Assembly: GCA_003222275.1 (NCBI GenBank)
Contig: QHVJ01000149.1
Location: 1 to 62,606, forward strand
DNA from: Acidobacteriota bacterium
GTDB lineage: Bacteria > Acidobacteriota > Vicinamibacteria > Fen-336
Reading direction: 5' to 3'
Length of the DNA: 62,606 bases
Made by a program: the position numbers and the translations under genes. Of the stretch, positions 1 through 62,606 are shown piece by piece (the stretch's first letter is position 1; each line of letters opens with the position of its first letter). A model generated the notes under the pieces. It searched no databases, was not told the origin of the DNA, and saw only the letters and a list, made by a program, of their open reading frames with translations.

Positions 1-940
1 CGGCACCAGCTGTACGCTCAGCACCCCGGGGTACAACGACGGAGGCTGGCATCAGGCGGCTTTCGTCGTCGACACGGCGGGCGGCCGCTTGTACGTCGAC
101 GGGGCGCAGAAGGCCACCCGCGCCTGGACGGGTGTCCCCAGCGCTCCCTCCACCACGCAGGAGATGCGTCTCGGCGCCTACGGCTCGTACCTCTCGGCCA
201 CTCTCGACGAGCTGTTTGTCTATAACCGAGCGCTCACTGGCGCCGAGCTGCAACAACTCTATGTCGCCACCCGGCCTTCCGCGAGCGCCGGCCCGATCGC
301 GTTCTTGAACCTCGACGAAGGCGTCGGCACCACCGCCGCCGACTCGTCGGGAAACGGCAACACGGGCACCCTGATGAACGGCGCCACCTGGACGGCCGGC
401 GCCAGCGGGCAGGCCGTGGCTCTGGACGGTGTCGATGACTACGTGAGCATCCCCCACAATGCCGCCCTCAACACCTTCCCCCTCTCTGTGGCCGTGTGGT
501 TCAAGACGAGCACCAACTCCGGGGTGAGAGGGCTCGTCAACAAATACGTGGCTGGCTCCTTCAATGGTTACCAGATCTTCTTCAACAACGGCAACCTGTG
601 CGCCTGGTACATCAGGGACGGTGCCAACTACGTCTACGACGGCACCAGTTGTACCCTGAACACCAGCCCCGCGAATACCGGCGGCACCAACGACGGCAAG
701 TGGCACCACGGCGTGCTGGTGGTCGACGCGCTAGGGGGCCGGTTGTACGTGGACGGCGTCCAGAAGGCCAGCCGAGCGTGGACCGGCGTCCCCGGCTCGA
801 TCACCACCACCCAGGAGGTCCGCCTCGGTTATTACAGCTCCTACCTGGCCGCCACCGCGGATGAGCTCCGCATCTACAACCGTGCCCTCTCCGCCACCGA
901 GGTCACCCAGCTCTACGACAGCACCCGGCCCCTTCCGTGA
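1..940 (+). CDS. LamG-like jellyroll (ConA lectin/glucanase superfamily) repeat protein, 5'-truncated
   Basis: Frame is open from base 2 (GTSCTLSTPGYNDGGWHQ...). Two homologous blocks, WHQAAFVVD..GGRLYVDG...LDELFVYNRALT and WHHGVLVVD..GGRLYVDG...ADELRIYNRALS, match the LamG signature. Confidence 0.85.
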   Translation, partial: GTSCTLSTPGYNDGGWHQAAFVVDTAGGRLYVDGAQKATRAWTGVPSAPSTTQEMRLGAYGSYLSATLDELFVYNRALTGAELQQLYVATRPSASAGPIAFLNLDEGVGTTAADSSGNGNTGTLMNGATWTAGASGQAVALDGVDDYVSIPHNAALNTFPLSVAVWFKTSTNSGVRGLVNKYVAGSFNGYQIFFNNGNLCAWYIRDGANYVYDGTSCTLNTSPANTGGTNDGKWHHGVLVVDALGGRLYVDGVQKASRAWTGVPGSITTTQEVRLGYYSSYLAATADELRIYNRALSATEVTQLYDSTRPLP

Positions 941-984
941 GGCGACCGGAGCGCACGAGAAGGCCATCGCGGCCGGCGAGACAA

Positions 985-1012
985 CCCTCCGGCCTCTTTC
1001 GAGGCCGGAGGG
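985..1012. terminator. Perfect 12-bp hairpin between convergent genes, probable (bidirectional) terminator
   Basis: CCCTCCGGCCTC-TTTC-GAGGCCGGAGGG. On the minus strand the loop is GAAA (GNRA) and is followed only by a weak TTGTCT tail. Confidence 0.65.
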
Positions 1013-1043
1013 CAGGCGCGGACGGCGGGAGACGGCCGGGAGT

Positions 1044-1745
1044 CTAGACCGGCTCTTTGCTTCCGTCGCGGGGTTCGACGAGATCGTCGAAGACGGGGAG
1101 CTGCACCAGCCGGTGGGCGATCGCATACTTCACGAGGCCGGAACGGTCGTGGACGCCAAGCTTGCGCATCAGGTTGTACTTGTGGACCTCGACGGTCTTC
1201 GCGCTGCGCTCGAGCCTCGTCGCGATCTCCTTGACGGAGAGGCCGTCCGCCAGCAGCTTCAGCACCTCGCGCTCGCGGTCGGTCAGGAGGTCGTACTTGG
1301 TGCGGCCGCGCTCCAGGCGCTGCCCCTGGTCGTCGAGCACGGTCTCGACGGCGCGCGGGCTCAAGTACCGCTCGCCACGGGCCACGGCTTCGATGGCGTA
1401 GGTGAGCTGCGATACGGGAACGTCCTTCAGGACGTAGCCGCTGGCGCCGGCCTCCATGCATCGCGCGACGAGCTGCTCCTCGGCGTACATGGTCAGGATC
1501 AGGACCTTGACGTCCTTGTGGGCCTGCGTGATGCGGCGGGTGGCGTCGAACCCGTTCAGCCGCGGCATCTCGATGTCCATCAGCACCACGTCGGGCCGCA
1601 GCCGCTCGACCTCGTCGAGGGCGACCTGGCCGTCGCCGGCCTCCCCCACGACATCCACGTCGTTGCGCTCCTGAAGAACCGCCTTCATGCCGGCCCGGAA
1701 GAGGGCGTGGTCGTCACAGATGAGGAGCCGCAGCTTGCGGCTCAT
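1044..1745 (-). CDS. NarL/FixJ-family response regulator (REC + LuxR HTH)
   Basis: LLICDDHALF, PDVVLMDIEMP, LTDREREVLKLLADGLSVKEIA...KTVEVHKYNLMRKL. Confidence 0.95.
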   Translation of the reverse strand: MSRKLRLLICDDHALFRAGMKAVLQERNDVDVVGEAGDGQVALDEVERLRPDVVLMDIEMPRLNGFDATRRITQAHKDVKVLILTMYAEEQLVARCMEAGASGYVLKDVPVSQLTYAIEAVARGERYLSPRAVETVLDDQGQRLERGRTKYDLLTDREREVLKLLADGLSVKEIATRLERSAKTVEVHKYNLMRKLGVHDRSGLVKYAIAHRLVQLPVFDDLVEPRDGSKEPV

Positions 1746-2836
1746 GGCGAGTAGCCCGCGGGCAGGGGTAGGCTCACCACGATCCTCGTTCCTTGCCGCC
1801 CTTTCCCGCTGCGCGCGAGCGACGACTCCACCAGGAAGCTGCCACCGAGGGCGTCCATTCTCTCACGCATGGTGTTGAGGCCGAAGCTCAGGGCGGGCGC
1901 ACGGCGGTGGGCCTCGAAGCCGATCCCATCATCCTCGATGGACATGACCACCGACGATCCGGGCCCGGCCGCCAGCGTGACGGTGGCGTTCCCGGCCTGG
2001 GAATGCTTGAGCACATTGGCCAGCGCGCCCTGCAGCACGCGGTAGAGAGCAGTCTCGTGTGTGTGCGGCAGGCGTCCCGGCAACGCGCTGTCCCGCACGT
2101 GGACCTTGATGCGCGTGCGCGCGGAGAATTGCCGGGCATAGAGCCGAACCGCCTGTTGGAGGCCCAGCTCCTCGAGGATGGCGGGGCCGATGTCGAGGAT
2201 CACGCGCCGGACCGACTCGATCGCGTCGCCGACGAGCCCGACCGTCTCTTCCAGCTTCCGCCCGGCCTCGGTCGTCCGTCCCTTCTCGAAGTCCTGGGCC
2301 ATCTGTTCCATGTAGAGCTTCAGGACCACCAGGCTGTGCCCGATCTCGTCGTGGAGGTCGCGGGCCAGCCGGCGACGGTCCTGCTCGTCGAGCGCCCGCC
2401 ACCCCACGGCGCGCGCGTTGGCGTAGCCGGCATGGAGAAAGAGCTGCGCCACGGAGACCACCCGCGCGAGGGCCACCGCCAGCTCCGGCTCTCCGGGAGC
2501 CTCGCGCCCCAGCCGCGTCAGGCAATGCTCCAGGTAGAGGGCAAGGGCGAGCGTGGCGTGCTCCTCCGCGACACCACGATTCGCGAGCGCCTGCCCCTGG
2601 TGCTCGAGCTCGGCGGCGAAAGCCTCGAAGTCGCCGCCGCTCAGCAGCGGCTGGTACCGGTCCAGGGCGAGGCTCGTCACCGCATCGCATTCGTCGCGGC
2701 GGCGGACGAGGCGCGCGAGGCCAGCCCGCCAGCTCGATTGGACTTCGGGAAAGGCCGGCGCCAGCCGCTCGAGCGCGCGTCGCAGCGGCTCCCGGAGCTC
2801 CGAAAGCAGCTGATCGGGAGGAAACCGCCGCGTCAA
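1742..2836 (-). CDS. Cytoplasmic HisKA_3 sensor histidine kinase with an all-helical N-terminal domain
   Basis: H-box RLARDLHDEIGHSL, N-box LQGALANVLKHS, G boxes IEDDGIGF and FGLNTMRER. No TM segment. TTG start; 4-bp overlap with the regulator. Confidence 0.92.
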   Translation of the reverse strand: MTRRFPPDQLLSELREPLRRALERLAPAFPEVQSSWRAGLARLVRRRDECDAVTSLALDRYQPLLSGGDFEAFAAELEHQGQALANRGVAEEHATLALALYLEHCLTRLGREAPGEPELAVALARVVSVAQLFLHAGYANARAVGWRALDEQDRRRLARDLHDEIGHSLVVLKLYMEQMAQDFEKGRTTEAGRKLEETVGLVGDAIESVRRVILDIGPAILEELGLQQAVRLYARQFSARTRIKVHVRDSALPGRLPHTHETALYRVLQGALANVLKHSQAGNATVTLAAGPGSSVVMSIEDDGIGFEAHRRAPALSFGLNTMRERMDALGGSFLVESSLARSGKGRQGTRIVVSLPLPAGYSP

Positions 2837-3075
2837 GCGGGGTGCCTCCCGGCCGGACCGCCGTCACCGACGGACCCGCCCTGTGGCATCGCCCGACCCG
2901 TCGGACCCGGCGACATCGCTGGGGGCTCGATACCTGGCCGCCGCCGCGCCACTACAATAGACTCGCGCATGTTCTCCCGCCCGCCTACGAGAGCAGCCAG
3001 CACCTCGCCGGTGACGCCTGCGGCCCGGCGGCAGCGCGCAAATCACGGGTAACCGGAGTGTCACGCCGCCGCGGT

Positions 3076-4086
3076 ATGGAGATCGCGCTGCTTCTGGCAT
3101 CCGCCGGCGTGTCGCTGATCCTCGCGGAGGCAATGCTCCGCATCCTCGATCGGGGTCCTCTTCCCGTCAATCCCGTGCCGGGAGATTTCTGGCGCCACGA
3201 TGCCCAGCTCGGCTGGAGCAACTCCCCGGGCGCCGTCGGCGTGTTCGATCACCCGCGCTTCCGAATCAACGTCCACGCCAACTCGAAGGGCCTACGCGAC
3301 CGCGAGTACGCTTACGACCGGACTCCCGGCACGCGACGGATCCTCGTGATCGGGGACTCCTTCGTTTGGGGTTATGGCGTCGAGCAGGACGAGACTTTTC
3401 CCAAGGTCCTCGAGTCGCAGCTGCCCGGCGTCGAGGTCATCAATGCCGGGGTGGCCGGATACGGCACCGACCAGGAGCTGCTCTGGCTGCGCTCGGAAGG
3501 CGTCCGCTACCGGCCCGACCTGGTGATACTCGAGATGTGCGGCAACGACGACGACGAGAACAACAGCGACCTCGTCTACAACGTGTACCACAAGCCGCGC
3601 TTCAGGCAGACCGGGAACGGCGGCCTCTCCCTCACGGGCGTCCCCGTGCCGGAGCCCTCCCGCGCCTTGCGGCTGAAGCATTGGATCTTCACCCACTCGG
3701 CGCTGGTCTTCCAGCTCAAGTCCGGCATCATCGACCGCTTCCGGCATCCGCGAATGACGACGCGCGGAGCCGGGTTCGGGTTGACGCTGGACCTGGTCGA
3801 CGCCATCGCCCGCGTCGCGCGCGACGCCGATGCCGGGCTCGTGGTGGTGACGACCTCGCGCTACGCGCCGTCCCCGACGTTCCGCTACGACGAGCTCGTG
3901 GCCGCGCTCCGCCGGCGAGGGCTTCTGATCCTCGATATCGACCACGCCCCCGGATACGACACGGGCACGATGCTCATCGCGGGAGACGCCCATTGGAACC
4001 CGGCCGGCCACCGCTTCGTGGCCCAGCAGGTACTGGCGGCGATCGAAGACAACCACCTGCTCGACGAGCGCCGGCCCGCCGACTGA
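3076..4086 (+). CDS. Membrane-anchored SGNH/GDSL hydrolase (possible polysaccharide O-acyl esterase/transferase)
   Basis: GDSFVWG, NAGVAGYG, GNDD and DAHWN blocks; hydrophobic N-terminus. Start at ATG 3076 or GTG 3058. Confidence 0.85.
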   Translation: MEIALLLASAGVSLILAEAMLRILDRGPLPVNPVPGDFWRHDAQLGWSNSPGAVGVFDHPRFRINVHANSKGLRDREYAYDRTPGTRRILVIGDSFVWGYGVEQDETFPKVLESQLPGVEVINAGVAGYGTDQELLWLRSEGVRYRPDLVILEMCGNDDDENNSDLVYNVYHKPRFRQTGNGGLSLTGVPVPEPSRALRLKHWIFTHSALVFQLKSGIIDRFRHPRMTTRGAGFGLTLDLVDAIARVARDADAGLVVVTTSRYAPSPTFRYDELVAALRRRGLLILDIDHAPGYDTGTMLIAGDAHWNPAGHRFVAQQVLAAIEDNHLLDERRPAD

Positions 4087-4114
4087 ACGCCGGCCGGGCC
4101 GGTTCCCATCGCGA

Positions 4115-7100
4115 TCAGGGCCTGATCGGCTTCACCCCCACGCCGGCAGGGCTCCCGGTCCCCGGGTTGAAGCTGCCCAGTATGGCCCCTGACTGGAGAT
4201 CGAACTTGAAGATGTTCCCTGTGCTCGCGTTGGACCCCCAGAACGTGCCGTCTCCGACGAGATCCACGCCGCCCCAGTAGTTGTTCTCCCCGGGCGCGAA
4301 GTAGGTCTGGATCTGGTTGCCGGAGGAATCCAGCCGCACGATCACCGACGTATCGGCCACGAGGACGCCGCCGTCAGGCAGCGCCCGCATGTGGTAGGCC
4401 TCGTAGCCGGGCAACGGCTGGGTGTTGAAGAACGGAAGCTGCGTATTCGTGCACACGTTGTACCGGTAGACGTCCTTGGTGCGCGAGGTGTAGAACATCG
4501 TGCAGCCGTCGGGACCGAGATCGATGTGGTCCGTTCCCTTCGACCCTACCGCCACGTCGAACGTCGCCAGCAGGTTCCCGGCGGGGTCGAACTTCAGGAT
4601 GTCTCCCGTGCCGTCTGACTGGCCGACATAGACGTTGCCCTGGGCGTCGAAGGTCACGGATCCTGGGTTGGCGTTGTAGCCGCTTCCGAAGGCCCCCAGC
4701 AGGTTGCCGCTGGGATCGAACCGCGCGACCGTGTTGCCGGGGGGCGCGATCGTCCCGTACCAGTTGGGCGCATACAGGTTCCCGGCACTATCGAACCCCA
4801 GGCTGCTGATTTGCCCGTTGCCATAGGCCGGAAGGTTCTGTCGGAACGACCCGTCCGCGTTGTGCCACTGGACGGTGCCGCCCAGCAGCGCCACGAACAC
4901 GTCCCCAGGCCCAAACCCGTTGTTGGAGACCGTGACCGTGACGGCGGCGGAGGTGCCGGTGTTGTTGGCCGCATCACGGGCGATGGCGCTCAGCGTATGC
5001 GTGCCGGCGGTGGCGGTGCTGGTATTCCAGCTGACCGAGTACGGAGCCGTGGTGTCTTCGGCACCGAGAGACGCCCCATCGAGCTGGAACCTCACTCCCG
5101 CGACACCCACGTTGTCGGATGCGTCGGCAGTGACCGTGATCGTGCCGGTGACCGTGGCGCCGGAGGCCGGCGAGCTGAGGCTCACCGTCGGCGCCGTGGT
5201 GTCAGGCGCGCTGTTCGAGACGGTCACGGCGACGGACGCGGACGTGCTGGTATTGCCAGCGCCGTCGCGCGCGACGGCCCTCAGGCTGTGGCTGCCGTCA
5301 GCGGCCGTGGCGGTATCCCACGTGACCGAGTACGGAGCGGCCGTGTCTTCTGCGCCGAGGGCGCCGCCGTCGAGCTGGAACTGGACGCCGGCGACCCCTC
5401 CGAGGTCCGAGGCGTTGGCCGTGACGGTAATGCCGCCCGACACCGTCGCACCGGAGCTCGGGGAAGTCATCGCCACCGTCGGCGGCATGACGTCGCGAAC
5501 GGTCACGGTGACCGCAGCGGAAGTGGCGGTATTGTTGGCGGCGTCGCGGGCGATCGCCCTCAAGGTATGGGAGCCCGGGACGGCGGACGTCGTGTCCCAA
5601 CTGACCGAATACGGAGCCGTGGTGTCTTCCGCGCCCAGAGCCGCCCCATCGAGCTGGAATTGGACGCCGACGACGGCGACATCGTCCGACGCGTTGGCGG
5701 AGACTGCGACAGGGCCCGAGACCGTCGAGCCGGACGCCGGAGAAGTCATGGCCACTGTCGGCGCCGTGGTGTCGGGGGGCGCACCATTCGAGACGGTCAC
5801 GGTCACCGCGGCGGAAGCGGTGTTGTTGGCCGCATCGCGGGCGACCGCTCTCAGGGTGTGGGTGCCCGCGGCGGCGGTGGTGGTGTCCCAACCGACCGCG
5901 TAGGGGGCCGCGGTGTCTTCCGCGCCGAGAGCCGCCCCATCGAGCTGGAACTGGACGCCGACGACACCCACATTGTCCGACGCGTTGGCGGAAACCGTGA
6001 CCGAGCCGGTGACCGTTGCGCCGGAAGCCGGAGAAGTCATGGCCACCGTCGGGGCCACCGTGTCGGACACGGTGACGGTCACCGAGGTGGAGGTGCCGGT
6101 GTTGTTGGCCGCATCGCGGGCGATCGCTCTCAGGGTATGGGTGCCCGGGGCGGCGGTGGCGGTATCCCAAGTGACCGAGTACGGGGCCGTCGTGTCTTCC
6201 GCGCCCAGGCCCGCTCCATCGAGCTGGAACTGGACGCCGACGACGCCCACGTTGTCCGAAGCGTTGGCGGAAACCGTGACGGAGCCGGTGACCGTCGCGC
6301 CCGAAGCCGGCGAGGTCATGCCCACCGTCGGCGCCGCCGTGTCGGGTACGGTGACGGTCACCGAAGCGGTGCCGGTGTTGTTGGCCGCATCACGGGCGAC
6401 CGCTCTCAGGATGTGGGTGCCCGGGGCGGCGGTAGTGGTGTCCCAACTGACCGCGTACGGGGCCGTGGTGTCTTCCACGCCCAGGGCCGCCCCGTCGAGC
6501 TGGAACTGGACGCCGACGACGGCGACATTGTCCGACGCGTTGGCGGAAACCGTGACGGAGCCGGTGACCGTCGCGCCGGAGGCCGGCGAAGTCATGGTCA
6601 CCGTGGGCGCCGCCGTGTCGGGTACGGTCACGCTCACCGACGCGGAGGTCCCCGTGTTGTTGGCGGCATCGCGGGCGACCGCTCTCAGGGTGTGGGTGCC
6701 GATCGTGGCCGTGGCGGCGTTCCACGTGACCGCGTAGGGAGCCGTGGTGTCTTCCGCGCCCAGAGCGGCGCCATCGAGCTGGAACTGGACGCCGACGACG
6801 GCGACATTGTCCGACGCGTCGGCGGAAACCGTGACGGAGCCGGTGACCGTCGCGCCGGAGGCCGGCGAGGTGATGGCCACCGTCGGCGCCGCCGTGTCGG
6901 GCACGGCGACGCTCACCGACGCGGAGGTGGCGGTGTTGCTGGCCGCATCGCGGGCGATCGCTCTCAGGGTATGGGTGCCGACGGTGGCGGTGGCCGTGTT
7001 CCACGTGACCGCGTAGGGAGGCGTGGTGTCCTCCGCGCCCAGAGCCGCCCCATCGAGCTGGAACTGCACGCCGACCACACCCACGTTGTCCGACGCGTTG

Positions 7101-7816
7101 GCGGAAACCGTGACGGAGCCGGTGACCGTCGCGCCGGAGGCCGGCGACGTCATGGCCACCGTCGGCGCCGCGGTGTCGGGCACGGTGACGGTCACCGACG
7201 TCGATGTTCCGACGTTGTTGGCCGCATCGCGGGCGACTGCTCTCAAGGTATGGGTGCCGATGGTGGCGGTGGCCGCGTTCCACGTGACCGCGTAGGGAGC
7301 CGTGGTGTCCTCCGCGCCCAGAGCCGCCCCATCGAGCTGGAACTGCACGCCGACCACACCCACGTTGTCCGAAGCGTTGGCGGAAACCGTGACCGGGCCC
7401 GTGACCGTCGCGCCGGAGGTCGGCGAAGTCATGACCACCGTCGGGGGGGTCTTGTCATTGAACACCGTGACCGTAACCTCCGGGGAGGGCCACCAGACGC
7501 CCAGCACGTCCTGCGCGACGGCCCTCAAGGTATGGGTCCCGTTGCTGGCCGGCACCGTGTTCCAGGGGATCGAGTACGGAGCCCCACTGTCGGCCGCGCC
7601 GAGGTTGGCGCCGTCGAGCTGGAACTGGACACGTTGGACGGTCAGGAGACCGATGATGCTGACGCTCGCGTCGACGTGGGTCGTGCCCCCGACGGTAGAG
7701 CCGGACGTCGGGAAGGTAACGGTGACAACGAGGCTGCCGACTAGTTGGGCCAGGGCCGGAGGCGGCGAAGCCCACGTCCAAGCCAGGACCACCGCCAGGG
7801 CTGCCGAGCGAGTCAT
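4115..7816 (-). CDS. Secreted protein with 10 tandem bacterial Ig-like repeats and a C-terminal NHL/SBBP-like beta-propeller
   Basis: Signal peptide MTRSAALAVVLAWTWASPPPALAQ; ten D..PTV..TSP.SG.TV.G...VQFQLDG..LGAEDT.APY...W......GTH.L.A.ARD repeats; propeller with FDxxGN repeats. Confidence 0.9.
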   Translation of the reverse strand: MTRSAALAVVLAWTWASPPPALAQLVGSLVVTVTFPTSGSTVGGTTHVDASVSIIGLLTVQRVQFQLDGANLGAADSGAPYSIPWNTVPASNGTHTLRAVAQDVLGVWWPSPEVTVTVFNDKTPPTVVMTSPTSGATVTGPVTVSANASDNVGVVGVQFQLDGAALGAEDTTAPYAVTWNAATATIGTHTLRAVARDAANNVGTSTSVTVTVPDTAAPTVAMTSPASGATVTGSVTVSANASDNVGVVGVQFQLDGAALGAEDTTPPYAVTWNTATATVGTHTLRAIARDAASNTATSASVSVAVPDTAAPTVAITSPASGATVTGSVTVSADASDNVAVVGVQFQLDGAALGAEDTTAPYAVTWNAATATIGTHTLRAVARDAANNTGTSASVSVTVPDTAAPTVTMTSPASGATVTGSVTVSANASDNVAVVGVQFQLDGAALGVEDTTAPYAVSWDTTTAAPGTHILRAVARDAANNTGTASVTVTVPDTAAPTVGMTSPASGATVTGSVTVSANASDNVGVVGVQFQLDGAGLGAEDTTAPYSVTWDTATAAPGTHTLRAIARDAANNTGTSTSVTVTVSDTVAPTVAMTSPASGATVTGSVTVSANASDNVGVVGVQFQLDGAALGAEDTAAPYAVGWDTTTAAAGTHTLRAVARDAANNTASAAVTVTVSNGAPPDTTAPTVAMTSPASGSTVSGPVAVSANASDDVAVVGVQFQLDGAALGAEDTTAPYSVSWDTTSAVPGSHTLRAIARDAANNTATSAAVTVTVRDVMPPTVAMTSPSSGATVSGGITVTANASDLGGVAGVQFQLDGGALGAEDTAAPYSVTWDTATAADGSHSLRAVARDGAGNTSTSASVAVTVSNSAPDTTAPTVSLSSPASGATVTGTITVTADASDNVGVAGVRFQLDGASLGAEDTTAPYSVSWNTSTATAGTHTLSAIARDAANNTGTSAAVTVTVSNNGFGPGDVFVALLGGTVQWHNADGSFRQNLPAYGNGQISSLGFDSAGNLYAPNWYGTIAPPGNTVARFDPSGNLLGAFGSGYNANPGSVTFDAQGNVYVGQSDGTGDILKFDPAGNLLATFDVAVGSKGTDHIDLGPDGCTMFYTSRTKDVYRYNVCTNTQLPFFNTQPLPGYEAYHMRALPDGGVLVADTSVIVRLDSSGNQIQTYFAPGENNYWGGVDLVGDGTFWGSNASTGNIFKFDLQSGAILGSFNPGTGSPAGVGVKPIRP
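4915..7745 (-). repeat. Intragenic tandem repeat array, about 279-bp unit, 10 copies
   Basis: Recurring ccatcgagctggaactggacgccgacga-type blocks; the antisense shadow ORFs start at 6744, 7023 and 7302, exactly 279 bp apart. Confidence 0.9.
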
Positions 7817-7994
7817 TCTCGCGTGGAGTGTTTCAGTTCTCGGGTTGCTCACGCCTGGCCCCCTCATTCAAAGAAGGATCGGAATCCGAGGTCCAACGAC
7901 CATCAGGTGAACTCCTGGACTCACGAAGGGAAAATCCGCATCGGCGGCCCGCGAGCATGACGAAGACCGATGTGGCAGGCGGGTGTGGCGGTGG

Positions 7995-8051
7995 GTGCTG
8001 GCGGCGACCAAAGATCATCACCTGCTCGACGAGCGCCGGCCGGCCGATTGA
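7995..8051 (+). pseudogene. Orphan 3' fragment of the SGNH hydrolase gene (duplication remnant)
   Basis: Reads VLAATKDHHLLDERRPAD* versus VLAAIEDNHLLDERRPAD* at 4030-4086; DNA similarity continues past the stop. Confidence 0.85.
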
Positions 8052-8082
8052 ACGCCGGCCGGCCGGCTCCTAATCGCATTGA

Positions 8083-9855
8083 TCAGTGCGCGATCGGCTT
8101 GACTCCCACGCCGGCAGCGCTCGCCCCCGTTCCCGGGTTGAAGCTGCCGAGTATCGCCCCCGACTGGATATCGAACTTGTAGATGTTGGAAGTGCTCGCG
8201 TTGGACGCCCAGAAGGTGCCGTCTCCCACGAGGTCCAGACCGCCCCAGTAGTTGTTCTCCCCGGGCGCGAAGTAGGTCTGGATCTGGTTCCCGGAGGAAT
8301 CCAGCCGCACGACCACTGACGTGTCGGCCACGAGGACGCCGCCGTCAGGCAGCGCCCGCAGGTGATAGGCCTCGTAGCCGGGCAACGGCTGGGTGTTGAA
8401 GAACGGAAGCTGCGTGTTCGTGCACACGTTGTACCGGTAGACGTCCTTGGTGCGCGAAGAGTAGAACATCGTGCAGCCGTCGGGACCGAGATCGATGTGG
8501 TCTGTCCCCTTCGATCCGACCGCGACGTCGAAGCTCGCCAGGAGGTTCCCGGCCGGGTCGAACTTCAGGATGTCTCCCGTGCCCTCCGACTGGCCGACGT
8601 AGACGTTGCCCTGGGCGTCGAAGGTCACCGATCCGGGATTGGTGTTGTAGCCGCTTCCGAAGGAGCCCAGCAGGTTGCCGCTGGGATCGAACCGCGCGAC
8701 CGTGTTGCCGGGGGGCGGGATCGTCCCGTACCAGTTGGGCGCATACAGGTACCCGGCGCTATCGAACGCCAGGCTGCTGATTTGCCCGTTGCCGTAAGGC
8801 GCCAGGTTCTGCCGGAACGACCCGTCCGCGTTGTGCCACTGGATGGTGCCGCCGAGCAGCGCCACGAACACGTCCCCCGGGTTGATCGCCGCGGTGGAAA
8901 CCGTGACCGTCACCGAGGCGGAGGTGCCGCTGTTGTTGGCCGCATCGCGAGCAATGGCGCGCAGCGTATGCGTGCCCGCGGTGGCGGTGGTGGTGTCCCA
9001 GCTGACCGAGTACGGAGCCGCGGTGTCTTCGGCACCGAGAGACGCGCCATCGAGCTGGAACCTCACTCCCGCGACACCCACGTTGTCCGTGGCGTTGGCG
9101 CTGACCGTGATCGTGCCCGTGACCGTCGCCCCCGCCGCCGGGGCGGTGATGCTGACGGTCGGAGGCGTAGTGTCGTTCGAGACGGTTACGGCGACGGAGG
9201 CGGACGTGCTGGTGTTGCCCGCGGCATCGCGCGCGACCGCGCTCAGGGTATGGCTGCCTTCGGCGGCGGTCGTGGTGTTCCACGTGACCGCGTACGGAGC
9301 GGCGGTGTCTTCTGCGCCGAGGGCGCCGCCATCCAGCCGGAACTGGACGCCGGCAACGCCGACGTCGTCCGAGGCACCGGCCGTGACCGTGACGGTGCTC
9401 GTGACCGTCGAGCCGGCGGTCGGGAAGGTGATCGCCACGTTCGGCGGCAGGTGGTCGTTGAAGACCGTGAACGTGACCGGCTCTGAGGGCCACCAGATGC
9501 CCAGCACGTCTTCCGCGACCGCCCTCAAGGTATGGGACCCGTTGCTGGCGGGAAACGTGTTCCACGCGACCGAATATGGAGCCGTCGCATCGGCCGATCC
9601 GAGGTTGTTGCCGTCGAGCTGGAACTGGACGCGCTGGACCGTCAGGAGACCGATGATGGTGACGTTCGCGCTGACCGCGATCGTGCCCCCGACGGTGGAC
9701 CCGGATGTCGGAGACGTCATGGTCACGACGAGGCTGCCCGCGCCGGGTAGCTGCGCCAGGGCCGGAGTCGGTGAGGCCCACGTCCAGGCAAAAATCCCCG
9801 CCAGCGCCGTCACCCACGCAATTGTCGCGCGGAAGCTTCCAGATCTCCGGGTCAT
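8083..9855 (-). CDS. Paralogous secreted protein with 3 Ig-like repeats and the same C-terminal propeller
   Basis: GGAGG RBS before ATG 9855; signal peptide ending AWTWASPTPALAQ; propeller nearly identical to that of 4115..7816. Confidence 0.9.
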   Translation of the reverse strand: MTRRSGSFRATIAWVTALAGIFAWTWASPTPALAQLPGAGSLVVTMTSPTSGSTVGGTIAVSANVTIIGLLTVQRVQFQLDGNNLGSADATAPYSVAWNTFPASNGSHTLRAVAEDVLGIWWPSEPVTFTVFNDHLPPNVAITFPTAGSTVTSTVTVTAGASDDVGVAGVQFRLDGGALGAEDTAAPYAVTWNTTTAAEGSHTLSAVARDAAGNTSTSASVAVTVSNDTTPPTVSITAPAAGATVTGTITVSANATDNVGVAGVRFQLDGASLGAEDTAAPYSVSWDTTTATAGTHTLRAIARDAANNSGTSASVTVTVSTAAINPGDVFVALLGGTIQWHNADGSFRQNLAPYGNGQISSLAFDSAGYLYAPNWYGTIPPPGNTVARFDPSGNLLGSFGSGYNTNPGSVTFDAQGNVYVGQSEGTGDILKFDPAGNLLASFDVAVGSKGTDHIDLGPDGCTMFYSSRTKDVYRYNVCTNTQLPFFNTQPLPGYEAYHLRALPDGGVLVADTSVVVRLDSSGNQIQTYFAPGENNYWGGLDLVGDGTFWASNASTSNIYKFDIQSGAILGSFNPGTGASAAGVGVKPIAH

Positions 9856-10028
9856 TTGCGCCTCCCCTTCGGCTACGCCGAACGGATGAACATTTAAAGA
9901 GGCCGATTCGACAATGAAAATATTGCGCATCGAGACAATTCTCCGCACCCTTTCAAGATACGAATGGGCGCGGCGAGGACAATCGGGAATACGCGGAAAC
10001 AGGCCTCGGGGTCGGTCTGAATCGACTC

Positions 10029-12110
10029 TCAGGGAGTTCCTGATGCCTCCGGCAGGGTCTCGAACGCGTCCACCCATACCCAGGTGCCGAGAGACAGCGG
10101 ATGGCGGCGCCCGGTGACCTCGACCGTCAGCGTGTGCTCCCCGGGCGGGAGGCCACTGAGCGTGTAGATGACCGCCTGCGCCTGGTCCACGGCGGCATAG
10201 GTGTCGATCTCGGCGCGCAAGGTCCCGTCGAGGTAGACCGCGGCGATGCCGGACCAGTTATTGGGGTGGCCGATCCAGCTCACCGCTCTCCCGGAGAAGC
10301 GGAAGCTGACCCGCGCGCCGGGCTCGAAGGTCAGCGCCGCGGTGTTCCCGCTGTTGGAGGCGTCCAGGTTCGGGTACCACGTACCGCTGTAGCTCGCGGC
10401 CGGGTCGTCCTGCTCCGTCCGCACGACCGCGTCGAAGGCATCCAGCCAGACCCAGGAGCCTCCGGAAAGCAGGTTGCGCGTGCCGGTGACCTCGATGTCC
10501 AGCGTGTGACTCCCCGCCCCGAGGTCGCTGGCCGAGAACAGGACCGACTGGGGCTGGGTCGACGAGGCGTAAGTGTCCACGGTCGACCTGAGCTGCCCAT
10601 CCACGGACACGCGCGCGATGCCCGACCAGGGGTCGCGGAGGCCGATCCAGCGCACCCCGTTGCCGGAGAAGGAGAACGTGCCGCGCGCGCCGGCATCCAT
10701 GCCCAGAACGGCGCTACCCCCGCTCTCGACGAACGCCTGGTTCCCATACCAGGGTCCGGAATAGCTCATCACGAACCCGTCGTCCTGCTCGTACCGTTCG
10801 CTCAGCGCCGAGGGAGACCCGGGATAGGACGCCGAGGTCGCGGCGACATCCATCAGGTATGCATCCGAGTAGTAGCTCGCATAGCCGAGCAGCGACTGAA
10901 GGCCATAGTTGCTGCTGAAGACGAGCCGGCGTCCGTCGTGGCTCACCGCGGCCCGTGGCATGTAGCTGTAGTCGTTGAACGGGCGGCTGCGGTGGTGGGC
11001 CAGCCGGCGCACCTCGGAGCCGTCCAGACGCACCTGCAGCACCTCGTCGGCGTAGGGCCGCCATTGGCCCGGGAGCGGGGCGGGATCGCCGGGGGCATAC
11101 GTACTTACGAAGAACCACCCGTTGCCGTCGGGTACCGAGATGTGCACGGCCAGACCCCAGTCCAACGAGAGCACGCACGTTCGCTGGGCGTCGGCCAGCC
11201 TGACCTTGACCACCGAGTTCTGGCACCCGGGAGGCGGCTGCGGATCGGCGGCGTTCACCCAGAGCAGCACCGGTTGGCCGTCGATGTCGCGCCCGACGTC
11301 CATGTGGCCCGTCGCGGGAGTGAGCTGGCGGAGGAAATTCATGTTGTGGTCGTATAGCTCCACCCCGTTGTAGCGGCCGGTCCCGGTCTGCAACCAGCCC
11401 ACCAGCACGTTGTCGTCGGGCGCGATCATGACCTGGTCGAAGGCGCGCCCGCCGATGTCGAGCAGTGGCCCCTTCGTGTCCGTGCTCAGCTCGTACACGA
11501 AGACGTCGCGGTCGTCCCCTACGAGGACGAAGTGGTCTCCATCGAAGCAGATGTCGGACTCGCCGCGGCCGCTGATCCGGGAGTACTCGGCGAACGTGTG
11601 CACGACCGAGCTGACACCGCTGGCGGCGTCGTAGCTCTTGAGGCTGTTTCCATAGACGGGGATGTAGTAGAGCAGGTTCGGATCACGCCGCGACCAGCGC
11701 GGCTCACTGGAGGCGGTGGCGTCCATGGGAAGGTCCTTCTGGTAGCGGCCCTCGCCGTCGTAGACGGCGAAGTAGCTGTGATGCACGAGGAGCAACCGCG
11801 AATCGTCCACGTTGAAGGGCGACATGGTCGAGTATTCGGTGGCGATGAAGGGGACGCTCCCGACGTTGCGGGAGTTCGGCTGGTTGAGCGCGTCGGATAT
11901 GCGGCGGATGGACGTCCCGAACACCGGATCCAGGTAGCTCTGGCCCGCCGCCGGCGGGACGAGGGTGAAGTAGTTCACCGGGATGCGGGCCTCCCGATCG
12001 TTCAAATAGGCGAAGGCGCCGTGCGGCGCGAGCAGCCACAGGGCAAACGGCACGAAGAGCCGCCTCCGATCACGCACGACGCGAAATGCCCGGGCGAGCA
12101 GCCGCGTCAC
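10029..12110 (-). CDS. Secreted beta-propeller protein with two C-terminal galactose-binding-like (CBM-like) domains
   Basis: Signal-like N-terminus; AVSHDGRRLVFSSNY TolB-like blade end; two EQDD...YSG.WY...SG..A...G....F.FSG..V.WIG repeats. GTG start overlaps the upstream TGA. Confidence 0.65.
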   Translation of the reverse strand: MTRLLARAFRVVRDRRRLFVPFALWLLAPHGAFAYLNDREARIPVNYFTLVPPAAGQSYLDPVFGTSIRRISDALNQPNSRNVGSVPFIATEYSTMSPFNVDDSRLLLVHHSYFAVYDGEGRYQKDLPMDATASSEPRWSRRDPNLLYYIPVYGNSLKSYDAASGVSSVVHTFAEYSRISGRGESDICFDGDHFVLVGDDRDVFVYELSTDTKGPLLDIGGRAFDQVMIAPDDNVLVGWLQTGTGRYNGVELYDHNMNFLRQLTPATGHMDVGRDIDGQPVLLWVNAADPQPPPGCQNSVVKVRLADAQRTCVLSLDWGLAVHISVPDGNGWFFVSTYAPGDPAPLPGQWRPYADEVLQVRLDGSEVRRLAHHRSRPFNDYSYMPRAAVSHDGRRLVFSSNYGLQSLLGYASYYSDAYLMDVAATSASYPGSPSALSERYEQDDGFVMSYSGPWYGNQAFVESGGSAVLGMDAGARGTFSFSGNGVRWIGLRDPWSGIARVSVDGQLRSTVDTYASSTQPQSVLFSASDLGAGSHTLDIEVTGTRNLLSGGSWVWLDAFDAVVRTEQDDPAASYSGTWYPNLDASNSGNTAALTFEPGARVSFRFSGRAVSWIGHPNNWSGIAAVYLDGTLRAEIDTYAAVDQAQAVIYTLSGLPPGEHTLTVEVTGRRHPLSLGTWVWVDAFETLPEASGTP

Positions 12111-13426
12111 GACTGCCTCTGGCTCTGTGGCAGCTCAGCGAGAAACAGGTCGCTGCGCCCGGAGCCGTTCATGTCCGACGTGAACAGGACGTAGCGACCA
12201 TCCGGAGACAACTTCGGGAAGCTCCAGTAGTTGTACGTTCCCGCCGTGTTGTAGGGGTGCCCGAGCAATCGACGCTGTCCGTTGGCGGTGATCAAGATCA
12301 TTCCTCCGGGAGCGAGCCAAGCGGATCCGGCCGGCATCAGGCTTCCGTAATGGCTGAAGAGGGCCCATTGGTCATCGGGACTGGCCGGGTTCTGGATCCA
12401 GTTCCCGTTGCCGTAGGTGAGGCTGCCGTTTGCGGGCCCGCCGATATTCACGCCGGAGTCGGGCACGTTCGGGGTGAACATCGTGAACTCGCCGGGCCAC
12501 GTCAGTCCCCAGTTCACGCCCATCCAGCGGTCCTTCAAGCTCGCGACATGCGCAAACTGCGGCGCGCGCGCGGGATCGCCGCCCGTGCTCCAGAGGACTG
12601 AGTTCGTGAGCCAGTCCCATACGATCAGCCCGTTCGGCGGCTTGTTCATGCTGACTCCCACGTATCGGCCGGCCCGGTCCACACGCGGTTCGTTCAGGTC
12701 GGCGTTGGTATACGTCTTCTTCGTGCCCGTGCTCGGCTCATAGCCAACGATCGTGTCCCCGTTGGCTCCGCGCAGCCAGACGAAGAACCCGTCCCTCTCG
12801 CTCTGGTGCAGCCAGGTCGGGCTGGAGTCGGTCACGGGCCATCCATTGCCGGGCGCTTCGTTCATCGATCGGATGTCGAAACGACGGATGGTCGTCCCGC
12901 CCGCCACGTACGCGTAGTAGGGGGTGGCCGGGTTGTTGGAGAAGGTGAACGACAGGCCGGTCCAGGGAGCGAGGATCCCCGTGAGCCGCCGCGGGTTGCT
13001 GACGCCGGTCCCGGGCGTGAAGTCCACGATCCACCATGGACCGCCCGACGCGCCGTTCTGCTGCATCAATATCGCGCGCGTGTTTCCGACGTACGGGAGA
13101 GACACTTCGTCGCCCCCTTCGGAATAATCGTGGCCCCAATCCGAGCCGGGAGCGGGATATGTCGCCGAGGTGATCTTGTAGATCCTGACGCTCGTCGTCG
13201 GATCGAGGTAGGTCTTGCCCGCGGCCAGGGATGGAATGTTGAGGGCGCCATAGGCCGCCGTCAGCGGCACCTGCAATGCTGTCGCCGCCGGCAAGAGCGT
13301 GGGATCCGGCAGCCCCGCCGCAGGGATCGGAGTCTCGGCCGGCACGTGGTCGCCGCAACCTGCGGCGGCGGGCACGAGCATCAGAAGCCCCACGGCCCAC
13401 CTCGAGGCGCATCGGGTCTGCTTCAT
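12107..13426 (-). CDS. Putative lipoprotein beta-propeller, unknown function
   Basis: Lipobox-like LLMLVPAAAGC; C-terminal FPKLSPDGRYVLFTSD blade; ATGA overlap at 13423-13426. Confidence 0.6.
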   Translation of the reverse strand: MKQTRCASRWAVGLLMLVPAAAGCGDHVPAETPIPAAGLPDPTLLPAATALQVPLTAAYGALNIPSLAAGKTYLDPTTSVRIYKITSATYPAPGSDWGHDYSEGGDEVSLPYVGNTRAILMQQNGASGGPWWIVDFTPGTGVSNPRRLTGILAPWTGLSFTFSNNPATPYYAYVAGGTTIRRFDIRSMNEAPGNGWPVTDSSPTWLHQSERDGFFVWLRGANGDTIVGYEPSTGTKKTYTNADLNEPRVDRAGRYVGVSMNKPPNGLIVWDWLTNSVLWSTGGDPARAPQFAHVASLKDRWMGVNWGLTWPGEFTMFTPNVPDSGVNIGGPANGSLTYGNGNWIQNPASPDDQWALFSHYGSLMPAGSAWLAPGGMILITANGQRRLLGHPYNTAGTYNYWSFPKLSPDGRYVLFTSDMNGSGRSDLFLAELPQSQRQS

Positions 13427-14088
13427 CGTTCGACCAGGTAGGTCCAGACGAGCTTCACCGACTCGAAGAGAAACGTCTTCGCGTAGCGCCGGCTGCGCCA
13501 CCAGCCGCGCGGCTCGAATTCACCGTCGTCCACGCCGTAGACGAAGATCCTGACGGGCCGCGGGGCATCCTTGAAGACCTGCCGCCAGATGTGCCGCGCC
13601 CGGCGCGTGTGGAAATTCGAAGTCACCACGATCACGCTGCGCCAGCCGTGCTCTTCCAGGCACGGGCGCAGGGCCCGCGCCTCCTCCAGCGTGGAGTCGG
13701 CGTTGTGCGGGCACAGGACCGCCCGGTCCGCCTGCTCCTTCCCGTACTCGCGCTCGAGATAGCGGCGCATGAGGTCGGGAACCCACTGGCCCCAGAACCT
13801 CACCTGGGCCGCACTGATGGCGAGGTTGCCGGCCCGCCCCTCCCGGAACAGCCTCAGCGCCTCCTCGCGGCGCGCCTGCGCAGCCCGATCGGATCCGGAC
13901 AGGACGACGAGCACGTCCGCGTTCGGCGGGAGCGGGTCGGGGGCCACCAGCAGGTCCCCTCCCCAACCGAGAATGCCGAGGAGACCCAGCAAGAGGAGCA
14001 GGAGGGTCGCGCTCGCGACGCGGCGGCAATGGCAGCCGCGCGCGGCGGCCGCGGCCGGCGTCAGCCGCCGCCATGTCAGGGTGGCCAC
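13423..14088 (-). CDS. YdcF/DUF218 (ElyC/SanA-like) family protein
   Basis: N-terminal TM; ADVLVVLSG, ADSTLEEA and VIVVTSNFHTRRA motifs. It is the C-terminal part of track ORF 13423..15204; GTG start inferred. Confidence 0.85.
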   Translation of the reverse strand: MATLTWRRLTPAAAAARGCHCRRVASATLLLLLLGLLGILGWGGDLLVAPDPLPPNADVLVVLSGSDRAAQARREEALRLFREGRAGNLAISAAQVRFWGQWVPDLMRRYLEREYGKEQADRAVLCPHNADSTLEEARALRPCLEEHGWRSVIVVTSNFHTRRARHIWRQVFKDAPRPVRIFVYGVDDGEFEPRGWWRSRRYAKTFLFESVKLVWTYLVER

Positions 14089-15665
14089 GAGGCCTCTCCC
14101 GGCGGCCGGCCCAGGAAATAAACGACGAAGCGACCGCAGGTGGGATCGTCGTCGTCGGGCCCGATGATCCTCTCGGTTCGGAACCGCTGCGCGACACCGG
14201 AGCCGAGGTCCGCGTCGGCCGCCTGGCGAACGAAGAGCGCGTCCACGGGGGCGCGGGCGATCCGCGCCAGAACGTTCTCGGACCCCGCCTCCGGCCGATA
14301 CGATCGCACCACGACCTCCGGGACGTAGTAATGGATGGCCGGCACGCAGGACCCGGGAACCAGGATCGACCGGAGGCGATCGCGCTGCCCGCTGACGAAG
14401 CTGACCGTGTCGCTTGCGCTGGGCGCGGTCGACGCGTCCCGCGCCGGCAATGCCCGAACCGCGCTCGCGAGCAGCAGCAGGAATCCTGCCGTCATCGCGG
14501 CCGGCGTCCACCGGCTCGGTCCCCGCCGCCGCCACCAATCGGCAAGGATCACCGCGCCCACCACGTAGAGGGCGGGCGGCGCCGAGGACATGTACCGTTC
14601 GGTGTCGCTCTTGAGCGCGATCAGGAGGATGAGGCCGGCGTAGAGGACGAAGGGTGCCAGCTCCGGGCGCGACCGGAATCTCGTCAGGGCATAGACACCG
14701 GCCGCCAGGCAGGCGAAGAGGATCGCGTACTCCAGCGGTGAGCCGCCGAGGCGGCTGGACCAGATGTCTCCGAGGCTCGCCTTTCCGAACGAATCCTTCC
14801 GCATCACGGCGAGGAAGGGCATCGCCAGGTACGCCTTGAGCATGGAAAGCTTGAACAACCCGGCGGGCCACAAGAGGGCGCAGATGCCCAGGAACAGGCC
14901 GATCAGCTTCGCCGCCAGCCCGCGCGTAGCCAGCTCCGGGTTCACGGCGAGAAGCCGTCGGCGCAGCCGCCAGCCGCAGAAGGCCAGGACGACGAAGAGA
15001 AGCACGCCGTATTCGAGGATGGAGAGCGAGACGGTGGCGCCCCCGACGGCGGCGAGGAGATATCGGGTTCGGCCGGTGATCAGGAACCGGGCGATGACGA
15101 ACAGCGTCAGGATCGCCACCCACGCGTACATCTGGTGCGTGCTCACGCCCAGCGCCGTCCGGATGTTGCCCACGCTGAACAGATAGGCCGACGAAGCGAT
15201 CCATGCCGCGGTACGGCCCTCCGGGCCGAGCAGCCAGATCAGGCCCACGAATATCGTGACGAAGGCGAGGAGATGGAAGACGAGGCCGGCCGCCCGGACG
15301 TGCGCCTCTTCGGTCGTCAGCCGGCTGACCAGCGCCAGCCAGTGGAAGTACAGGGGTCCGTGGTAGTGCCTGTAGAACGAGACGTCGTTGCGCAGGCGCA
15401 CGGACTCGGAGAGGTCCGTCCGATCGATCTGGTTCGAGAGGGCCCGGAGGCCGGTCCTCACGTAGGCGGGAAAAGACAGCGACGAGGTCTCGAGGTAGTT
15501 CTCGCGCAGTCCCATGCGGGCCGCCACCATGTAATCGGCCTCGTCGTACTGGAAGCGCATGCGCGGGGCGGCATCCACGAACAAGAAGAGGCAGACGGCG
15601 GCCCCGCCCAGGAGGAAGAGCAGGTCACCGATGCGTAGCGCGAGCGTCCGGCCGTTGTCCGGCAT
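14076..15665 (-). CDS. GT-C superfamily (PMT/ArnT-like) membrane glycosyltransferase
   Basis: Polytopic protein; YDEADY acidic motif after TM1; HGPLYF loop; soluble C-terminal tail. Confidence 0.7.
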   Translation of the reverse strand: MPDNGRTLALRIGDLLFLLGGAAVCLFLFVDAAPRMRFQYDEADYMVAARMGLRENYLETSSLSFPAYVRTGLRALSNQIDRTDLSESVRLRNDVSFYRHYHGPLYFHWLALVSRLTTEEAHVRAAGLVFHLLAFVTIFVGLIWLLGPEGRTAAWIASSAYLFSVGNIRTALGVSTHQMYAWVAILTLFVIARFLITGRTRYLLAAVGGATVSLSILEYGVLLFVVLAFCGWRLRRRLLAVNPELATRGLAAKLIGLFLGICALLWPAGLFKLSMLKAYLAMPFLAVMRKDSFGKASLGDIWSSRLGGSPLEYAILFACLAAGVYALTRFRSRPELAPFVLYAGLILLIALKSDTERYMSSAPPALYVVGAVILADWWRRRGPSRWTPAAMTAGFLLLLASAVRALPARDASTAPSASDTVSFVSGQRDRLRSILVPGSCVPAIHYYVPEVVVRSYRPEAGSENVLARIARAPVDALFVRQAADADLGSGVAQRFRTERIIGPDDDDPTCGRFVVYFLGRPPGEASWPP

Positions 15666-16663
15666 CAGGGTCGGAATTGAGACGGAACGAAGAGCCTATG
15701 GACGAGCGGCACGTCGACGATCAGCAGGAAGACCATCAGGGCGGCGCACGCCGTTACCCCGGCCATGAGAACGGGCTCCCGGTACAGGCCTTCCGGCCTC
15801 TGAGCGGCGCTGTTCTCCTTGAACCCCAGCGAGAGGTAGGTTGCCATGACGAGCGCGACCAGCGGGAAGGAGAGGATCAGCTCCAGGCGGTAGCGCATGA
15901 TGAACGCGCCCAGGAACAGCATCGCGTGCGCGGCGTAGAAGGTGATCGAGATCAGGAGCCGCTGCTCGTTGTAGTAGGCGAACGACTTCCGATAGGCCGC
16001 GCTGCGCGCCCCATCCCCGATCTCCCGGTACTCCGCGAAGCGCTTGATGGCCATGAAATAGCAGCCCACCATCCAGTAGCCGAGCAGGAGCGAGGACGGG
16101 GGAACCACGCTCGTTCCCGTGAGATACCAGCCCGCCAGCATCCGGAGCGGGTTGTTGACCGCCTCGGAGAGGACGTCGAGGTACGGCACGTCCTTCGTCC
16201 GCACGGGCGGGATGTTGTACAGGCAGCCCATGACCCACAGGGCGAGCAGGGTGCCCGCGAAAGGCAGCGAGACCTTCACGCCCATCGCGACTCCCGCGAG
16301 CATGAGAGCCATCCACTGGACATACGCCAGCGGTATCGAGACCGCCCCGCAGGCCACCGGCCGGCGGCACTTCACCGGGTGGTGGCGGTCGAAGGGGCCG
16401 TCGAGCACCTCGTTGATCACGTAGTTGCTCGAGGTGACGAGGCAGATCGCCAAGAAGCCGATGACGAGCGGCAACGGGTCGAGGGCCGACCGTGCCGCCC
16501 TGTCGACCGACAACGCCACCACGATTCCCGGCAGGACGAAGACGTTCTTGATCCAGTGGTCCACGCGCAGGATGCGCAGATGACCCGCGAGCGTCGGATG
16601 GCGCAGCTCGGCGGGCGCCAAGGGCGCGCGCTCGTAGAGGTGTACGTTCGCTTTCGTGCTCAT
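15665..16663 (-). CDS. UbiA-family polyprenyl-phosphate phosphoribosyltransferase (DPPR synthase-like)
   Basis: RVDHWIKNVFV, SSNYVINEVLDGPFDRHHPVKCRRPVACG and AIKRFAEY motifs typical of the Rv3806c-like subfamily. Confidence 0.85.
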   Translation of the reverse strand: MSTKANVHLYERAPLAPAELRHPTLAGHLRILRVDHWIKNVFVLPGIVVALSVDRAARSALDPLPLVIGFLAICLVTSSNYVINEVLDGPFDRHHPVKCRRPVACGAVSIPLAYVQWMALMLAGVAMGVKVSLPFAGTLLALWVMGCLYNIPPVRTKDVPYLDVLSEAVNNPLRMLAGWYLTGTSVVPPSSLLLGYWMVGCYFMAIKRFAEYREIGDGARSAAYRKSFAYYNEQRLLISITFYAAHAMLFLGAFIMRYRLELILSFPLVALVMATYLSLGFKENSAAQRPEGLYREPVLMAGVTACAALMVFLLIVDVPLVHRLFVPSQFRP

Positions 16664-16686
16664 GACGGCAGCTCCATTTTTCGGGA

Positions 16687-17385
16687 TCAGCCGATGAATT
16701 CGACCAACCGACCCAAAGAGGGAACCGAGACGCAGCCGGGCCGGATCCGCGGTCGATGGCGCGGGCCGATGATGGCGCAGGCCACTCCCGCGCGACGGGC
16801 GGCCTCCGCGTCCACCTCGGGCCGGTCTCCGACGTAGAGCGCCTCTTCGTTCGAGACTCCGAGTCGGCGCAGCGCAACCTCGAGAACGCGCGGATGGGGC
16901 TTGAACCGCTGTACCTCCGCATCCTGGGCGGTCACGACGACTTCGAAGAACCCCGCGAGGCCCATGGCGTGGAGCTTCTCGGCCGCGGGATAGTCGGAGC
17001 AGGCGCCCAGGCGCAATGCGCGGCGGGTGGCCGCCGCGATCAGCTCGGGAAGACCTTCACGCACCGACGGGCGAAGCAGGCCGAGCGGCTCCTCTTCCAT
17101 CCAGCGGCGCACGCAGGACCTGAGCTCCGCGGGCGGGGCGCCGGTCCATTTGCAGGCGAGGCCGACCTGCTGCTCCGCGAGATCGCCGCCGTCCGCCGGC
17201 CCGCCGCGCAGCCGCTCCTGGGCCTGGCGATAGGCCTGCAGCCATCGGAGCGTCCGGAGCCCGGCGAGCGGCCGGTCGACGTGCGCCCGCAGCAGACGGG
17301 CGAACATCGCCCGGCGGACGGGGTCCTGCCGGTACAGCGTTCCGTCGACGTCGAAGACGATGGCTTTCAGGCGGGCGGGATTCAT
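16687..17385 (-). CDS. HAD-family hydrolase (phosphatase)
   Basis: FDVDGTLY, CSDYP, FKPHP and YVGDRPEVD motifs I-IV. Confidence 0.9.
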   Translation of the reverse strand: MNPARLKAIVFDVDGTLYRQDPVRRAMFARLLRAHVDRPLAGLRTLRWLQAYRQAQERLRGGPADGGDLAEQQVGLACKWTGAPPAELRSCVRRWMEEEPLGLLRPSVREGLPELIAAATRRALRLGACSDYPAAEKLHAMGLAGFFEVVVTAQDAEVQRFKPHPRVLEVALRRLGVSNEEALYVGDRPEVDAEAARRAGVACAIIGPRHRPRIRPGCVSVPSLGRLVEFIG

Positions 17386-17409
17386 GGCCTTCGAGAAACC
17401 GGTCGGATG

Positions 17410-18462
17410 TCAGGCGGAGCGTGGCTCTTGCAGACGAGCAGGCGTTGCCGGCGCCGCTGAGCCGGAGAGCCGCTCCGGCGGAGCCCAGTCGCGGGCCAGC
17501 GTGTAGCGAAGGAGGCCCGCCGCAAAACCGAGGCCGTGACTGACGTGGAGCACGGGAAAGATCGCCCACACGACCGCGGCGGTGGCGACGCCGCCCGCAC
17601 CGGCCACGCGCAAGGCCTCGGCGCCGGTGGCGAGGGCGTAGACCGCGAGGGCGAATGGAGCCAACGGGTGCAGGCGGGGGGTCGCCAGGAGAGCGACCGC
17701 CACCGCCAACATCAAGAAGGGAAGGGCCGGCCGGAGGGTCGTGAGCGCACCGTGCTTCAGGAACGTGCGCGCGCGACCGACCCCATATCGGAAGTACTGT
17801 CTCGCCAGGGCCGAGAACGAGCGCCGGGGGTAGTAATTAACGACGATTTCGCGGCTCAGGTAGATCCTTCCCCCCCGGGCCAGCAGGCGCTGGTTCAGCT
17901 CGGCGTCCTCGTTCGTGACCGCGCGGGGATCGTAGAGGCCGACCGTCTCGAACACCCGGCGACGAAAGGCACCGAGGAAGACGGTGTCCACGAAACCCTC
18001 GTTCTCCGCCGATCGATACCTCGCCCCCCCCGCCGCCAGGGGGCTCGCGAGCGCGGCGCAGAGGGCCCTCTGGAAGAAGGTCTTCGCTTCCGCACGCTGG
18101 GCGCCCCCCACATTGTCCGCCCCGGTCGATTCGAGCACCTCGACGCACTTGCGCACGTAGTCCGACCGATAGTCGCAGTGCGCGTCCATCCGCACGATCA
18201 CGTCGCCGCGCGCCTGCTTCAAGATGGCGTTGAGCCCGGCGGCCTGGATCCGCTCGGGGTTGTCGATGATTCGGATCCGGTCGTCGGCGGCGGCCAGCCG
18301 GCGGAGCACGTCGCGCGTCCCGTCGGCGCTCCGGCCGTCCGCGACCAGGATCTCGAGCTGCTCGGGAGGGTAATCCTGGGCGAGCACGCTGCGAACGCAG
18401 CTCTGGATGGAGTCTCGCTCGTTGAGGCACGGGATCGCGATCGTCGCCAGGGGCCAGCTCAT
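17410..18462 (-). CDS. GT2 glycosyltransferase (ExoA-like)
   Basis: IAIPCLNE, VADGRSADGT, VRMDAHC and TNEDAELN motifs; C-terminal TMs; ATGA overlap. Confidence 0.9.
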   Translation of the reverse strand: MSWPLATIAIPCLNERDSIQSCVRSVLAQDYPPEQLEILVADGRSADGTRDVLRRLAAADDRIRIIDNPERIQAAGLNAILKQARGDVIVRMDAHCDYRSDYVRKCVEVLESTGADNVGGAQRAEAKTFFQRALCAALASPLAAGGARYRSAENEGFVDTVFLGAFRRRVFETVGLYDPRAVTNEDAELNQRLLARGGRIYLSREIVVNYYPRRSFSALARQYFRYGVGRARTFLKHGALTTLRPALPFLMLAVAVALLATPRLHPLAPFALAVYALATGAEALRVAGAGGVATAAVVWAIFPVLHVSHGLGFAAGLLRYTLARDWAPPERLSGSAAPATPARLQEPRSA

Positions 18463-19622
18463 CCGGTGGCCTCCAGCGACAGAAGTCGCGTGTCCCGGAG
18501 CTCTCCGGCCAGGACCGCCACCACGCGCTCGGCGGCCTTCCCGTCCCAGAACGTCGGCGCGCGCCCCCCGCGCGGCATCCCCCGCGCCTCGTCGAACGCG
18601 CGGAGGATCCCGTCGCGGCTGGTGCCCGCCAGGATGTTGGTCCCCTCCGACACCGTCACCGGCCGCTCGGTGTTTGCGCGCAGGGTCACGCACGGCACGC
18701 CCAGTACCGTCGTCTCCTCCTGGATGCCGCCGGAGTCGGTCAGGACGACCCTGGCTTCCGATTGCAGGCGGACGAACTCCAGGTACCCGACCGGAGGCGT
18801 GAGCTTCCACCGCGACGGATCGAGCGAGAGGCTCGCTTCTTCGAGCCGCCGGCGCGTCCGGGGGTGGAGCGGGAACACCAGGGGCAGGCGCGACGCGATC
18901 TCGTCGAGCGTCGAGAGGAGGCCACGGAGCGCTCCCGGATCGTCGACATTGCTGGGCCGGTGGAGGGTGACGAGCCCGTACGCTCCGGCGCCCACGCCGA
19001 GGTCGTCGAGGATTCCCGACGTCGCCGCTCCCGCGCGAGCGGCCAGCAGCGTGTCGATCACCACGTTGCCCACGAAGAAGACCTTCTCTCGCGACGACCC
19101 CTCCCGGGCCAGGTTCGCAAGCCCCGAGCGCTCCGACACGAAGAGGAGGTCCGAGACCGCGTCGGTCAGCTTGCGGTTGACTTCCTCGGGCATGTCTTCG
19201 TCGAAGGAGCGCAGCCCGGCCTCCACGTGGGCGACGATCGGTCGACTACGGCTTCCACGACCCCAGTCAAAGGGCTCGCGAAGGCTGAACTTGGCGGCGG
19301 CCAGGGCGCAGGCCAGCGTCGAGTTGACGTCCCCGACCACGAGCACCACCTGCGGCTGCTCGTCCTCGAGCACCGCCTCGAACCGGCGCATGATCTCCGC
19401 CGTCTGGGACGCGTGGGAGCCGGAGCCCACCTCCAGCTCGATGTCGGGCACGGGCATTCGGAGCTGGCGGAAGAAGATCCCGGAGAGGTCCGCATCGTAG
19501 TGCTGACCCGTGTGGACGAGCTTCGTGCGGAAGAGCGGATGCTCGGCGAGGCACCTCATGAGGGCGGCGACCTTCACGAAGTTCGGCCGCGTGCCGGCGA
19601 CGCACAGGACCTTGACGCTCAT
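18459..19622 (-). CDS. wecB: UDP-N-acetylglucosamine 2-epimerase (non-hydrolysing)
   Basis: AGTRPNFVK, VHTGQHYD, VVGDVNST, HVEAGLRS, PEEVNR and TDSGGIQEE motifs. Confidence 0.95.
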   Translation of the reverse strand: MSVKVLCVAGTRPNFVKVAALMRCLAEHPLFRTKLVHTGQHYDADLSGIFFRQLRMPVPDIELEVGSGSHASQTAEIMRRFEAVLEDEQPQVVLVVGDVNSTLACALAAAKFSLREPFDWGRGSRSRPIVAHVEAGLRSFDEDMPEEVNRKLTDAVSDLLFVSERSGLANLAREGSSREKVFFVGNVVIDTLLAARAGAATSGILDDLGVGAGAYGLVTLHRPSNVDDPGALRGLLSTLDEIASRLPLVFPLHPRTRRRLEEASLSLDPSRWKLTPPVGYLEFVRLQSEARVVLTDSGGIQEETTVLGVPCVTLRANTERPVTVSEGTNILAGTSRDGILRAFDEARGMPRGGRAPTFWDGKAAERVVAVLAGELRDTRLLSLEATG

Positions 19623-20827
19623 GACCCCACACTCGCTCGGACTGGCCGCGCACGAAGCGCGGGCTCGGACTCCCGGCGCTTCCGCGCCTTGACGTCTTGT
19701 ACGATCCGCCCGATCTCCTCGGCCTTCCCCTCCCATGTTTCCGTACGCATGGTGTCGCTTCTCCTCCGTCGCTGCTCGCCCGAGCCCTCGGCCAGCGCGG
19801 CCTCACAGGCGGCGAGGAAGCCCTCGCGATCCGCGGCCACCCGACATACGGAAGAGTAGGATGCCGCCTCCGGGATGGCGGTGGAAACCGTGGGCACGCC
19901 GGCGCTCAGGTATTCGCGCAGCTTGATCGGGTTGACGTTGTGGGTCAGCTCGTTCAGGACGAAAGGGCAGACCGCGACGTCGAAGGCCTTGCAATACTGA
20001 GGAAGGTCCGCGTACGGTCGCCGCCCCAGCACGTGCACGTTGGGATACCGGCCAAAGCCGGACACGTCCACGGTCGCCTTGCCGACGAGCACCATCGACC
20101 ACTCGGGCCGGCGTTCCGCCACCCAGGCCAGGAGGTCCAGGTCGATCCAGCGCTCGATCCATCCGAAGAAACCGATGACCGGCCGCGGCAGGGTGGCGAT
20201 CTCGGGAGCGGGTCGCATCGTCTCGTCGAGGGCCTTCGCGAAATGGGCGTGGTCCACACCGTGGGAGACGAGATGGGTCCTGGGGTTGAAGGCCCTTTTC
20301 CGCTCGAGGAGCGAGCGTGACGTCGTGAACACGACGTCGGCCTTGCGGCACAGCACCTGCTCCGAGGCGGCCACGCGCTCCCCGTCGACGTGCGCGAAGG
20401 CCGACCACTCATCGGTACAGTAATAGACGGCCAGCGACTCACCGAGGCCCATGTACTCGGCGGTGGTCGGGAGGAAGCTCCAGAGCTGGAAATCCTTCAT
20501 CCCCAGACGCCGCCGGAGGGCCGCGAGGGTGAGGGCGAGGAGCCTCCGGTTCAGCGCGGTGGCTACGGGGTTGTGCGGAAACGGAAGGACGAGCGGGGTG
20601 TAGATCCAGAGATTGTCGGCCACCTGCTTCGGGCCCTTCAGGAAGCTCGCGAGCTTGCGGCCGATCTTGCGGAGATCCCGGCCGCTGGCGAAGTCCGGCC
20701 GCCGGGTGCAGACGGAGTTCAGCCACAACACGCGGTTGTCCCGGGCGAGCGCCCTCATGACGTGGTTGCTGCTCGTCGGGTCCTCGGCCCAGTCCTTCGT
20801 GAAGCAAACGATGTTTTCGCCCGTCAT
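19619..20827 (-). CDS. GT-B glycosyltransferase (GT4, TuaH-like)
   Basis: YYCTDEW, VSHGVD, IGFFG and NPIKLREYLSAG motifs. Confidence 0.88.
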   Translation of the reverse strand: MTGENIVCFTKDWAEDPTSSNHVMRALARDNRVLWLNSVCTRRPDFASGRDLRKIGRKLASFLKGPKQVADNLWIYTPLVLPFPHNPVATALNRRLLALTLAALRRRLGMKDFQLWSFLPTTAEYMGLGESLAVYYCTDEWSAFAHVDGERVAASEQVLCRKADVVFTTSRSLLERKRAFNPRTHLVSHGVDHAHFAKALDETMRPAPEIATLPRPVIGFFGWIERWIDLDLLAWVAERRPEWSMVLVGKATVDVSGFGRYPNVHVLGRRPYADLPQYCKAFDVAVCPFVLNELTHNVNPIKLREYLSAGVPTVSTAIPEAASYSSVCRVAADREGFLAACEAALAEGSGEQRRRRSDTMRTETWEGKAEEIGRIVQDVKARKRRESEPALRARPVRASVGS

Positions 20828-21720
20828 GATTGGCTCACGGTTCTGTCAGGCCGTTTCCTGCCGTCGGGCGGCGGCACCGATGCCTTGGCGGGATGGCCGT
20901 ACATCACGCAGCTGCCGCCGAGCCTCTTCACCCCGGGCAGGGAGAGCAGCCCGTAGTCGAGGAAGTCGATGCCGTTCACGATGGCTCGCCGGAGGGGCGA
21001 GGACCTCTCGTAGTTGAATTTGATCAGGATGAACTGGTCGAGGCGCCCGAACAGCGAGTAGTGCCGCACCCGCAGGTCGGGTACGTACCGCCGGATGAGC
21101 TCGACCTCCGACCGCACCAGGGGGCGTTCGTCCGGCGTCGCCTCGGTCTCGACCGGGATCATGAACCGAAGCTGCCGCAGGGGGTGGAAGAGGTTCACCG
21201 GCTCTGCGAACACGAGCAGGCCTTCGGGCTTGACCCAGCGAGTCAAGCGATCGAGGACCAGCTCCAGATCGTCGAGCACGTGATGGAGGATCCCATCGGC
21301 CCAGACGAGATCGAAGGTGTCCGGCGGCAGGTCGGCCGTCTCGAGGGGAGCCGCGATCAGCGAGAGGCGATCCGACACCCCGTTGACTTCCCCGCGACGC
21401 CGAGCGAGCTCGATGGCCTTGGGCGAGACGTCGATGCCGGTCACGTTCGCCCCCATCTTTGCGAGCATCACCGCGTTGAGGCCGTCGCCGCAGCCCACGT
21501 CCAGCAGGCTCTTGCCCCCGAGATCGCCCATGACCCGGAAACGGAACTCCTTGTTGAAGCGCCGGCGCAGCACCGGGCGGGTGTAGCGCCGAAACGCGAG
21601 GGGATCGATCGGCAACGCGTCATCGCTCGATCTCTGGGCCCAGCCGTCGAAGAAGCTGGCCTCTCGTCTCCAGCGCTCCTCGCGGGGTTTGACGGCCTGT
21701 ACGGCGGAGTCTGTCGACAT
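20824..21720 (-). CDS. Class I SAM-dependent methyltransferase
   Basis: LLDVGCGDG, GIDVS, FDLVWADGILHH. Confidence 0.9.
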   Translation of the reverse strand: MSTDSAVQAVKPREERWRREASFFDGWAQRSSDDALPIDPLAFRRYTRPVLRRRFNKEFRFRVMGDLGGKSLLDVGCGDGLNAVMLAKMGANVTGIDVSPKAIELARRRGEVNGVSDRLSLIAAPLETADLPPDTFDLVWADGILHHVLDDLELVLDRLTRWVKPEGLLVFAEPVNLFHPLRQLRFMIPVETEATPDERPLVRSEVELIRRYVPDLRVRHYSLFGRLDQFILIKFNYERSSPLRRAIVNGIDFLDYGLLSLPGVKRLGGSCVMYGHPAKASVPPPDGRKRPDRTVSQS

Positions 21721-21755
21721 CGCTGCCTCCCGATTCGAGAACGGCTCGCTCCTGC

Positions 21756-23660
<1,905 letters not shown>

Positions 23661-23667
23661 GGTCGGG

Positions 23668-25824
23668 TCAGGAGCTCGGGTCAGTAGACGAGGAGTGGGC
23701 CCACACGCGGTCGGGCCCGATCGAGAGGGTTTCGTGCGTAGCGTCGAAGACGAGGCCGGTGACTCCTCCCGGCTCGCCCCGCAGCGGCCGGACGGCCGGG
23801 GGCGGCGCCGCGGGATCCGCGCTCGGCAGCAGGAGCGTGACGATGCGCAGGGGCAGGCGGGCGGCGGTCGAGCACACGATCATCGGCGCCGGATGGCGCT
23901 GACCGTAGTCGGGCGAGACCCAGCCTTCCATCGGTTCCTGACGACCCTGGCTGATTCGTTCGTGCAATGGCGAGACGCTGAAGGCACGCACGAGAAGAGA
24001 CCGTCCGCCGGCCGTCGCCCGCGCCCAGGGCCCCGGCTCCAGGGTCACCTCCACCGGACCGAACTGGAAGCGCAGCTCCACGCAATGCTTCTCGGCGCCC
24101 TCCAGGTCGTCGACCAGCACCCAGTACCGGTGCTTCAGGAACAGCACGCGCCGGCGATGGCGGACGGGATCCGGCAGCCGGCCATAGGCATTGTGCTCGG
24201 CGTCGGCGAAGTCGAACGACGCCGTCGAGAGCCATCGGTTCAGCCGCGCCCGGGGCCTCTGCCGCCAGTCGAACGGTCCACCGGGCACGGCCTGGCTCTC
24301 GCCGTCCACCATGACCGTGCTGTGTGCGGCCGAGCTGCGGAAGAAACTCCGCCAGGCTGGATCCGCGTAGGTCCCGGTCCCCGGATCGATCAGGAACGCT
24401 TCGCCAAACGCGGCGCACTGTATGCTCAGCAGGTCGGCGTGGCCGTGGCCGCCGCTGGCGGAACAGCCGAGCGGGCCCACATCGAACACGAGGTGGTGTG
24501 CCGCCTCCCCCCAGCCGTCCCGCATGACGACATACCCTCCATCGGCAAACAGACGCGAGGGAGCGACGGATGGGGGCGCCGCGCGGAGCGATTCGAACGC
24601 GGCCAGGCCGGACCGACCGAGCAGCCAGAGCAGCTCCGGCACGACTCCTCCGGCCGCCCATGCGTAGTCACACCGTCCGAACAGGGCCGCGGCGGTGCCG
24701 AAGACTCCGCGCAGGTCGCCGGGGGCCCGGCGGGCAAGGGGGAGCAGCCAACCACCGTCGGAATCGCCGATGTGGGGTGCCTGGCCGCGCGGAAAGCGGA
24801 CGGCGAGGAGGAAGTCCAGCATCGCCTGGAGGCGCTCGCCGAGCGCGGCCGGCACCGGGACGCCGTTCCGGGCACACAGGATCAAGAAGTGCAGGGCGAT
24901 TTCCACCGTGTAGCGCTGGTAGCAGGTCGACTGCTCGAAATAGACGCCGTCCGCGCGGACCTGCCGGCTGCTCTCCTCGATGAGGATGCGCGCGCCTTGC
25001 TCGCGCCAGCGGCGGGCGCCGGACAGCTCCGGGAACACTGTGCCGGCGTAGAACAGGCCGAGGGCTTCGCCGGTCAGGTGCGTATTGGGCGAGAAATAGT
25101 AGGAGAGGTACCTCTCGACGTGGGTGGCGTGGTCCTCGACCGAGGCGCTCATGCGCGCGAACAGATCGGGAGTCAGCGCGGGCGAACGCCGGACGAGCAC
25201 GAGCGCCCAGGACCAGGCCACGAGCCGTAACGCCACTTCGAGGCTGCTGGCCCAGTTGATCCCCACTCCCACCGGGTTCGACTCCAGCCAGCCCGTGACA
25301 TAGGCGGCCAGCGCCTCCCCGTAGCGCTCGTCTCCCGTCATCCGGTACGCCTGGCCCAGGTCCACGAGCCACTGATGCCGGTTCAGCTCCCACACGACCT
25401 TGCTGTCGCCGCCGGAGGCGGAGTCGAGGGGATCGAGGCGGCTCCAATGGACGAGCGGGGATCGCCGCCGCGAGATCGGGTCGAAGCGCCAGTCGACGGG
25501 ATCGCCGAAGGAGAGGCCGCGGTACCCGAGCAGGTCGAAGTGGCCGTCCAGGGACCGCTCGGCGCCCGCGATCAGGTCCGGGAGGAGGTCCGGCCTCCGC
25601 TCAGCCAGCAGCGCGGGCGTGCCGTCGTCCGCGGCCCCGGCAAAGAACCGGCCCGGCGCGGCCGCGCGGAAGCTCTCGAGCTGCCGTTCGCTCTCGAGCG
25701 CGCTCCCGGCGGGCCTGCGCCGGGCACCGCTCACGGCCATGCGATCCCACCACTTGGAGACCTCTTGCCGCGTGCGGCCCGCGACCTCCGCGACGTTCAT
25801 TTGCGGGAGCCGGCGAAGGTTCAT
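23668..25824 (-). CDS. Heparinase II/III-family protein (uronic-acid polysaccharide lyase-like)
   Basis: KVVWELNRHQW, SPNTHL, EQSTCYQRY, GHGHADLLS and HSTVMVDG motifs. Start reassigned to ATG 25824. Confidence 0.88.
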   Translation of the reverse strand: MNLRRLPQMNVAEVAGRTRQEVSKWWDRMAVSGARRRPAGSALESERQLESFRAAAPGRFFAGAADDGTPALLAERRPDLLPDLIAGAERSLDGHFDLLGYRGLSFGDPVDWRFDPISRRRSPLVHWSRLDPLDSASGGDSKVVWELNRHQWLVDLGQAYRMTGDERYGEALAAYVTGWLESNPVGVGINWASSLEVALRLVAWSWALVLVRRSPALTPDLFARMSASVEDHATHVERYLSYYFSPNTHLTGEALGLFYAGTVFPELSGARRWREQGARILIEESSRQVRADGVYFEQSTCYQRYTVEIALHFLILCARNGVPVPAALGERLQAMLDFLLAVRFPRGQAPHIGDSDGGWLLPLARRAPGDLRGVFGTAAALFGRCDYAWAAGGVVPELLWLLGRSGLAAFESLRAAPPSVAPSRLFADGGYVVMRDGWGEAAHHLVFDVGPLGCSASGGHGHADLLSIQCAAFGEAFLIDPGTGTYADPAWRSFFRSSAAHSTVMVDGESQAVPGGPFDWRQRPRARLNRWLSTASFDFADAEHNAYGRLPDPVRHRRRVLFLKHRYWVLVDDLEGAEKHCVELRFQFGPVEVTLEPGPWARATAGGRSLLVRAFSVSPLHERISQGRQEPMEGWVSPDYGQRHPAPMIVCSTAARLPLRIVTLLLPSADPAAPPPAVRPLRGEPGGVTGLVFDATHETLSIGPDRVWAHSSSTDPSS

Positions 25825-25826
25825 CG

Positions 25827-27590
25827 TCAACGTCCGCTCCGAAGGAGAAGCTCCCCCGCATGGGCGGCGGCCCCGGTACCGGTTTCCGTCGCCGGCGCGC
25901 ACGGCGCGAGGGCCGATGTCTTGAGTCCCCACGCGTTTCCGAGGAGGCATTGCCGCAGTCCCGTGTAGCCGTCGAGGATCGCCGCCAGGTCGAGGAGGCC
26001 GATCGGATTGCCCACCCGCAGCAAATGCGGACCGCCCGGCCGGCCGGGAACGTTGTAGCCGCCGTAAGCGGAGTAGAGGTTGCGGTAGTGTCGTAGCGCG
26101 GCGGAGAACGACGCGGCCGTGATGTTCGTTCCCGGCTGCCCCTTCGGGAATGAGAAGTGATCCGGAAGGGAGCCGGTGACCTCCCCGATGAGGCGCCGGC
26201 TCTCGCTCAGCACCCGCTCGGCGGCGGCGGCGTCCAGGGTCCCGAAGTCTTCGTGATGAAGGCCATGCGACCCCACCTCGAAGCCGTCGGCGGCGAGCTT
26301 CTGCAGGTCGGCCGGCGTCAAGGGCAAGGCGCTGTCGAAGCCCCGCCGTCGATCGTGCTCGAACGCACTGCCGTCCAGGACGTGGGCGATCGACACGAAG
26401 AAGCAGGCCGGAATGCCGAAGTAGCGCAGGTACTCGATGGCCCACACGTTGTCGCGATACCCGTCGTCGAAGGTAACGGCGACGGCGACCTCGTCGCTCT
26501 CGTTGCCGCCGAGGCGTCCGGCGACCTGCGCGAGGGAGAGGACGGGGTGGTAGCGGCGGAGGAAGTCCATCTGCCCCACGAACTCCTCCAGGGGCAGGCA
26601 CATGTGGTTCAGCGGCCGGTTGGCGACCAGGTGATAAAAGAGGATGCAGACCGGCGAGCGTCGCTGGCTCTGCAACCGCTGGCGCCACCACAGCAAGAGG
26701 GGCGAAACCAGGGCGTATTGCAGCAGGACGCGGGCCCTGACCAGGCCGGACGCGCGCGTGCGCAAGGCGGGCATGCGCCCGGCCGCCTTCTTGCGCAGCT
26801 GCCTCTCGAGCTGCCAGACCCGGAACTCGCTCGGCGCCCGGTACGTGCGACCTTGCCGTGGATCCTGCGGCGTTCCCTGCCGCCGACCGCCGGCGATGGT
26901 GCGGATGGCGTGGTGGTAGAGCTCGGCCCCCGTCAGATCCGCCTTGATGCAGAGGCTCGCGAGCGTATCGCACTCTTCTACGGGGATGGTCGCCTCGGCG
27001 ACCACGTCCCCCTCGTCGACCTTCGCGGTGGCGTAGTGGATGGTGACGCCGATCGAGCTCTCGCCGGCCAGCACCTCCCAGTAGCCGACGGGCCCGCCTC
27101 CGCGGTAGTCCGGCACCTTGCGTTTGTGGATGTTCAGCGTGCCGTACTCGGGGATCGATATCACCGTGTCGCGCAGTATTCGGCCCCCCACGATGACGCC
27201 GAGCTCGGGGCGCAGCGAACGGAGAAGAGCCAGGCTCTCCTCGCCGTGGATGTCGGCGACGCGGTGGACGGCAACGCCCGTGTCGCGGGCCAGCGTGTCG
27301 TAGGTGTCGACGCGGACGGGACGGTGCGTCCGTTCGAAGAGCGCGAGGGCGGCCCGGTTGGCCGCCGCCGCCGCGAGGGTCACGGCCTTGAACCACAGCC
27401 ACCGCCACCCGTCCTGTTGCATCCCGCGACGGAGCCGCCGCCAGAGCGGCTGCCGGGGGCGTGCGTAGCCGTCGACGACGATGGCGCGCAGCTCGAGCAG
27501 CGGGTCACGGGCCAGCCCCTCGAAGAAGACGCGGTTCGTCGGCGAGAGCGGTCCCGCCGTGAACACCACCAGCCGCAACCGCGCGCTCAT
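25827..27590 (-). CDS. Formyltransferase (N-terminal) - NodB polysaccharide deacetylase (C-terminal) fusion
   Basis: LNIHKRKVPDYRG...GVTIH...VDEG formyltransferase core; TFDDGY and GSHGLHH deacetylase motifs; one continuous frame; ATGA overlap at the start. Confidence 0.85.
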   Translation of the reverse strand: MSARLRLVVFTAGPLSPTNRVFFEGLARDPLLELRAIVVDGYARPRQPLWRRLRRGMQQDGWRWLWFKAVTLAAAAANRAALALFERTHRPVRVDTYDTLARDTGVAVHRVADIHGEESLALLRSLRPELGVIVGGRILRDTVISIPEYGTLNIHKRKVPDYRGGGPVGYWEVLAGESSIGVTIHYATAKVDEGDVVAEATIPVEECDTLASLCIKADLTGAELYHHAIRTIAGGRRQGTPQDPRQGRTYRAPSEFRVWQLERQLRKKAAGRMPALRTRASGLVRARVLLQYALVSPLLLWWRQRLQSQRRSPVCILFYHLVANRPLNHMCLPLEEFVGQMDFLRRYHPVLSLAQVAGRLGGNESDEVAVAVTFDDGYRDNVWAIEYLRYFGIPACFFVSIAHVLDGSAFEHDRRRGFDSALPLTPADLQKLAADGFEVGSHGLHHEDFGTLDAAAAERVLSESRRLIGEVTGSLPDHFSFPKGQPGTNITAASFSAALRHYRNLYSAYGGYNVPGRPGGPHLLRVGNPIGLLDLAAILDGYTGLRQCLLGNAWGLKTSALAPCAPATETGTGAAAHAGELLLRSGR

Positions 27591-28672
27591 CCTGCCCTCC
27601 GGACGACGGCGGTGCCCGCCGAGTACACCTCGGCCCACGCCGCCCGGACCGCGGACCAGGAATGCCGCTCCGCCTCTCGCCGGGCCCGTTGGGCCATCTG
27701 GAGCGCGCGGTGCGGATGATCGAGGATCTCTGTGGCCGCGGCGGCCATCGCTCCCGGGTCGTCCGGGGGTACGAGCAGGCCGGTCTCCCCGTCCCGGAGC
27801 ATGCGGCCGATGTCGCCGGTGCTCGTCGAGACCACCGGCAGCCCGGCCGCAAACGCCTCGAGTATCGAGACCGGCTGGTTGTCCAGCACGGAGGAGTTGA
27901 GGAAGATGTCGGACTCGTCGCAGAGCCGCGGCATCTCCCGCGAGTCCACTCGGCCGCGGAACTGGACGCCGTCCACGCCGAGAGCGCCCGCCCGCTGGCG
28001 CAGCCGGCCCTCCAGGCGGCCGTGGCCGGCCAGGGCCAGCGTGGCGCCGGGGAAACGCCTCTTCAGCAGCGCGAAGGCCTCGAGTGTGTTCTCCACGCGG
28101 TAGTAGGGCTCGAAGTTGCGGGTGGAGAGGAACCGCGGCTGCGGGGACCGGCGCGGACGGAAGCGGAACGACGACGTGTCCACCACGTTCGGGATCACGC
28201 GCGCGGCATATCCGTGGCGGGCGAACACCCGGCGCAGGTATTCCGAGGGGACCACGATCTCGTCGGCCAGGCGCAACCCCGGGTGGACGAGGCGTCCCCA
28301 ACGCGCCAGGTGGTCATCGGCCTCGCCGCTGTGGTAGTGCAGCACGACACGCCTTCCCCACCGGCGTCCCGCGGCCATCGCGGGCACCGGCGCGAGCAGG
28401 AACGACCAGTACGACGCGGAGAACACGTGAGTCACGTCGACGCCACGCAGCCGGCGCAAGCTCGCCAGGTAGAGCGCCTCGTTGACGACCGTGCGCGCAT
28501 AGCGGCGCCGGCGCAGCCAGCGCATGCCGCGCGGGAAGCCGGGATCGATGGGCACGAACGCCACGTCTTCTCCGTCGCGCCGCAGCCCCTCGGCCAGGGC
28601 GTGGGCCTGGATGCCCTGTCCTCCGGGGATCTCGAGGCTGGGCGCCACGAGTGCGATCCTGGCCCTGGTCAT
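27587..28672 (-). CDS. GT4 glycosyltransferase
   Basis: IPNVVD, FLSTRNFE and DNQPVSILEAFAAGLPVV motifs. Confidence 0.9.
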   Translation of the reverse strand: MTRARIALVAPSLEIPGGQGIQAHALAEGLRRDGEDVAFVPIDPGFPRGMRWLRRRRYARTVVNEALYLASLRRLRGVDVTHVFSASYWSFLLAPVPAMAAGRRWGRRVVLHYHSGEADDHLARWGRLVHPGLRLADEIVVPSEYLRRVFARHGYAARVIPNVVDTSSFRFRPRRSPQPRFLSTRNFEPYYRVENTLEAFALLKRRFPGATLALAGHGRLEGRLRQRAGALGVDGVQFRGRVDSREMPRLCDESDIFLNSSVLDNQPVSILEAFAAGLPVVSTSTGDIGRMLRDGETGLLVPPDDPGAMAAAATEILDHPHRALQMAQRARREAERHSWSAVRAAWAEVYSAGTAVVRRAG

Positions 28673-30600
28673 GCCCGCACCGCGGCGGTCGTGGCGGGTC
28701 CCACGACCAGTGGCTCGCTCTTCAGTGCCGGCGCCGGTGCGGGCCGCGAGGCCTGGTCCAGGTAGCGGCGCGCCCACAGCTCGAATGAGATGAGGGTCCA
28801 GAGCTGGAAGTCGAGATCGTGTGCCCCTTCATTCCGCAGCAGCTTCTCGACGTAGGCGGGATTGATCAGGCCGCGCTGCCGCGCCGCCCGGGAGAGGAGC
28901 AGCTCGCGAGCGAACTCGGACAGCCGGCCCTGGAACCAGCGGCCCAGCGGGATGGCGAATCCCTGCTTGGGTCGCTGCAGCACGGGCGCGGGGACGAGGC
29001 CGCGCATCGCGCGCTTGAAGATGTGCTTGCCGGTGCCCTGGCGCAGCCGCAGCTCGGGCGGGATGGTGGCGGCGAACTCGATGAGCTTGTGGTCCAGCAG
29101 GGGGACACGCGCCTCGATCGAGTGGGCCATGCTCATGCGGTCCACTTTGGTCAGGATGTCGAGGGGGAGGTACTGCTTCACGTCCAGGTGCTGGAGCGAA
29201 GAGAGCCAATGCCGGTCCGGGCGGGCGAGGTAGGCCATCGCGTCCCGCCGGGGATCCGCCGCCGACACCAGGTCGAAGACGGAGGGCGAGAAGAGCTCCC
29301 GCTGCTCCTCGTGACGGAAGAAGGTGGCGGCGTCCAGATAGCGCTCTCGGCCGTCGAGGGCCACGTGACGCAGGAAGTTGCGTCCCTTCACGCGGGCGGG
29401 GGCGCGGCCGGCCAGCGCCCCCAGCACCCGGCGCAGGGGGCCGGGCAGCCACTCCCACCGCCGCTCGCGTGACTCCACTCGATATCGGTCGTAGCCGGCG
29501 AACAGCTCGTCGCCCCCGTCCCCCGACAGCACCACCGTCACATGCTCCGCGGCCAGCTTCGATACCATGTAGGTCGGGATGGCCGAGGGGTCGCCGAAGG
29601 GCTCGTCGAGGTGCCAGGCCAGGTCCTCCAGCACCGGGAGGACGTCGGGCTTGAGCACCAGCTCGTGGTGCTCGGTGCCGAACGCGCGCGCCACGATGCG
29701 CGCGTAGTCCAGCTCGTCGTAGTCCTTCTCGACGAAACCGATGGAGAAGGTCTTGACCGGCCGCGGGCTGAGCCGGGCCATCGTGGCCACCACCGAGCTC
29801 GAATCGATGCCCCCGCTCAGGAAGGCGCCCAGGGGCACGTCGCTGACGAGGTGCAGCCGGACCGACTCGTCCAGCAGCGCGCGCAAGCCCTCCACCCACT
29901 CGGCCTCGCTGCGGCCGTAGTCGGTGGCCCATTCGAGGTCCCAGTAGCGTGAGAGACGCACGCCCTGCCGCGAGGCGGTCAGGGTCGTTCCCGGCTCGAG
30001 CTTGCGCACGCCCTGGACGATGCTCTCGGCCTGGGGTGTGGTGAGGAAGGTGAATACGTGGCCGAGGGCCGTCCAGTTGACGGTGCGCTCGACGTCGGGC
30101 AGCTCCAGCAGCGCCTTCAGCTCCGAGGCGAAGGCCAGCCGCCCCTCCACCTCGCAGTAATAGAGGGGCTTGATCCCCACCCGGTCCCGCGCGAGCAGAA
30201 GGCTCTGATCGCGCTCGTCCCAGACCGCGAACGCGAACATCCCCCTCAGTGCCTCCACGCACCGCCGGCCCCGCTCTTCGTACAGGTGGACGATGACCTC
30301 GGTGTCCGTGCCCGTGTAGAACGAGTGTCCCCGGCCCTCCAGATCCCGGCGGAGCTCCTGGAAGTTGTAGATCTCGCCGTTGAAGACGGCCCAGATCGTC
30401 CCGTCTTCGTTGTGCACGGGCTGGCGGCCGGTCTCCAGGTCGATGATGCTCAGCCGTCGCATGCCGAGCCCGACGCGGGGCGCCACGTAGAAGCCCTCGT
30501 CGTCGGGGCCGCGGTGGGCCAGGGCCGCGCACATCCGCTGGAGGTCGTCGAGCCTCACCGGCGCCCCGTCGAACCTCGCCATTCCGGCAATGCCACACAT
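28669..30600 (-). CDS. asnB: Asparagine synthase-like glutamine amidotransferase 2 (EPS-associated)
   Basis: [51 protein letters not shown]. Confidence 0.93.
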   Translation of the reverse strand: MCGIAGMARFDGAPVRLDDLQRMCAALAHRGPDDEGFYVAPRVGLGMRRLSIIDLETGRQPVHNEDGTIWAVFNGEIYNFQELRRDLEGRGHSFYTGTDTEVIVHLYEERGRRCVEALRGMFAFAVWDERDQSLLLARDRVGIKPLYYCEVEGRLAFASELKALLELPDVERTVNWTALGHVFTFLTTPQAESIVQGVRKLEPGTTLTASRQGVRLSRYWDLEWATDYGRSEAEWVEGLRALLDESVRLHLVSDVPLGAFLSGGIDSSSVVATMARLSPRPVKTFSIGFVEKDYDELDYARIVARAFGTEHHELVLKPDVLPVLEDLAWHLDEPFGDPSAIPTYMVSKLAAEHVTVVLSGDGGDELFAGYDRYRVESRERRWEWLPGPLRRVLGALAGRAPARVKGRNFLRHVALDGRERYLDAATFFRHEEQRELFSPSVFDLVSAADPRRDAMAYLARPDRHWLSSLQHLDVKQYLPLDILTKVDRMSMAHSIEARVPLLDHKLIEFAATIPPELRLRQGTGKHIFKRAMRGLVPAPVLQRPKQGFAIPLGRWFQGRLSEFARELLLSRAARQRGLINPAYVEKLLRNEGAHDLDFQLWTLISFELWARRYLDQASRPAPAPALKSEPLVVGPATTAAVRA

Positions 30601-30607
30601 GATCGAT

Positions 30608-32107
30608 CTAGCTCCCCGACTCCCCCGGCTGCACCGCGGCCGGTGTGAAGCGCTGCAGCCACCTCCTGACGGCCAGCCGCTCGTCGGCGTCGAGCAGTCC
30701 CGATTGGAAGACGATGACCAGGTACGCCGCGCTGCCGGCGAGGCCGGTGAAAGCCAGGCGCGCGAGGAGCGGCCCTTCCATCGCCGCTCTCACGAGGAGC
30801 GCGGGCAGGGCGGCGGCCGCGGAGGCGGTCGCGATGAGCCCCAGATCGCGCCAGGGCACGAGGCGCCCCATGCCCACGCCGAGGGACCGCTTCATGCCGA
30901 CGAGCACGACCGCCTTCATCGCGAGCGTCGACGTCACCCAGGCCACCGCCGCCCCCGGCAGGCCGAACGCCGCGATCGAAGCGCCGATCAGGGCGGCGAT
31001 CAGCAGCAGCTTCAGGATGCCGACCACGAGCATGAAGCGGGTGGCCGCATACACGCGCAGCATGGCGTCCGTCTGCACCACCGTGGCGAGGAGGTTCAGC
31101 GAGCAGACCATGAAGATCGGCACGCTGGCCACGTATCTCTCGGTGAAGAGCAGCACGATCACGTCGCGCGCCGCCACCAGCAGCAGCGCGAGCACGGGAA
31201 AGAACACGAGGGCGAGGGTCCGGGTCGTCCGATTGCACACCGCCAGGGCCTCGTCGCCCTGGCCGTCGCGCAGCCTCTCCCCCATTCGCACCATCATCAC
31301 GTTGCTGAGCGGGCTGGCGACCAGCTCGAGCAGCGGGAGCTGGAAGCAGCCGACGGCGTAGACGGCGAACGTGGCGGCGTCGAATCGGTGCGCGACGGCG
31401 TACTGGTGATAGTTGAGCTGCACCGTCTCCACCAGCACCGTGCCCGCGAATGGCAGCGCGTAGGCGAGCTGCTCCCACGCCAGGGCGGCCTGGGGCCGGA
31501 AGGACGCGCCGAGCTCCCGCCGGAGATAGATCAAGGAAGCGCCGAGCCGCGCCGCCGCGAAGGCCACCGCCCCGATCAGCAGCCCGTCGAGCCCGTGCCA
31601 GAGGAGCGCCGGAACGACGAAGGCGAGCGCGCGCAGGACGTCGGAGGCGCCGTATGACACCGCACCGTCGGCATAGCGCCGGCGGCTGATCATGACGATC
31701 TCGAGTGCGGTCGATGGCAGCATCAGCATGAGGAACACGCCGAGCAGCGGGAGATGGCGGGCGAGGTCGGGGTTTCCCAGCCAGCGCGCCACCGCCGGCG
31801 CCGTCGCCCACAGCAGGGCGAGGCTGGCGACACCCGTGCCGGTCAGCGCCAGCATCGAGTTCGCCACGTACCCGCCGGCTCCGCGGGTGGACCGGGGGAT
31901 GAAGTAGAAGAGGCTCTCGGCCAGGCCGAGCTGGCTCAGGACGTAGAGCGTCACGTAGACGAGCAACAGCTGCTTGTAGGTGCCGAACTGCGACTGGTCG
32001 AACAAGCGGACCAGGATCAGCGGCGCGAGGAAGGTGGCGACCAGCGCCACCCCCCGTCCCACCATGAGCACCAGCGCCGGCTTGACCGTGGACTCCGTCG
32101 AGGTCAT
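30608..32107 (-). CDS. wzx: Wzx oligosaccharide flippase (MOP superfamily)
   Basis: Many TM segments; LVRLFDQSQFGTY N-terminal signature; position within a Wzy locus. Confidence 0.8.
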   Translation of the reverse strand: MTSTESTVKPALVLMVGRGVALVATFLAPLILVRLFDQSQFGTYKQLLLVYVTLYVLSQLGLAESLFYFIPRSTRGAGGYVANSMLALTGTGVASLALLWATAPAVARWLGNPDLARHLPLLGVFLMLMLPSTALEIVMISRRRYADGAVSYGASDVLRALAFVVPALLWHGLDGLLIGAVAFAAARLGASLIYLRRELGASFRPQAALAWEQLAYALPFAGTVLVETVQLNYHQYAVAHRFDAATFAVYAVGCFQLPLLELVASPLSNVMMVRMGERLRDGQGDEALAVCNRTTRTLALVFFPVLALLLVAARDVIVLLFTERYVASVPIFMVCSLNLLATVVQTDAMLRVYAATRFMLVVGILKLLLIAALIGASIAAFGLPGAAVAWVTSTLAMKAVVLVGMKRSLGVGMGRLVPWRDLGLIATASAAAALPALLVRAAMEGPLLARLAFTGLAGSAAYLVIVFQSGLLDADERLAVRRWLQRFTPAAVQPGESGS

Positions 32108-33219
32108 CAGGCCATCGCCTCTTGCCGTCGGGCGACCCGGGCGGCGCGGTGATCCTGCCGGCACGGCGCGAACCAGTCGAAGACGCCCTGGACCAGCCCG
32201 CGCATCAGCGATGGGGAGAAGCGTCCCGCCGAGTTGCGGCAGGAGTTCTCCCAGAGCAGCCGCCGGGGTACCGTCAGCAGCGGCCGCCGGCGGTCGCGGT
32301 GCCGGCACGTCGTATAGGCGAACTCGTAACCCGCCTCCGCGACCGCGTCGACGACCGCGCCGTCGAAGCAACCATCCGGATACGCGAAGTGCCGGACGGG
32401 AGCGTTCAGCTCCTCTTCCAGCCGTTTCCGCGACGCCGAGAGCTCCTGTCGCGCGCGCTCCGGGGTTTCCACCGTCAACCGCGCGTGCGTGGACGTGTGA
32501 GAGGCGATCGTGAAACCGCCGCGATGCATCGCGCGCACCATGTCCCAGTCGAGGATCCGGAGCTCGGAGAACGACTCCTCCTCCCACTCCCGCGGCTCGC
32601 CGAGGACGTGCACCATCATCTCCAACTCGGCCGGCGGCACCGTCTCCAGGAGCCGGCGCATGACCGCGAAAGCGCCGCGCGGACGCGGGCGTGCGATCTC
32701 CTCGAGGCCGGGGACGGGGGCGATGCGTCGGAGCCGCATGACGAGCTGAGCTCGAGCCGAGAGTGGCTGCGCGAGCGCCCGGGCGACGACGAGGTAGAGC
32801 TGGTCGTGGAACAGCAGGCGCCGGGTTCCCACGAGGTCCGTCACCACGCAGACGGCGCCGGGGATCCCCTTGCGTTGGAGGAGCGGGAACGCGTGCTCGT
32901 ACACGTCGCGGTAGCCATCGTCGAAGGTGACTGCCGCAAAGGGGCGCTCCCCCGCCCCTCCGGACTCGAGCTGGTGGCCCAGCTCGTCGAGCGTTACGAA
33001 GCGGAAGCGGCGACCCACCCAGTCGAGCTGCCGCTCCAGCATGGCGGTGCTGATGATCATGGCCGGGATGGACGGCCCGGCATTGCGCTCGTCCTCCACC
33101 ACCTGGTGGTAGCCGAGGACGAGGACCCGCGGCGCGGCCCGGCCGCTCCAGAGCCGATGGGCCCCCGTCCGGCCCAAGGTCTCCGCGGCCACCTCCTTGG
33201 CCAACAGGCTCAGCCTCAT
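32107..33219 (-). CDS. NodB-type polysaccharide deacetylase
   Basis: LGYHQV, VTFDDGYRD, IASHTSTH and FAYPDG motifs. Confidence 0.9.
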   Translation of the reverse strand: MRLSLLAKEVAAETLGRTGAHRLWSGRAAPRVLVLGYHQVVEDERNAGPSIPAMIISTAMLERQLDWVGRRFRFVTLDELGHQLESGGAGERPFAAVTFDDGYRDVYEHAFPLLQRKGIPGAVCVVTDLVGTRRLLFHDQLYLVVARALAQPLSARAQLVMRLRRIAPVPGLEEIARPRPRGAFAVMRRLLETVPPAELEMMVHVLGEPREWEEESFSELRILDWDMVRAMHRGGFTIASHTSTHARLTVETPERARQELSASRKRLEEELNAPVRHFAYPDGCFDGAVVDAVAEAGYEFAYTTCRHRDRRRPLLTVPRRLLWENSCRNSAGRFSPSLMRGLVQGVFDWFAPCRQDHRAARVARRQEAMA

Positions 33220-34376
33220 GCTCGTCCCAGCCCGAAAGGCCGCCACCCGGCGGCCACGCGATCGCCCCAGGCCCGGGGCAGAACGCGCCGGGCGGTCCGC
33301 CGCGCCGCCCGCCCGAGCGCCAGCGTCCGCTGGCAGAGGAACCCGCGCCAGAGGGGCGGATAGAGCTCCAGACGCCGCAGCTCCCGCGCGTCGCGCGCCC
33401 ACAGGAACTTGTACGGCTCGGCGCCATGCAACAGGTCGTATTGCGCGGCTCCCTCCTCGATTGCGCTCTTTATGGCGAGGCCCATGGTCACGAGCCCGAC
33501 GCTCTGCTTGGCGAACGCGGGATCCAGCCCCGACTGGTAGAAGAGGAAGGCCGGACCGTAGCGGAACCCGTAGAGGGCGGCCGCGGGGCGATCGTCCAGA
33601 CGCAGCTCCAGAAGGCGCAGCCAGCCCCGGGCCAGGGCCAGGCGGCTGAGCTCCTCATGAAAGGCAACCAGGGCCGGCGACACGAACGCTTCGGACTGGC
33701 CCCGCTCTCGCCAGCGCGCCTCGTGGAGGCCGATCAGCCTGCCCAGCGCCTCGGCGCGACCTGCTTCGGCCTGGACGCGCTCGAATCGGACCGTGAAGTC
33801 CCGCTGCAGGTTCCGCAGCCGCCGCTGCAGGTTGTAACGATGTGCGGAGCCGAGGGCGGCCAGGTACGAAGGCCAGGACTCACCGGCGAGGGGGATGAAC
33901 GGGCAGACGTCGGTCCGCGCCTGCCGCAAGGACCAGCCCCGCGGCTCCAGGCTCTCCGCCAGGCGCCAGGAAACCGCCTCCGGACGCAGCCGGTGCAGCT
34001 CGAGCATCGCCCGCTCCGACCGCAAGCACTCGGCGAGCGCGTTCACCGCCTCGTCCTCCCATCCCCGGCGCACGATCAGGTCGAGGTAGTCGGAGCCCAC
34101 GGCGCCCGTGCCGAGCAACTGGAACGAGCGGAACGGGAGCAGACGGCCCAGGGCCGGCGGCGCCAGGGCCAGGGGCGCGATCGCCACCAGCTGGTCGCCG
34201 CAGCGGACGGCCAGGATGAACAGGCGGCGGCGCCCGGCGAGGGTGCGCCACCAGGTGTAGAGCCACTCCCACGTCAGGAAGAGGCAATCCGCGTCGCTGT
34301 CACGGAGCAGCGCGTTCCACTCCTCCCCCATGAGGGCGAAGCGATCCGTGTCCTCGATCCGTTCGATCCGGAGCAT
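33216..34376 (-). CDS. GNAT-fold acyltransferase (CelD/BcsL, Acetyltransf_6-like)
   Basis: FLTWEWL..WW, DYLDLI, YQSGLD...SVGLV and YDLLHGAEPYK patterns. Confidence 0.85.
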   Translation of the reverse strand: MLRIERIEDTDRFALMGEEWNALLRDSDADCLFLTWEWLYTWWRTLAGRRRLFILAVRCGDQLVAIAPLALAPPALGRLLPFRSFQLLGTGAVGSDYLDLIVRRGWEDEAVNALAECLRSERAMLELHRLRPEAVSWRLAESLEPRGWSLRQARTDVCPFIPLAGESWPSYLAALGSAHRYNLQRRLRNLQRDFTVRFERVQAEAGRAEALGRLIGLHEARWRERGQSEAFVSPALVAFHEELSRLALARGWLRLLELRLDDRPAAALYGFRYGPAFLFYQSGLDPAFAKQSVGLVTMGLAIKSAIEEGAAQYDLLHGAEPYKFLWARDARELRRLELYPPLWRGFLCQRTLALGRAARRTARRVLPRAWGDRVAAGWRPFGLGRA

Positions 34377-34406
34377 GGTGGTCGACTACGGTTATGGGTT
34401 GGAGGG

Positions 34407-35636
34407 CTACTCGCGGGAAGGACCGCCCGCCGCCGCGCCGGCGAGAGCGTATCGGCCCGCTCGAGCCGCTCGGCCCTCGGGCCGGGCGGCAGACTTCTTC
34501 ATCAGGAGCTGACGGGCGATGACGAGCCGTTGGATCTCGCTCGTGCCTTCGCCGATCGTGCACAATTTGACGTCGCGATAATATTTCTCGGCCGGGTAGT
34601 CCTTGATGAAGCCGTATCCGCCGAGGATCTGCACCGCCTCGCCGGCCACGCGCACCGCCACCTCGCTCGCGAAGAGCTTGGCCATGCTCGCTTCCTTCGT
34701 GACGCGCAGCTTCCGATCCGCGAGCCAGGCGGCCCGATGGACCATCAGCCGCGCCGCCTCGATCTGCGTGGCCATGTCGGCGAGCTTGATCTGGGTCGCC
34801 TGGAACTCGCTGATCGCCTTCCCGAACTGCTTGCGCTGCGTGGCGTATCGCACGGCCGTCTCGTAGGCCCCCTGCGCCATGCCGACGGCCAGGGCGCCCA
34901 TGGAGATCCGGCCCCCATCCAGGATCTGGAGGCTCTGGATCAGGCCGTTGCCTTCCGGCGCGATCAGGTTTTCCGGGGGCACGAGACAGTTGACGAACAC
35001 GACCTCCGAGGTGTCGCTGGCGCGCATGCCGAGCTTGTTCTCGCTCTTGCCCGGCCAGAAGCCCGCCGTCCCCTTCTCGACGATCAGGGCCGAGATTCCC
35101 TGGGGACCCTTCGACCCGTCGGTCACCGCCATGGCCACGCACACGTCGGCGTGACCGCCGCTCGTGGTGAACGTCTTCGCCCCGTTCAGCACCCAGCCCC
35201 CGTCGCGGCGCTCCGCCCTCGTGCGCGTTCCGCCCGCGTCGGAGCCGGCCTCCGGTTCCGTGAGCGACCAGCAGCCGAGCTTCTCACCCCGGGCCAGCGG
35301 CACCACGTACCTTCGCCGCTGCTCCTCCCCCCCGAAGCGGTAGATGTGATTCGCGCAGAGCGAGGTATGCGAAGACACGATGAGGCCGATGGAGCCGTCC
35401 ACGCGGGCCAGCTCCTCGAGGGTGATCGCATACTCGACGTAGCCGAGCCCGGCGCCCCCGTACTCCTGCGGGAAGATGACTCCCAGCAGCCCCATCTCGG
35501 CCAGCTTCGGAATGATCTCCGCGGGGAAGCGAGACGCTTCGTCCCATTCCATGACGTGGGGGAGGATTTCCGATTCGGCGAATTCGCGGACCGTGCCGCG
35601 AATCTCCTCTTGCTCTTCGGTCAGGCAGAAGTCCAC
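34407..35636 (-). CDS. Acyl-CoA (or acyl-ACP) dehydrogenase
   Basis: [32 protein letters not shown] and [10 protein letters not shown] (catalytic Glu). Confidence 0.93.
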
Positions 35637-35658
35637 AGAACCTCGGGAAGGGCCGTCA

Positions 35659-36765
35659 TCAGGCCCCGATAACGGCCCGCGGCACCGGAGCCGGCTCCGG
35701 CCGCAGCTCGGGCGGCGGCACGGGGACCGGCTCCGGCCGCTCGCGCGCGCCGGAGGCGCACGTCGTTTCGAGGCCAGGGTCCGGCCCTGCGTCCTCGACG
35801 AGCATCGGCGGGAGGTGAAGATGGCGCGTGGCGCTTCGTTTGGAGTCGATCAGCCGATAAGCCCGCTCGGCCTGCTCGACGGTCAGACCGGTGGCGGCGG
35901 CGACCTCGGCCGCCGGCACGCCGTGATTCATTCCGTAAAGGCAGAGGTCCATCTGGCCGTACGGCAGCGCGAAATAGAATTCCTCCTGGGACTGCGGCAA
36001 CGAGTACGTATCCGTGGTCGGCGGACGCTCCTGGATCTCACGGGGAACGTCGAGATACTTCGCGAGCTGATAGACCTGCGTCTTGTACAGATGCGCGAGG
36101 GGCTTCAGGTCGGCGGCCCCGTCCCCGTACTTCACGAAGAAGCCCTGGTCGTACTCCAGGAGGTTCGGCGTCCCGACGACGGCGTGGTTGAGCCGGTCGG
36201 CATGGTAGTACTCCACCACCATTCGGGCGCGCTGCTTGAAGTTGGTGGCGGCGACGATGCCGAGATAGGCCTCCGCCGTCAGGCGCACACACCGCTCCGC
36301 TCCCGCCGGCGACCGCACGACCACCGAGAAAAGCGAGTAGGCCGAGCCGTCCCGCAGGTTGGGCAGCACGATCTTGCTCTTCCATCCTTCGCCGTATTCC
36401 GGCACCACCGTGCGGATGGCGTCGTCGCGCCGCTCGTAGCATCGGGCGCCGGCGAGGATGGGCGTGATGTCCTCGAGCTCGGTCCTGATCCCGAGGCAGC
36501 CGGCCAGGTGGCGGCCCAGGCGGAGGCTGTCCTCGCACGAGTCCGCCTCCGGCATGAACAACCCCAGGACCCGGTCCTTCCCGAGGGCCCGCACACAAAG
36601 GGCGGCCGCCACGCTGCTGTCGATGCCGCCGGAGAGCCCGAGCACGGCTCCCTTGCGTCGGAGCTGCCGGAAAACACTCTCGCGGATGCTGGCCTCGATC
36701 CGCCCGGCCGTTCGGGCGGCATCGATCTCGAGCACCTCCGGCGAGAACGCGCGGCGAGTCTTCAC
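35659..36765 (-). CDS. NadE-like ammonia-dependent N-type ATP pyrophosphatase
   Basis: [44 protein letters not shown]; no glutaminase domain; GTG start overlaps the upstream TGA. Confidence 0.85.
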
Positions 36766-38324
36766 CGGCCCGCCTCCGCCGACACGTTCAGCTCCCGCTT
36801 GCTGATCTTGCCGCTGGTGGTCTTGGGCAGCGAATCCCGAAACTCCACGGCTCTCGGCACCGCGAAATCTTCCAGGTGCTGGGCGCAATGGCGCCGGAGG
36901 TCTTGCTCGGTGAGCGGGCAGCCTTCGCGCAGGGTAATGACGGCCTTGATCACCTGGCCGAGCACGGCATCCGGAACTCCGACGACGGCCGCTTCCGCGA
37001 CGCCGTCCAGGGAATACAGGACGTCCTCGACCTCCTTGGGGCTGACCTTCTCGCCCCGGGTCTTGATGATGTCGTCCTTGCGGCCGACGAAGTACAGGTA
37101 TCCCTCCTCGTCCGTCTTGAAGAAATCGCCGGTGTAGAGGACCCGTTCTCCCGGGAATGCGCCGGGCTTCAGGACCTTGTCGGTCTCCTCGGGCAGGTCC
37201 CAATACCCCTTCATGACGTTGGAGCCGCGAACGACGAGCTGGCCGATGACGCCCGGGCCGACGCGCCGTCCTTCCTCGTTCACGATGTACACCTCTTCGT
37301 TCGGCATCCCCCGGCCGACGGAGCCGGGCCGGACGTCGATCTGGTCCGGCGGCAGGTAGGAGACGCGCTTGCATTCGGTGAGCCCATACATGGAGTACAG
37401 CTTCACGTCCGGGAAGAGCGCGCGCAGTCGTCGAATGTGGTGGGTGGGCAGCGCGGCCGCGGTATTGGTGACGTAGCGCAGCCGGGACAGGTCATACCGG
37501 CCCAGATCGAGCTGCAGCAGCACGGCCGCCATCGTCGGCACGATCGGGAACCCGGTGACCCTCTCGCGGATCAACGTCTCGAGGACGGCGTGGGGATAGG
37601 TGAACGAGCGTTCCAGGACCAGGGTGGCGCCGACCTTGAACGCCATCAACACCTGGTAGAGCCCGTAGTCGAAGGAGAGAGGCAACACGCACAGCACGAC
37701 GTCGTCGGGCACGCTCTCGAGGTAGGTCGTGATCGACGTGGCCGCCGAGACGACGTTCAGGTGCGTCAGCATCACGCCCTTCGGCCTTCCCGTCGATCCG
37801 GAGGTGTAGATCAGCGCGGCGAGGTCGATGTCGATGCGCCGCTTTGCCGGAGGCGGGACGGGCCGGTCGGCCCCCTGGAGCACGGCCTCGAGAGCAATGG
37901 ACCGCAGGCCGGTCCCGGGTCGTGCACTCGCGCGCTCGCCGGCGACGAAGACGGTCCTGAGATGGGGCGTCTGCGCCGAGCCCTCCTCGATAGCGTCCAG
38001 CTTCCTGGAGTCGGTGATGAGAGCCGTGGCCCGGCAGTTGTTCAGGATGTAGGCGAGCTTGTCCGCCTTGGTCGTCGCATTCACCACCAGGAACACCGCC
38101 CCCGCCTTCAAGATCGCGAAGACGGACAGGACCGCTTCCACGGAATTGTCCAGATGGATGGCCACGCGATCCCCGGGCCGCACCCCCTCCCCGACGAGGG
38201 CGTGGGCCAGCCGGTTGCACCCCTCCTCGACCTGCGCGTACGTCAGCCGCCGGTCCCCGCAGACCAGGGCCGTCTGGCCGGGGAATCGAACCGCGCTCCG
38301 CTCGAGAAACTCTTCAACCTGCAC
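36762..38324 (-). CDS. Class I adenylate-forming (AMP-binding) ligase
   Basis: YTSGSTGRPKG, LPLSFDYG, MYGLTE, YTGD and IKTRGEKVSP motifs. Confidence 0.93.
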   Translation of the reverse strand: MQVEEFLERSAVRFPGQTALVCGDRRLTYAQVEEGCNRLAHALVGEGVRPGDRVAIHLDNSVEAVLSVFAILKAGAVFLVVNATTKADKLAYILNNCRATALITDSRKLDAIEEGSAQTPHLRTVFVAGERASARPGTGLRSIALEAVLQGADRPVPPPAKRRIDIDLAALIYTSGSTGRPKGVMLTHLNVVSAATSITTYLESVPDDVVLCVLPLSFDYGLYQVLMAFKVGATLVLERSFTYPHAVLETLIRERVTGFPIVPTMAAVLLQLDLGRYDLSRLRYVTNTAAALPTHHIRRLRALFPDVKLYSMYGLTECKRVSYLPPDQIDVRPGSVGRGMPNEEVYIVNEEGRRVGPGVIGQLVVRGSNVMKGYWDLPEETDKVLKPGAFPGERVLYTGDFFKTDEEGYLYFVGRKDDIIKTRGEKVSPKEVEDVLYSLDGVAEAAVVGVPDAVLGQVIKAVITLREGCPLTEQDLRRHCAQHLEDFAVPRAVEFRDSLPKTTSGKISKRELNVSAEAGR

Positions 38325-38337
38325 GGGGTCGCGCCCT

Positions 38338-38595
38338 CTAGCTGGAAACCTGGAGCTTTCGCTGCAGGAACTTCACCAGCCGGTTGATGGAATCCAGGTT
38401 GTCGGGAATCAGCTCCTCGTCCTCGACCTTGATCTCGTACGTCTCTTCAAGGAACGTCACCAGCTCCAGCACACCCGTGGAGTCGATGATCCCCTGATCG
38501 AGGAAGGAGTCGTCGTTCGACAGGCCGTCTCCCACCTGCCCGAAGGGGAAGTTGTCAATGACAAATCGCCGCAGTTCCTGCTCGACGTTCGGCAT
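38338..38595 (-). CDS. Acyl carrier protein
   Basis: 85 aa, acidic; GIIDSTGVLEL phosphopantetheinylation motif; AGAGGAG RBS. Confidence 0.92.
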   Translation of the reverse strand: MPNVEQELRRFVIDNFPFGQVGDGLSNDDSFLDQGIIDSTGVLELVTFLEETYEIKVEDEELIPDNLDSINRLVKFLQRKLQVSS

Positions 38596-40537
38596 ATGCG
38601 AACTCCTCTCTGAAGCCTTTGACGAATTGATCGTGGACGAGCTGGGTCGAGAGAACGCCGACGAGCGCCATGTTGTCCTTGATCCCGATGGCGCGCCCGT
38701 CGCGGAACTTCGCCACCAGCTTCTGGACCGTCACCGGATCGAAGATGCCGTCGTGCGCAATGCGTTCTGGCGAGAGCAGCTCGTCCACGTACTCGAGTCG
38801 GGCTCCACCGAAGAAGCACTTCCCTTCGGGGGCTCGATACGGTTGCTTGGGCCTGTTCCTCACGGATGGAGGCACCAGGCCGTCGGCGCAGCGCTTCAGC
38901 AGATATTTTTCGTTGAGGACCTTCATCTTCAGGCGCGGAGGGATCCGCGCCGCGAACTCCACCACACGGTGATCCAGGAAGGGGAACCGTGCCTCGACCG
39001 AATGGGCCATTGCCATCCGGTCGCCCTGGGAGGACAGGATGTAACCGGGAAGCAGATAGGCGGCTTCCAGGTACTGGGCCTGGCAGAGGCCATCCCAGCC
39101 GGAATAGCCGGCCGGCAGCGCTTCTCGCAGCTCCGCCAGACCATCGTAGGCGCCGATCTCCGATCGTACGGAGCCGGAAAACACCGTCTTGAGCTGGGAG
39201 GTCAGCTGCCATCGGGGCCGATGAGAGAAGAACTCGTCTTCCGTCTGGTCCCGTCGCGCGCCGAAGAAAGCCTGCAGGTAGGCGCCGGACTGCGACTGGA
39301 GATTCCCCAGGTAGGGATACAGCCTCTTCAGCAGCCGCGGCCTGAGCCTGGAGTCGGGACGGGCCGCGCAGAAGCGCCGGATCTTGGCTTCCTTGAATAT
39401 GTCGTAGCCGCCGAGCATCTCATCCGAGCCTTCTCCGGTCAGCACTACTTTGTAGCCATGCTTCCGGACCAGCCCGGAAAGGATGTAGAGCGGCGCCGGA
39501 GCCGTTCGCAGGATGGGCCGTTCCGCGTGCCAGACGACGCCCGGGAACACGCGGCCGATGTCGGCGAGGGTGCAACCCACCTCCTGATGGTGGGTCCCGA
39601 GGAAGCGCACGGCTTCGTTCTGATAGCGGGTCTCGTCGAACTCGGGATCGTCGAAGCCTATCGAGAAGGTCTTGAGGGGGGCCCCGGTGAACCTCCGGAT
39701 GAGGGCGGTGACGAGCGTGGAGTCCAGCCCGCCGCTGAGGTAGGCCCCCACCGGCACGTCCGAGCGAAGCCGGATGCGGGTCGCGTCGACCAGCAGCTCC
39801 AGGAGCTTCGCGGAATACTCTTCCTCGGTCCGGGCATCCTCCGGCGCGTCGTCTCCGCCCGCGCCGTAATCCAGCTGCCAATGCCGCGCCACCGTGATCC
39901 GGCCCTGTTGCACGGTCATGGAGTGTCCGGGCGGCAGCTCCCGGATGCCCTTGAACGTCGTCCGCGGCGGAATGGCGACCCAGAACGTGAAGATCTGGTC
40001 GAGCGCGACGGGATCGATCTCGCGGGACACGTGCGGGAGGGCAAAGATCGATTTCATCTCGGAGCCGAAGATCAAGGACTGGTCGGCGATGGTGTAGAAC
40101 AGTGGCCTCACGCCGAGCCGGTCGCGGGAAAGGAAGAGCCTCTCTCTCCGGCTGTCCCAGATCGCGAATGCCCATTGGCCGTTGAGGTGCCGAACGCACT
40201 CCTCCCCGCTCTCCTCGTAGAGACGCAGGATGACCTCGGTATCGCATTGAGTCCGGAACCGATGGCCTCTCCGCATCAGGTCCGCCCTCAGCTCGATGTA
40301 ATTGAAGATCTCTCCGTTGAACACGATCGAAACCGATTTGTCCTCGTTGTGCATCGGTTGGCCGCCGGAGGCCAGATCGATGATGCTGAGCCGAGCGTGG
40401 GCCAGCCCGACCTGCCTGTCGGTATGGCTGCCGCAGTCATCGGGCCCCCGGTGCCTGACCCGCTCGATCATCCGGTCGAGGAGGGCCGGCGCCACGGGCT
40501 GGCCGTTGAGGTTCACGATTCCGGCAATGCCGCACAT
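38555..40537 (-). CDS. asnB: Asparagine synthase-like amidotransferase 3 (ACP-cassette associated)
   Basis: MCGIAG, HRGPD, LSGGLDS, GEGSDE, SQGDRMAMAHSVEARFPFLDH. Confidence 0.93.
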   Translation of the reverse strand: MCGIAGIVNLNGQPVAPALLDRMIERVRHRGPDDCGSHTDRQVGLAHARLSIIDLASGGQPMHNEDKSVSIVFNGEIFNYIELRADLMRRGHRFRTQCDTEVILRLYEESGEECVRHLNGQWAFAIWDSRRERLFLSRDRLGVRPLFYTIADQSLIFGSEMKSIFALPHVSREIDPVALDQIFTFWVAIPPRTTFKGIRELPPGHSMTVQQGRITVARHWQLDYGAGGDDAPEDARTEEEYSAKLLELLVDATRIRLRSDVPVGAYLSGGLDSTLVTALIRRFTGAPLKTFSIGFDDPEFDETRYQNEAVRFLGTHHQEVGCTLADIGRVFPGVVWHAERPILRTAPAPLYILSGLVRKHGYKVVLTGEGSDEMLGGYDIFKEAKIRRFCAARPDSRLRPRLLKRLYPYLGNLQSQSGAYLQAFFGARRDQTEDEFFSHRPRWQLTSQLKTVFSGSVRSEIGAYDGLAELREALPAGYSGWDGLCQAQYLEAAYLLPGYILSSQGDRMAMAHSVEARFPFLDHRVVEFAARIPPRLKMKVLNEKYLLKRCADGLVPPSVRNRPKQPYRAPEGKCFFGGARLEYVDELLSPERIAHDGIFDPVTVQKLVAKFRDGRAIGIKDNMALVGVLSTQLVHDQFVKGFREEFAYAERRAGTAAICH

Positions 40538-40554
40538 GAAGACAGCTCTAGGGG

Positions 40555-41361
40555 CTAAGTGGACCGCGGTGCATTCGTCGCCCGCGCAGCGCCGATCGCC
40601 GGTTCCGTTCTCGCCGCCCGGGAACCCGACTCGGCTCTTTCCGCGCCTCGGGACTCCGCGGTTCCCCCGCCCGAGATCCAACGCGGCAACGAGGCCCGGT
40701 CGCCACGAATCGCCCTTCCCACGCAGATCGCCTTGCCGAATATCTGGATGACGAGGACTCGGCGGAAGAGCCTGAAGCCGAATCGCAAGTGGGTGTTCAT
40801 CGAAAGGCGCATGCCGTAGTCGACCAATCCGATGACCCTCTGCCGGTCCAGCCGTCCCATCAGGTCTCTCAGGTAGAGACAGTGGAACTTGAACCAGAGC
40901 CCGGCGAGGCGGTGTTCGGGGACGATGAAGATGTCGTACTCGTAGACGGTGTCACGCGGAACCTCGATCGGGCACGAGTAGCGCTCTTCCACGTAGAGCG
41001 GCCGGTCGCAGAACCACTGGTACCCCACGATGCGGCCATCCAGGACGGCGACCGCACACTGGTCGTTGGCCTTGAACCGGTTCAGGAACGCCAGCCGCTT
41101 GTCCTGACATTGCGTGAGCGCGTCCAGGTCCTCGAGCGTTCCCCTCCGGACTTCCGCCCGCCCCCGAAGGGAGCCGGGATGCTCCGGCGGAATGCCGACG
41201 TACTCCAGGAGATAGAGGCAGTTGACGTCCAGCGGCTTGAAGGGGATCCGCTGGAGCAGGCTCCTCACGTTCAGGAGAAGCGGACGACGGCGAAGCAGGC
41301 GCACGCGAGTGACGAGCGCCGGCCAGGACGTCCGCAGGATGGGGAGCAAAGCGCGGCTCAT
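40555..41361 (-). CDS. GNAT-fold protein
   Basis: AVLDGRIVGYQW, YDIFIVPEHRLAGL (motif A-like) and SMNTHLRFGF (motif B-like). Confidence 0.65.
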   Translation of the reverse strand: MSRALLPILRTSWPALVTRVRLLRRRPLLLNVRSLLQRIPFKPLDVNCLYLLEYVGIPPEHPGSLRGRAEVRRGTLEDLDALTQCQDKRLAFLNRFKANDQCAVAVLDGRIVGYQWFCDRPLYVEERYSCPIEVPRDTVYEYDIFIVPEHRLAGLWFKFHCLYLRDLMGRLDRQRVIGLVDYGMRLSMNTHLRFGFRLFRRVLVIQIFGKAICVGRAIRGDRASLPRWISGGGTAESRGAERAESGSRAARTEPAIGAARATNAPRST

Positions 41362-41365
41362 CGGT

Positions 41366-41989
41366 TCAGGGCTTCACGGCCTCGAGGGTGACTTGCAGCT
41401 CCTCGATGCCACCGATCAGGTAGCAGAGGTACCTTTCGCTGAACGTAGGGTGCCGGTCGAGCACCCATTGCACCGCACGTCCCCAGGCCCGCTGGGGCCC
41501 CGGCCACAGCTCCTCTTCCATGAAGTACTTCAGGCGGACGCCTGCGACCCGGAAGCGCGCATGCGTGTAGTACGAGTAGCCGTTCTCACCGAAGTAGTGA
41601 AAGGACTGCGAGGTGAAGGCGCGGCGGTGGGTCGGGTCGATCCAGGCGTACGGTCCGGAATAGTGGGGCGTACGGATGAGGACACGACCCCCGGACCGCG
41701 TCAGCCGCCACACCTCCTCCATCAGGGGCAGCGGGTCCGCGAAGTGCTCGATCACGTGGTGGAGGACGACCTCGTCGGCGCAGCCGTCGGGGAGTGGATA
41801 GGGCCTCGCGGTCAGGTCGTGGACCAGGTCCACTCCCGGCAGGCCGACGGTGTCGACGCCGAATGCGCCTTCGGTCTTGCGCGCGCCGCAGCCCAGGTCG
41901 AATACGGCCGGCGTCCCCTCCTGCCTCCGCTGGCGCAGGTAGGCCTCGACCGGGCCCTCGAAGCCGGTACGCGCGAGCGAGGATTTCAT
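41366..41989 (-). CDS. SAM-dependent methyltransferase (Methyltransf_11-like, glycan-locus type)
   Basis: FDLGCG, VDLVHDL, HHVIEH and DPTH motifs; ATGA overlap with the upstream gene. Confidence 0.85.
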   Translation of the reverse strand: MKSSLARTGFEGPVEAYLRQRRQEGTPAVFDLGCGARKTEGAFGVDTVGLPGVDLVHDLTARPYPLPDGCADEVVLHHVIEHFADPLPLMEEVWRLTRSGGRVLIRTPHYSGPYAWIDPTHRRAFTSQSFHYFGENGYSYYTHARFRVAGVRLKYFMEEELWPGPQRAWGRAVQWVLDRHPTFSERYLCYLIGGIEELQVTLEAVKP

Positions 41990-44892
41990 CGCAGGAAAGC
42001 CTGAAGGGACATCGGGTCGGCGAGGGCCCGCGCCAGCGATTCCAGCGGATGGCGGTCGGCCGCCTTCAGCAGGTCCCAGAACAGTCCGTCGGCCGGCGCA
42101 GGGGCGCCACGCTCGCAGCGGGGGCAGCGGTCCTCGTGCGGATGCACGATCGATCGCACGGCGCTCAGCAGCCCCGGCTGATACGTGGCGCCGGCGATGC
42201 GGCAACCCAGCATGCGCGCGGTGGACTTGGTCGAGATGTGCCTCGGCGCGAACGAGCGGGAGGCGACGCGGAACATGGCCAGGTCCGCCTCCGAGTCGCC
42301 GATGGCGACGGTCTCGGCGTCCTCGATCCCGGCCAGGGCGAGCAGCGCCCGCAGGCCCTTCCCCTTGTCCACCTCTCGCGCCAGCACCGTGCTGTCGACG
42401 TACGTCTGGTGCAGCCGCAGGCGGTCCAGGCCCAGGTCGGCGATGGTCCCGTCGACGATCGCCTTCGGCAGCGGGATCGTACGGCCGCCCTCGTAGCTGT
42501 AGGCACGCAGCGAGTGGCGGTAGCGGTCGTTGAGGAAGACTCCGGGTATCCTCCGCAGGGCGCGCGCGAGCCGCTGCAGCTGGTCGCGCGACTCTTCCGT
42601 CACCAGCACGTGGGTGCGGTCCGACACGCGGTCCCAGGCGACGCTGCCGTATTCGGCGACCCCGCCCGCGCAGCCATAGGTCCGGCTGTACTCCCGGATC
42701 TCGTCGAGCGTCCGCGCGGAGTTGAGGGCGACGGCCAGCCCGTGGGCGTGCAGGGTCGCGAGCGCCTCGATGCCGGCCGCGGTCGTGGAGGGAAAGCCGA
42801 AGATCATCTTGTCGACGACGCCATCGACGTCGAGGACCACCAGCGGCGAGCGCCAGGCGGGAGCGTCGGGCGCCCCGCACCGCCGCCCGCAGAAGCGCGC
42901 CGTGTGGACCGTGAGGAAGTCCGCGGCTTCGATGTATGTCTGGTTGAACTCCTGGTGGCGGTGTCTCAGCCGCGGATCGCGAAGGTTCGACATGGCGCTC
43001 TTGAGCGCGTAGATGCCGGCGACCAGCTTGTAGGGGAAGAGGCGGCCCTCGACGTCCTCGTCGCCCGAGGCCTGGCGGTACCGTTGGATCAGGACCCGCT
43101 CCTCGGCCGCGGAGAGGCCCAGGTTCATGGACGTCTCGGCGAGGTCGTAGGCCGGATCGGTGAGGTTGAGCTCGGTCTTGCCCATGCCGTGATGCTCGAA
43201 GTCGGTCTTGAGGAAGCATCCGGGCCCCTGGACCCACTCCAGCAGCCGCATCTTCGCGTCGATCAGCGTAGGGACCGGGCAGGCCCGGCGCGCCAGCTCG
43301 CGGCACAGTCGGGCCCGCTTCAGCACCCCCGCGTGCTTCGATCCGAACGCCCGACTCAGCTCGCCGGCCAGCAACACCATGCCCTTCAGGTGATGCCGGT
43401 CCAGCTCGGGCTGCGGGTCGGTGGGCAGGCCGAGCCGTTTGACGCGCGCGGCGACGTAGGACGCGGCGCGGAGCACCAGCTCTTCGCGATCACGGGGCAG
43501 GGCCGGGGCGACGCCGTCCGGCAGCCACTCGAGATAGAGGACGCCGCCGCGAAGCCCGAGCAGCGGCGGCACGAACTCCGCCAGCCGCTCCGCGACGAGG
43601 AAGGCGTGGTAGCCCAGCCAGCCCCAGCCCACGCTCTTGGCGAGCACGAAGCGCGTCTCGGAGCGCCCGTTCCGGTCCCGCAGGCGCACCTCGTACACCC
43701 GCTTGAGCCGGCTGTGGAACTTCTCCTCCGAGAGACGCTGCAGGCGATGGTTGAAGCGCTCCGCCTCGCGGCTGGGGCATACCTCGACCTCGGCGTAGCC
43801 GCGCGCCGCGAAGTACTCCTGCATCTGCTGCGCGACCGGCTCCGGATCGAGCCGCCTGTGCTTGTGCCACTGCTCGGGCTCGAGCGTGATCACGGTCGTG
43901 CGGAGGAGGGGCAGGCACTCGGAGGCCTCGTTCCAGTCCCGGCGCGTCGGGTGGACGGGAAGCAGCAGCACGGTGTTCGGCGGCGGCACGCCGGCCCGGG
44001 CCAGCAGGTCGCTCGTGCAGGCGAGCGTCGCGCCCGTGTTGGCCGGCTCGTCGACGACGACCGCCAGGCCCTGGCGGGTCGCACAGCGCGCGAGCGCGGC
44101 CTGCTCCCACGGCGCGACGCCCGTCTTCGGACGCAGCGTGGCCGCCTCCACGTCGCGGTAGCCGCGAAGCTTCAGCCAAGCGCAGACGAGGGGGGCGAAG
44201 TAGGAGCCCGCGGTGCGCAGGCCCAGGGCCAGGACGGGGCGTCCGCGGTCCGGAAAGGCGGCGACGAAACGATCGGCCAGCTCGATGACGTCGTGGTGGG
44301 CGAGGTCCTGCGTGCGGAAGGCCGCCGGCACCTTGACCCGGCGGCGGGACAGGGCCTCCGGCAGCTCGTGGTCGAGGAGGCCGGCCAGGGCGGCCCCGCG
44401 GGAAGCCATCGCCGCACGATCGACGTGACCGTCGCCCAGCCAGGCTTGGAGGAACTCGACCTGGGCCGAGCCCCAGGCGCCACGCCACCTGCGGAGGCCC
44501 GACTGCCCGCGCGCGCGGTAGCGGCGCCGCGCGTCCAGCACCCGCTGCAGGGCGCCCGTCAGCGCGCCCATGCCCGGCAGTACCGTCGCCGGCGAGAAGT
44601 CGTAGCTCTCTCCGGCCACGTAATCGTCCACGGCGTCGGCCGCGGCGCACGAAAGCATGAAGGCGTTGAGCGCGATCTCCTGCCGCTGCCAGTCTTCGAT
44701 CGCCTCTCCCAGGCGCGACAGCTCGTCGCGGAGGCGGCGGCTCACGTCCCGGACCGTCGGGAAGACGTCGAGACACCAGGCGTATCCCGCGTAGAAGCTC
44801 GACTCGGTCTTCAGTGGCGCGGCCGGCAACGGTCGAAGCTCGCGCTCTGCGGTCGCGGGCGCGGGCCAGGCCGCACGGTCCAGGCTCATCAT
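41986..44892 (-). CDS. Multidomain protein: type I PRTase-like + APH/choline kinase-like + Cof-type HAD phosphatase
   Basis: VLALGLRTAG and AVVVDEPANTGATL (PRTase-like); LAKSVG, KTDFEH and DPAYDLA (kinase-like); LDVDG, NSAR, DKGKG and IGDSEAD (HAD IIB). AAGGAG RBS before ATG 44892; alternative start at 44916. Confidence 0.7.
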   Translation of the reverse strand: MMSLDRAAWPAPATAERELRPLPAAPLKTESSFYAGYAWCLDVFPTVRDVSRRLRDELSRLGEAIEDWQRQEIALNAFMLSCAAADAVDDYVAGESYDFSPATVLPGMGALTGALQRVLDARRRYRARGQSGLRRWRGAWGSAQVEFLQAWLGDGHVDRAAMASRGAALAGLLDHELPEALSRRRVKVPAAFRTQDLAHHDVIELADRFVAAFPDRGRPVLALGLRTAGSYFAPLVCAWLKLRGYRDVEAATLRPKTGVAPWEQAALARCATRQGLAVVVDEPANTGATLACTSDLLARAGVPPPNTVLLLPVHPTRRDWNEASECLPLLRTTVITLEPEQWHKHRRLDPEPVAQQMQEYFAARGYAEVEVCPSREAERFNHRLQRLSEEKFHSRLKRVYEVRLRDRNGRSETRFVLAKSVGWGWLGYHAFLVAERLAEFVPPLLGLRGGVLYLEWLPDGVAPALPRDREELVLRAASYVAARVKRLGLPTDPQPELDRHHLKGMVLLAGELSRAFGSKHAGVLKRARLCRELARRACPVPTLIDAKMRLLEWVQGPGCFLKTDFEHHGMGKTELNLTDPAYDLAETSMNLGLSAAEERVLIQRYRQASGDEDVEGRLFPYKLVAGIYALKSAMSNLRDPRLRHRHQEFNQTYIEAADFLTVHTARFCGRRCGAPDAPAWRSPLVVLDVDGVVDKMIFGFPSTTAAGIEALATLHAHGLAVALNSARTLDEIREYSRTYGCAGGVAEYGSVAWDRVSDRTHVLVTEESRDQLQRLARALRRIPGVFLNDRYRHSLRAYSYEGGRTIPLPKAIVDGTIADLGLDRLRLHQTYVDSTVLAREVDKGKGLRALLALAGIEDAETVAIGDSEADLAMFRVASRSFAPRHISTKSTARMLGCRIAGATYQPGLLSAVRSIVHPHEDRCPRCERGAPAPADGLFWDLLKAADRHPLESLARALADPMSLQAFLR

Positions 44893-44915
44893 GGGTACTC
44901 CTTCCCCGGCCGACA

Positions 44916-46154
44916 TCAGGCCGTGCTCTCCTCTGGGTTCGACACCACGCACCGGCCTTTTTTCGCAAGCAGGGACCGATAGAACTGCTGCGTGTCCCGC
45001 ACCATCCGCTCCTCCGAGAAGCGCTCCTCCACTCGCTCGCGCCCGGCCCGGCCGAACCGGTGGGCCAGGCCTTCGTCGTCGAGCAGGGTGCATATGGCCC
45101 CCGCCAGCGCCGCGGAATCCCCGGGCGGCACCAGCAAGCCGGTCACACCGTCCTTCACCGCCTCGGCGTTGCCGCCGACCGCCGTCGCGACCACGGGGAC
45201 GCCCGCCGCCATCGATTCGAGGATGGCGTTGGAAAGACCCTCGCTCAGGGATGGAAGAACCGAAACCGTCACTTCCCCCAGCAACTCCGGCACGTCGTCC
45301 CGCAAGCCGGTGAACACCACGAGATCACCGAGGCCGAGACGGGCGGCGTGGGCCTTGAGCTCGCGCTTGTAGGGACCCTCGACGATCACGCCATCCTGGA
45401 CGACGCGGCCTTCACCCACGACCGCGAAGCGCGCGTGCGGGAAGCGCGTCGCTACGCGGGCCGCCGCTTCCAGGAAGTGCTCGACGCCCTTGAGGCGGTT
45501 CAAGCGGCAGAAGACCGCAACCAGCGGGGCCTGGGGGGAGAAGCCCAGCTCGCTCCGCCGCCGGCCATTGCCGTTCCGGGGCCCGAACTTGGACAGCGTG
45601 ACGCCGTTGCCGATGACGGTGATGCGGTCACCGTCCCAGCCTTCTCCGACCAGCCGTTGCTTGACCGCCTCCGCGTTCACGAGGATGGCGTCGGCGAGCC
45701 GGCAGACGAGGCGTTGCACACGGCGCTGGTTGGGCGTGAGGTGATCGCCGGTGTCGCGGATCGAGGCCACGATCGCGTGCACGCCGGCGAGCCGGGCGGC
45801 CGGGATGGCGAAGACGTTCGCGTAGAACCCATACGAGTGCACGACGTCGACGTCGCGCTCGCGCAGATCGCGGGCGAACCGGAGCTGCTGGCCCACGGTC
45901 CGGCTGCCGTAGAGGCGTTTGATCTCGTACTTCGTCAATGGACTCCGCGTGCTTTCGATGTCGGCGAGGAACTCGCCCATCACCCGGAAACAAGCGAAGT
46001 GCGGCTCGAACCGGGAGCGGTCGAGCCCCTGAGCGAGATTGAAGGCCTGGCGCTCGGTGCCACCCATCGCGAACGAGGCCAGGAACTGGAGCACCCTCAC
46101 GACGTCCGCGCCGTGCGCGTCCGCTCTTCCATGGAGCGCCGGTCCGGCGCTCAT
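44916..46154 (-). CDS. GT4 glycosyltransferase
   Basis: GGTERQ, RLNRLKG and SEGLSNAILESMAAGVPVV motifs. Confidence 0.92.
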   Translation of the reverse strand: MSAGPALHGRADAHGADVVRVLQFLASFAMGGTERQAFNLAQGLDRSRFEPHFACFRVMGEFLADIESTRSPLTKYEIKRLYGSRTVGQQLRFARDLRERDVDVVHSYGFYANVFAIPAARLAGVHAIVASIRDTGDHLTPNQRRVQRLVCRLADAILVNAEAVKQRLVGEGWDGDRITVIGNGVTLSKFGPRNGNGRRRSELGFSPQAPLVAVFCRLNRLKGVEHFLEAAARVATRFPHARFAVVGEGRVVQDGVIVEGPYKRELKAHAARLGLGDLVVFTGLRDDVPELLGEVTVSVLPSLSEGLSNAILESMAAGVPVVATAVGGNAEAVKDGVTGLLVPPGDSAALAGAICTLLDDEGLAHRFGRAGRERVEERFSEERMVRDTQQFYRSLLAKKGRCVVSNPEESTA

Positions 46155-47488
46155 GACGCGCACGCCATCGGCTGGCCGGCGCCGGCGGCCGTAAGCCGGC
46201 GGTGGATGGAGCCCGCCGCCACCGCCAGCCCCGCGAGGTAGTAGAAATAAAAGAGGTAGGCGACGGGCGCGAAGAGGGCGCCGATACCAAAGCTCAACAG
46301 CGCGATCTCGATGCCTTCGGCCAGGCAGGACAGCCGGCCCCCGGGATCACCGGCGGGCGCCCGGTGGATGCGCCGCACCCTGCGCACGCAGGACACGAAG
46401 AGCAGGACGAACAGCGCGAGCCCGGGCAGTCCGAGGTCGACGGCATACTCGAGGCAGATGTTGTGCACTTGCGTCCAGGTGACTCCCCTCACGCCGTTGA
46501 GGGCTTCGGTGTCCATGCCGATCCCGGCGCCGACGAACGGGTTGGCCATCACGTATCGCACGGCGGCCTGCGTGTCTTCCCAACGTGACTGGGCCGAGCC
46601 CGTAGGGTCGCTGTCGATGTCGGTGATCGTGGCCAGGCGAGCCATGTACGAGCCGGGCAGCAGGGTCATGCCGGCCACGCCGGCCACGAACGCGGCCAGC
46701 ACCCAGCCCGTCAAGCCCCGCCGGACCAGGCGCCACAGGTAGAGGGCGACGCAGGTCGCCAGGCTGAGGAACCCGGCCCGCGAGAAGGTCACGATCACCG
46801 CCGCCGCCTCCAGCAACACGACCACCACCAGCACGCTCCGAGCGAGCGCGCCGCGGCTGGACAGCAACAGCGCCACGCCGAGGGGGAGCAGCAGGTTCAG
46901 CATCAGGGCGAGGTCGTTGGGGTTGGCCGTGAGTCCCGCTTCGTATCCCAGGATCCGGTTCGAGCCCAGGAACTCGCCGGACATGAAGTTCTTCAGTCCC
47001 GTCAGCGCCAGCGGAACGGCCATGGCCGTGAGGCTCCAGGCCAGCGTCCGCAGTCGGTCTACGGTGTCCACGGTGTTGGCCAGCAGCCAGAAGATCGCCA
47101 CCGTCTTGAAGTAGGCGTCGAGGAGGAACGACACGCTTCCCCCCGGCCAAAGCGACCAGGGCACGGTGACCACGGACCAGGCCAGGAGCACCGCCACCAG
47201 CACCATCTCCCTGCCCATGACCGTCACCGGGCGCCCGTGAGCGAGCCGCTCGACGAGCTGCGCCGCGATGCCGACCGCCGCGGCGACGAGCGCGATGCGA
47301 AACGGCTGCAGGGCCGGAACGAAGCTTTGCGGCGCCAGCACCAGGATGAACGTGAATACCAGGAGGGCCCGGAATGCCAGCCGGCTACCCGTGGTGCCGG
47401 ACGCGGCCACGGGGGCGCTCGGCCACGCCGATCCGATCGCGGGCGCCGGCTGCGGCCGCCACCATTCGGCCTGCGGGAGAAGCGTCAT
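46151..47488 (-). CDS. Wzy polymerase / O-antigen ligase family protein
   Basis: Polytopic; NPNDLA, TFSRAG, SAQSR..., NPFVGAG and HNICLEY motifs. Confidence 0.88.
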   Translation of the reverse strand: MTLLPQAEWWRPQPAPAIGSAWPSAPVAASGTTGSRLAFRALLVFTFILVLAPQSFVPALQPFRIALVAAAVGIAAQLVERLAHGRPVTVMGREMVLVAVLLAWSVVTVPWSLWPGGSVSFLLDAYFKTVAIFWLLANTVDTVDRLRTLAWSLTAMAVPLALTGLKNFMSGEFLGSNRILGYEAGLTANPNDLALMLNLLLPLGVALLLSSRGALARSVLVVVVLLEAAAVIVTFSRAGFLSLATCVALYLWRLVRRGLTGWVLAAFVAGVAGMTLLPGSYMARLATITDIDSDPTGSAQSRWEDTQAAVRYVMANPFVGAGIGMDTEALNGVRGVTWTQVHNICLEYAVDLGLPGLALFVLLFVSCVRRVRRIHRAPAGDPGGRLSCLAEGIEIALLSFGIGALFAPVAYLFYFYYLAGLAVAAGSIHRRLTAAGAGQPMACAS

Positions 47489-48615
47489 GCGGACTCGGCC
47501 GATGCGGGGCGGCCCGCGAGCTCCAGGATCGCGCGCGCCAGCTTTTGCGCGTCGTGGCGGACCTCGGCCCCGGGCGCCAGCAAGTCGGCCACGCAGACTC
47601 GGCAGCCGAGCGCCGCGAGGGCCTCAGGTTCGATGGGCAGCGCGCCCTGGTCCGCGTAGCGCCGGCGCTCGGGATCGGCCGGCGGCGCGGCGTTGAGGAT
47701 CACGTCGTGCACGGGCAGCCCGGGCGCGTGGACGCGGAGGGCCATGAGGTGGTCCGCCGCACTGTAGCCATCCGTCTCGCCCGGCTCGGTCATGAGGTTC
47801 ATCACCAGCACCACCCGGACGCCGGAGTCGACGATGGCCTCGACCAGCCCTCGCGTGAGGAGGACGGGGATGAGGCTGGTGTACAGGCTGCCCGGCCCGA
47901 TGACGATGCAGTCCGCTCTGCGGATCGCCTCCAGCGCCTGCGGGAGCGCCGCCGCGGCCGGCTGAAGCCGGACCCTTCGGATGCGGCGGCGCACGCCGGC
48001 CACGCGTGACTCGCCCTCGATCCGAGTGCCATCCTCGAACTCTGCCTCGAGGCGGATCGGCTCTCTCGTCGCGGGCAGGACGCGACCCTGGATGGCCAGG
48101 ATCTCGCCCGCCCTCTCCACCGCCCGTTCGAACCCCGTTTCCATTTGGCTGAGCGCGGTCAGGATGAGGTTGCCCAGGCTGTGGCCGGACATCTCTCCTT
48201 GATGGTTGAATCGGAACCCGAACAGGCTGGCCAGGGTGTCCGCGCCTTCCGACAACGCGAGCAGGCAGTTTCGTACGTCGCCCGGCGCGAGCATGCCGTA
48301 CTGGCGGCGCAGACGGCCGGAGCTGCCGCCGTCGTCGGCCACCGTGACGATCGCGGTGAGCCGGTCTCGATCCGTCGCGGACAGCGGCCCCCCCGCCCCG
48401 GCCGGCGCCAGCGCCGCCTTCAGGCCCCGGAGGACCACGGGAAGCCCGGTCCCCCCGCCCAGCGCCACCAAGCGCGGCCGCGCCGGCGCCCGACCCTCCG
48501 CGAGCGTGCGGCCGCCGAGGGCCTCGAGCGACCTCAGGAATACCGGTGGCGCGGCCGAGGCCGCGCACGTCGAAGGCGTGCGCGAGGATCCGGATGGATG
48601 GGTCGAGAGAGTCAT
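47485..48615 (-). CDS. yvcK: YvcK/GlmR family protein
   Basis: LGGGTGL, VADDGGSSGRLR, PGDVRNCL, HSLGNLILTAL and IGPGSLYTS motifs. Confidence 0.9.
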   Translation of the reverse strand: MTLSTHPSGSSRTPSTCAASAAPPVFLRSLEALGGRTLAEGRAPARPRLVALGGGTGLPVVLRGLKAALAPAGAGGPLSATDRDRLTAIVTVADDGGSSGRLRRQYGMLAPGDVRNCLLALSEGADTLASLFGFRFNHQGEMSGHSLGNLILTALSQMETGFERAVERAGEILAIQGRVLPATREPIRLEAEFEDGTRIEGESRVAGVRRRIRRVRLQPAAAALPQALEAIRRADCIVIGPGSLYTSLIPVLLTRGLVEAIVDSGVRVVLVMNLMTEPGETDGYSAADHLMALRVHAPGLPVHDVILNAAPPADPERRRYADQGALPIEPEALAALGCRVCVADLLAPGAEVRHDAQKLARAILELAGRPASAESA

Positions 48616-48630
48616 GAAGCTGGCGCCGGT

Positions 48631-49209
48631 CTATGGCACGAGGACGATGTCGCCCGGGCGCAACTGGAAGTTGGCCTGGCTGGGATCGCCGCTCCGGACC
48701 TTCTCGTAGTCGAACGGGATGCGCTCGGTCTTGTCGCCGCTGGCGCGGATCACCACGACTCGGGAGCGCGAGGCGAACTCGGTGAAGCCGCCCGCCATCG
48801 CGAGCACGTCCATGACGGTGGCGGCGCTCCGGAGCTGGTAGCGGTCCGGCTTGGGCACCTGCCCGATGACCGAAACCTTGAAGCTGCGGACCTCGGTCAC
48901 CACGACGGAGACTTCCGGGTGCGGCATGTACTCGGCCAGGCGCTGCATGAGCCGCTCCCGCAGCTCCATGGGGGTGAGGCCGGCCGCGTCCACATCGTTG
49001 AGCAGCGGCAGCGAGATCCTGCCGTCGGGACGGATGGGGGCGGTCCGGCTCATCGCCTCGTTGTTCCACACCGAGACCTGGACGACGTCCTCCGGCCCGA
49101 TGCGATAGGCGGCGTCGACCGGCGTCTCGTAGCGGGAGGCGGCGGCCGGAACCCGGCTGCCGGTGCCGGCGAGCACGAACAGCGTCAACGCAAGAAGGCT
49201 CGAAGTCAT
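48631..49209 (-). CDS. Short OPX polysaccharide export protein (Poly_export + SLBB)
   Basis: YRIGPEDVVQV, RPDGRISLPL, VIGQV and LAMAGG motifs; about 193 aa; no lipobox cysteine. Confidence 0.9.
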   Translation of the reverse strand: MTSSLLALTLFVLAGTGSRVPAAASRYETPVDAAYRIGPEDVVQVSVWNNEAMSRTAPIRPDGRISLPLLNDVDAAGLTPMELRERLMQRLAEYMPHPEVSVVVTEVRSFKVSVIGQVPKPDRYQLRSAATVMDVLAMAGGFTEFASRSRVVVIRASGDKTERIPFDYEKVRSGDPSQANFQLRPGDIVLVP

Positions 49210-49237
49210 GTGTCTTCTCCCGGGCGTCGAGGTTGCC

Positions 49238-50791
49238 TCACGCCCTCGCCGCGGGCGGCGTCGCGGGAATGGAAAGGGCCGCCGGCGCCGTCTCGAACGC
49301 ACCGGCCCTGGCCGGGCCCAGCGGCGCCACCGTCTCGGACGAGGATCGAGCCCCGCCGGCCAGGCGCAGCCCCGCCACGGCGGCGCGCGCGACGATGGCT
49401 TCGGTGCGCCGGACGGCGGAGGCCGGCGTGGGCTGCGCCGACTCGCGGCCCCGCAGCACGATCTTCAGCGTCGCGAACAGGATCCCCAGGTCCAGCCAGG
49501 CCGACATGTGCTTGACGTAGTACAGGTCGTACCTCATCTTCTCGATCTCTTCCTCGAGGTCGTTGGCGTACTGGTAGCGCACCTGGGCCCAGCCGCTCAG
49601 CCCGGGTCGGACCATCGAGCGCAGGGCGTAGTAGGGGATCGTCTCGCCGCACTCGGGCGTGTTGCGCATGACCATCTCGAACAAGGGCACGTTCGAGACG
49701 GGATGGGGCCGCGGCCCCACCAGGTTCATGTCCCCCCTGACGATGTTGAAGAGCTGGGGCAGCTCGTCCAGCCGGAACCGCCTCAGCCGGCGGCCGACCC
49801 GGGTCATGCGGGCATGGTTGTCCCGAGCCCAGTGTGACGTGGTGCCGCGGGCCGGATGCATCGTACGGAACTTGATGAGCTTGAAGAGCCGCCCGCCCCG
49901 CCCGACCCGCTCCTGCACGAACAGCACGGGCCCGGGCGAATCGAGCTTGATGGCCAGCGCGATGAGAGCGAGCAGCGGCGACACCAGGACCAGGGCCAGC
50001 GCGACGAGCGGCAGGCTCAGGGCGCGCGCCAGGGCCAGGTCCAGGCGCCGGGGGCGGAAGTGCTGGCTGAAGATGAGGCTGCTGGGGGTCATCGCCTCGA
50101 TGGCGATCTTGCCCGTGAGCCTTTCGTAGACCTCCACGCCGTCCTCCACCGCGATCCCGTGCACGCGCAGCTGGAGCAGCGCCTTCAGAGGCATGCTTCC
50201 GCGCCGGGAAGCCAGGGTGACGATGACGCGGTGGGGCCCGACCTCGTCCACGATGCGGAGCACGTCCTTGAGCGAACCCAGCCGCGGACAGCCCGCCACC
50301 GGAGATCCCGAACGGTCGTCGACGACGCCCACCACTCTCTGGCGAAGGTCGGGGCGGCCATGGATCTCCGCGATCAGCTCTTGCGCGAGCGGTCCCGCGC
50401 CGATCATCAGGACCCGCTGGCGGTGGGGTGTCGCCTGCATGAGGGCCAAGACGCCCGCCCGCAGCACCAGAGCGAACCCGAGGGCGACGGGCCCGCTTCC
50501 GAGCAGCTGGATCGGCGTGATTGCGCAATGGCCGAACGCGGCGTGGACGGCCGCCGCCAGCAGCGTTCCGGCGGCGATGGCCTGCGCCAGCCGCGGCACC
50601 GCATCGCGGAAGCTCCGGACCCGGCGGAAGTCGTAGAGGTCGTAATAGGAGGCGACGGCAACGCTGACGAGGGCGATCGCGAGACCGTGTACGACCGCCG
50701 GGACGGCGCCGGGCCACTGAGGTCCGGTCAAGGCGAGCGTCGCGAGGACCGCGCCGACGACGACTGCTGCGTCCATGAAGGCCAGGATCAT
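49238..50791 (-). CDS. Priming polyprenyl-phosphate glycosyl-1-phosphate transferase (WcaJ/EpsB-like)
   Basis: IKLDSPGPV, KFRTM, RLDELPQ, VGPRP and PGLSGWAQV motifs; N-terminal TMs plus Rossmann-like region. Start at 50791 or 50797. Confidence 0.93.
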   Translation of the reverse strand: MILAFMDAAVVVGAVLATLALTGPQWPGAVPAVVHGLAIALVSVAVASYYDLYDFRRVRSFRDAVPRLAQAIAAGTLLAAAVHAAFGHCAITPIQLLGSGPVALGFALVLRAGVLALMQATPHRQRVLMIGAGPLAQELIAEIHGRPDLRQRVVGVVDDRSGSPVAGCPRLGSLKDVLRIVDEVGPHRVIVTLASRRGSMPLKALLQLRVHGIAVEDGVEVYERLTGKIAIEAMTPSSLIFSQHFRPRRLDLALARALSLPLVALALVLVSPLLALIALAIKLDSPGPVLFVQERVGRGGRLFKLIKFRTMHPARGTTSHWARDNHARMTRVGRRLRRFRLDELPQLFNIVRGDMNLVGPRPHPVSNVPLFEMVMRNTPECGETIPYYALRSMVRPGLSGWAQVRYQYANDLEEEIEKMRYDLYYVKHMSAWLDLGILFATLKIVLRGRESAQPTPASAVRRTEAIVARAAVAGLRLAGGARSSSETVAPLGPARAGAFETAPAALSIPATPPAARA

Positions 50792-51645
50792 CGCCATGAG
50801 GACCGCCGTGGTTTCTGGTCGCGCTGCCTCGAGCTCCGCCCGCCCCCCGTCTCGCGGCGGGAACGATCGTGGTAGTAGCCACCGTAGTACTTGCCGTAGT
50901 AGCCGCCCATCGGGCGGTCGTCGCCGTTGAACACGATCCCCAGCATCTTCGACTCGTCGAGCGCGCTCAGCGCCTCCCCCAGCAGCTTGCGCGGCGTGCG
51001 ATGGGCGGCCACCACGAGAAGGAAGCCGTCGATCCACTGCGACATGAGCTTGCAGTCCGGGACGAGCAGCACCGGCGGCGTGTCGAGCACCACGTATTCG
51101 TAGGCGTCGCGGGCCTGCTCCAGCAGCTGCCCGATGCGAGGAGACTCGAGCGCCTGGTACGGGTTGGCCGGCGGAGCTCCGGCGGGGAGCACGGCAAGGT
51201 TGTACGGAGTCGACTGCACCACGTCGCTCAGCTGGAGCCCCTCGTCGATGGCCGCTTCCGCCAGTCCAGGACGATCCGGGCTGAGGCCGAGGTTGGTGGC
51301 CACGAACGGCCGGCGCAGGTCGGTGTCCACGAGCAGCACCCGCGAGCCGGGCGTCTGGGCGAGCGTGGCCGCGAGATTGATGGACGTCGTGGTCTTTCCG
51401 TCGCCGGCCGCCGGGCTGGTGACGGCCAGGATGCGGAGCGGCCGGGCCCCCCGCGCCTCCGTGAGGAACTGGCGGAGGACGCGGTACTGGTCGGCCTCGA
51501 ACGACTGCGGAGAGAGCAGGCAGGCGAGGTGATCTTCCACCTCGAGCGCGGGGACGACTTCGCCGGACGTCGGAGGGGTGGAGAGGCGGTGCAACTCGAA
51601 GTCCAGGCTCACGGGACGGGGACCACGGGAGCGGGCCATGGGCAT
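50788..51645 (-). CDS. BY-kinase (CpsD/CapB-type tyrosine kinase)
   Basis: Walker A SPAAGDGKTT, LLVDTDLRRP, VLDTPP; C-terminal Tyr cluster GYYGKYYGGYY. Confidence 0.93.
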   Translation of the reverse strand: MPMARSRGPRPVSLDFELHRLSTPPTSGEVVPALEVEDHLACLLSPQSFEADQYRVLRQFLTEARGARPLRILAVTSPAAGDGKTTTSINLAATLAQTPGSRVLLVDTDLRRPFVATNLGLSPDRPGLAEAAIDEGLQLSDVVQSTPYNLAVLPAGAPPANPYQALESPRIGQLLEQARDAYEYVVLDTPPVLLVPDCKLMSQWIDGFLLVVAAHRTPRKLLGEALSALDESKMLGIVFNGDDRPMGGYYGKYYGGYYHDRSRRETGGGRSSRQRDQKPRRSSWR

Positions 51646-51646
51646 G

Positions 51647-53188
51647 TCACGAGCGGCCGCCGCGGGCCATCATGAGCACGATGCCCTCGTTCGCACGGGC
51701 CACACGGTGGACGCCGTGCGCGACGACCCCCACTGCGAGCAGGACTCCGGCGGCCGCCAGCCAGACGCGCCGATGTCGCGCGCGACGGTCGCCCGCGGTG
51801 ACGATGCGCGGGATGCTGACGAGGACGGGCACGCGCGTGAACGACCGGACGTCGTCGGCGTTGTGCAGGGACGTATCCATCCGGTCGGCGATCCAGGCGG
51901 CCGCCGCTCCCATCACGAGCGACCCGACGAACGTGGCGAACAGGAGCAGCAGACGGTTCGGAGCGGCGGGAGCCGTGGGGACGATGGCCGGGTCGAGGAT
52001 CCGCAAGGGCGACGAAGTCCGGCCGCCTCCCTCCTCCTCGAGCTGCGCTTGCTCATAACGCTTGCGCAGCGAGTCGTACAGGTCGCGCGTCGTCTGGTAG
52101 TCGCGCGTGACGGCTTGCAAGCCGCGCTGCCGGCGGGGCACGGTTTCGAGGCGCCGGATGCGTTCGGCGACCTCGGCGCGTAGCCGTCCCTCGGCGGACC
52201 TGAGCGTGCTGATCTCCGCGTCCACTTCGGCCAGGTTGTCGCGCAGGCGCGCCGATCGGCTGGCGGCGGTCGGCGCGGGCGCTCCCGGCCCCGGCTGCCC
52301 GGCCGCCTCCTTCTCGAGCGTGGCGACTTCGTCCTTGAGGCGAATGACCTCCGGGTACTTGTCGCTGTAGTGCCGCCTCAGCTCCGCCAACTCGTCCTTC
52401 TTCCTGTCCAGCCGGCCTGCCGACGGATTGGGTGCGCTCGCGGCGGAGGGCGCCGCATCCGCCGTATCCAGCTGCCGCAGCAGCTCGTTGCGCCGGTCGA
52501 CGGCCCGGAGGCGATCCTCGGTCGCGGTCCGCAGCTCACCCTGGACCCGCTCCATGTTGGCCAGGTTCGCCTCCGACTCTTGAGGCAGCTCCCCGCCGTG
52601 CTCGTCCTGGAACGCTCCCAGCGTCTGTTCCTGCTGCTGCAGGTTCGCCTTCACCTCGTCGAGCTGTGTCTTGAGCACCTGGACGGTCCCGCTCGTCTGG
52701 CGCTCACGTATCTTGCGGTCCTCTTCGAGGTAGAACGAGGCGAACGCGTTGGCCACCTTGGCCACCACCTCCGGGTCCCGGCCGCGGTAGCTGATGCCGA
52801 AAGCGATGGTGGCGCTCCCGTTCGGCGTCGGCTGGAGCTTGGACTCGGTCTGGATGTCGCGACGCATCTGGCCGACCGCCGCCTCCATGGGAGCGTGCTC
52901 GCGAAGAGCGGTGTACAGCCGGAGGCTGCCGATGACCGTTTCCAGCCGCGCCCGGCTGAGGATCTCCTGGCTGATGAGCTGCAGCCGCGACTCGACCTCG
53001 CCGGGCATGGCCGGGGTGCGGCTCTGCTCGACGATCACCGTGGCCGTCGCGCGATAGATGGAAGGAAGGCTGAACGCGAGGCTCACCCCTGCCGCCGCCG
53101 TCAACGCGAAGACGGCCAAAGCCAGCCATTTCCGCCGGTCCCATATCTCGGCAATTTGCTCGAGTGGCTGAGGTCCGTGCCCGTGCAT
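51647..53188 (-). CDS. Polysaccharide co-polymerase / chain length determinant (Wzc N-terminal part)
   Basis: Two TMs flanking coiled coil; YSDKYPEVI, ILDPAIVP..P..PNR motifs. Confidence 0.9.
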   Translation of the reverse strand: MHGHGPQPLEQIAEIWDRRKWLALAVFALTAAAGVSLAFSLPSIYRATATVIVEQSRTPAMPGEVESRLQLISQEILSRARLETVIGSLRLYTALREHAPMEAAVGQMRRDIQTESKLQPTPNGSATIAFGISYRGRDPEVVAKVANAFASFYLEEDRKIRERQTSGTVQVLKTQLDEVKANLQQQEQTLGAFQDEHGGELPQESEANLANMERVQGELRTATEDRLRAVDRRNELLRQLDTADAAPSAASAPNPSAGRLDRKKDELAELRRHYSDKYPEVIRLKDEVATLEKEAAGQPGPGAPAPTAASRSARLRDNLAEVDAEISTLRSAEGRLRAEVAERIRRLETVPRRQRGLQAVTRDYQTTRDLYDSLRKRYEQAQLEEEGGGRTSSPLRILDPAIVPTAPAAPNRLLLLFATFVGSLVMGAAAAWIADRMDTSLHNADDVRSFTRVPVLVSIPRIVTAGDRRARHRRVWLAAAGVLLAVGVVAHGVHRVARANEGIVLMMARGGRS

Positions 53189-53198
53189 GCCGTGCCTC

Positions 53199-54326
53199 TC
53201 AGTTTCCGGACGACGCCGCCACCGCCCGCAGGACGAAGGTGTTGTGCGCGATCTCCACCGTCGGCCCTCCGAGTCCCGTGACCCCGCTCTGGAAGTTGAA
53301 CTGGTGCGAGGCCGACAGGGAGAGCCGCCGGTTGAGGCGCCAGGCCACTTCCACGTCGAGGCGATAGATCTCGAACTCGGAACCCCGCCCTTCGACGCGA
53401 TTGAAGGAGGGCCCCGCGGCCAGGGTCAGCGACTCGAAGAGCTGCCGGCTCAGCGTGGCCGTCACGCCCTTGGTGATCACCGGCCCCGCCTCGCCGAGGA
53501 CGGTGGTCTGCGTGTGGACATAGGCCAGGGCCGCCTCTCCCCGCGCGAACCGGTGCCGGATGCTGGCGCTCGCCTCCGTGCCCAGCCCATGGTCGGAGAG
53601 GCGGGGACCGGCCTCGACCTCGAAGTGGTCGAGCGGGGTGATCTCGCGGGTCCAGCCCAGGGCGACGACGTGCGAGAAGACCGCATCCCCGTCGAAGTCG
53701 AAGCGCCGCGCGCTGTAGCTGACGTGGCCGCGGTCGAGCGCGCCCAGCCGCTTCTCCAGCCGAAGCACGACCGCCTCCGTGTCGTTGCGCGGCAAGCCCT
53801 CGACGACCTCATGCGTGAAGCTCGGCTCGATCGAGACCTGGGAACGGCCCCCGAGCTGCCGTGTGAGCAACTGCCGCGCGTAAAGGCGACGGGCCCGGTG
53901 CCGGCCGAGCTCCAGACCCGAGAGGAGGTTGAGCATGCCGGGCGCCTGGGCTTCGGCGTAGGACGCGGTCGTCGAGAGGGCCAGGCGTTTCGAAGGCGTC
54001 CAGGTCATCTCCAGCGAGGCATCCTGCCCGGCGAGAGCGGTGTCGAGCTCGGGATGTCGGCGGTACGACTCGGCATCGAGACGGTACTGTCCGCGGACGG
54101 TGAAGCGGGGCGACCGGCGGCCGAGGGTCAGCCGCGGGCTGAGGCGCCAGACGTTGTCCTGCTCCGGAGCATCGGCGCTGAAGAACAGGTTGTCGTCGTA
54201 CACCTCGGTGGCGGCCACCGAGGCCCCGAGTTCGAACCGCTGTTGCGCCGTCGAAGGGTCGGTAAGGAGGATCACGATCACAAGGGCCAGCCCGGCGCGC
54301 GCCGCCGGCAGGAAGGGAATGGACAT
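53199..54326 (-). CDS. Outer-membrane beta-barrel protein of the EPS export system
   Basis: Signal peptide; YDDNLF motif; alternating amphipathic strands throughout; position next to the co-polymerase. Confidence 0.75.
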   Translation of the reverse strand: MSIPFLPAARAGLALVIVILLTDPSTAQQRFELGASVAATEVYDDNLFFSADAPEQDNVWRLSPRLTLGRRSPRFTVRGQYRLDAESYRRHPELDTALAGQDASLEMTWTPSKRLALSTTASYAEAQAPGMLNLLSGLELGRHRARRLYARQLLTRQLGGRSQVSIEPSFTHEVVEGLPRNDTEAVVLRLEKRLGALDRGHVSYSARRFDFDGDAVFSHVVALGWTREITPLDHFEVEAGPRLSDHGLGTEASASIRHRFARGEAALAYVHTQTTVLGEAGPVITKGVTATLSRQLFESLTLAAGPSFNRVEGRGSEFEIYRLDVEVAWRLNRRLSLSASHQFNFQSGVTGLGGPTVEIAHNTFVLRAVAASSGN

Positions 54327-54343
54327 GGTGTAGCCGGCGCTCT

Positions 54344-54976
54344 TCAGGCCGGAACCACCTGCACGCCGTCCACTTCGACGGCCACGCTGCGCTGAAGGAT
54401 GTGGACCGAGAGCACCAGAAGACCCTTCTCGGGGCGGGCCTTCACCAGGATGCCCTCCACGTCCGCGAGAGGCCCGGAGACGATGCGCACTCGCCGCCCT
54501 TCACGAAGGTAGGGGTGGGCGAAGACCGGAACCCGCGAAGCCGCGAGCTGGCGGATCGCCTCGATCTCCGCCTCCGGCACCACCGCCAGCCGGTCCCAGC
54601 CCTCTCCCAGGATGCGCGCGAGTCCACGAGCCTTGCACACCTCGACGTGCCGCCGCTTGTCGAGCGCGTCGTTCAAGAACAGGTATCCGGGGAACATCGG
54701 GGCGTTGATGAGCCGCCGGCGGCCGGCCCGCACCGACCACACCTCGATCTGGGGCAGGAAGGGATGGAAGCCCCGGGCGGAGAGCTGGTCACAGACCAGC
54801 GGCTCGCAGTGGCTGTGCGTCCAGAGCACGTGCCAGGTCGTCTCCCGCTCGATGCTCGCGGCCGCGGCCTCCGCCGCGAGCACTCCTCTCGTCGTTTCCG
54901 GCCGCGCGACGTCCAAGGCTGTGGCAGTCAAGGCTTCGCCCCCTTCGGTTTCGATCCGCGCTTGCGCAGATCTCAA
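54344..54976 (-). CDS. NusG paralog (UpxY/RfaH/LoaP-like antiterminator)
   Basis: WHVLWT...E..V...L...G...FLP and PMFPGYLF (NGN domain); GRRVRIVSGPL..VEG (KOW). TTG start uncertain. Confidence 0.9.
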   Translation of the reverse strand: MRSAQARIETEGGEALTATALDVARPETTRGVLAAEAAAASIERETTWHVLWTHSHCEPLVCDQLSARGFHPFLPQIEVWSVRAGRRRLINAPMFPGYLFLNDALDKRRHVEVCKARGLARILGEGWDRLAVVPEAEIEAIRQLAASRVPVFAHPYLREGRRVRIVSGPLADVEGILVKARPEKGLLVLSVHILQRSVAVEVDGVQVVPA

Positions 54977-55280
54977 CCGCCAGAGAAAACGCTAGTTTGC
55001 CGGCGACGTGGTGCGTGCGCCCCCGCCAGAACGAGCGGCCGTTGCGGACGGCCCCGGACTGGCGGTTGCGGTCGACGGCGGCGTTTCTCCACCCAGGACG
55101 TCCGAGCCTCCGGCGCGCCGATACCCTCGCGCCAGCACCACCGGGCCTCGCCGATCGGCGGACCCGAGCTGCAGCCTGTCGGCCGCAGGGCGCTGGAGGG
55201 TAGAGGCGAGGAGGGCCGACGCACTCGAAGCTCGGACGTCCTCGGTAGAGAAAATCACGGCTAACACACTCCATGGTGGA
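54974..55280 (-). promoter_or_regulatory. Candidate structured 5' leader of the EPS operon
   Basis: About 300-bp gene-free gap; arm 55059-55068 is complementary to both 54974-54983 (10 bp) and 55023-55029 (7 bp). Confidence 0.4.
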
Positions 55281-55282
55281 AG

Positions 55283-56008
55283 TTAGGCCCCACGCCTCAG
55301 GCGGCAATCGGGGTCTCGTGGAATGTCGGATAGGGGATTCCCGGAAGATCGACTAGGGGAGCGCAGCCCTTCGCGCGGGACCGGCGCCGAGCCACTCTGG
55401 AGAGCGTATCGGACGAGGCCGTCCGTTTGCCGGATTCCGAGCTTTCTCATGATGTGGGCCCGATGGGACTCGGCGGTTTTCACGCTCACGCCCAGCATGC
55501 GCGCGATCTCCCGCGTCGGCCTGCCCTCCGCGATGAGCTGGAGGACCTGGTGCTCGCGCGGGCTCAAGGGGTCCGGTGGCTGCGCCGTACGCGTCCGGTA
55601 CGCCTCGACCATGCACCGCGAGAGGGCGGCGCTCAAGTACACGCCGCCCGCCGCCACGTCCCGGACGGCCCGGATGAGGTCCTTCGCTTCATGTGTCTTC
55701 TGGACGCAGCCCCGGATGCCGGCCTGGACCGCCTCGAGCATGAGCTGCTCGTCGTGCCGGCTCGTCAACAGGATGACGCTCGTGCGAGGGGAGGCCCGGT
55801 GGATCTCGCGGGCAGCGTCCAGGCCGTTGAGCAGCGGCATCACGACGTCGAGGACCGCCACGTCCGGCGCCCGCTCTCGCACGAGGATGACGGCTTCCCG
55901 CCCGTTGGACGCCTCCCCCACGACGTGGAAGCCGGCACTGGTCAGGAGCAGGCTCAGCGCCTGGCGAACGACGACGTGATCGTCGGCCAGCACCAGGCGC
56001 AGAGGCAT
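55283..56008 (-). CDS. NarL-family response regulator (orphan) 1
   Basis: LVLADDHVVV, PDVAVLDVVMP, LSPREHQVLQLIAEG and KTAESHR motifs; low-complexity C-terminal extension. Confidence 0.93.
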   Translation of the reverse strand: MPLRLVLADDHVVVRQALSLLLTSAGFHVVGEASNGREAVILVRERAPDVAVLDVVMPLLNGLDAAREIHRASPRTSVILLTSRHDEQLMLEAVQAGIRGCVQKTHEAKDLIRAVRDVAAGGVYLSAALSRCMVEAYRTRTAQPPDPLSPREHQVLQLIAEGRPTREIARMLGVSVKTAESHRAHIMRKLGIRQTDGLVRYALQSGSAPVPREGLRSPSRSSGNPLSDIPRDPDCRLRRGA

Positions 56009-56135
56009 GTCTGAGCGGCGTGAGGCCAGGACGGTCATCAGGTCATGAATGTAGGCGCGTGCGCGCACCGCGCAATCAGGCGCTCCCTGAAATCGGGATC
56101 CGGAAAACGCGTAATGTCCGGGTCGGGCGGTGAGG

Positions 56136-56768
56136 CTAGAGCTGGCTCAGGCCGCGCTGGAGTGCATATCGGACCAGTCCGGCCGTCTCGCTGATGCCCA
56201 GCTTCTTGGTGATGTGCGTGCGGTGGGACTCCGCCGTCTTCACGCTCACGCCGAGAAGCTCGGCGATCTCCCGCGTTCGCTTGCCTTCCGCGATGAGCTG
56301 CAGCACTTGCCGCTCGCGCATGCTGAGGGGGTCGGCCGGCGTTGCGGTACGGGCTCGGTAGGCGTCCACCAGCGACCGGGACATGCGGGAGCTCAGGTAG
56401 ACACCTCCCGCCACGACGTCCCGGATGGCCCGGATGAGATCCTCGCCGTCGTAGGTCTTGAGGACGCAAGCCCGAATGCCCGCCTGCAGCGCCTCCAGGA
56501 CGAGCTGCTCGTCGTGCCGGCTGGTCAACAGTATCGTCTTCGTGCGCGGGGAGACCTGGTGGATCTCGCGGCCGGCGTCGAGGCCATTCAGGAGCGGCAT
56601 CATGACGTCGAGGACGGCCACGTCGGGCTGCAGGTCCCGCGCCAGCCGGACCACCTCGTGGCCGTCCGATGCCTCCCCGACCACGTCGAAACCGGCCCCG
56701 GCGAGGAGCAGGGAGAGCCCCTGCCGCACGATTACGTGGTCATCGGCGAGGACGACGCGCACGAGCAT
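56136..56768 (-). CDS. NarL-family response regulator (orphan) 2
   Basis: VVLADDHVIV, PDVAVLDVMMP, LSMRERQVLQLIAEG; close paralog of 55283..56008. Confidence 0.93.
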   Translation of the reverse strand: MLVRVVLADDHVIVRQGLSLLLAGAGFDVVGEASDGHEVVRLARDLQPDVAVLDVMMPLLNGLDAGREIHQVSPRTKTILLTSRHDEQLVLEALQAGIRACVLKTYDGEDLIRAIRDVVAGGVYLSSRMSRSLVDAYRARTATPADPLSMRERQVLQLIAEGKRTREIAELLGVSVKTAESHRTHITKKLGISETAGLVRYALQRGLSQL

Positions 56769-56783
56769 ACGCAGCAACCGAGA

Positions 56784-56799
56784 GGCAAGACTCGTGCCG
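56784..56799 (-). promoter_or_regulatory. Sigma-54 (-24/-12) promoter candidate
   Basis: Minus strand CGGCACGAGTCTTGCC: GG-N10-GC with GGCACG and TTGC. It predicts only a very short leader before ATG 56768. Confidence 0.6.
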
Positions 56800-56815
56800 C
56801 CGCCGCTCGGTGGCG

Positions 56816-56821
56816 TACAAT
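56816..56821 (+). promoter_or_regulatory. Possible sigma-70 -10 element giving a leaderless ntrC-type transcript
   Basis: TACAAT 8 nt before ATG 56830; no clear -35 seen. Confidence 0.3.
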
Positions 56822-56829
56822 TCGGGTAC

Positions 56830-58287
56830 ATGGCTCCATCGGCGGGCCGTTCGCTCCGGCCGCCCTCGGCAACGCTGGGCGTGACGCAGGGCCTCATCCT
56901 GGTCGTCGACGACGACGAGAGCATTCGCCGGTTCCTGGCCACGCTCCTCACGTCGCTCGGACACGAGGTGGCCTGCGCGGACTCCGGCGAGCAGGCGCTC
57001 CGCCGCCTGGAGGAGTCGCCGCGGCCGGGGCTGGTGCTCCTCGACCTCATCCTGCCCGGCATCGGCGGCCTCGAGGTTCTCGACCGCATCCGCGAGTCGC
57101 AGCCCTCGCTGCCGGTAATCGTGCTCTCCACCGTGGGACGGTTGAAGACGGTGGTGGACGCGGTCAAGCGCGGGGCCTCCGACTACCTGACCAAGCCATT
57201 CGGGGAGCAGGAGCTCGAGCTGGCCATACGGAACGCCTTCGAGAAGCAGTTGCTGCAGGACGAGGTCAGGACCCTCCGGCGGCGCCTGGCCACGGGGGGG
57301 GCGGCGGAGGAGCCCGTCTCCAGCAGCGACGCCATGCTGCACATCCGCGAGGTGGCGCGCCAGGTCGCGGACACCGACGCGCCGGTGCTGATCACGGGCG
57401 AATCCGGCGTGGGCAAGGAAGTGCTCGCGCGCTTCATCCACGCCCAGTCGGGGCGCCACGACGGGCCATTCGTGAAGGTGAACTGCGCGGCGCTCCCGCA
57501 GGAGCTCCTCGAGTCGGAGCTGTTCGGCTACGAGCGCGGCGCCTTCTCGGGCGCGCAGCGCGACAAGCCGGGCAAGTTCGAGCTGGCTCATCACGGCTCG
57601 ATCCTGCTCGACGAGATCGGCGAGATGAGCCCTCACCTCCAGGCGAAGCTCCTGCACGTGCTCCAGGACGGCGAGTACAGCCGGCTCGGCGCGCGGCGCC
57701 CGGTCAGCGTCGACGCGCGGGTGCTGGCGACGACCAACGCGCGCCTGACCGAAGCCGTCGCCGATGGACGCTTTCGCGAAGACCTCTACTTCCGCCTCGA
57801 CGTGATACGCATCGAGGTCCCGCCGCTGCGCGAGCGGCGGGCGGACATCCCGCTGCTCTGCGAGCATTTCCTCCGGCTCTACGCGGACAAGTACAAGAGC
57901 GCGGTGCGCGCGCTGCCGCCCGACGTGCTCGAGGCCTTCCTCGCCTACGACTGGCCCGGCAACGTGCGCGAGCTGGAAAACGCCGTGCGCCGCTACCTGA
58001 TCCTGCCGAGCCTGAAGGGATCGCTGCCCACGCGGCCGGAGCCGGCCGGCGCGCGCGCCGGTCCCGGCCCGCCGACGGCGTCCGCCGGCGGCGGCGCCTT
58101 CGCCGGCGCGTCCCTGCGGGCGGTGTCGGCCCGCGCGGCCGAAGAGGCCGAGCGCCAGCTCGTGCAGCGGATCCTCGAGGATACGCGCTGGAACCGGCGG
58201 GAAGCCTCGCGCCGGCTCAAAATCTCCTACAAGGCGCTCCTCAACAAGCTCAAGAAATGGGAGTCCGCGCCGGCGGGGAAAGAGTAG
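56830..58287 (+). CDS. NtrC-family sigma-54 enhancer-binding response regulator
   Basis: ILVVDDD, LVLLDLILP, ITGESGVGKE, ESELFGYERGAFSGA, LLDEIGEM, FREDLYFRL, WPGNVREL; Fis HTH. Start at 56830 or GTG 56881. Confidence 0.95.
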   Translation: MAPSAGRSLRPPSATLGVTQGLILVVDDDESIRRFLATLLTSLGHEVACADSGEQALRRLEESPRPGLVLLDLILPGIGGLEVLDRIRESQPSLPVIVLSTVGRLKTVVDAVKRGASDYLTKPFGEQELELAIRNAFEKQLLQDEVRTLRRRLATGGAAEEPVSSSDAMLHIREVARQVADTDAPVLITGESGVGKEVLARFIHAQSGRHDGPFVKVNCAALPQELLESELFGYERGAFSGAQRDKPGKFELAHHGSILLDEIGEMSPHLQAKLLHVLQDGEYSRLGARRPVSVDARVLATTNARLTEAVADGRFREDLYFRLDVIRIEVPPLRERRADIPLLCEHFLRLYADKYKSAVRALPPDVLEAFLAYDWPGNVRELENAVRRYLILPSLKGSLPTRPEPAGARAGPGPPTASAGGGAFAGASLRAVSARAAEEAERQLVQRILEDTRWNRREASRRLKISYKALLNKLKKWESAPAGKE

Positions 58288-58357
58288 CCGGCGGGCAAAC
58301 CTGGGTCGCCGCGTACCACTATTGGGTAGTCGGCGACCCTCCCCGCCGGCGCGGACT
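58262..58357 (+). terminator. Large nested inverted repeat across the ntrC stop codon
   Basis: Perfect 18-bp arms 58262-58279/58340-58357; inner 9-bp arms 58303-58311/58331-58339. Confidence 0.5.
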
Positions 58358-58446
58358 TCTCACCCTTCCCTCCCGCCCAGCGGCGTCGAGGCCGCCCGGC
58401 CCCCTATGCATATGCGTAACCGCTTCGCAGGAAAGCGCCTCCTGAC

Positions 58447-58463
58447 CCGGCGCGTCTCTTGCT
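58447..58463 (+). promoter_or_regulatory. Sigma-54 (-24/-12) promoter candidate
   Basis: CCGGCGCGTCTCTTGCT: GG 58449-58450, N10, GC 58461-58462, TTGCT; about 50 bp before a GGAGG-ATG. Confidence 0.55.
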
Positions 58464-58511
58464 TGCAAGCTGCTCCGGAGGCGAACCGCGCAAGCGGTGA
58501 GGAGGGGTTGC

Positions 58512-59432
58512 ATGCAACGGGTCTTCCTGCGGTCGATCCTGGCGGCGAGCGCGCTCCTTGCGCTTGGAAGTGCGACTCTTGCCTTTGCCCAACTCCCCAT
58601 CCCCACGCCGACACCTCCCCCGATAACGTTGCCGACGCCACCTCCCCCGCCGCTGCTCCCGGATCCCGTTCCGGTCACGCTGTCGATTTCCGGCAACGAA
58701 GCCGTGGGGTCGTTCGACATCGGAGGCATCGGCGCGGACCTGAGGATCGCCTTCGAGCACGTCGTGGGGCTGACTTCCTCGGCCCTCGACGTCACGGCGA
58801 CGATCGTGAACCCGGTGGACCCGGCCCTGCTCGGCCGCCTTCCCGGGGTCGGCCTCGTCGGCATCCCGGTCGGCTATCCCGTGGTGGTCCGGATCAGCCC
58901 CAGCGCCTCCAGCGCCCTCAGCTTCGCGGGCGTGTACCACGTCTCGTTCCATACGCACAATCTTCAGCTCGACCCGAACGTGCCGTTCTCCCTCTTCAAG
59001 TCGTCGGACGGCGGGCCCTTCAAGGACATCACGAAGTCCGAAGGCCGGGGCAGCTACCGCGACGACGGAAGCGGCGGCGACTTCTCGGAGTTCCTCATCG
59101 CGATCGATCTCCGGCCCATAGACTCCGTCATAGTCGGCAAGTTCGACGACGTGCAGTCGCTGCTCAACAACAGCGCGGATACCATATCGCCTGACGTCCT
59201 GACGGTGCTTCAGGCGCATCTGTCATCGGCACGCACCCTCTACCAGTCGGGCGCGATCCGGGAGGCCATCGCCGCGATGACCTTCTTCTCCCGCTACGTG
59301 AAGGTTCACGGCGGAGAGGACATCCCCGACGTGTGGCGAGCCAACTGCTCGCCGCTCATCAACGTCGCGGGCCTGCTGCGATCCGGCGCGGAAACCCTGA
59401 GGTTCAGTCTCGATCGGAAACTGAGCCACTGA
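58512..59432 (+). CDS. Secreted protein (DUF6689-like from memory) with Pro-rich linker and helical C-terminal domain
   Basis: GGAGG RBS; signal peptide ending TLAFAQ; PIPTPTPPP linker; HTHNL...LFKS..GGPFKDIT...FSEFLI motifs. Family assignment recalled, not searched. Confidence 0.6.
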   Translation: MQRVFLRSILAASALLALGSATLAFAQLPIPTPTPPPITLPTPPPPPLLPDPVPVTLSISGNEAVGSFDIGGIGADLRIAFEHVVGLTSSALDVTATIVNPVDPALLGRLPGVGLVGIPVGYPVVVRISPSASSALSFAGVYHVSFHTHNLQLDPNVPFSLFKSSDGGPFKDITKSEGRGSYRDDGSGGDFSEFLIAIDLRPIDSVIVGKFDDVQSLLNNSADTISPDVLTVLQAHLSSARTLYQSGAIREAIAAMTFFSRYVKVHGGEDIPDVWRANCSPLINVAGLLRSGAETLRFSLDRKLSH

Positions 59433-59448
59433 GTCCCCGAGGAGCACG

Positions 59449-60351
59449 ATGCCCGCCAAACTGACCCTGTTTCCCCCGCAACGCGCCGCACGTTTCCTCA
59501 TCATCCGCGACGGCGAGCGCCTCGTCGTGGGGCGCGACCCCGGCTGCGAGCTGGTCATCGAAGACCCGCGTGTCTCCAAGCGCCACGCGCAGCTGCGCTG
59601 GAGCGGAGGCGGCTGGACGATCGAGGACCTGGGCAGCAAGAACGGCACCGCCGTCAACGGGCAGCCCGTGCAGGGCGCCGAGCTGCGCGACGGCGATGCG
59701 ATCAGCTTCGGCGGCCTGCCGGGGCGCTTCGAGCGGCTCTCGGCCGCCGAGGCCGCCACGGTCGAGGCGGAGCGCCTGGCGCGGATCGAGACATCGGCCA
59801 GGATACGTCGCCGGCTACGGGCGGAGCCGGAGCCCGCGGACCTGCTGTTGCGCTTCCTGGAAGCGGCCATGGAGCTGACCCGGACCGACCGGGGTTTCGT
59901 GATCCTGATCTCCCCCGGTGGAAAGCTGAGGGCCGAGGTCGCCTCGGGCCTGTCTCCGGAGGCGGTGCGCGACGAGCGGTTCCGGGGGAGCGTGGGGGCG
60001 GTGCGCCAGGCCGTGGAGAGCCGGGGTCCCATCGTCCTCTCCGACGTGAGGGCCGATCCCCGCCTCGGAAAGCGGCCGAGCGTCGTATCGCTCGGCATCG
60101 CCGCCCTGGCCTGCGTCCCCATCCGCCACGAAGGCAAGGTCCTCGGCGTGATCTACGTCGACAGCCGGAAGCTCGGCCCCGCGCTCACGGAGCTGGAGCT
60201 GCAGACCCTGGAGAGCATGGCCGATCAGATGGGCGCGATCCTCGCCGGGTCGATGTCCGAGAAGCTGAGCCGGCCCTACCCGGCGCCACTCGACCAACTG
60301 GTCGCCCAGCTGCAGGAGCGCATCGAGGAGCTGCTGCTGCCGGCCCCATGA
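59449..60351 (+). CDS. FHA + GAF domain protein
   Basis: VGRDPGC, VSKRHA and DLGSKNGT (FHA); LACVPI..EGKVLGVIYVDS (GAF). Confidence 0.92.
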   Translation: MPAKLTLFPPQRAARFLIIRDGERLVVGRDPGCELVIEDPRVSKRHAQLRWSGGGWTIEDLGSKNGTAVNGQPVQGAELRDGDAISFGGLPGRFERLSAAEAATVEAERLARIETSARIRRRLRAEPEPADLLLRFLEAAMELTRTDRGFVILISPGGKLRAEVASGLSPEAVRDERFRGSVGAVRQAVESRGPIVLSDVRADPRLGKRPSVVSLGIAALACVPIRHEGKVLGVIYVDSRKLGPALTELELQTLESMADQMGAILAGSMSEKLSRPYPAPLDQLVAQLQERIEELLLPAP

Positions 60352-62606
60352 ACATGCGACTGGTGAAGGACGGCTGGCGCCCGCCGCGTCCGGCTCCCCC
60401 GGACACTTCGACGAGCGCCGACCTCGAGCACCGTCTCGTCCCCGGCAAGCTCGTCGCGGAGCGCTACCGGATCGTGGGCCAGATCGGCCTCGGCGGGATG
60501 GGTGTCGTCTACAAGGCCCACGACGAGGAGCTCGGCGTGGACGTCGCCTTGAAGGTCCTGCGGCCGGACCTGGGAACGGATCCCGAGTGGATCGCGCGCT
60601 TCCGGCGAGAGCTGGTGCTCGCCCGCGAGATCACACACAAGAATGTCGTGCGCATCCACGACATCGGAGAGAGCGAGGGGCTGCGCTTCCTGACCATGCG
60701 CCTCGTCGAGGGGCGATCGCTCCTGGACCTGCTCGAAAAGGACGGACCGCTGCCGGTCGAGCGCGCGCTGCCCATCTTCCGCCAGGTCGCGGAGGCGGTG
60801 CAGCAGGCCCACGACGTGGGCATCATCCACCGCGACCTGAAGCCGGGGAACGTGCTGCTCTCCCCCGACGACACCGCGTACATCACCGACTTCGGCGTCG
60901 CGCGCTCGCTGGACAACGACCGCATGACGCGCGCGGGCGCGGTCGTGGGAACGCTCGACTACCTGTCGCCCGAGCAGGTCGCCGGAGATCCCGCCGACGC
61001 CCGCAGCGACATCTATGGGCTCGGGCTCCTGCTCTTCGAGATGCTGACCGGTGAGCTGCCGTTCCGCAGCGCTTCGCGAGCGGAGACCCTGGCCCAGCGC
61101 ATCGCCGGCCGCGCCCGCGACATCGCCGACACCGGCGTCTCCGTGCCCGCCCAGGTCCGGCGACTCATCCGCCGCTGCCTCGAACGCTCCCCCGCGCGCC
61201 GCTATGCCGGCGTCCGGGATCTGCTCGCCGACCTGGACGGCCGGCGCGCCGGCGTCGTCGACCGCATTCCGCGCGCGGCGTGGGCGATCCTGGCCTTCCT
61301 CTTCATCGGCGCCGGAGCGGGGATGGCCTACCGGCAACGGGCCGTCGGTCCGGTCGCCGTCCCGGCCGCCACCGCGGCCGCGGCGCCGACGGGCGTGGCC
61401 GTGCTGCCCCTCGTCGACGAGACCGGCGATGCATCCCTGGCCTGGACGGGCACGGGTGTCGCCGAGATGCTCGCGGGCCACCTCGCCGAGACGCCCGAGC
61501 TGCGCGTGGTCGACTCGTCGCGCGTCCTCGCCATGCTGCGCGACCTCAAGCTCGGCGGCCCCCCCACCGACGACACGACGCTGCGCCGCCTGGCCGAGCT
61601 GTTCGACGTGCGGCGCCTGGTCACCGGCACCGTGCGCCGCGCGGGCTCGACGCTGAGGGTGGACCTGCGTGTGCTGTCCGTCGGCAGCGGCGGCGCGCTC
61701 GAGGCGCGCGCGATGGCTGGCGAGACGCCGACCGCCGGGGGGCTCTTCCGACTGGTGAGCGATCTCGGCGAGCGGCTCCATGCCGAGCTGGGCGCGCCGA
61801 CGACCGCGAGCGCGCTGGCCCCGGAGCCCCAGACCGACTCTCTCGCGGCGGCGAGCGCCTACCGCCAGGGCCGCGAGCGCCTCCTGGTGGGAAACGCGGT
61901 CGAGGCCGCGCCCGCCTTCGAGCGCGCGGTCAAGGAGGACCCACGCTTCGCATCCGCGCTCCTCGGCCTCGGCGAGGCGTATCAGGCGCTCGGGTACCAC
62001 GCCAAGGCCGTAGCCGCGGCGGAGAAGGCGGCCGACTCGCTGGGCTCGTCCCAGACCCGCCTCGCCTGGCGCGTGCGCGCCCGGCTGGCCCTCCTTCGCG
62101 GCGACCCCGCCGAGTCGGAAAAAGTCTACGCCGAGCTGGTGCAGAGATACCCCAACGACGCCGAGGCGCTCTTCGACCTCGCCTCCGCCCAGGCGAGCCA
62201 GGGCGCCGCCAAGAGGGCGGTCGCCACGCTCGAGCGCCTCACCGCGCTGGACAAGGGCGACGCCCGCGCGTGGTACCTGCTCGGGAAGAGCATGATCCAG
62301 GCGGGCGATGCGCGCCGGGCGGTGACCGACCCGCTCGTGCGCGCCCTGGCCCTCATGACCCAGACCGGCAACGAGCAGGGCCAGGGCGACGTCCTCCACG
62401 CGATGGGTGTCGCGCACCAGCGGCTCGGCGAGTACCCGCAGGCCATCGCGAAGTACGGGGATGCGGCCGCGATCCGGCAGACGATCGGCGACAAGCGCGG
62501 CACGGCCGTGAGCCTGAAGAACCGCGCGAGCGTCCAGATCGCGATGGGACAGTTCGCCGAGGCCGAGCCCGACCTGCGCCGTGCGCGCGACGTGTACGCG
62601 AAGATC
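60348..62606 (+). CDS. Membrane Ser/Thr protein kinase with TolB-N/FlgO-like domain and TPRs, 3'-truncated (absent from the ORF track)
   Basis: IGLGGMGVVY, VALKVL, HRDLKPGN, TDFGVAR, GTLDYLSPEQ; TM AAWAILAFLFIGAGAGMAY; VAVLPL domain; TPRs; ATGA overlap; frame runs off the window end. Confidence 0.93.
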   Translation, partial: MNMRLVKDGWRPPRPAPPDTSTSADLEHRLVPGKLVAERYRIVGQIGLGGMGVVYKAHDEELGVDVALKVLRPDLGTDPEWIARFRRELVLAREITHKNVVRIHDIGESEGLRFLTMRLVEGRSLLDLLEKDGPLPVERALPIFRQVAEAVQQAHDVGIIHRDLKPGNVLLSPDDTAYITDFGVARSLDNDRMTRAGAVVGTLDYLSPEQVAGDPADARSDIYGLGLLLFEMLTGELPFRSASRAETLAQRIAGRARDIADTGVSVPAQVRRLIRRCLERSPARRYAGVRDLLADLDGRRAGVVDRIPRAAWAILAFLFIGAGAGMAYRQRAVGPVAVPAATAAAAPTGVAVLPLVDETGDASLAWTGTGVAEMLAGHLAETPELRVVDSSRVLAMLRDLKLGGPPTDDTTLRRLAELFDVRRLVTGTVRRAGSTLRVDLRVLSVGSGGALEARAMAGETPTAGGLFRLVSDLGERLHAELGAPTTASALAPEPQTDSLAAASAYRQGRERLLVGNAVEAAPAFERAVKEDPRFASALLGLGEAYQALGYHAKAVAAAEKAADSLGSSQTRLAWRVRARLALLRGDPAESEKVYAELVQRYPNDAEALFDLASAQASQGAAKRAVATLERLTALDKGDARAWYLLGKSMIQAGDARRAVTDPLVRALALMTQTGNEQGQGDVLHAMGVAHQRLGEYPQAIAKYGDAAAIRQTIGDKRGTAVSLKNRASVQIAMGQFAEAEPDLRRARDVYAKI

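Follow-up and report, generated by a model that had tools for sequence, protein, structure and literature searches.

The genes for a HAD phosphatase, a UbiA-family enzyme and a GT-C fold glycosyltransferase found within an exopolysaccharide (EPS) locus of the analysed DNA (62.6 kb, referred to as the window) probably constitute, on balance, a variant, with split genes, of the pathway for extracytoplasmic pentofuranosylation, with ribofuranose (Ribf) as the transferred sugar and the EPS as its acceptor. The original prediction knew of no characterised route of this kind, but one had already been demonstrated for the O1 antigen of Citrobacter youngae by biochemistry and genetics, which showed that α-Ribf is added to the polysaccharide in the periplasm (Kelly et al., PNAS 2024, PMC11127046). 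The parts described there are a polyprenyl-phosphoribose synthase of the UbiA type that also carries a HAD phosphatase domain (ORF15, PRP-PPPRS), a small flippase (ORF14) and a GT-C enzyme (ORF12, GT136). The cassette investigated here would be an undescribed variant of the Citrobacter route that is common in soil bacteria.

Organization and conservation of the cassette

All four genes of the predicted row HAD, UbiA, GT-C and YdcF were found on the minus strand, together with adjoining genes for a glycosyltransferase and a lipoprotein:

17410-18450, minus strand: GT2 glycosyltransferase with a membrane anchor; 24 nt separate it from the HAD gene downstream (PF00535, E 3.9e-29)
16687-17385, minus strand: HAD phosphatase
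15665-16663, minus strand: UbiA-family enzyme
14076-15665, minus strand: GT-C fold glycosyltransferase
13423-14088, minus strand: DUF218/YdcF protein, membrane-anchored
12107-13426, minus strand: predicted lipoprotein (MKQTRCASRWAVGLLMLVPAAAGC...) with a weak β-propeller (PD40) signal

The HAD, UbiA, GT-C and DUF218 genes are tightly packed. HAD and UbiA are separated by 23 nt, UbiA and GT-C overlap in an ATGA, the overlap between GT-C and DUF218 measures 13 nt, and the stop codon of DUF218 overlaps the ATG of the downstream lipoprotein gene, again as ATGA. The five genes from HAD to the lipoprotein are translationally coupled, and the lipoprotein is a member of the cassette's transcription unit. 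On the same strand, a CE2_N-domain protein and then two Big_7 proteins are encoded 3′ of it. The surroundings form a Wzx/Wzy EPS locus with PGT (Bac_transf), Wza, Wzc, Wzy and a MOP flippase, as well as several GT4 and GT2 genes.

Conservation was assessed in 79 species-level loci carrying the UbiA subfamily of the window. In 32 of the 79 loci, from at least five phyla, a HAD ortholog (41-61% identity) precedes the UbiA ortholog at a distance of no more than 400 nt, and 62 of the 79 had a large multi-TM protein no more than three genes from UbiA. Because both partners recur beside this subfamily, the HAD-UbiA-GT-C arrangement is no chance juxtaposition. Families represented among 90 such multi-TM neighbours were PMT_2 (35), PMT (12), Mannosyl_trans4 (4) and GT87 (2). 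The DUF218 (YdcF/SanA/ElyC-like) protein had also been counted as part of the module, but tblastn detected homologs near UbiA orthologs in none of the 79 loci. This 221 aa protein with an N-terminal membrane anchor (PF02698, E 8e-16) has its start placed at GTG 14088, 13 nt before the GT-C stop, and its GC content by codon position (0.72/0.51/0.90) is clearly that of a coding sequence; it is a putative accessory protein, co-translated with the cassette but not conserved along with the module.

The UbiA-family enzyme

The UbiA-superfamily membrane enzyme (332 aa; PF01040, E 2.6e-22) had its best NCBIfam matches with the HAD-UbiA fusion family NF006088 (105 bits, cut-off 351) and with decaprenyl-phosphate phosphoribosyltransferase models, including the DPPR synthase model NF008977 (94 bits, cut-off 234), and missed every curated NCBIfam cut-off. 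The closest solved structure by sequence was Rv3806c of Mycobacterium tuberculosis (PDB 8j8j, E 2.1e-11, 24% identity). This structure was also the best fold match of the AlphaFold2 model (pLDDT 85.4; 8j8j_A, TM 0.67/0.76), although by fold alone the prenyltransferase AfUbiA fitted almost as well. Ten of the 12 PRPP/Mg ligands of Rv3806c, as defined in PMC10994848, are kept in the UbiA enzyme: R22 as R33, K28 as K39, Y70 as Y81, N73 as N84, D77 as D88, D81 as D92, K87 as K98, R90 as R101, Y138 as Y149 and K143 as R155. Gln135, which contacts the ribose O3, is replaced by Gly and Tyr157 by Val, and Glu occupies the second position of the NDxxD motif. The phosphoribose-binding sites have been reported to differ between Rv3806c and the UbiA superfamily and not to be conserved (PMC10994848); K39 and Y81, which correspond to the 5′-phosphate binders Lys28 and Tyr70, align with a gap and a Phe in AfUbiA. 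Among 27 members of the UbiA subfamily most PRPP/Mg residues are invariant, and the equivalents of K39 and Y81 are invariant in the subfamily. The retained contacts and the match to Rv3806c in both sequence and fold agree with the predicted likeness to DPPR synthase, and the enzyme is proposed, from its sequence, to be a PRPP-using polyprenyl-phosphate 5-phosphoribosyltransferase (PPPRS). It represents a separate, highly conserved subfamily, present in at least 381 species of several soil phyla.

The missed cut-offs and the near-equal fit of AfUbiA would also suit an enzyme that is no phosphoribosyltransferase but either a prenyltransferase for another acceptor or a user of a different phosphosugar. 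The GT-C protein would then use a polyprenyl-P-hexose made by the membrane GT2 next to the cassette, and the HAD protein would serve unrelated sugar-phosphate metabolism. Systems of the Gtr or ArnC/ArnT type are the model for such a supply of GT2-made donor to a GT-C enzyme. This alternative is regarded as unlikely: it conflicts with the invariance of the phosphoribose-specific Lys28 and Tyr70 equivalents, and the recurrent adjacency of HAD and UbiA points to a shared pathway.

The HAD phosphatase

The stand-alone HAD-IA phosphatase (232 aa) matched PF00702 (E 2.3e-23) and PF13419 (E 9.9e-18) and exceeded the cut-off of the HAD-IA model TIGR01549 (45.8 versus 23.3 bits). Its predicted identity was borne out by four intact catalytic motifs in the translation (FDVDGTLY, LGACSD, KPHP and VGDRPEVD) and by its co-conservation with UbiA. 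Its proposed role is that of a polyprenyl-P-ribose-5-phosphate 5-phosphatase, functionally analogous to both Rv3807c and the PRP domain of ORF15. The protein is not of the PRP type; no family-level homology to the fused HAD domain of NF006088 proteins was found, and an artificial HAD+UbiA fusion gained no score against NF006088.

The GT-C protein and the adjacent GT2

The 529 aa GT-C protein matched no Pfam or NCBIfam model and belongs to a small family without a Pfam model of its own; distant homologs match PF13231 (PMT_2). Its assignment to the GT-C fold was confirmed by an AlphaFold2 model (pLDDT 88.5, pTM 0.90), for which the best 42 Foldseek matches in the PDB were all GT-C enzymes, including STT3, ArnT (5ezm, TM 0.57/0.56), ALG12, AftA, PglB and EmbA/B/C. 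Straight after TM1, residues Y40, D41, E42, D44 and Y45 are invariant, as are R99, H100 and H102, and the DE-x-DY motif after TM1 is likely the catalytic centre. The modelled fold is consistent with the proposed role as a periplasmic pentofuranosyltransferase using polyprenyl-P-ribose as donor.

Relatives with at least 36% identity adjoin the same UbiA subfamily, and members of the clade were found beside UbiA in loci L001, L005/L013, L008, L009, L012, L018, L023 and L091. More distant relatives pair with a small GT2 or a GT2-GtrA fusion, not with UbiA, and a membrane GT2 also recurs beside the clade of the window. L008, L012 and L018 have the GT2 gene next to the GT-C gene; in L001, as in the window, HAD and UbiA separate the two. 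The membrane GT2 beside the cassette might supply another donor, as the polyprenyl-P-hexose alternative would have it. Against this, no GT2 accompanies the UbiA-GT-C pair in L005/L013, L023 and L091, and the GT2 of the window is most similar to PcManGT (6yv7, E 5.3e-14); its PDB matches at E≤0.001 include neither a GtrB nor a DPMS structure. Its score against the ArnC model was 29 bits (cut-off 529). The GT2 may build an acceptor sugar; synthesis of a second lipid-linked donor is less likely.

The transferred sugar

In C. youngae and related systems the donor remains Ribf without an epimerase, while an SDR epimerase yields xylofuranose (Xylf) and DprE1/E2 yield arabinofuranose (Araf) (PMC11127046). 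The 62.6 kb window yielded no epimerase of the DprE1 or SDR type: none of the scanned ORFs with a coding-type GC3 pattern matched the FAD_binding_4/ALO, adh_short or NAD-dependent epimerase families, in agreement with the lack of a FAD oxidoreductase/SDR pair noted originally. The sole FAD enzyme among the scanned ORFs was an acyl-CoA dehydrogenase (34407-35849). Epimerases are likewise no regular neighbours of the UbiA subfamily in the 79 other genomes: FAD_binding_4/ALO and adh_short were absent from the 25 commonest families among 137 soluble UbiA neighbours, of which six had an NAD-dependent epimerase domain. Since epimerases are lacking in the window and not typical near the UbiA subfamily, ribofuranose itself is most likely the transferred sugar, and the predicted transfer of ribofuranose by the GT-C enzyme is retained as the simplest reading.

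The lipid-linked ribose might instead be epimerised by enzymes encoded elsewhere (DprE1/DprE2-like, giving arabinofuranose, or an ORF13-like SDR, giving xylofuranose), with the GT-C enzyme transferring the epimer. Epimerases act on the polyprenyl-P-ribose intermediate in all characterised systems, and GT136 ORF12 takes Ribf and Xylf donors alike (PMC11127046); the six neighbours with an epimerase domain and the visible genome part of 62.6 kb would also accommodate this possibility. It is nevertheless judged improbable, as known systems, including L007, cluster the epimerase genes with those of the synthase and the GT-C enzyme, yet the window contains none, and FAD_binding_4/ALO and adh_short are not among the 25 commonest families near the UbiA subfamily in the 79 genomes.

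Proposed pathway and acceptor

The predicted scheme, from polyprenyl-P-ribose-5-P via polyprenyl-P-ribose to transfer of ribofuranose by the GT-C enzyme, is plausible because UbiA retains most PRPP/Mg contacts and best matches Rv3806c. At the cytoplasmic face, UbiA would move 5-phosphoribose from PRPP to polyprenyl phosphate, presumably undecaprenyl-P, as its active-site residues suggest, giving polyprenyl-P-β-D-ribofuranose-5-P. Gene linkage and intact motifs point to the HAD-IA phosphatase as the enzyme that would strip the 5-phosphate. Polyprenyl-P-Ribf would then be flipped by a protein encoded outside the cassette; the 62.6 kb window showed no small flippase of the SMR/EamA or GtrA type. 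At the periplasmic face the GT-C enzyme, with its modelled fold, would transfer the pentofuranose to the EPS of the surrounding locus as a side-chain decoration.

Among the candidate acceptors this EPS is the most likely. With the donor pathway unchanged, the GT-C enzyme could also O-glycosylate the secreted, Thr/Ser-rich Big_7 Ig-domain proteins or the downstream lipoprotein, parallels being Pseudomonas pilin arabinosylation and PMT-type protein O-mannosylation. The translational coupling of the lipoprotein gene, followed by the CE2_N-domain and Big_7 genes, would fit a protein acceptor, as would a Big_7 protein two genes away in L001, the PMT_2 matches of distant GT-C relatives and the DPPRS ortholog proposed as the donor source for Araf glycosylation of pilin in P. 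aeruginosa (PMC11127046). L001 is, however, a close relative and not independent evidence, and Big_7 or lipoprotein genes are not shared by UbiA-subfamily neighbourhoods in other phyla. The cassette also lies within a Wzx/Wzy EPS locus that is complete, and the sole demonstrated Ribf system modifies a polysaccharide (PMC11127046), so that a protein acceptor appears rather doubtful.

Comparison with known systems

Like the C. youngae O1/O2 system, the cassette lies inside a polysaccharide locus and combines a GT-C transferase with a HAD-superfamily 5-phosphatase and a UbiA-fold phosphoribosyltransferase that has the Asn/Asp motif for Mg-PRPP; both lack DprE1/E2, which in C. youngae results in Ribf. 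In the window, however, the phosphatase stands alone as a HAD-IA protein, whereas in C. youngae it is a fused N-terminal HAD domain, and UbiA represents a distinct subfamily that stays below the cut-off of the family, with N-E-x-x-D in place of N-D-x-x-D. The window also lacks a nearby small EamA/SMR-like flippase, its GT-C protein is of a different sequence family and has no CBM, and the cassette sits in a Wzx/Wzy pathway, in contrast to the ABC-transporter-dependent one of C. youngae. In the one available canonical split system (L007) the protein in the GT-C position is PF19510/DUF6044, to which the GT-C protein of the window had no match.

The mycobacterial decaprenyl-P-arabinose pathway likewise starts with an enzyme, Rv3806c, that is the closest solved structure and has most PRPP ligands in common; dephosphorylation follows, and GT-C enzymes consume the donor outside the cytoplasm. 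It differs by DprE1/DprE2, a PAP2-type phosphatase (Rv3807c) in place of HAD, and the GtrA-like Rv3789, and the GT-C protein of the window is no closer to Emb/Aft than to ArnT and STT3. D-arabinofuranosylation of the Pseudomonas aeruginosa PA7 pilin involves a PPPRS, DprE1/E2 homologs and TfpW (PMC11127046); in this Gram-negative system, too, a DPPRS-like enzyme provides polyprenyl-P-pentose for a periplasmic GT-C enzyme, but with epimerases and a protein acceptor. Gtr (GtrA/GtrB/GtrC) and ArnC/ArnT systems similarly make a monophosphoryl-polyprenyl sugar in the cytoplasm, which a GT-C enzyme uses once it has been flipped, and ArnT is among the best structural matches of the GT-C protein. The GT2 adjacent to the cassette is unlike GtrB, DPMS and ArnC; the donor synthase of those systems is a GT2 using a nucleotide sugar, whereas the conserved partner in the window is the UbiA/HAD pair.

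Organization of the gene cassette

Gene calls, together with Pfam matches for the HAD, UbiA and DUF218 proteins, bore out the original prediction of four genes in a row; they are packed on the minus strand at 13.4-17.4 kb of the window, which has a G+C content of approximately 69%:

16687-17385, minus strand, HAD hydrolase of 232 aa (PF00702, E 2.3e-23; PF13419, E 9.9e-18)
15665-16663, minus strand, UbiA-superfamily protein of 332 aa (PF01040, E 2.6e-22)
14076-15665, minus strand, polytopic membrane protein (GT-C) of 529 aa, no Pfam or NCBIfam match
13423-14088, minus strand, DUF218 protein of 221 aa, GTG start placed at 14088 (PF02698, E 8e-16)

The HAD and UbiA genes are separated by 23 nt, an ATGA is common to the end of the UbiA gene and the start of the GT-C gene, and the GTG of the DUF218 gene is positioned 13 nt inside the 3' end of the GT-C gene. 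At the downstream border, an ATGA at 13426-13423 combines the DUF218 stop with the ATG of a lipoprotein gene. The cassette junctions thus show translational coupling. The DUF218 gene has a GC content by codon position (0.72/0.51/0.90) that fits a genuine coding sequence of this genome. Coupling also runs beyond the cassette, with a 4-nt overlap between the lipoprotein gene (12107-13426) and the gene that follows it. The flanking genes are:

17410-18450, membrane GT2, 24 nt upstream of the HAD gene
10029-12110, protein of 693 aa, CE2_N-type beta-sandwich match close to the C-terminus, next after the lipoprotein gene
8083-10077, protein with three Big_7 domains, after the gene of the 693-aa protein
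4115-7867, protein with ten Big_7 domains, further on

Genes for WecB, a TuaH-like GT4, a methyltransferase and an asparagine synthase are located upstream of the membrane GT2. A terminator and promoter scan of positions 7800-24000 was uninformative, with counts at shuffle expectation.

The surrounding exopolysaccharide locus

The window represents one large Wzx/Wzy-type exopolysaccharide (EPS) locus, which also contains several GT4 genes and, downstream, the Big_7 Ig-repeat proteins. The following genes were assigned:

51647-53188, Wzz/GNVR protein
50788-51645, P-loop kinase
within ORF 49238-51037, priming phosphoglycosyltransferase (Bac_transf/CoA_binding_3)
48631-49464, Wza
46151-47623, Wzy_C polymerase or ligase
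38555-40951, 28669-30600 and 21756-23660, three AsnB-like asparagine-synthase paralogs
36762-38372, AMP-dependent ligase (AMP-binding enzyme ORF)
34407-35849, acyl-CoA dehydrogenase
33216-34376, FemAB-type GNAT
within 30608-33427, MOP flippase

The presence of the AsnB paralogs, the acyl-CoA dehydrogenase, the AMP-dependent ligase and the FemAB-type GNAT hints at amidated or acylated polymer sugars. A CofD-family gene (2-phospho-L-lactate transferase-like; PF01933, E 5e-93), unusual in an EPS locus, was observed between Wzy and Wza at 47485-48630. The ORF at 41986-45324 (about 1,100 aa, GC3 0.87) has a short C-terminal Hydrolase_3 (HAD-IIB) stretch as its sole Pfam match, its N-terminal 900 or so aa being without one; its true start is uncertain, because the GT4 gene 44916-46346 overlaps it at the 5' end. 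In the 1,246-aa product of ORF 23668-27408, heparinase II/III N- and C-terminal domains are confined to the C-terminal half. A homolog of this gene holds the equivalent position in L001, a locus from another genome, and the protein may be a lyase trimming the EPS.

Relationship to the Citrobacter youngae O1 pathway

The original prediction had presented the route as one not known to be characterised, which proved incorrect, since it is already described for C. youngae O1 (Kelly, Duong, Nothof, Lowary and Whitfield, PNAS 2024; PMC11127046). In that system ORF15 combines a HAD (PRP) domain at the N-terminus with a UbiA-type synthase. It forms farnesyl-P-ribofuranose (farnesyl-P-Ribf) from PRPP in vitro, and the 5-phosphate form builds up with its D18A phosphatase mutant (PMC11127046). 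ORF14 is a predicted small flippase, and ORF12, the GT-C enzyme founding GT136, transfers alpha-Ribf to the polymer; the SDR ORF13 turns the system to xylofuranose, and DprE1/E2 homologs accompany arabinofuranose systems (PMC11127046).

From this comparison, the window cassette is predicted to work like the C. youngae system, with five differences. The phosphatase is fused in ORF15, whereas that of the window is separate and from another HAD subfamily. The window UbiA belongs to a subfamily other than that of ORF15, with an N-E-x-x-D motif, and the GT-C likewise belongs to another sequence family. Unlike the C. youngae system with its ORF14, the window has no dedicated flippase, and its host pathway, in contrast to that of C. 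youngae, is Wzx/Wzy. Acidobacteria and Myxococcota are not mentioned in the accessible part of the supplementary text of PMC11127046, and a full-text literature search on GT136 and polyprenyl-phosphate phosphoribose synthases (PPPRS) yielded no later description of the window UbiA subfamily.

A search of a phage collection with the UbiA protein gave one match, L007 (MT837543.1, 'Bacteriophage sp.', unverified), a 6.6 kb low-GC scaffold from a human faecal sample. It encodes a UbiA protein (233 bits to NF008977), a HAD-IB, an EamA/SMR-like 118-aa protein, an SDR epimerase and a 565-aa DUF6044 membrane protein. L007 is a complete canonical split pentofuranose system; it is not a relative of the window cassette and served as a comparator.

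The UbiA protein as a predicted phosphoribosyltransferase

The top curated model for the UbiA protein was NF006088, the HAD-UbiA fusion family (105.0 bits), followed by the NCBIfam decaprenyl-phosphate phosphoribosyltransferase models. Its scores against the latter set (NF008976, NF008977 and NF008978) are 93.8 (NF008977), 81.0 and 67.4 bits, at equivalog cut-offs of 234, 207 and 474; the NF006088 score, too, is far under its cut-off. By sequence, the closest of the solved structures was Rv3806c, the PRPP-dependent synthase of Mycobacterium tuberculosis (8j8j, E 2.1e-11), followed by the prenyltransferase AfUbiA (E 1.3e-7). The AlphaFold2 model (pLDDT 85.4, pTM 0.82) also had 8j8j as its top Foldseek match (E 1.8e-8, TM 0.67/0.76, 24% identity); the fold alone does not discriminate, because AfUbiA followed close behind.

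The cryo-EM structure of Rv3806c identified Asn73 and Asp77 as Mg ligands, Arg22, Lys87, Arg90, Lys143 and Tyr138 as pyrophosphate ligands, Gln135 as the ribose ligand and Lys28, Tyr70 and Tyr157 as ligands of the 5'-phosphate; according to the same work, the UbiA superfamily does not share the phosphoribose-binding sites of Rv3806c (PMC10994848). Residues R33, K39, Y81, N84, D88, D92, K98, R101, Y149 and R155 of the window protein aligned with PRPP/Mg ligand positions of Rv3806c in a HMMER alignment, the exceptions being Gln135, Tyr157 and Asp74, which are replaced by Gly146, Val169 and Glu85. At the positions of Lys28 and Tyr70, AfUbiA showed a gap and Phe, respectively. Across 27 members of the subfamily, R33, K39, Y81, N84, E85, D88, D92, K98 and R101 were invariant. 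The first Asp-rich motif is accordingly N-E-x-x-D, not the N-D-x-x-D of the superfamily, with the Glu present in 27/27 members, whereas Rv3806c and the L007 enzyme have Asp at this position. At residue and fold level the protein resembles the UbiA-fold synthase of the C. youngae type, with a predicted conserved Asn/Asp Mg-PRPP site. It represents a distinct subfamily and, judged from its sequence, is very probably a PRPP-dependent polyprenyl-phosphate phosphoribosyltransferase.

The HAD phosphatase and the DUF218 protein

The HAD protein keeps all four HAD motifs (FDVDGTLY, LGACSD, KPHP and VGDRPEVD) and belongs to subfamily IA, TIGR01549 being above cut-off and the best match TIGR02253-like. 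Assignment to the PRP type, the domain fused N-terminally in ORF15/NF006088 proteins, was rejected on three grounds. An artificial concatenation of HAD and UbiA scored 106.3 bits against NF006088, compared with 105.0 for UbiA alone; in a BLASTP comparison with the HAD portion of a true HAD-UbiA fusion (L030:5541-7094, 544 bits to NF006088), the alignment was limited to the DxDGT motif; and the best 120 matches of a homolog search were exclusively stand-alone HADs. Its intact catalytic motifs and its co-conservation with UbiA indicate that the HAD protein is likely a functional analogue of the PRP domain.

The DUF218 protein was rejected as a core member of the module, since no homolog was found near UbiA in any other locus examined, and is treated as accessory. 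In the literature, ElyC and SanA are tied only indirectly to undecaprenyl-linked intermediates.

The GT-C enzyme

A word-limited homolog search revealed 27 relatives of the GT-C protein, the more distant of which carry PF13231 (PMT_2), and a profile search of 1.84 billion cluster representatives gave 303 matches at E<=1e-30 and 1406 at E<=1e-3. The family is real but small, and has no Pfam model of its own. For the AF2 model (pLDDT 88.5, pTM 0.90), the 42 best Foldseek PDB neighbours were all GT-C glycosyltransferases, including STT3, ArnT (TM 0.57/0.56), ALG12, AftA, AglB, PglB, EmbA/B/C, AftD, AftB and Pmt. The predicted fold assignment is considered sound, and according to its model the 529-aa protein corresponds to the GT-C-fold transferase of the C. 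youngae system. An acidic D41-E42-x-D44-Y45 motif follows TM1. In ORF12 of GT136, residues D31, E34, H106 and R349 are essential, and Y35 and Y350 also contribute (PMC11127046); the D-x-x-[DE]-Y spacing after TM1 of the window protein resembles D31..E34-Y35, as a resemblance only. In contrast to the window GT-C, the protein at the GT-C position of L007 has a Pfam match, PF19510/DUF6044, which may be the Pfam counterpart of GT136.

Epimerases, flippases and the adjacent GT2

Domain scans of the ORFs agreed with the original prediction that no DprE1/E2 pair is present within the 62.6-kb window. FAD_binding_4/ALO (DprE1), adh_short (DprE2) and NAD-dependent epimerase domains were not detected in window ORFs with coding-type GC3. 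This differs from the mycobacterial DPA pathway, which has both DprE1 and DprE2.

No small ORF14-like (ArnE/F/EmrE-like) flippase was found in the window. Three or more hydrophobic segments in ORFs of at least 80 aa were observed only in the GT-C, UbiA, MOP flippase, Wzy, phosphoglycosyltransferase and Wzc proteins and in ORF 36762-38372, and tblastn of small TM neighbours from other loci against the window gave no match. Proteins of 121-125 aa without a Pfam match adjoin UbiA or GT-C in several Bryobacterales-type loci:

L008:9557-9922, small protein
L012:3829-4194, small protein
L091:1915-2280, small protein
L005:12493-12870, small protein

Those of L008, L012 and L005 have 3-4 hydrophobic segments. 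The small proteins could be an unrecognised flippase, and the window encodes no homolog of them.

The adjacent membrane GT2 might possibly act as the donor synthase itself, as in Gtr/ArnC-ArnT systems, which combine a GtrB/ArnC/DPMS-like GT2 synthase with a GtrA-type flippase, but neither was recognised in the window. The best PDB match of the GT2 was 6yv7, no GtrB or DPMS structure matched at E<=0.001, and the score against ArnC (NF007986) was 29 bits at a cut-off of 529; a GtrB-like role was thus without support from PDB or NCBIfam matches. A GtrA-like ORF was not found in the window either.

Predicted function

The most likely function of the cassette, in which we have moderate confidence, would be periplasmic ribofuranosylation via polyprenyl-P-Ribf, probably of the EPS of the locus; co-transcribed secreted proteins are a possible alternative acceptor, and epimerases encoded outside the window might change the sugar that is transferred. 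The mechanism itself has been described before; what is new is the variant and how widely it occurs in soil phyla. Ribofuranosylation by this cassette would also pose the question by what means the donor crosses the membrane without a dedicated flippase gene.

Distribution of the UbiA subfamily and its neighbours

UbiA homologs number thousands, and the best 120 were all at least 64% identical. In a scan of one genome per species, the subfamily was present in at least 381 species, with a Bryobacterales MAG as the best match (74%). It was observed, among others, in Bryobacterales, Blastocatellia, Terriglobales, Vicinamibacterales, Gemmatimonadaceae and Polyangiaceae, and also in Chthonomonadales, Thermoguttaceae, Phycisphaerales, Latescibacterota, Entotheonella and one Acidimicrobiales MAG.

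For neighbourhood counts, 79 loci could be analysed. In 32 of these, UbiA is preceded by an ortholog of the window HAD (41-61% identity) that ends no more than 400 nt upstream, and in three more the ortholog lies at a distance of 1.0-2.6 kb. Proteins of at least 380 aa with at least six hydrophobic segments were encoded within three genes of UbiA in 62/79 loci, directly adjacent in 33. Among such large multi-TM neighbours (90 in all) there were matches to PMT_2 (35), PMT (12), Mannosyl_trans4 (4), GT87 (2), PTPS_related (2) and YfhO (1), and only a handful of transporters. Methyltransferases (10), GT4 (8), NAD-dependent epimerases (6) and GT2 (6) were the commonest families among 137 soluble neighbours; FAD_binding_4/ALO and adh_short were outside the 25 commonest, and neither an ORF13-like SDR nor a DprE1/DprE2 epimerase is typical of these neighbourhoods. 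Small proteins with 3-4 TM segments were rare.

On the GT-C side, the homologous protein P0008 in L001 lies in the order GT2-HAD-UbiA-GT-C, and in L091, with P0011, GT-C and UbiA are adjacent. The matches P0004, P0034 and P0152 come from contigs of equal length, and the same is true of P0009, P0035 and P0160. Relatives of at most 35% identity were found beside a GT2-GtrA fusion, beside a small GT2, or alone. The window GT-C clade is the UbiA-coupled branch of its family. Iterative HMM expansion of this family over all neighbours of UbiA orthologs stopped at 11 proteins, and the GT-Cs neighbouring UbiA orthologs belong to many families. Taken from both sides, UbiA is therefore the conserved core, HAD-IA a frequent partner, and the GT-C varies.

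We tentatively suggest that the window might be one instance of an undescribed polyprenyl-P-ribose pathway that is widespread in soil phyla (Acidobacteriota, Gemmatimonadota, Myxococcota, Armatimonadota, Planctomycetota and Latescibacterota), although this broader reading is held with rather low confidence. Such a pathway would have its own UbiA subfamily, at least 60% identical across phyla and with the N-E-x-x-D motif, a recruited HAD-IA, which might be a fourth independent solution for 5-dephosphorylation, and no dedicated epimerases or flippases, and it would feed many unrelated GT-Cs. If this is true, the envelope glycans and EPS of these phyla would commonly contain ribofuranose or a derivative (e.g. 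methylated) that has gone unrecognised. The putative UbiA/HAD-IA donor cassette to which the data point is large and strongly conserved, with at least 381 species represented, and the window UbiA subfamily with an adjacent GT-C could serve as a marker pair for predicting ribofuranosylated glycans from genomes. To our knowledge, mammals have no pentofuranoses, and in mycobacteria their branch of this chemistry serves as a drug target. According to the Citrobacter work (PMC11127046), the ribose branch is found in O antigens of Gram-negative bacteria; the present finding would extend it to Wzx/Wzy exopolysaccharides of uncultured soil bacteria.

Class I SAM methyltransferases were the commonest soluble neighbours of the subfamily (10/137), and the loci L006 and L020 show the order HAD-UbiA-methyltransferase; some lineages may methylate their lipid-linked pentose. 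In one Acidobacteriaceae MAG, the ORF15-type fusion L030:5541-7094 was found within about 3 kb of a window-type UbiA (L030:9917-10945), and each adjoins large multi-TM proteins, an arrangement suggesting two adjacent lipid-linked pentose systems.
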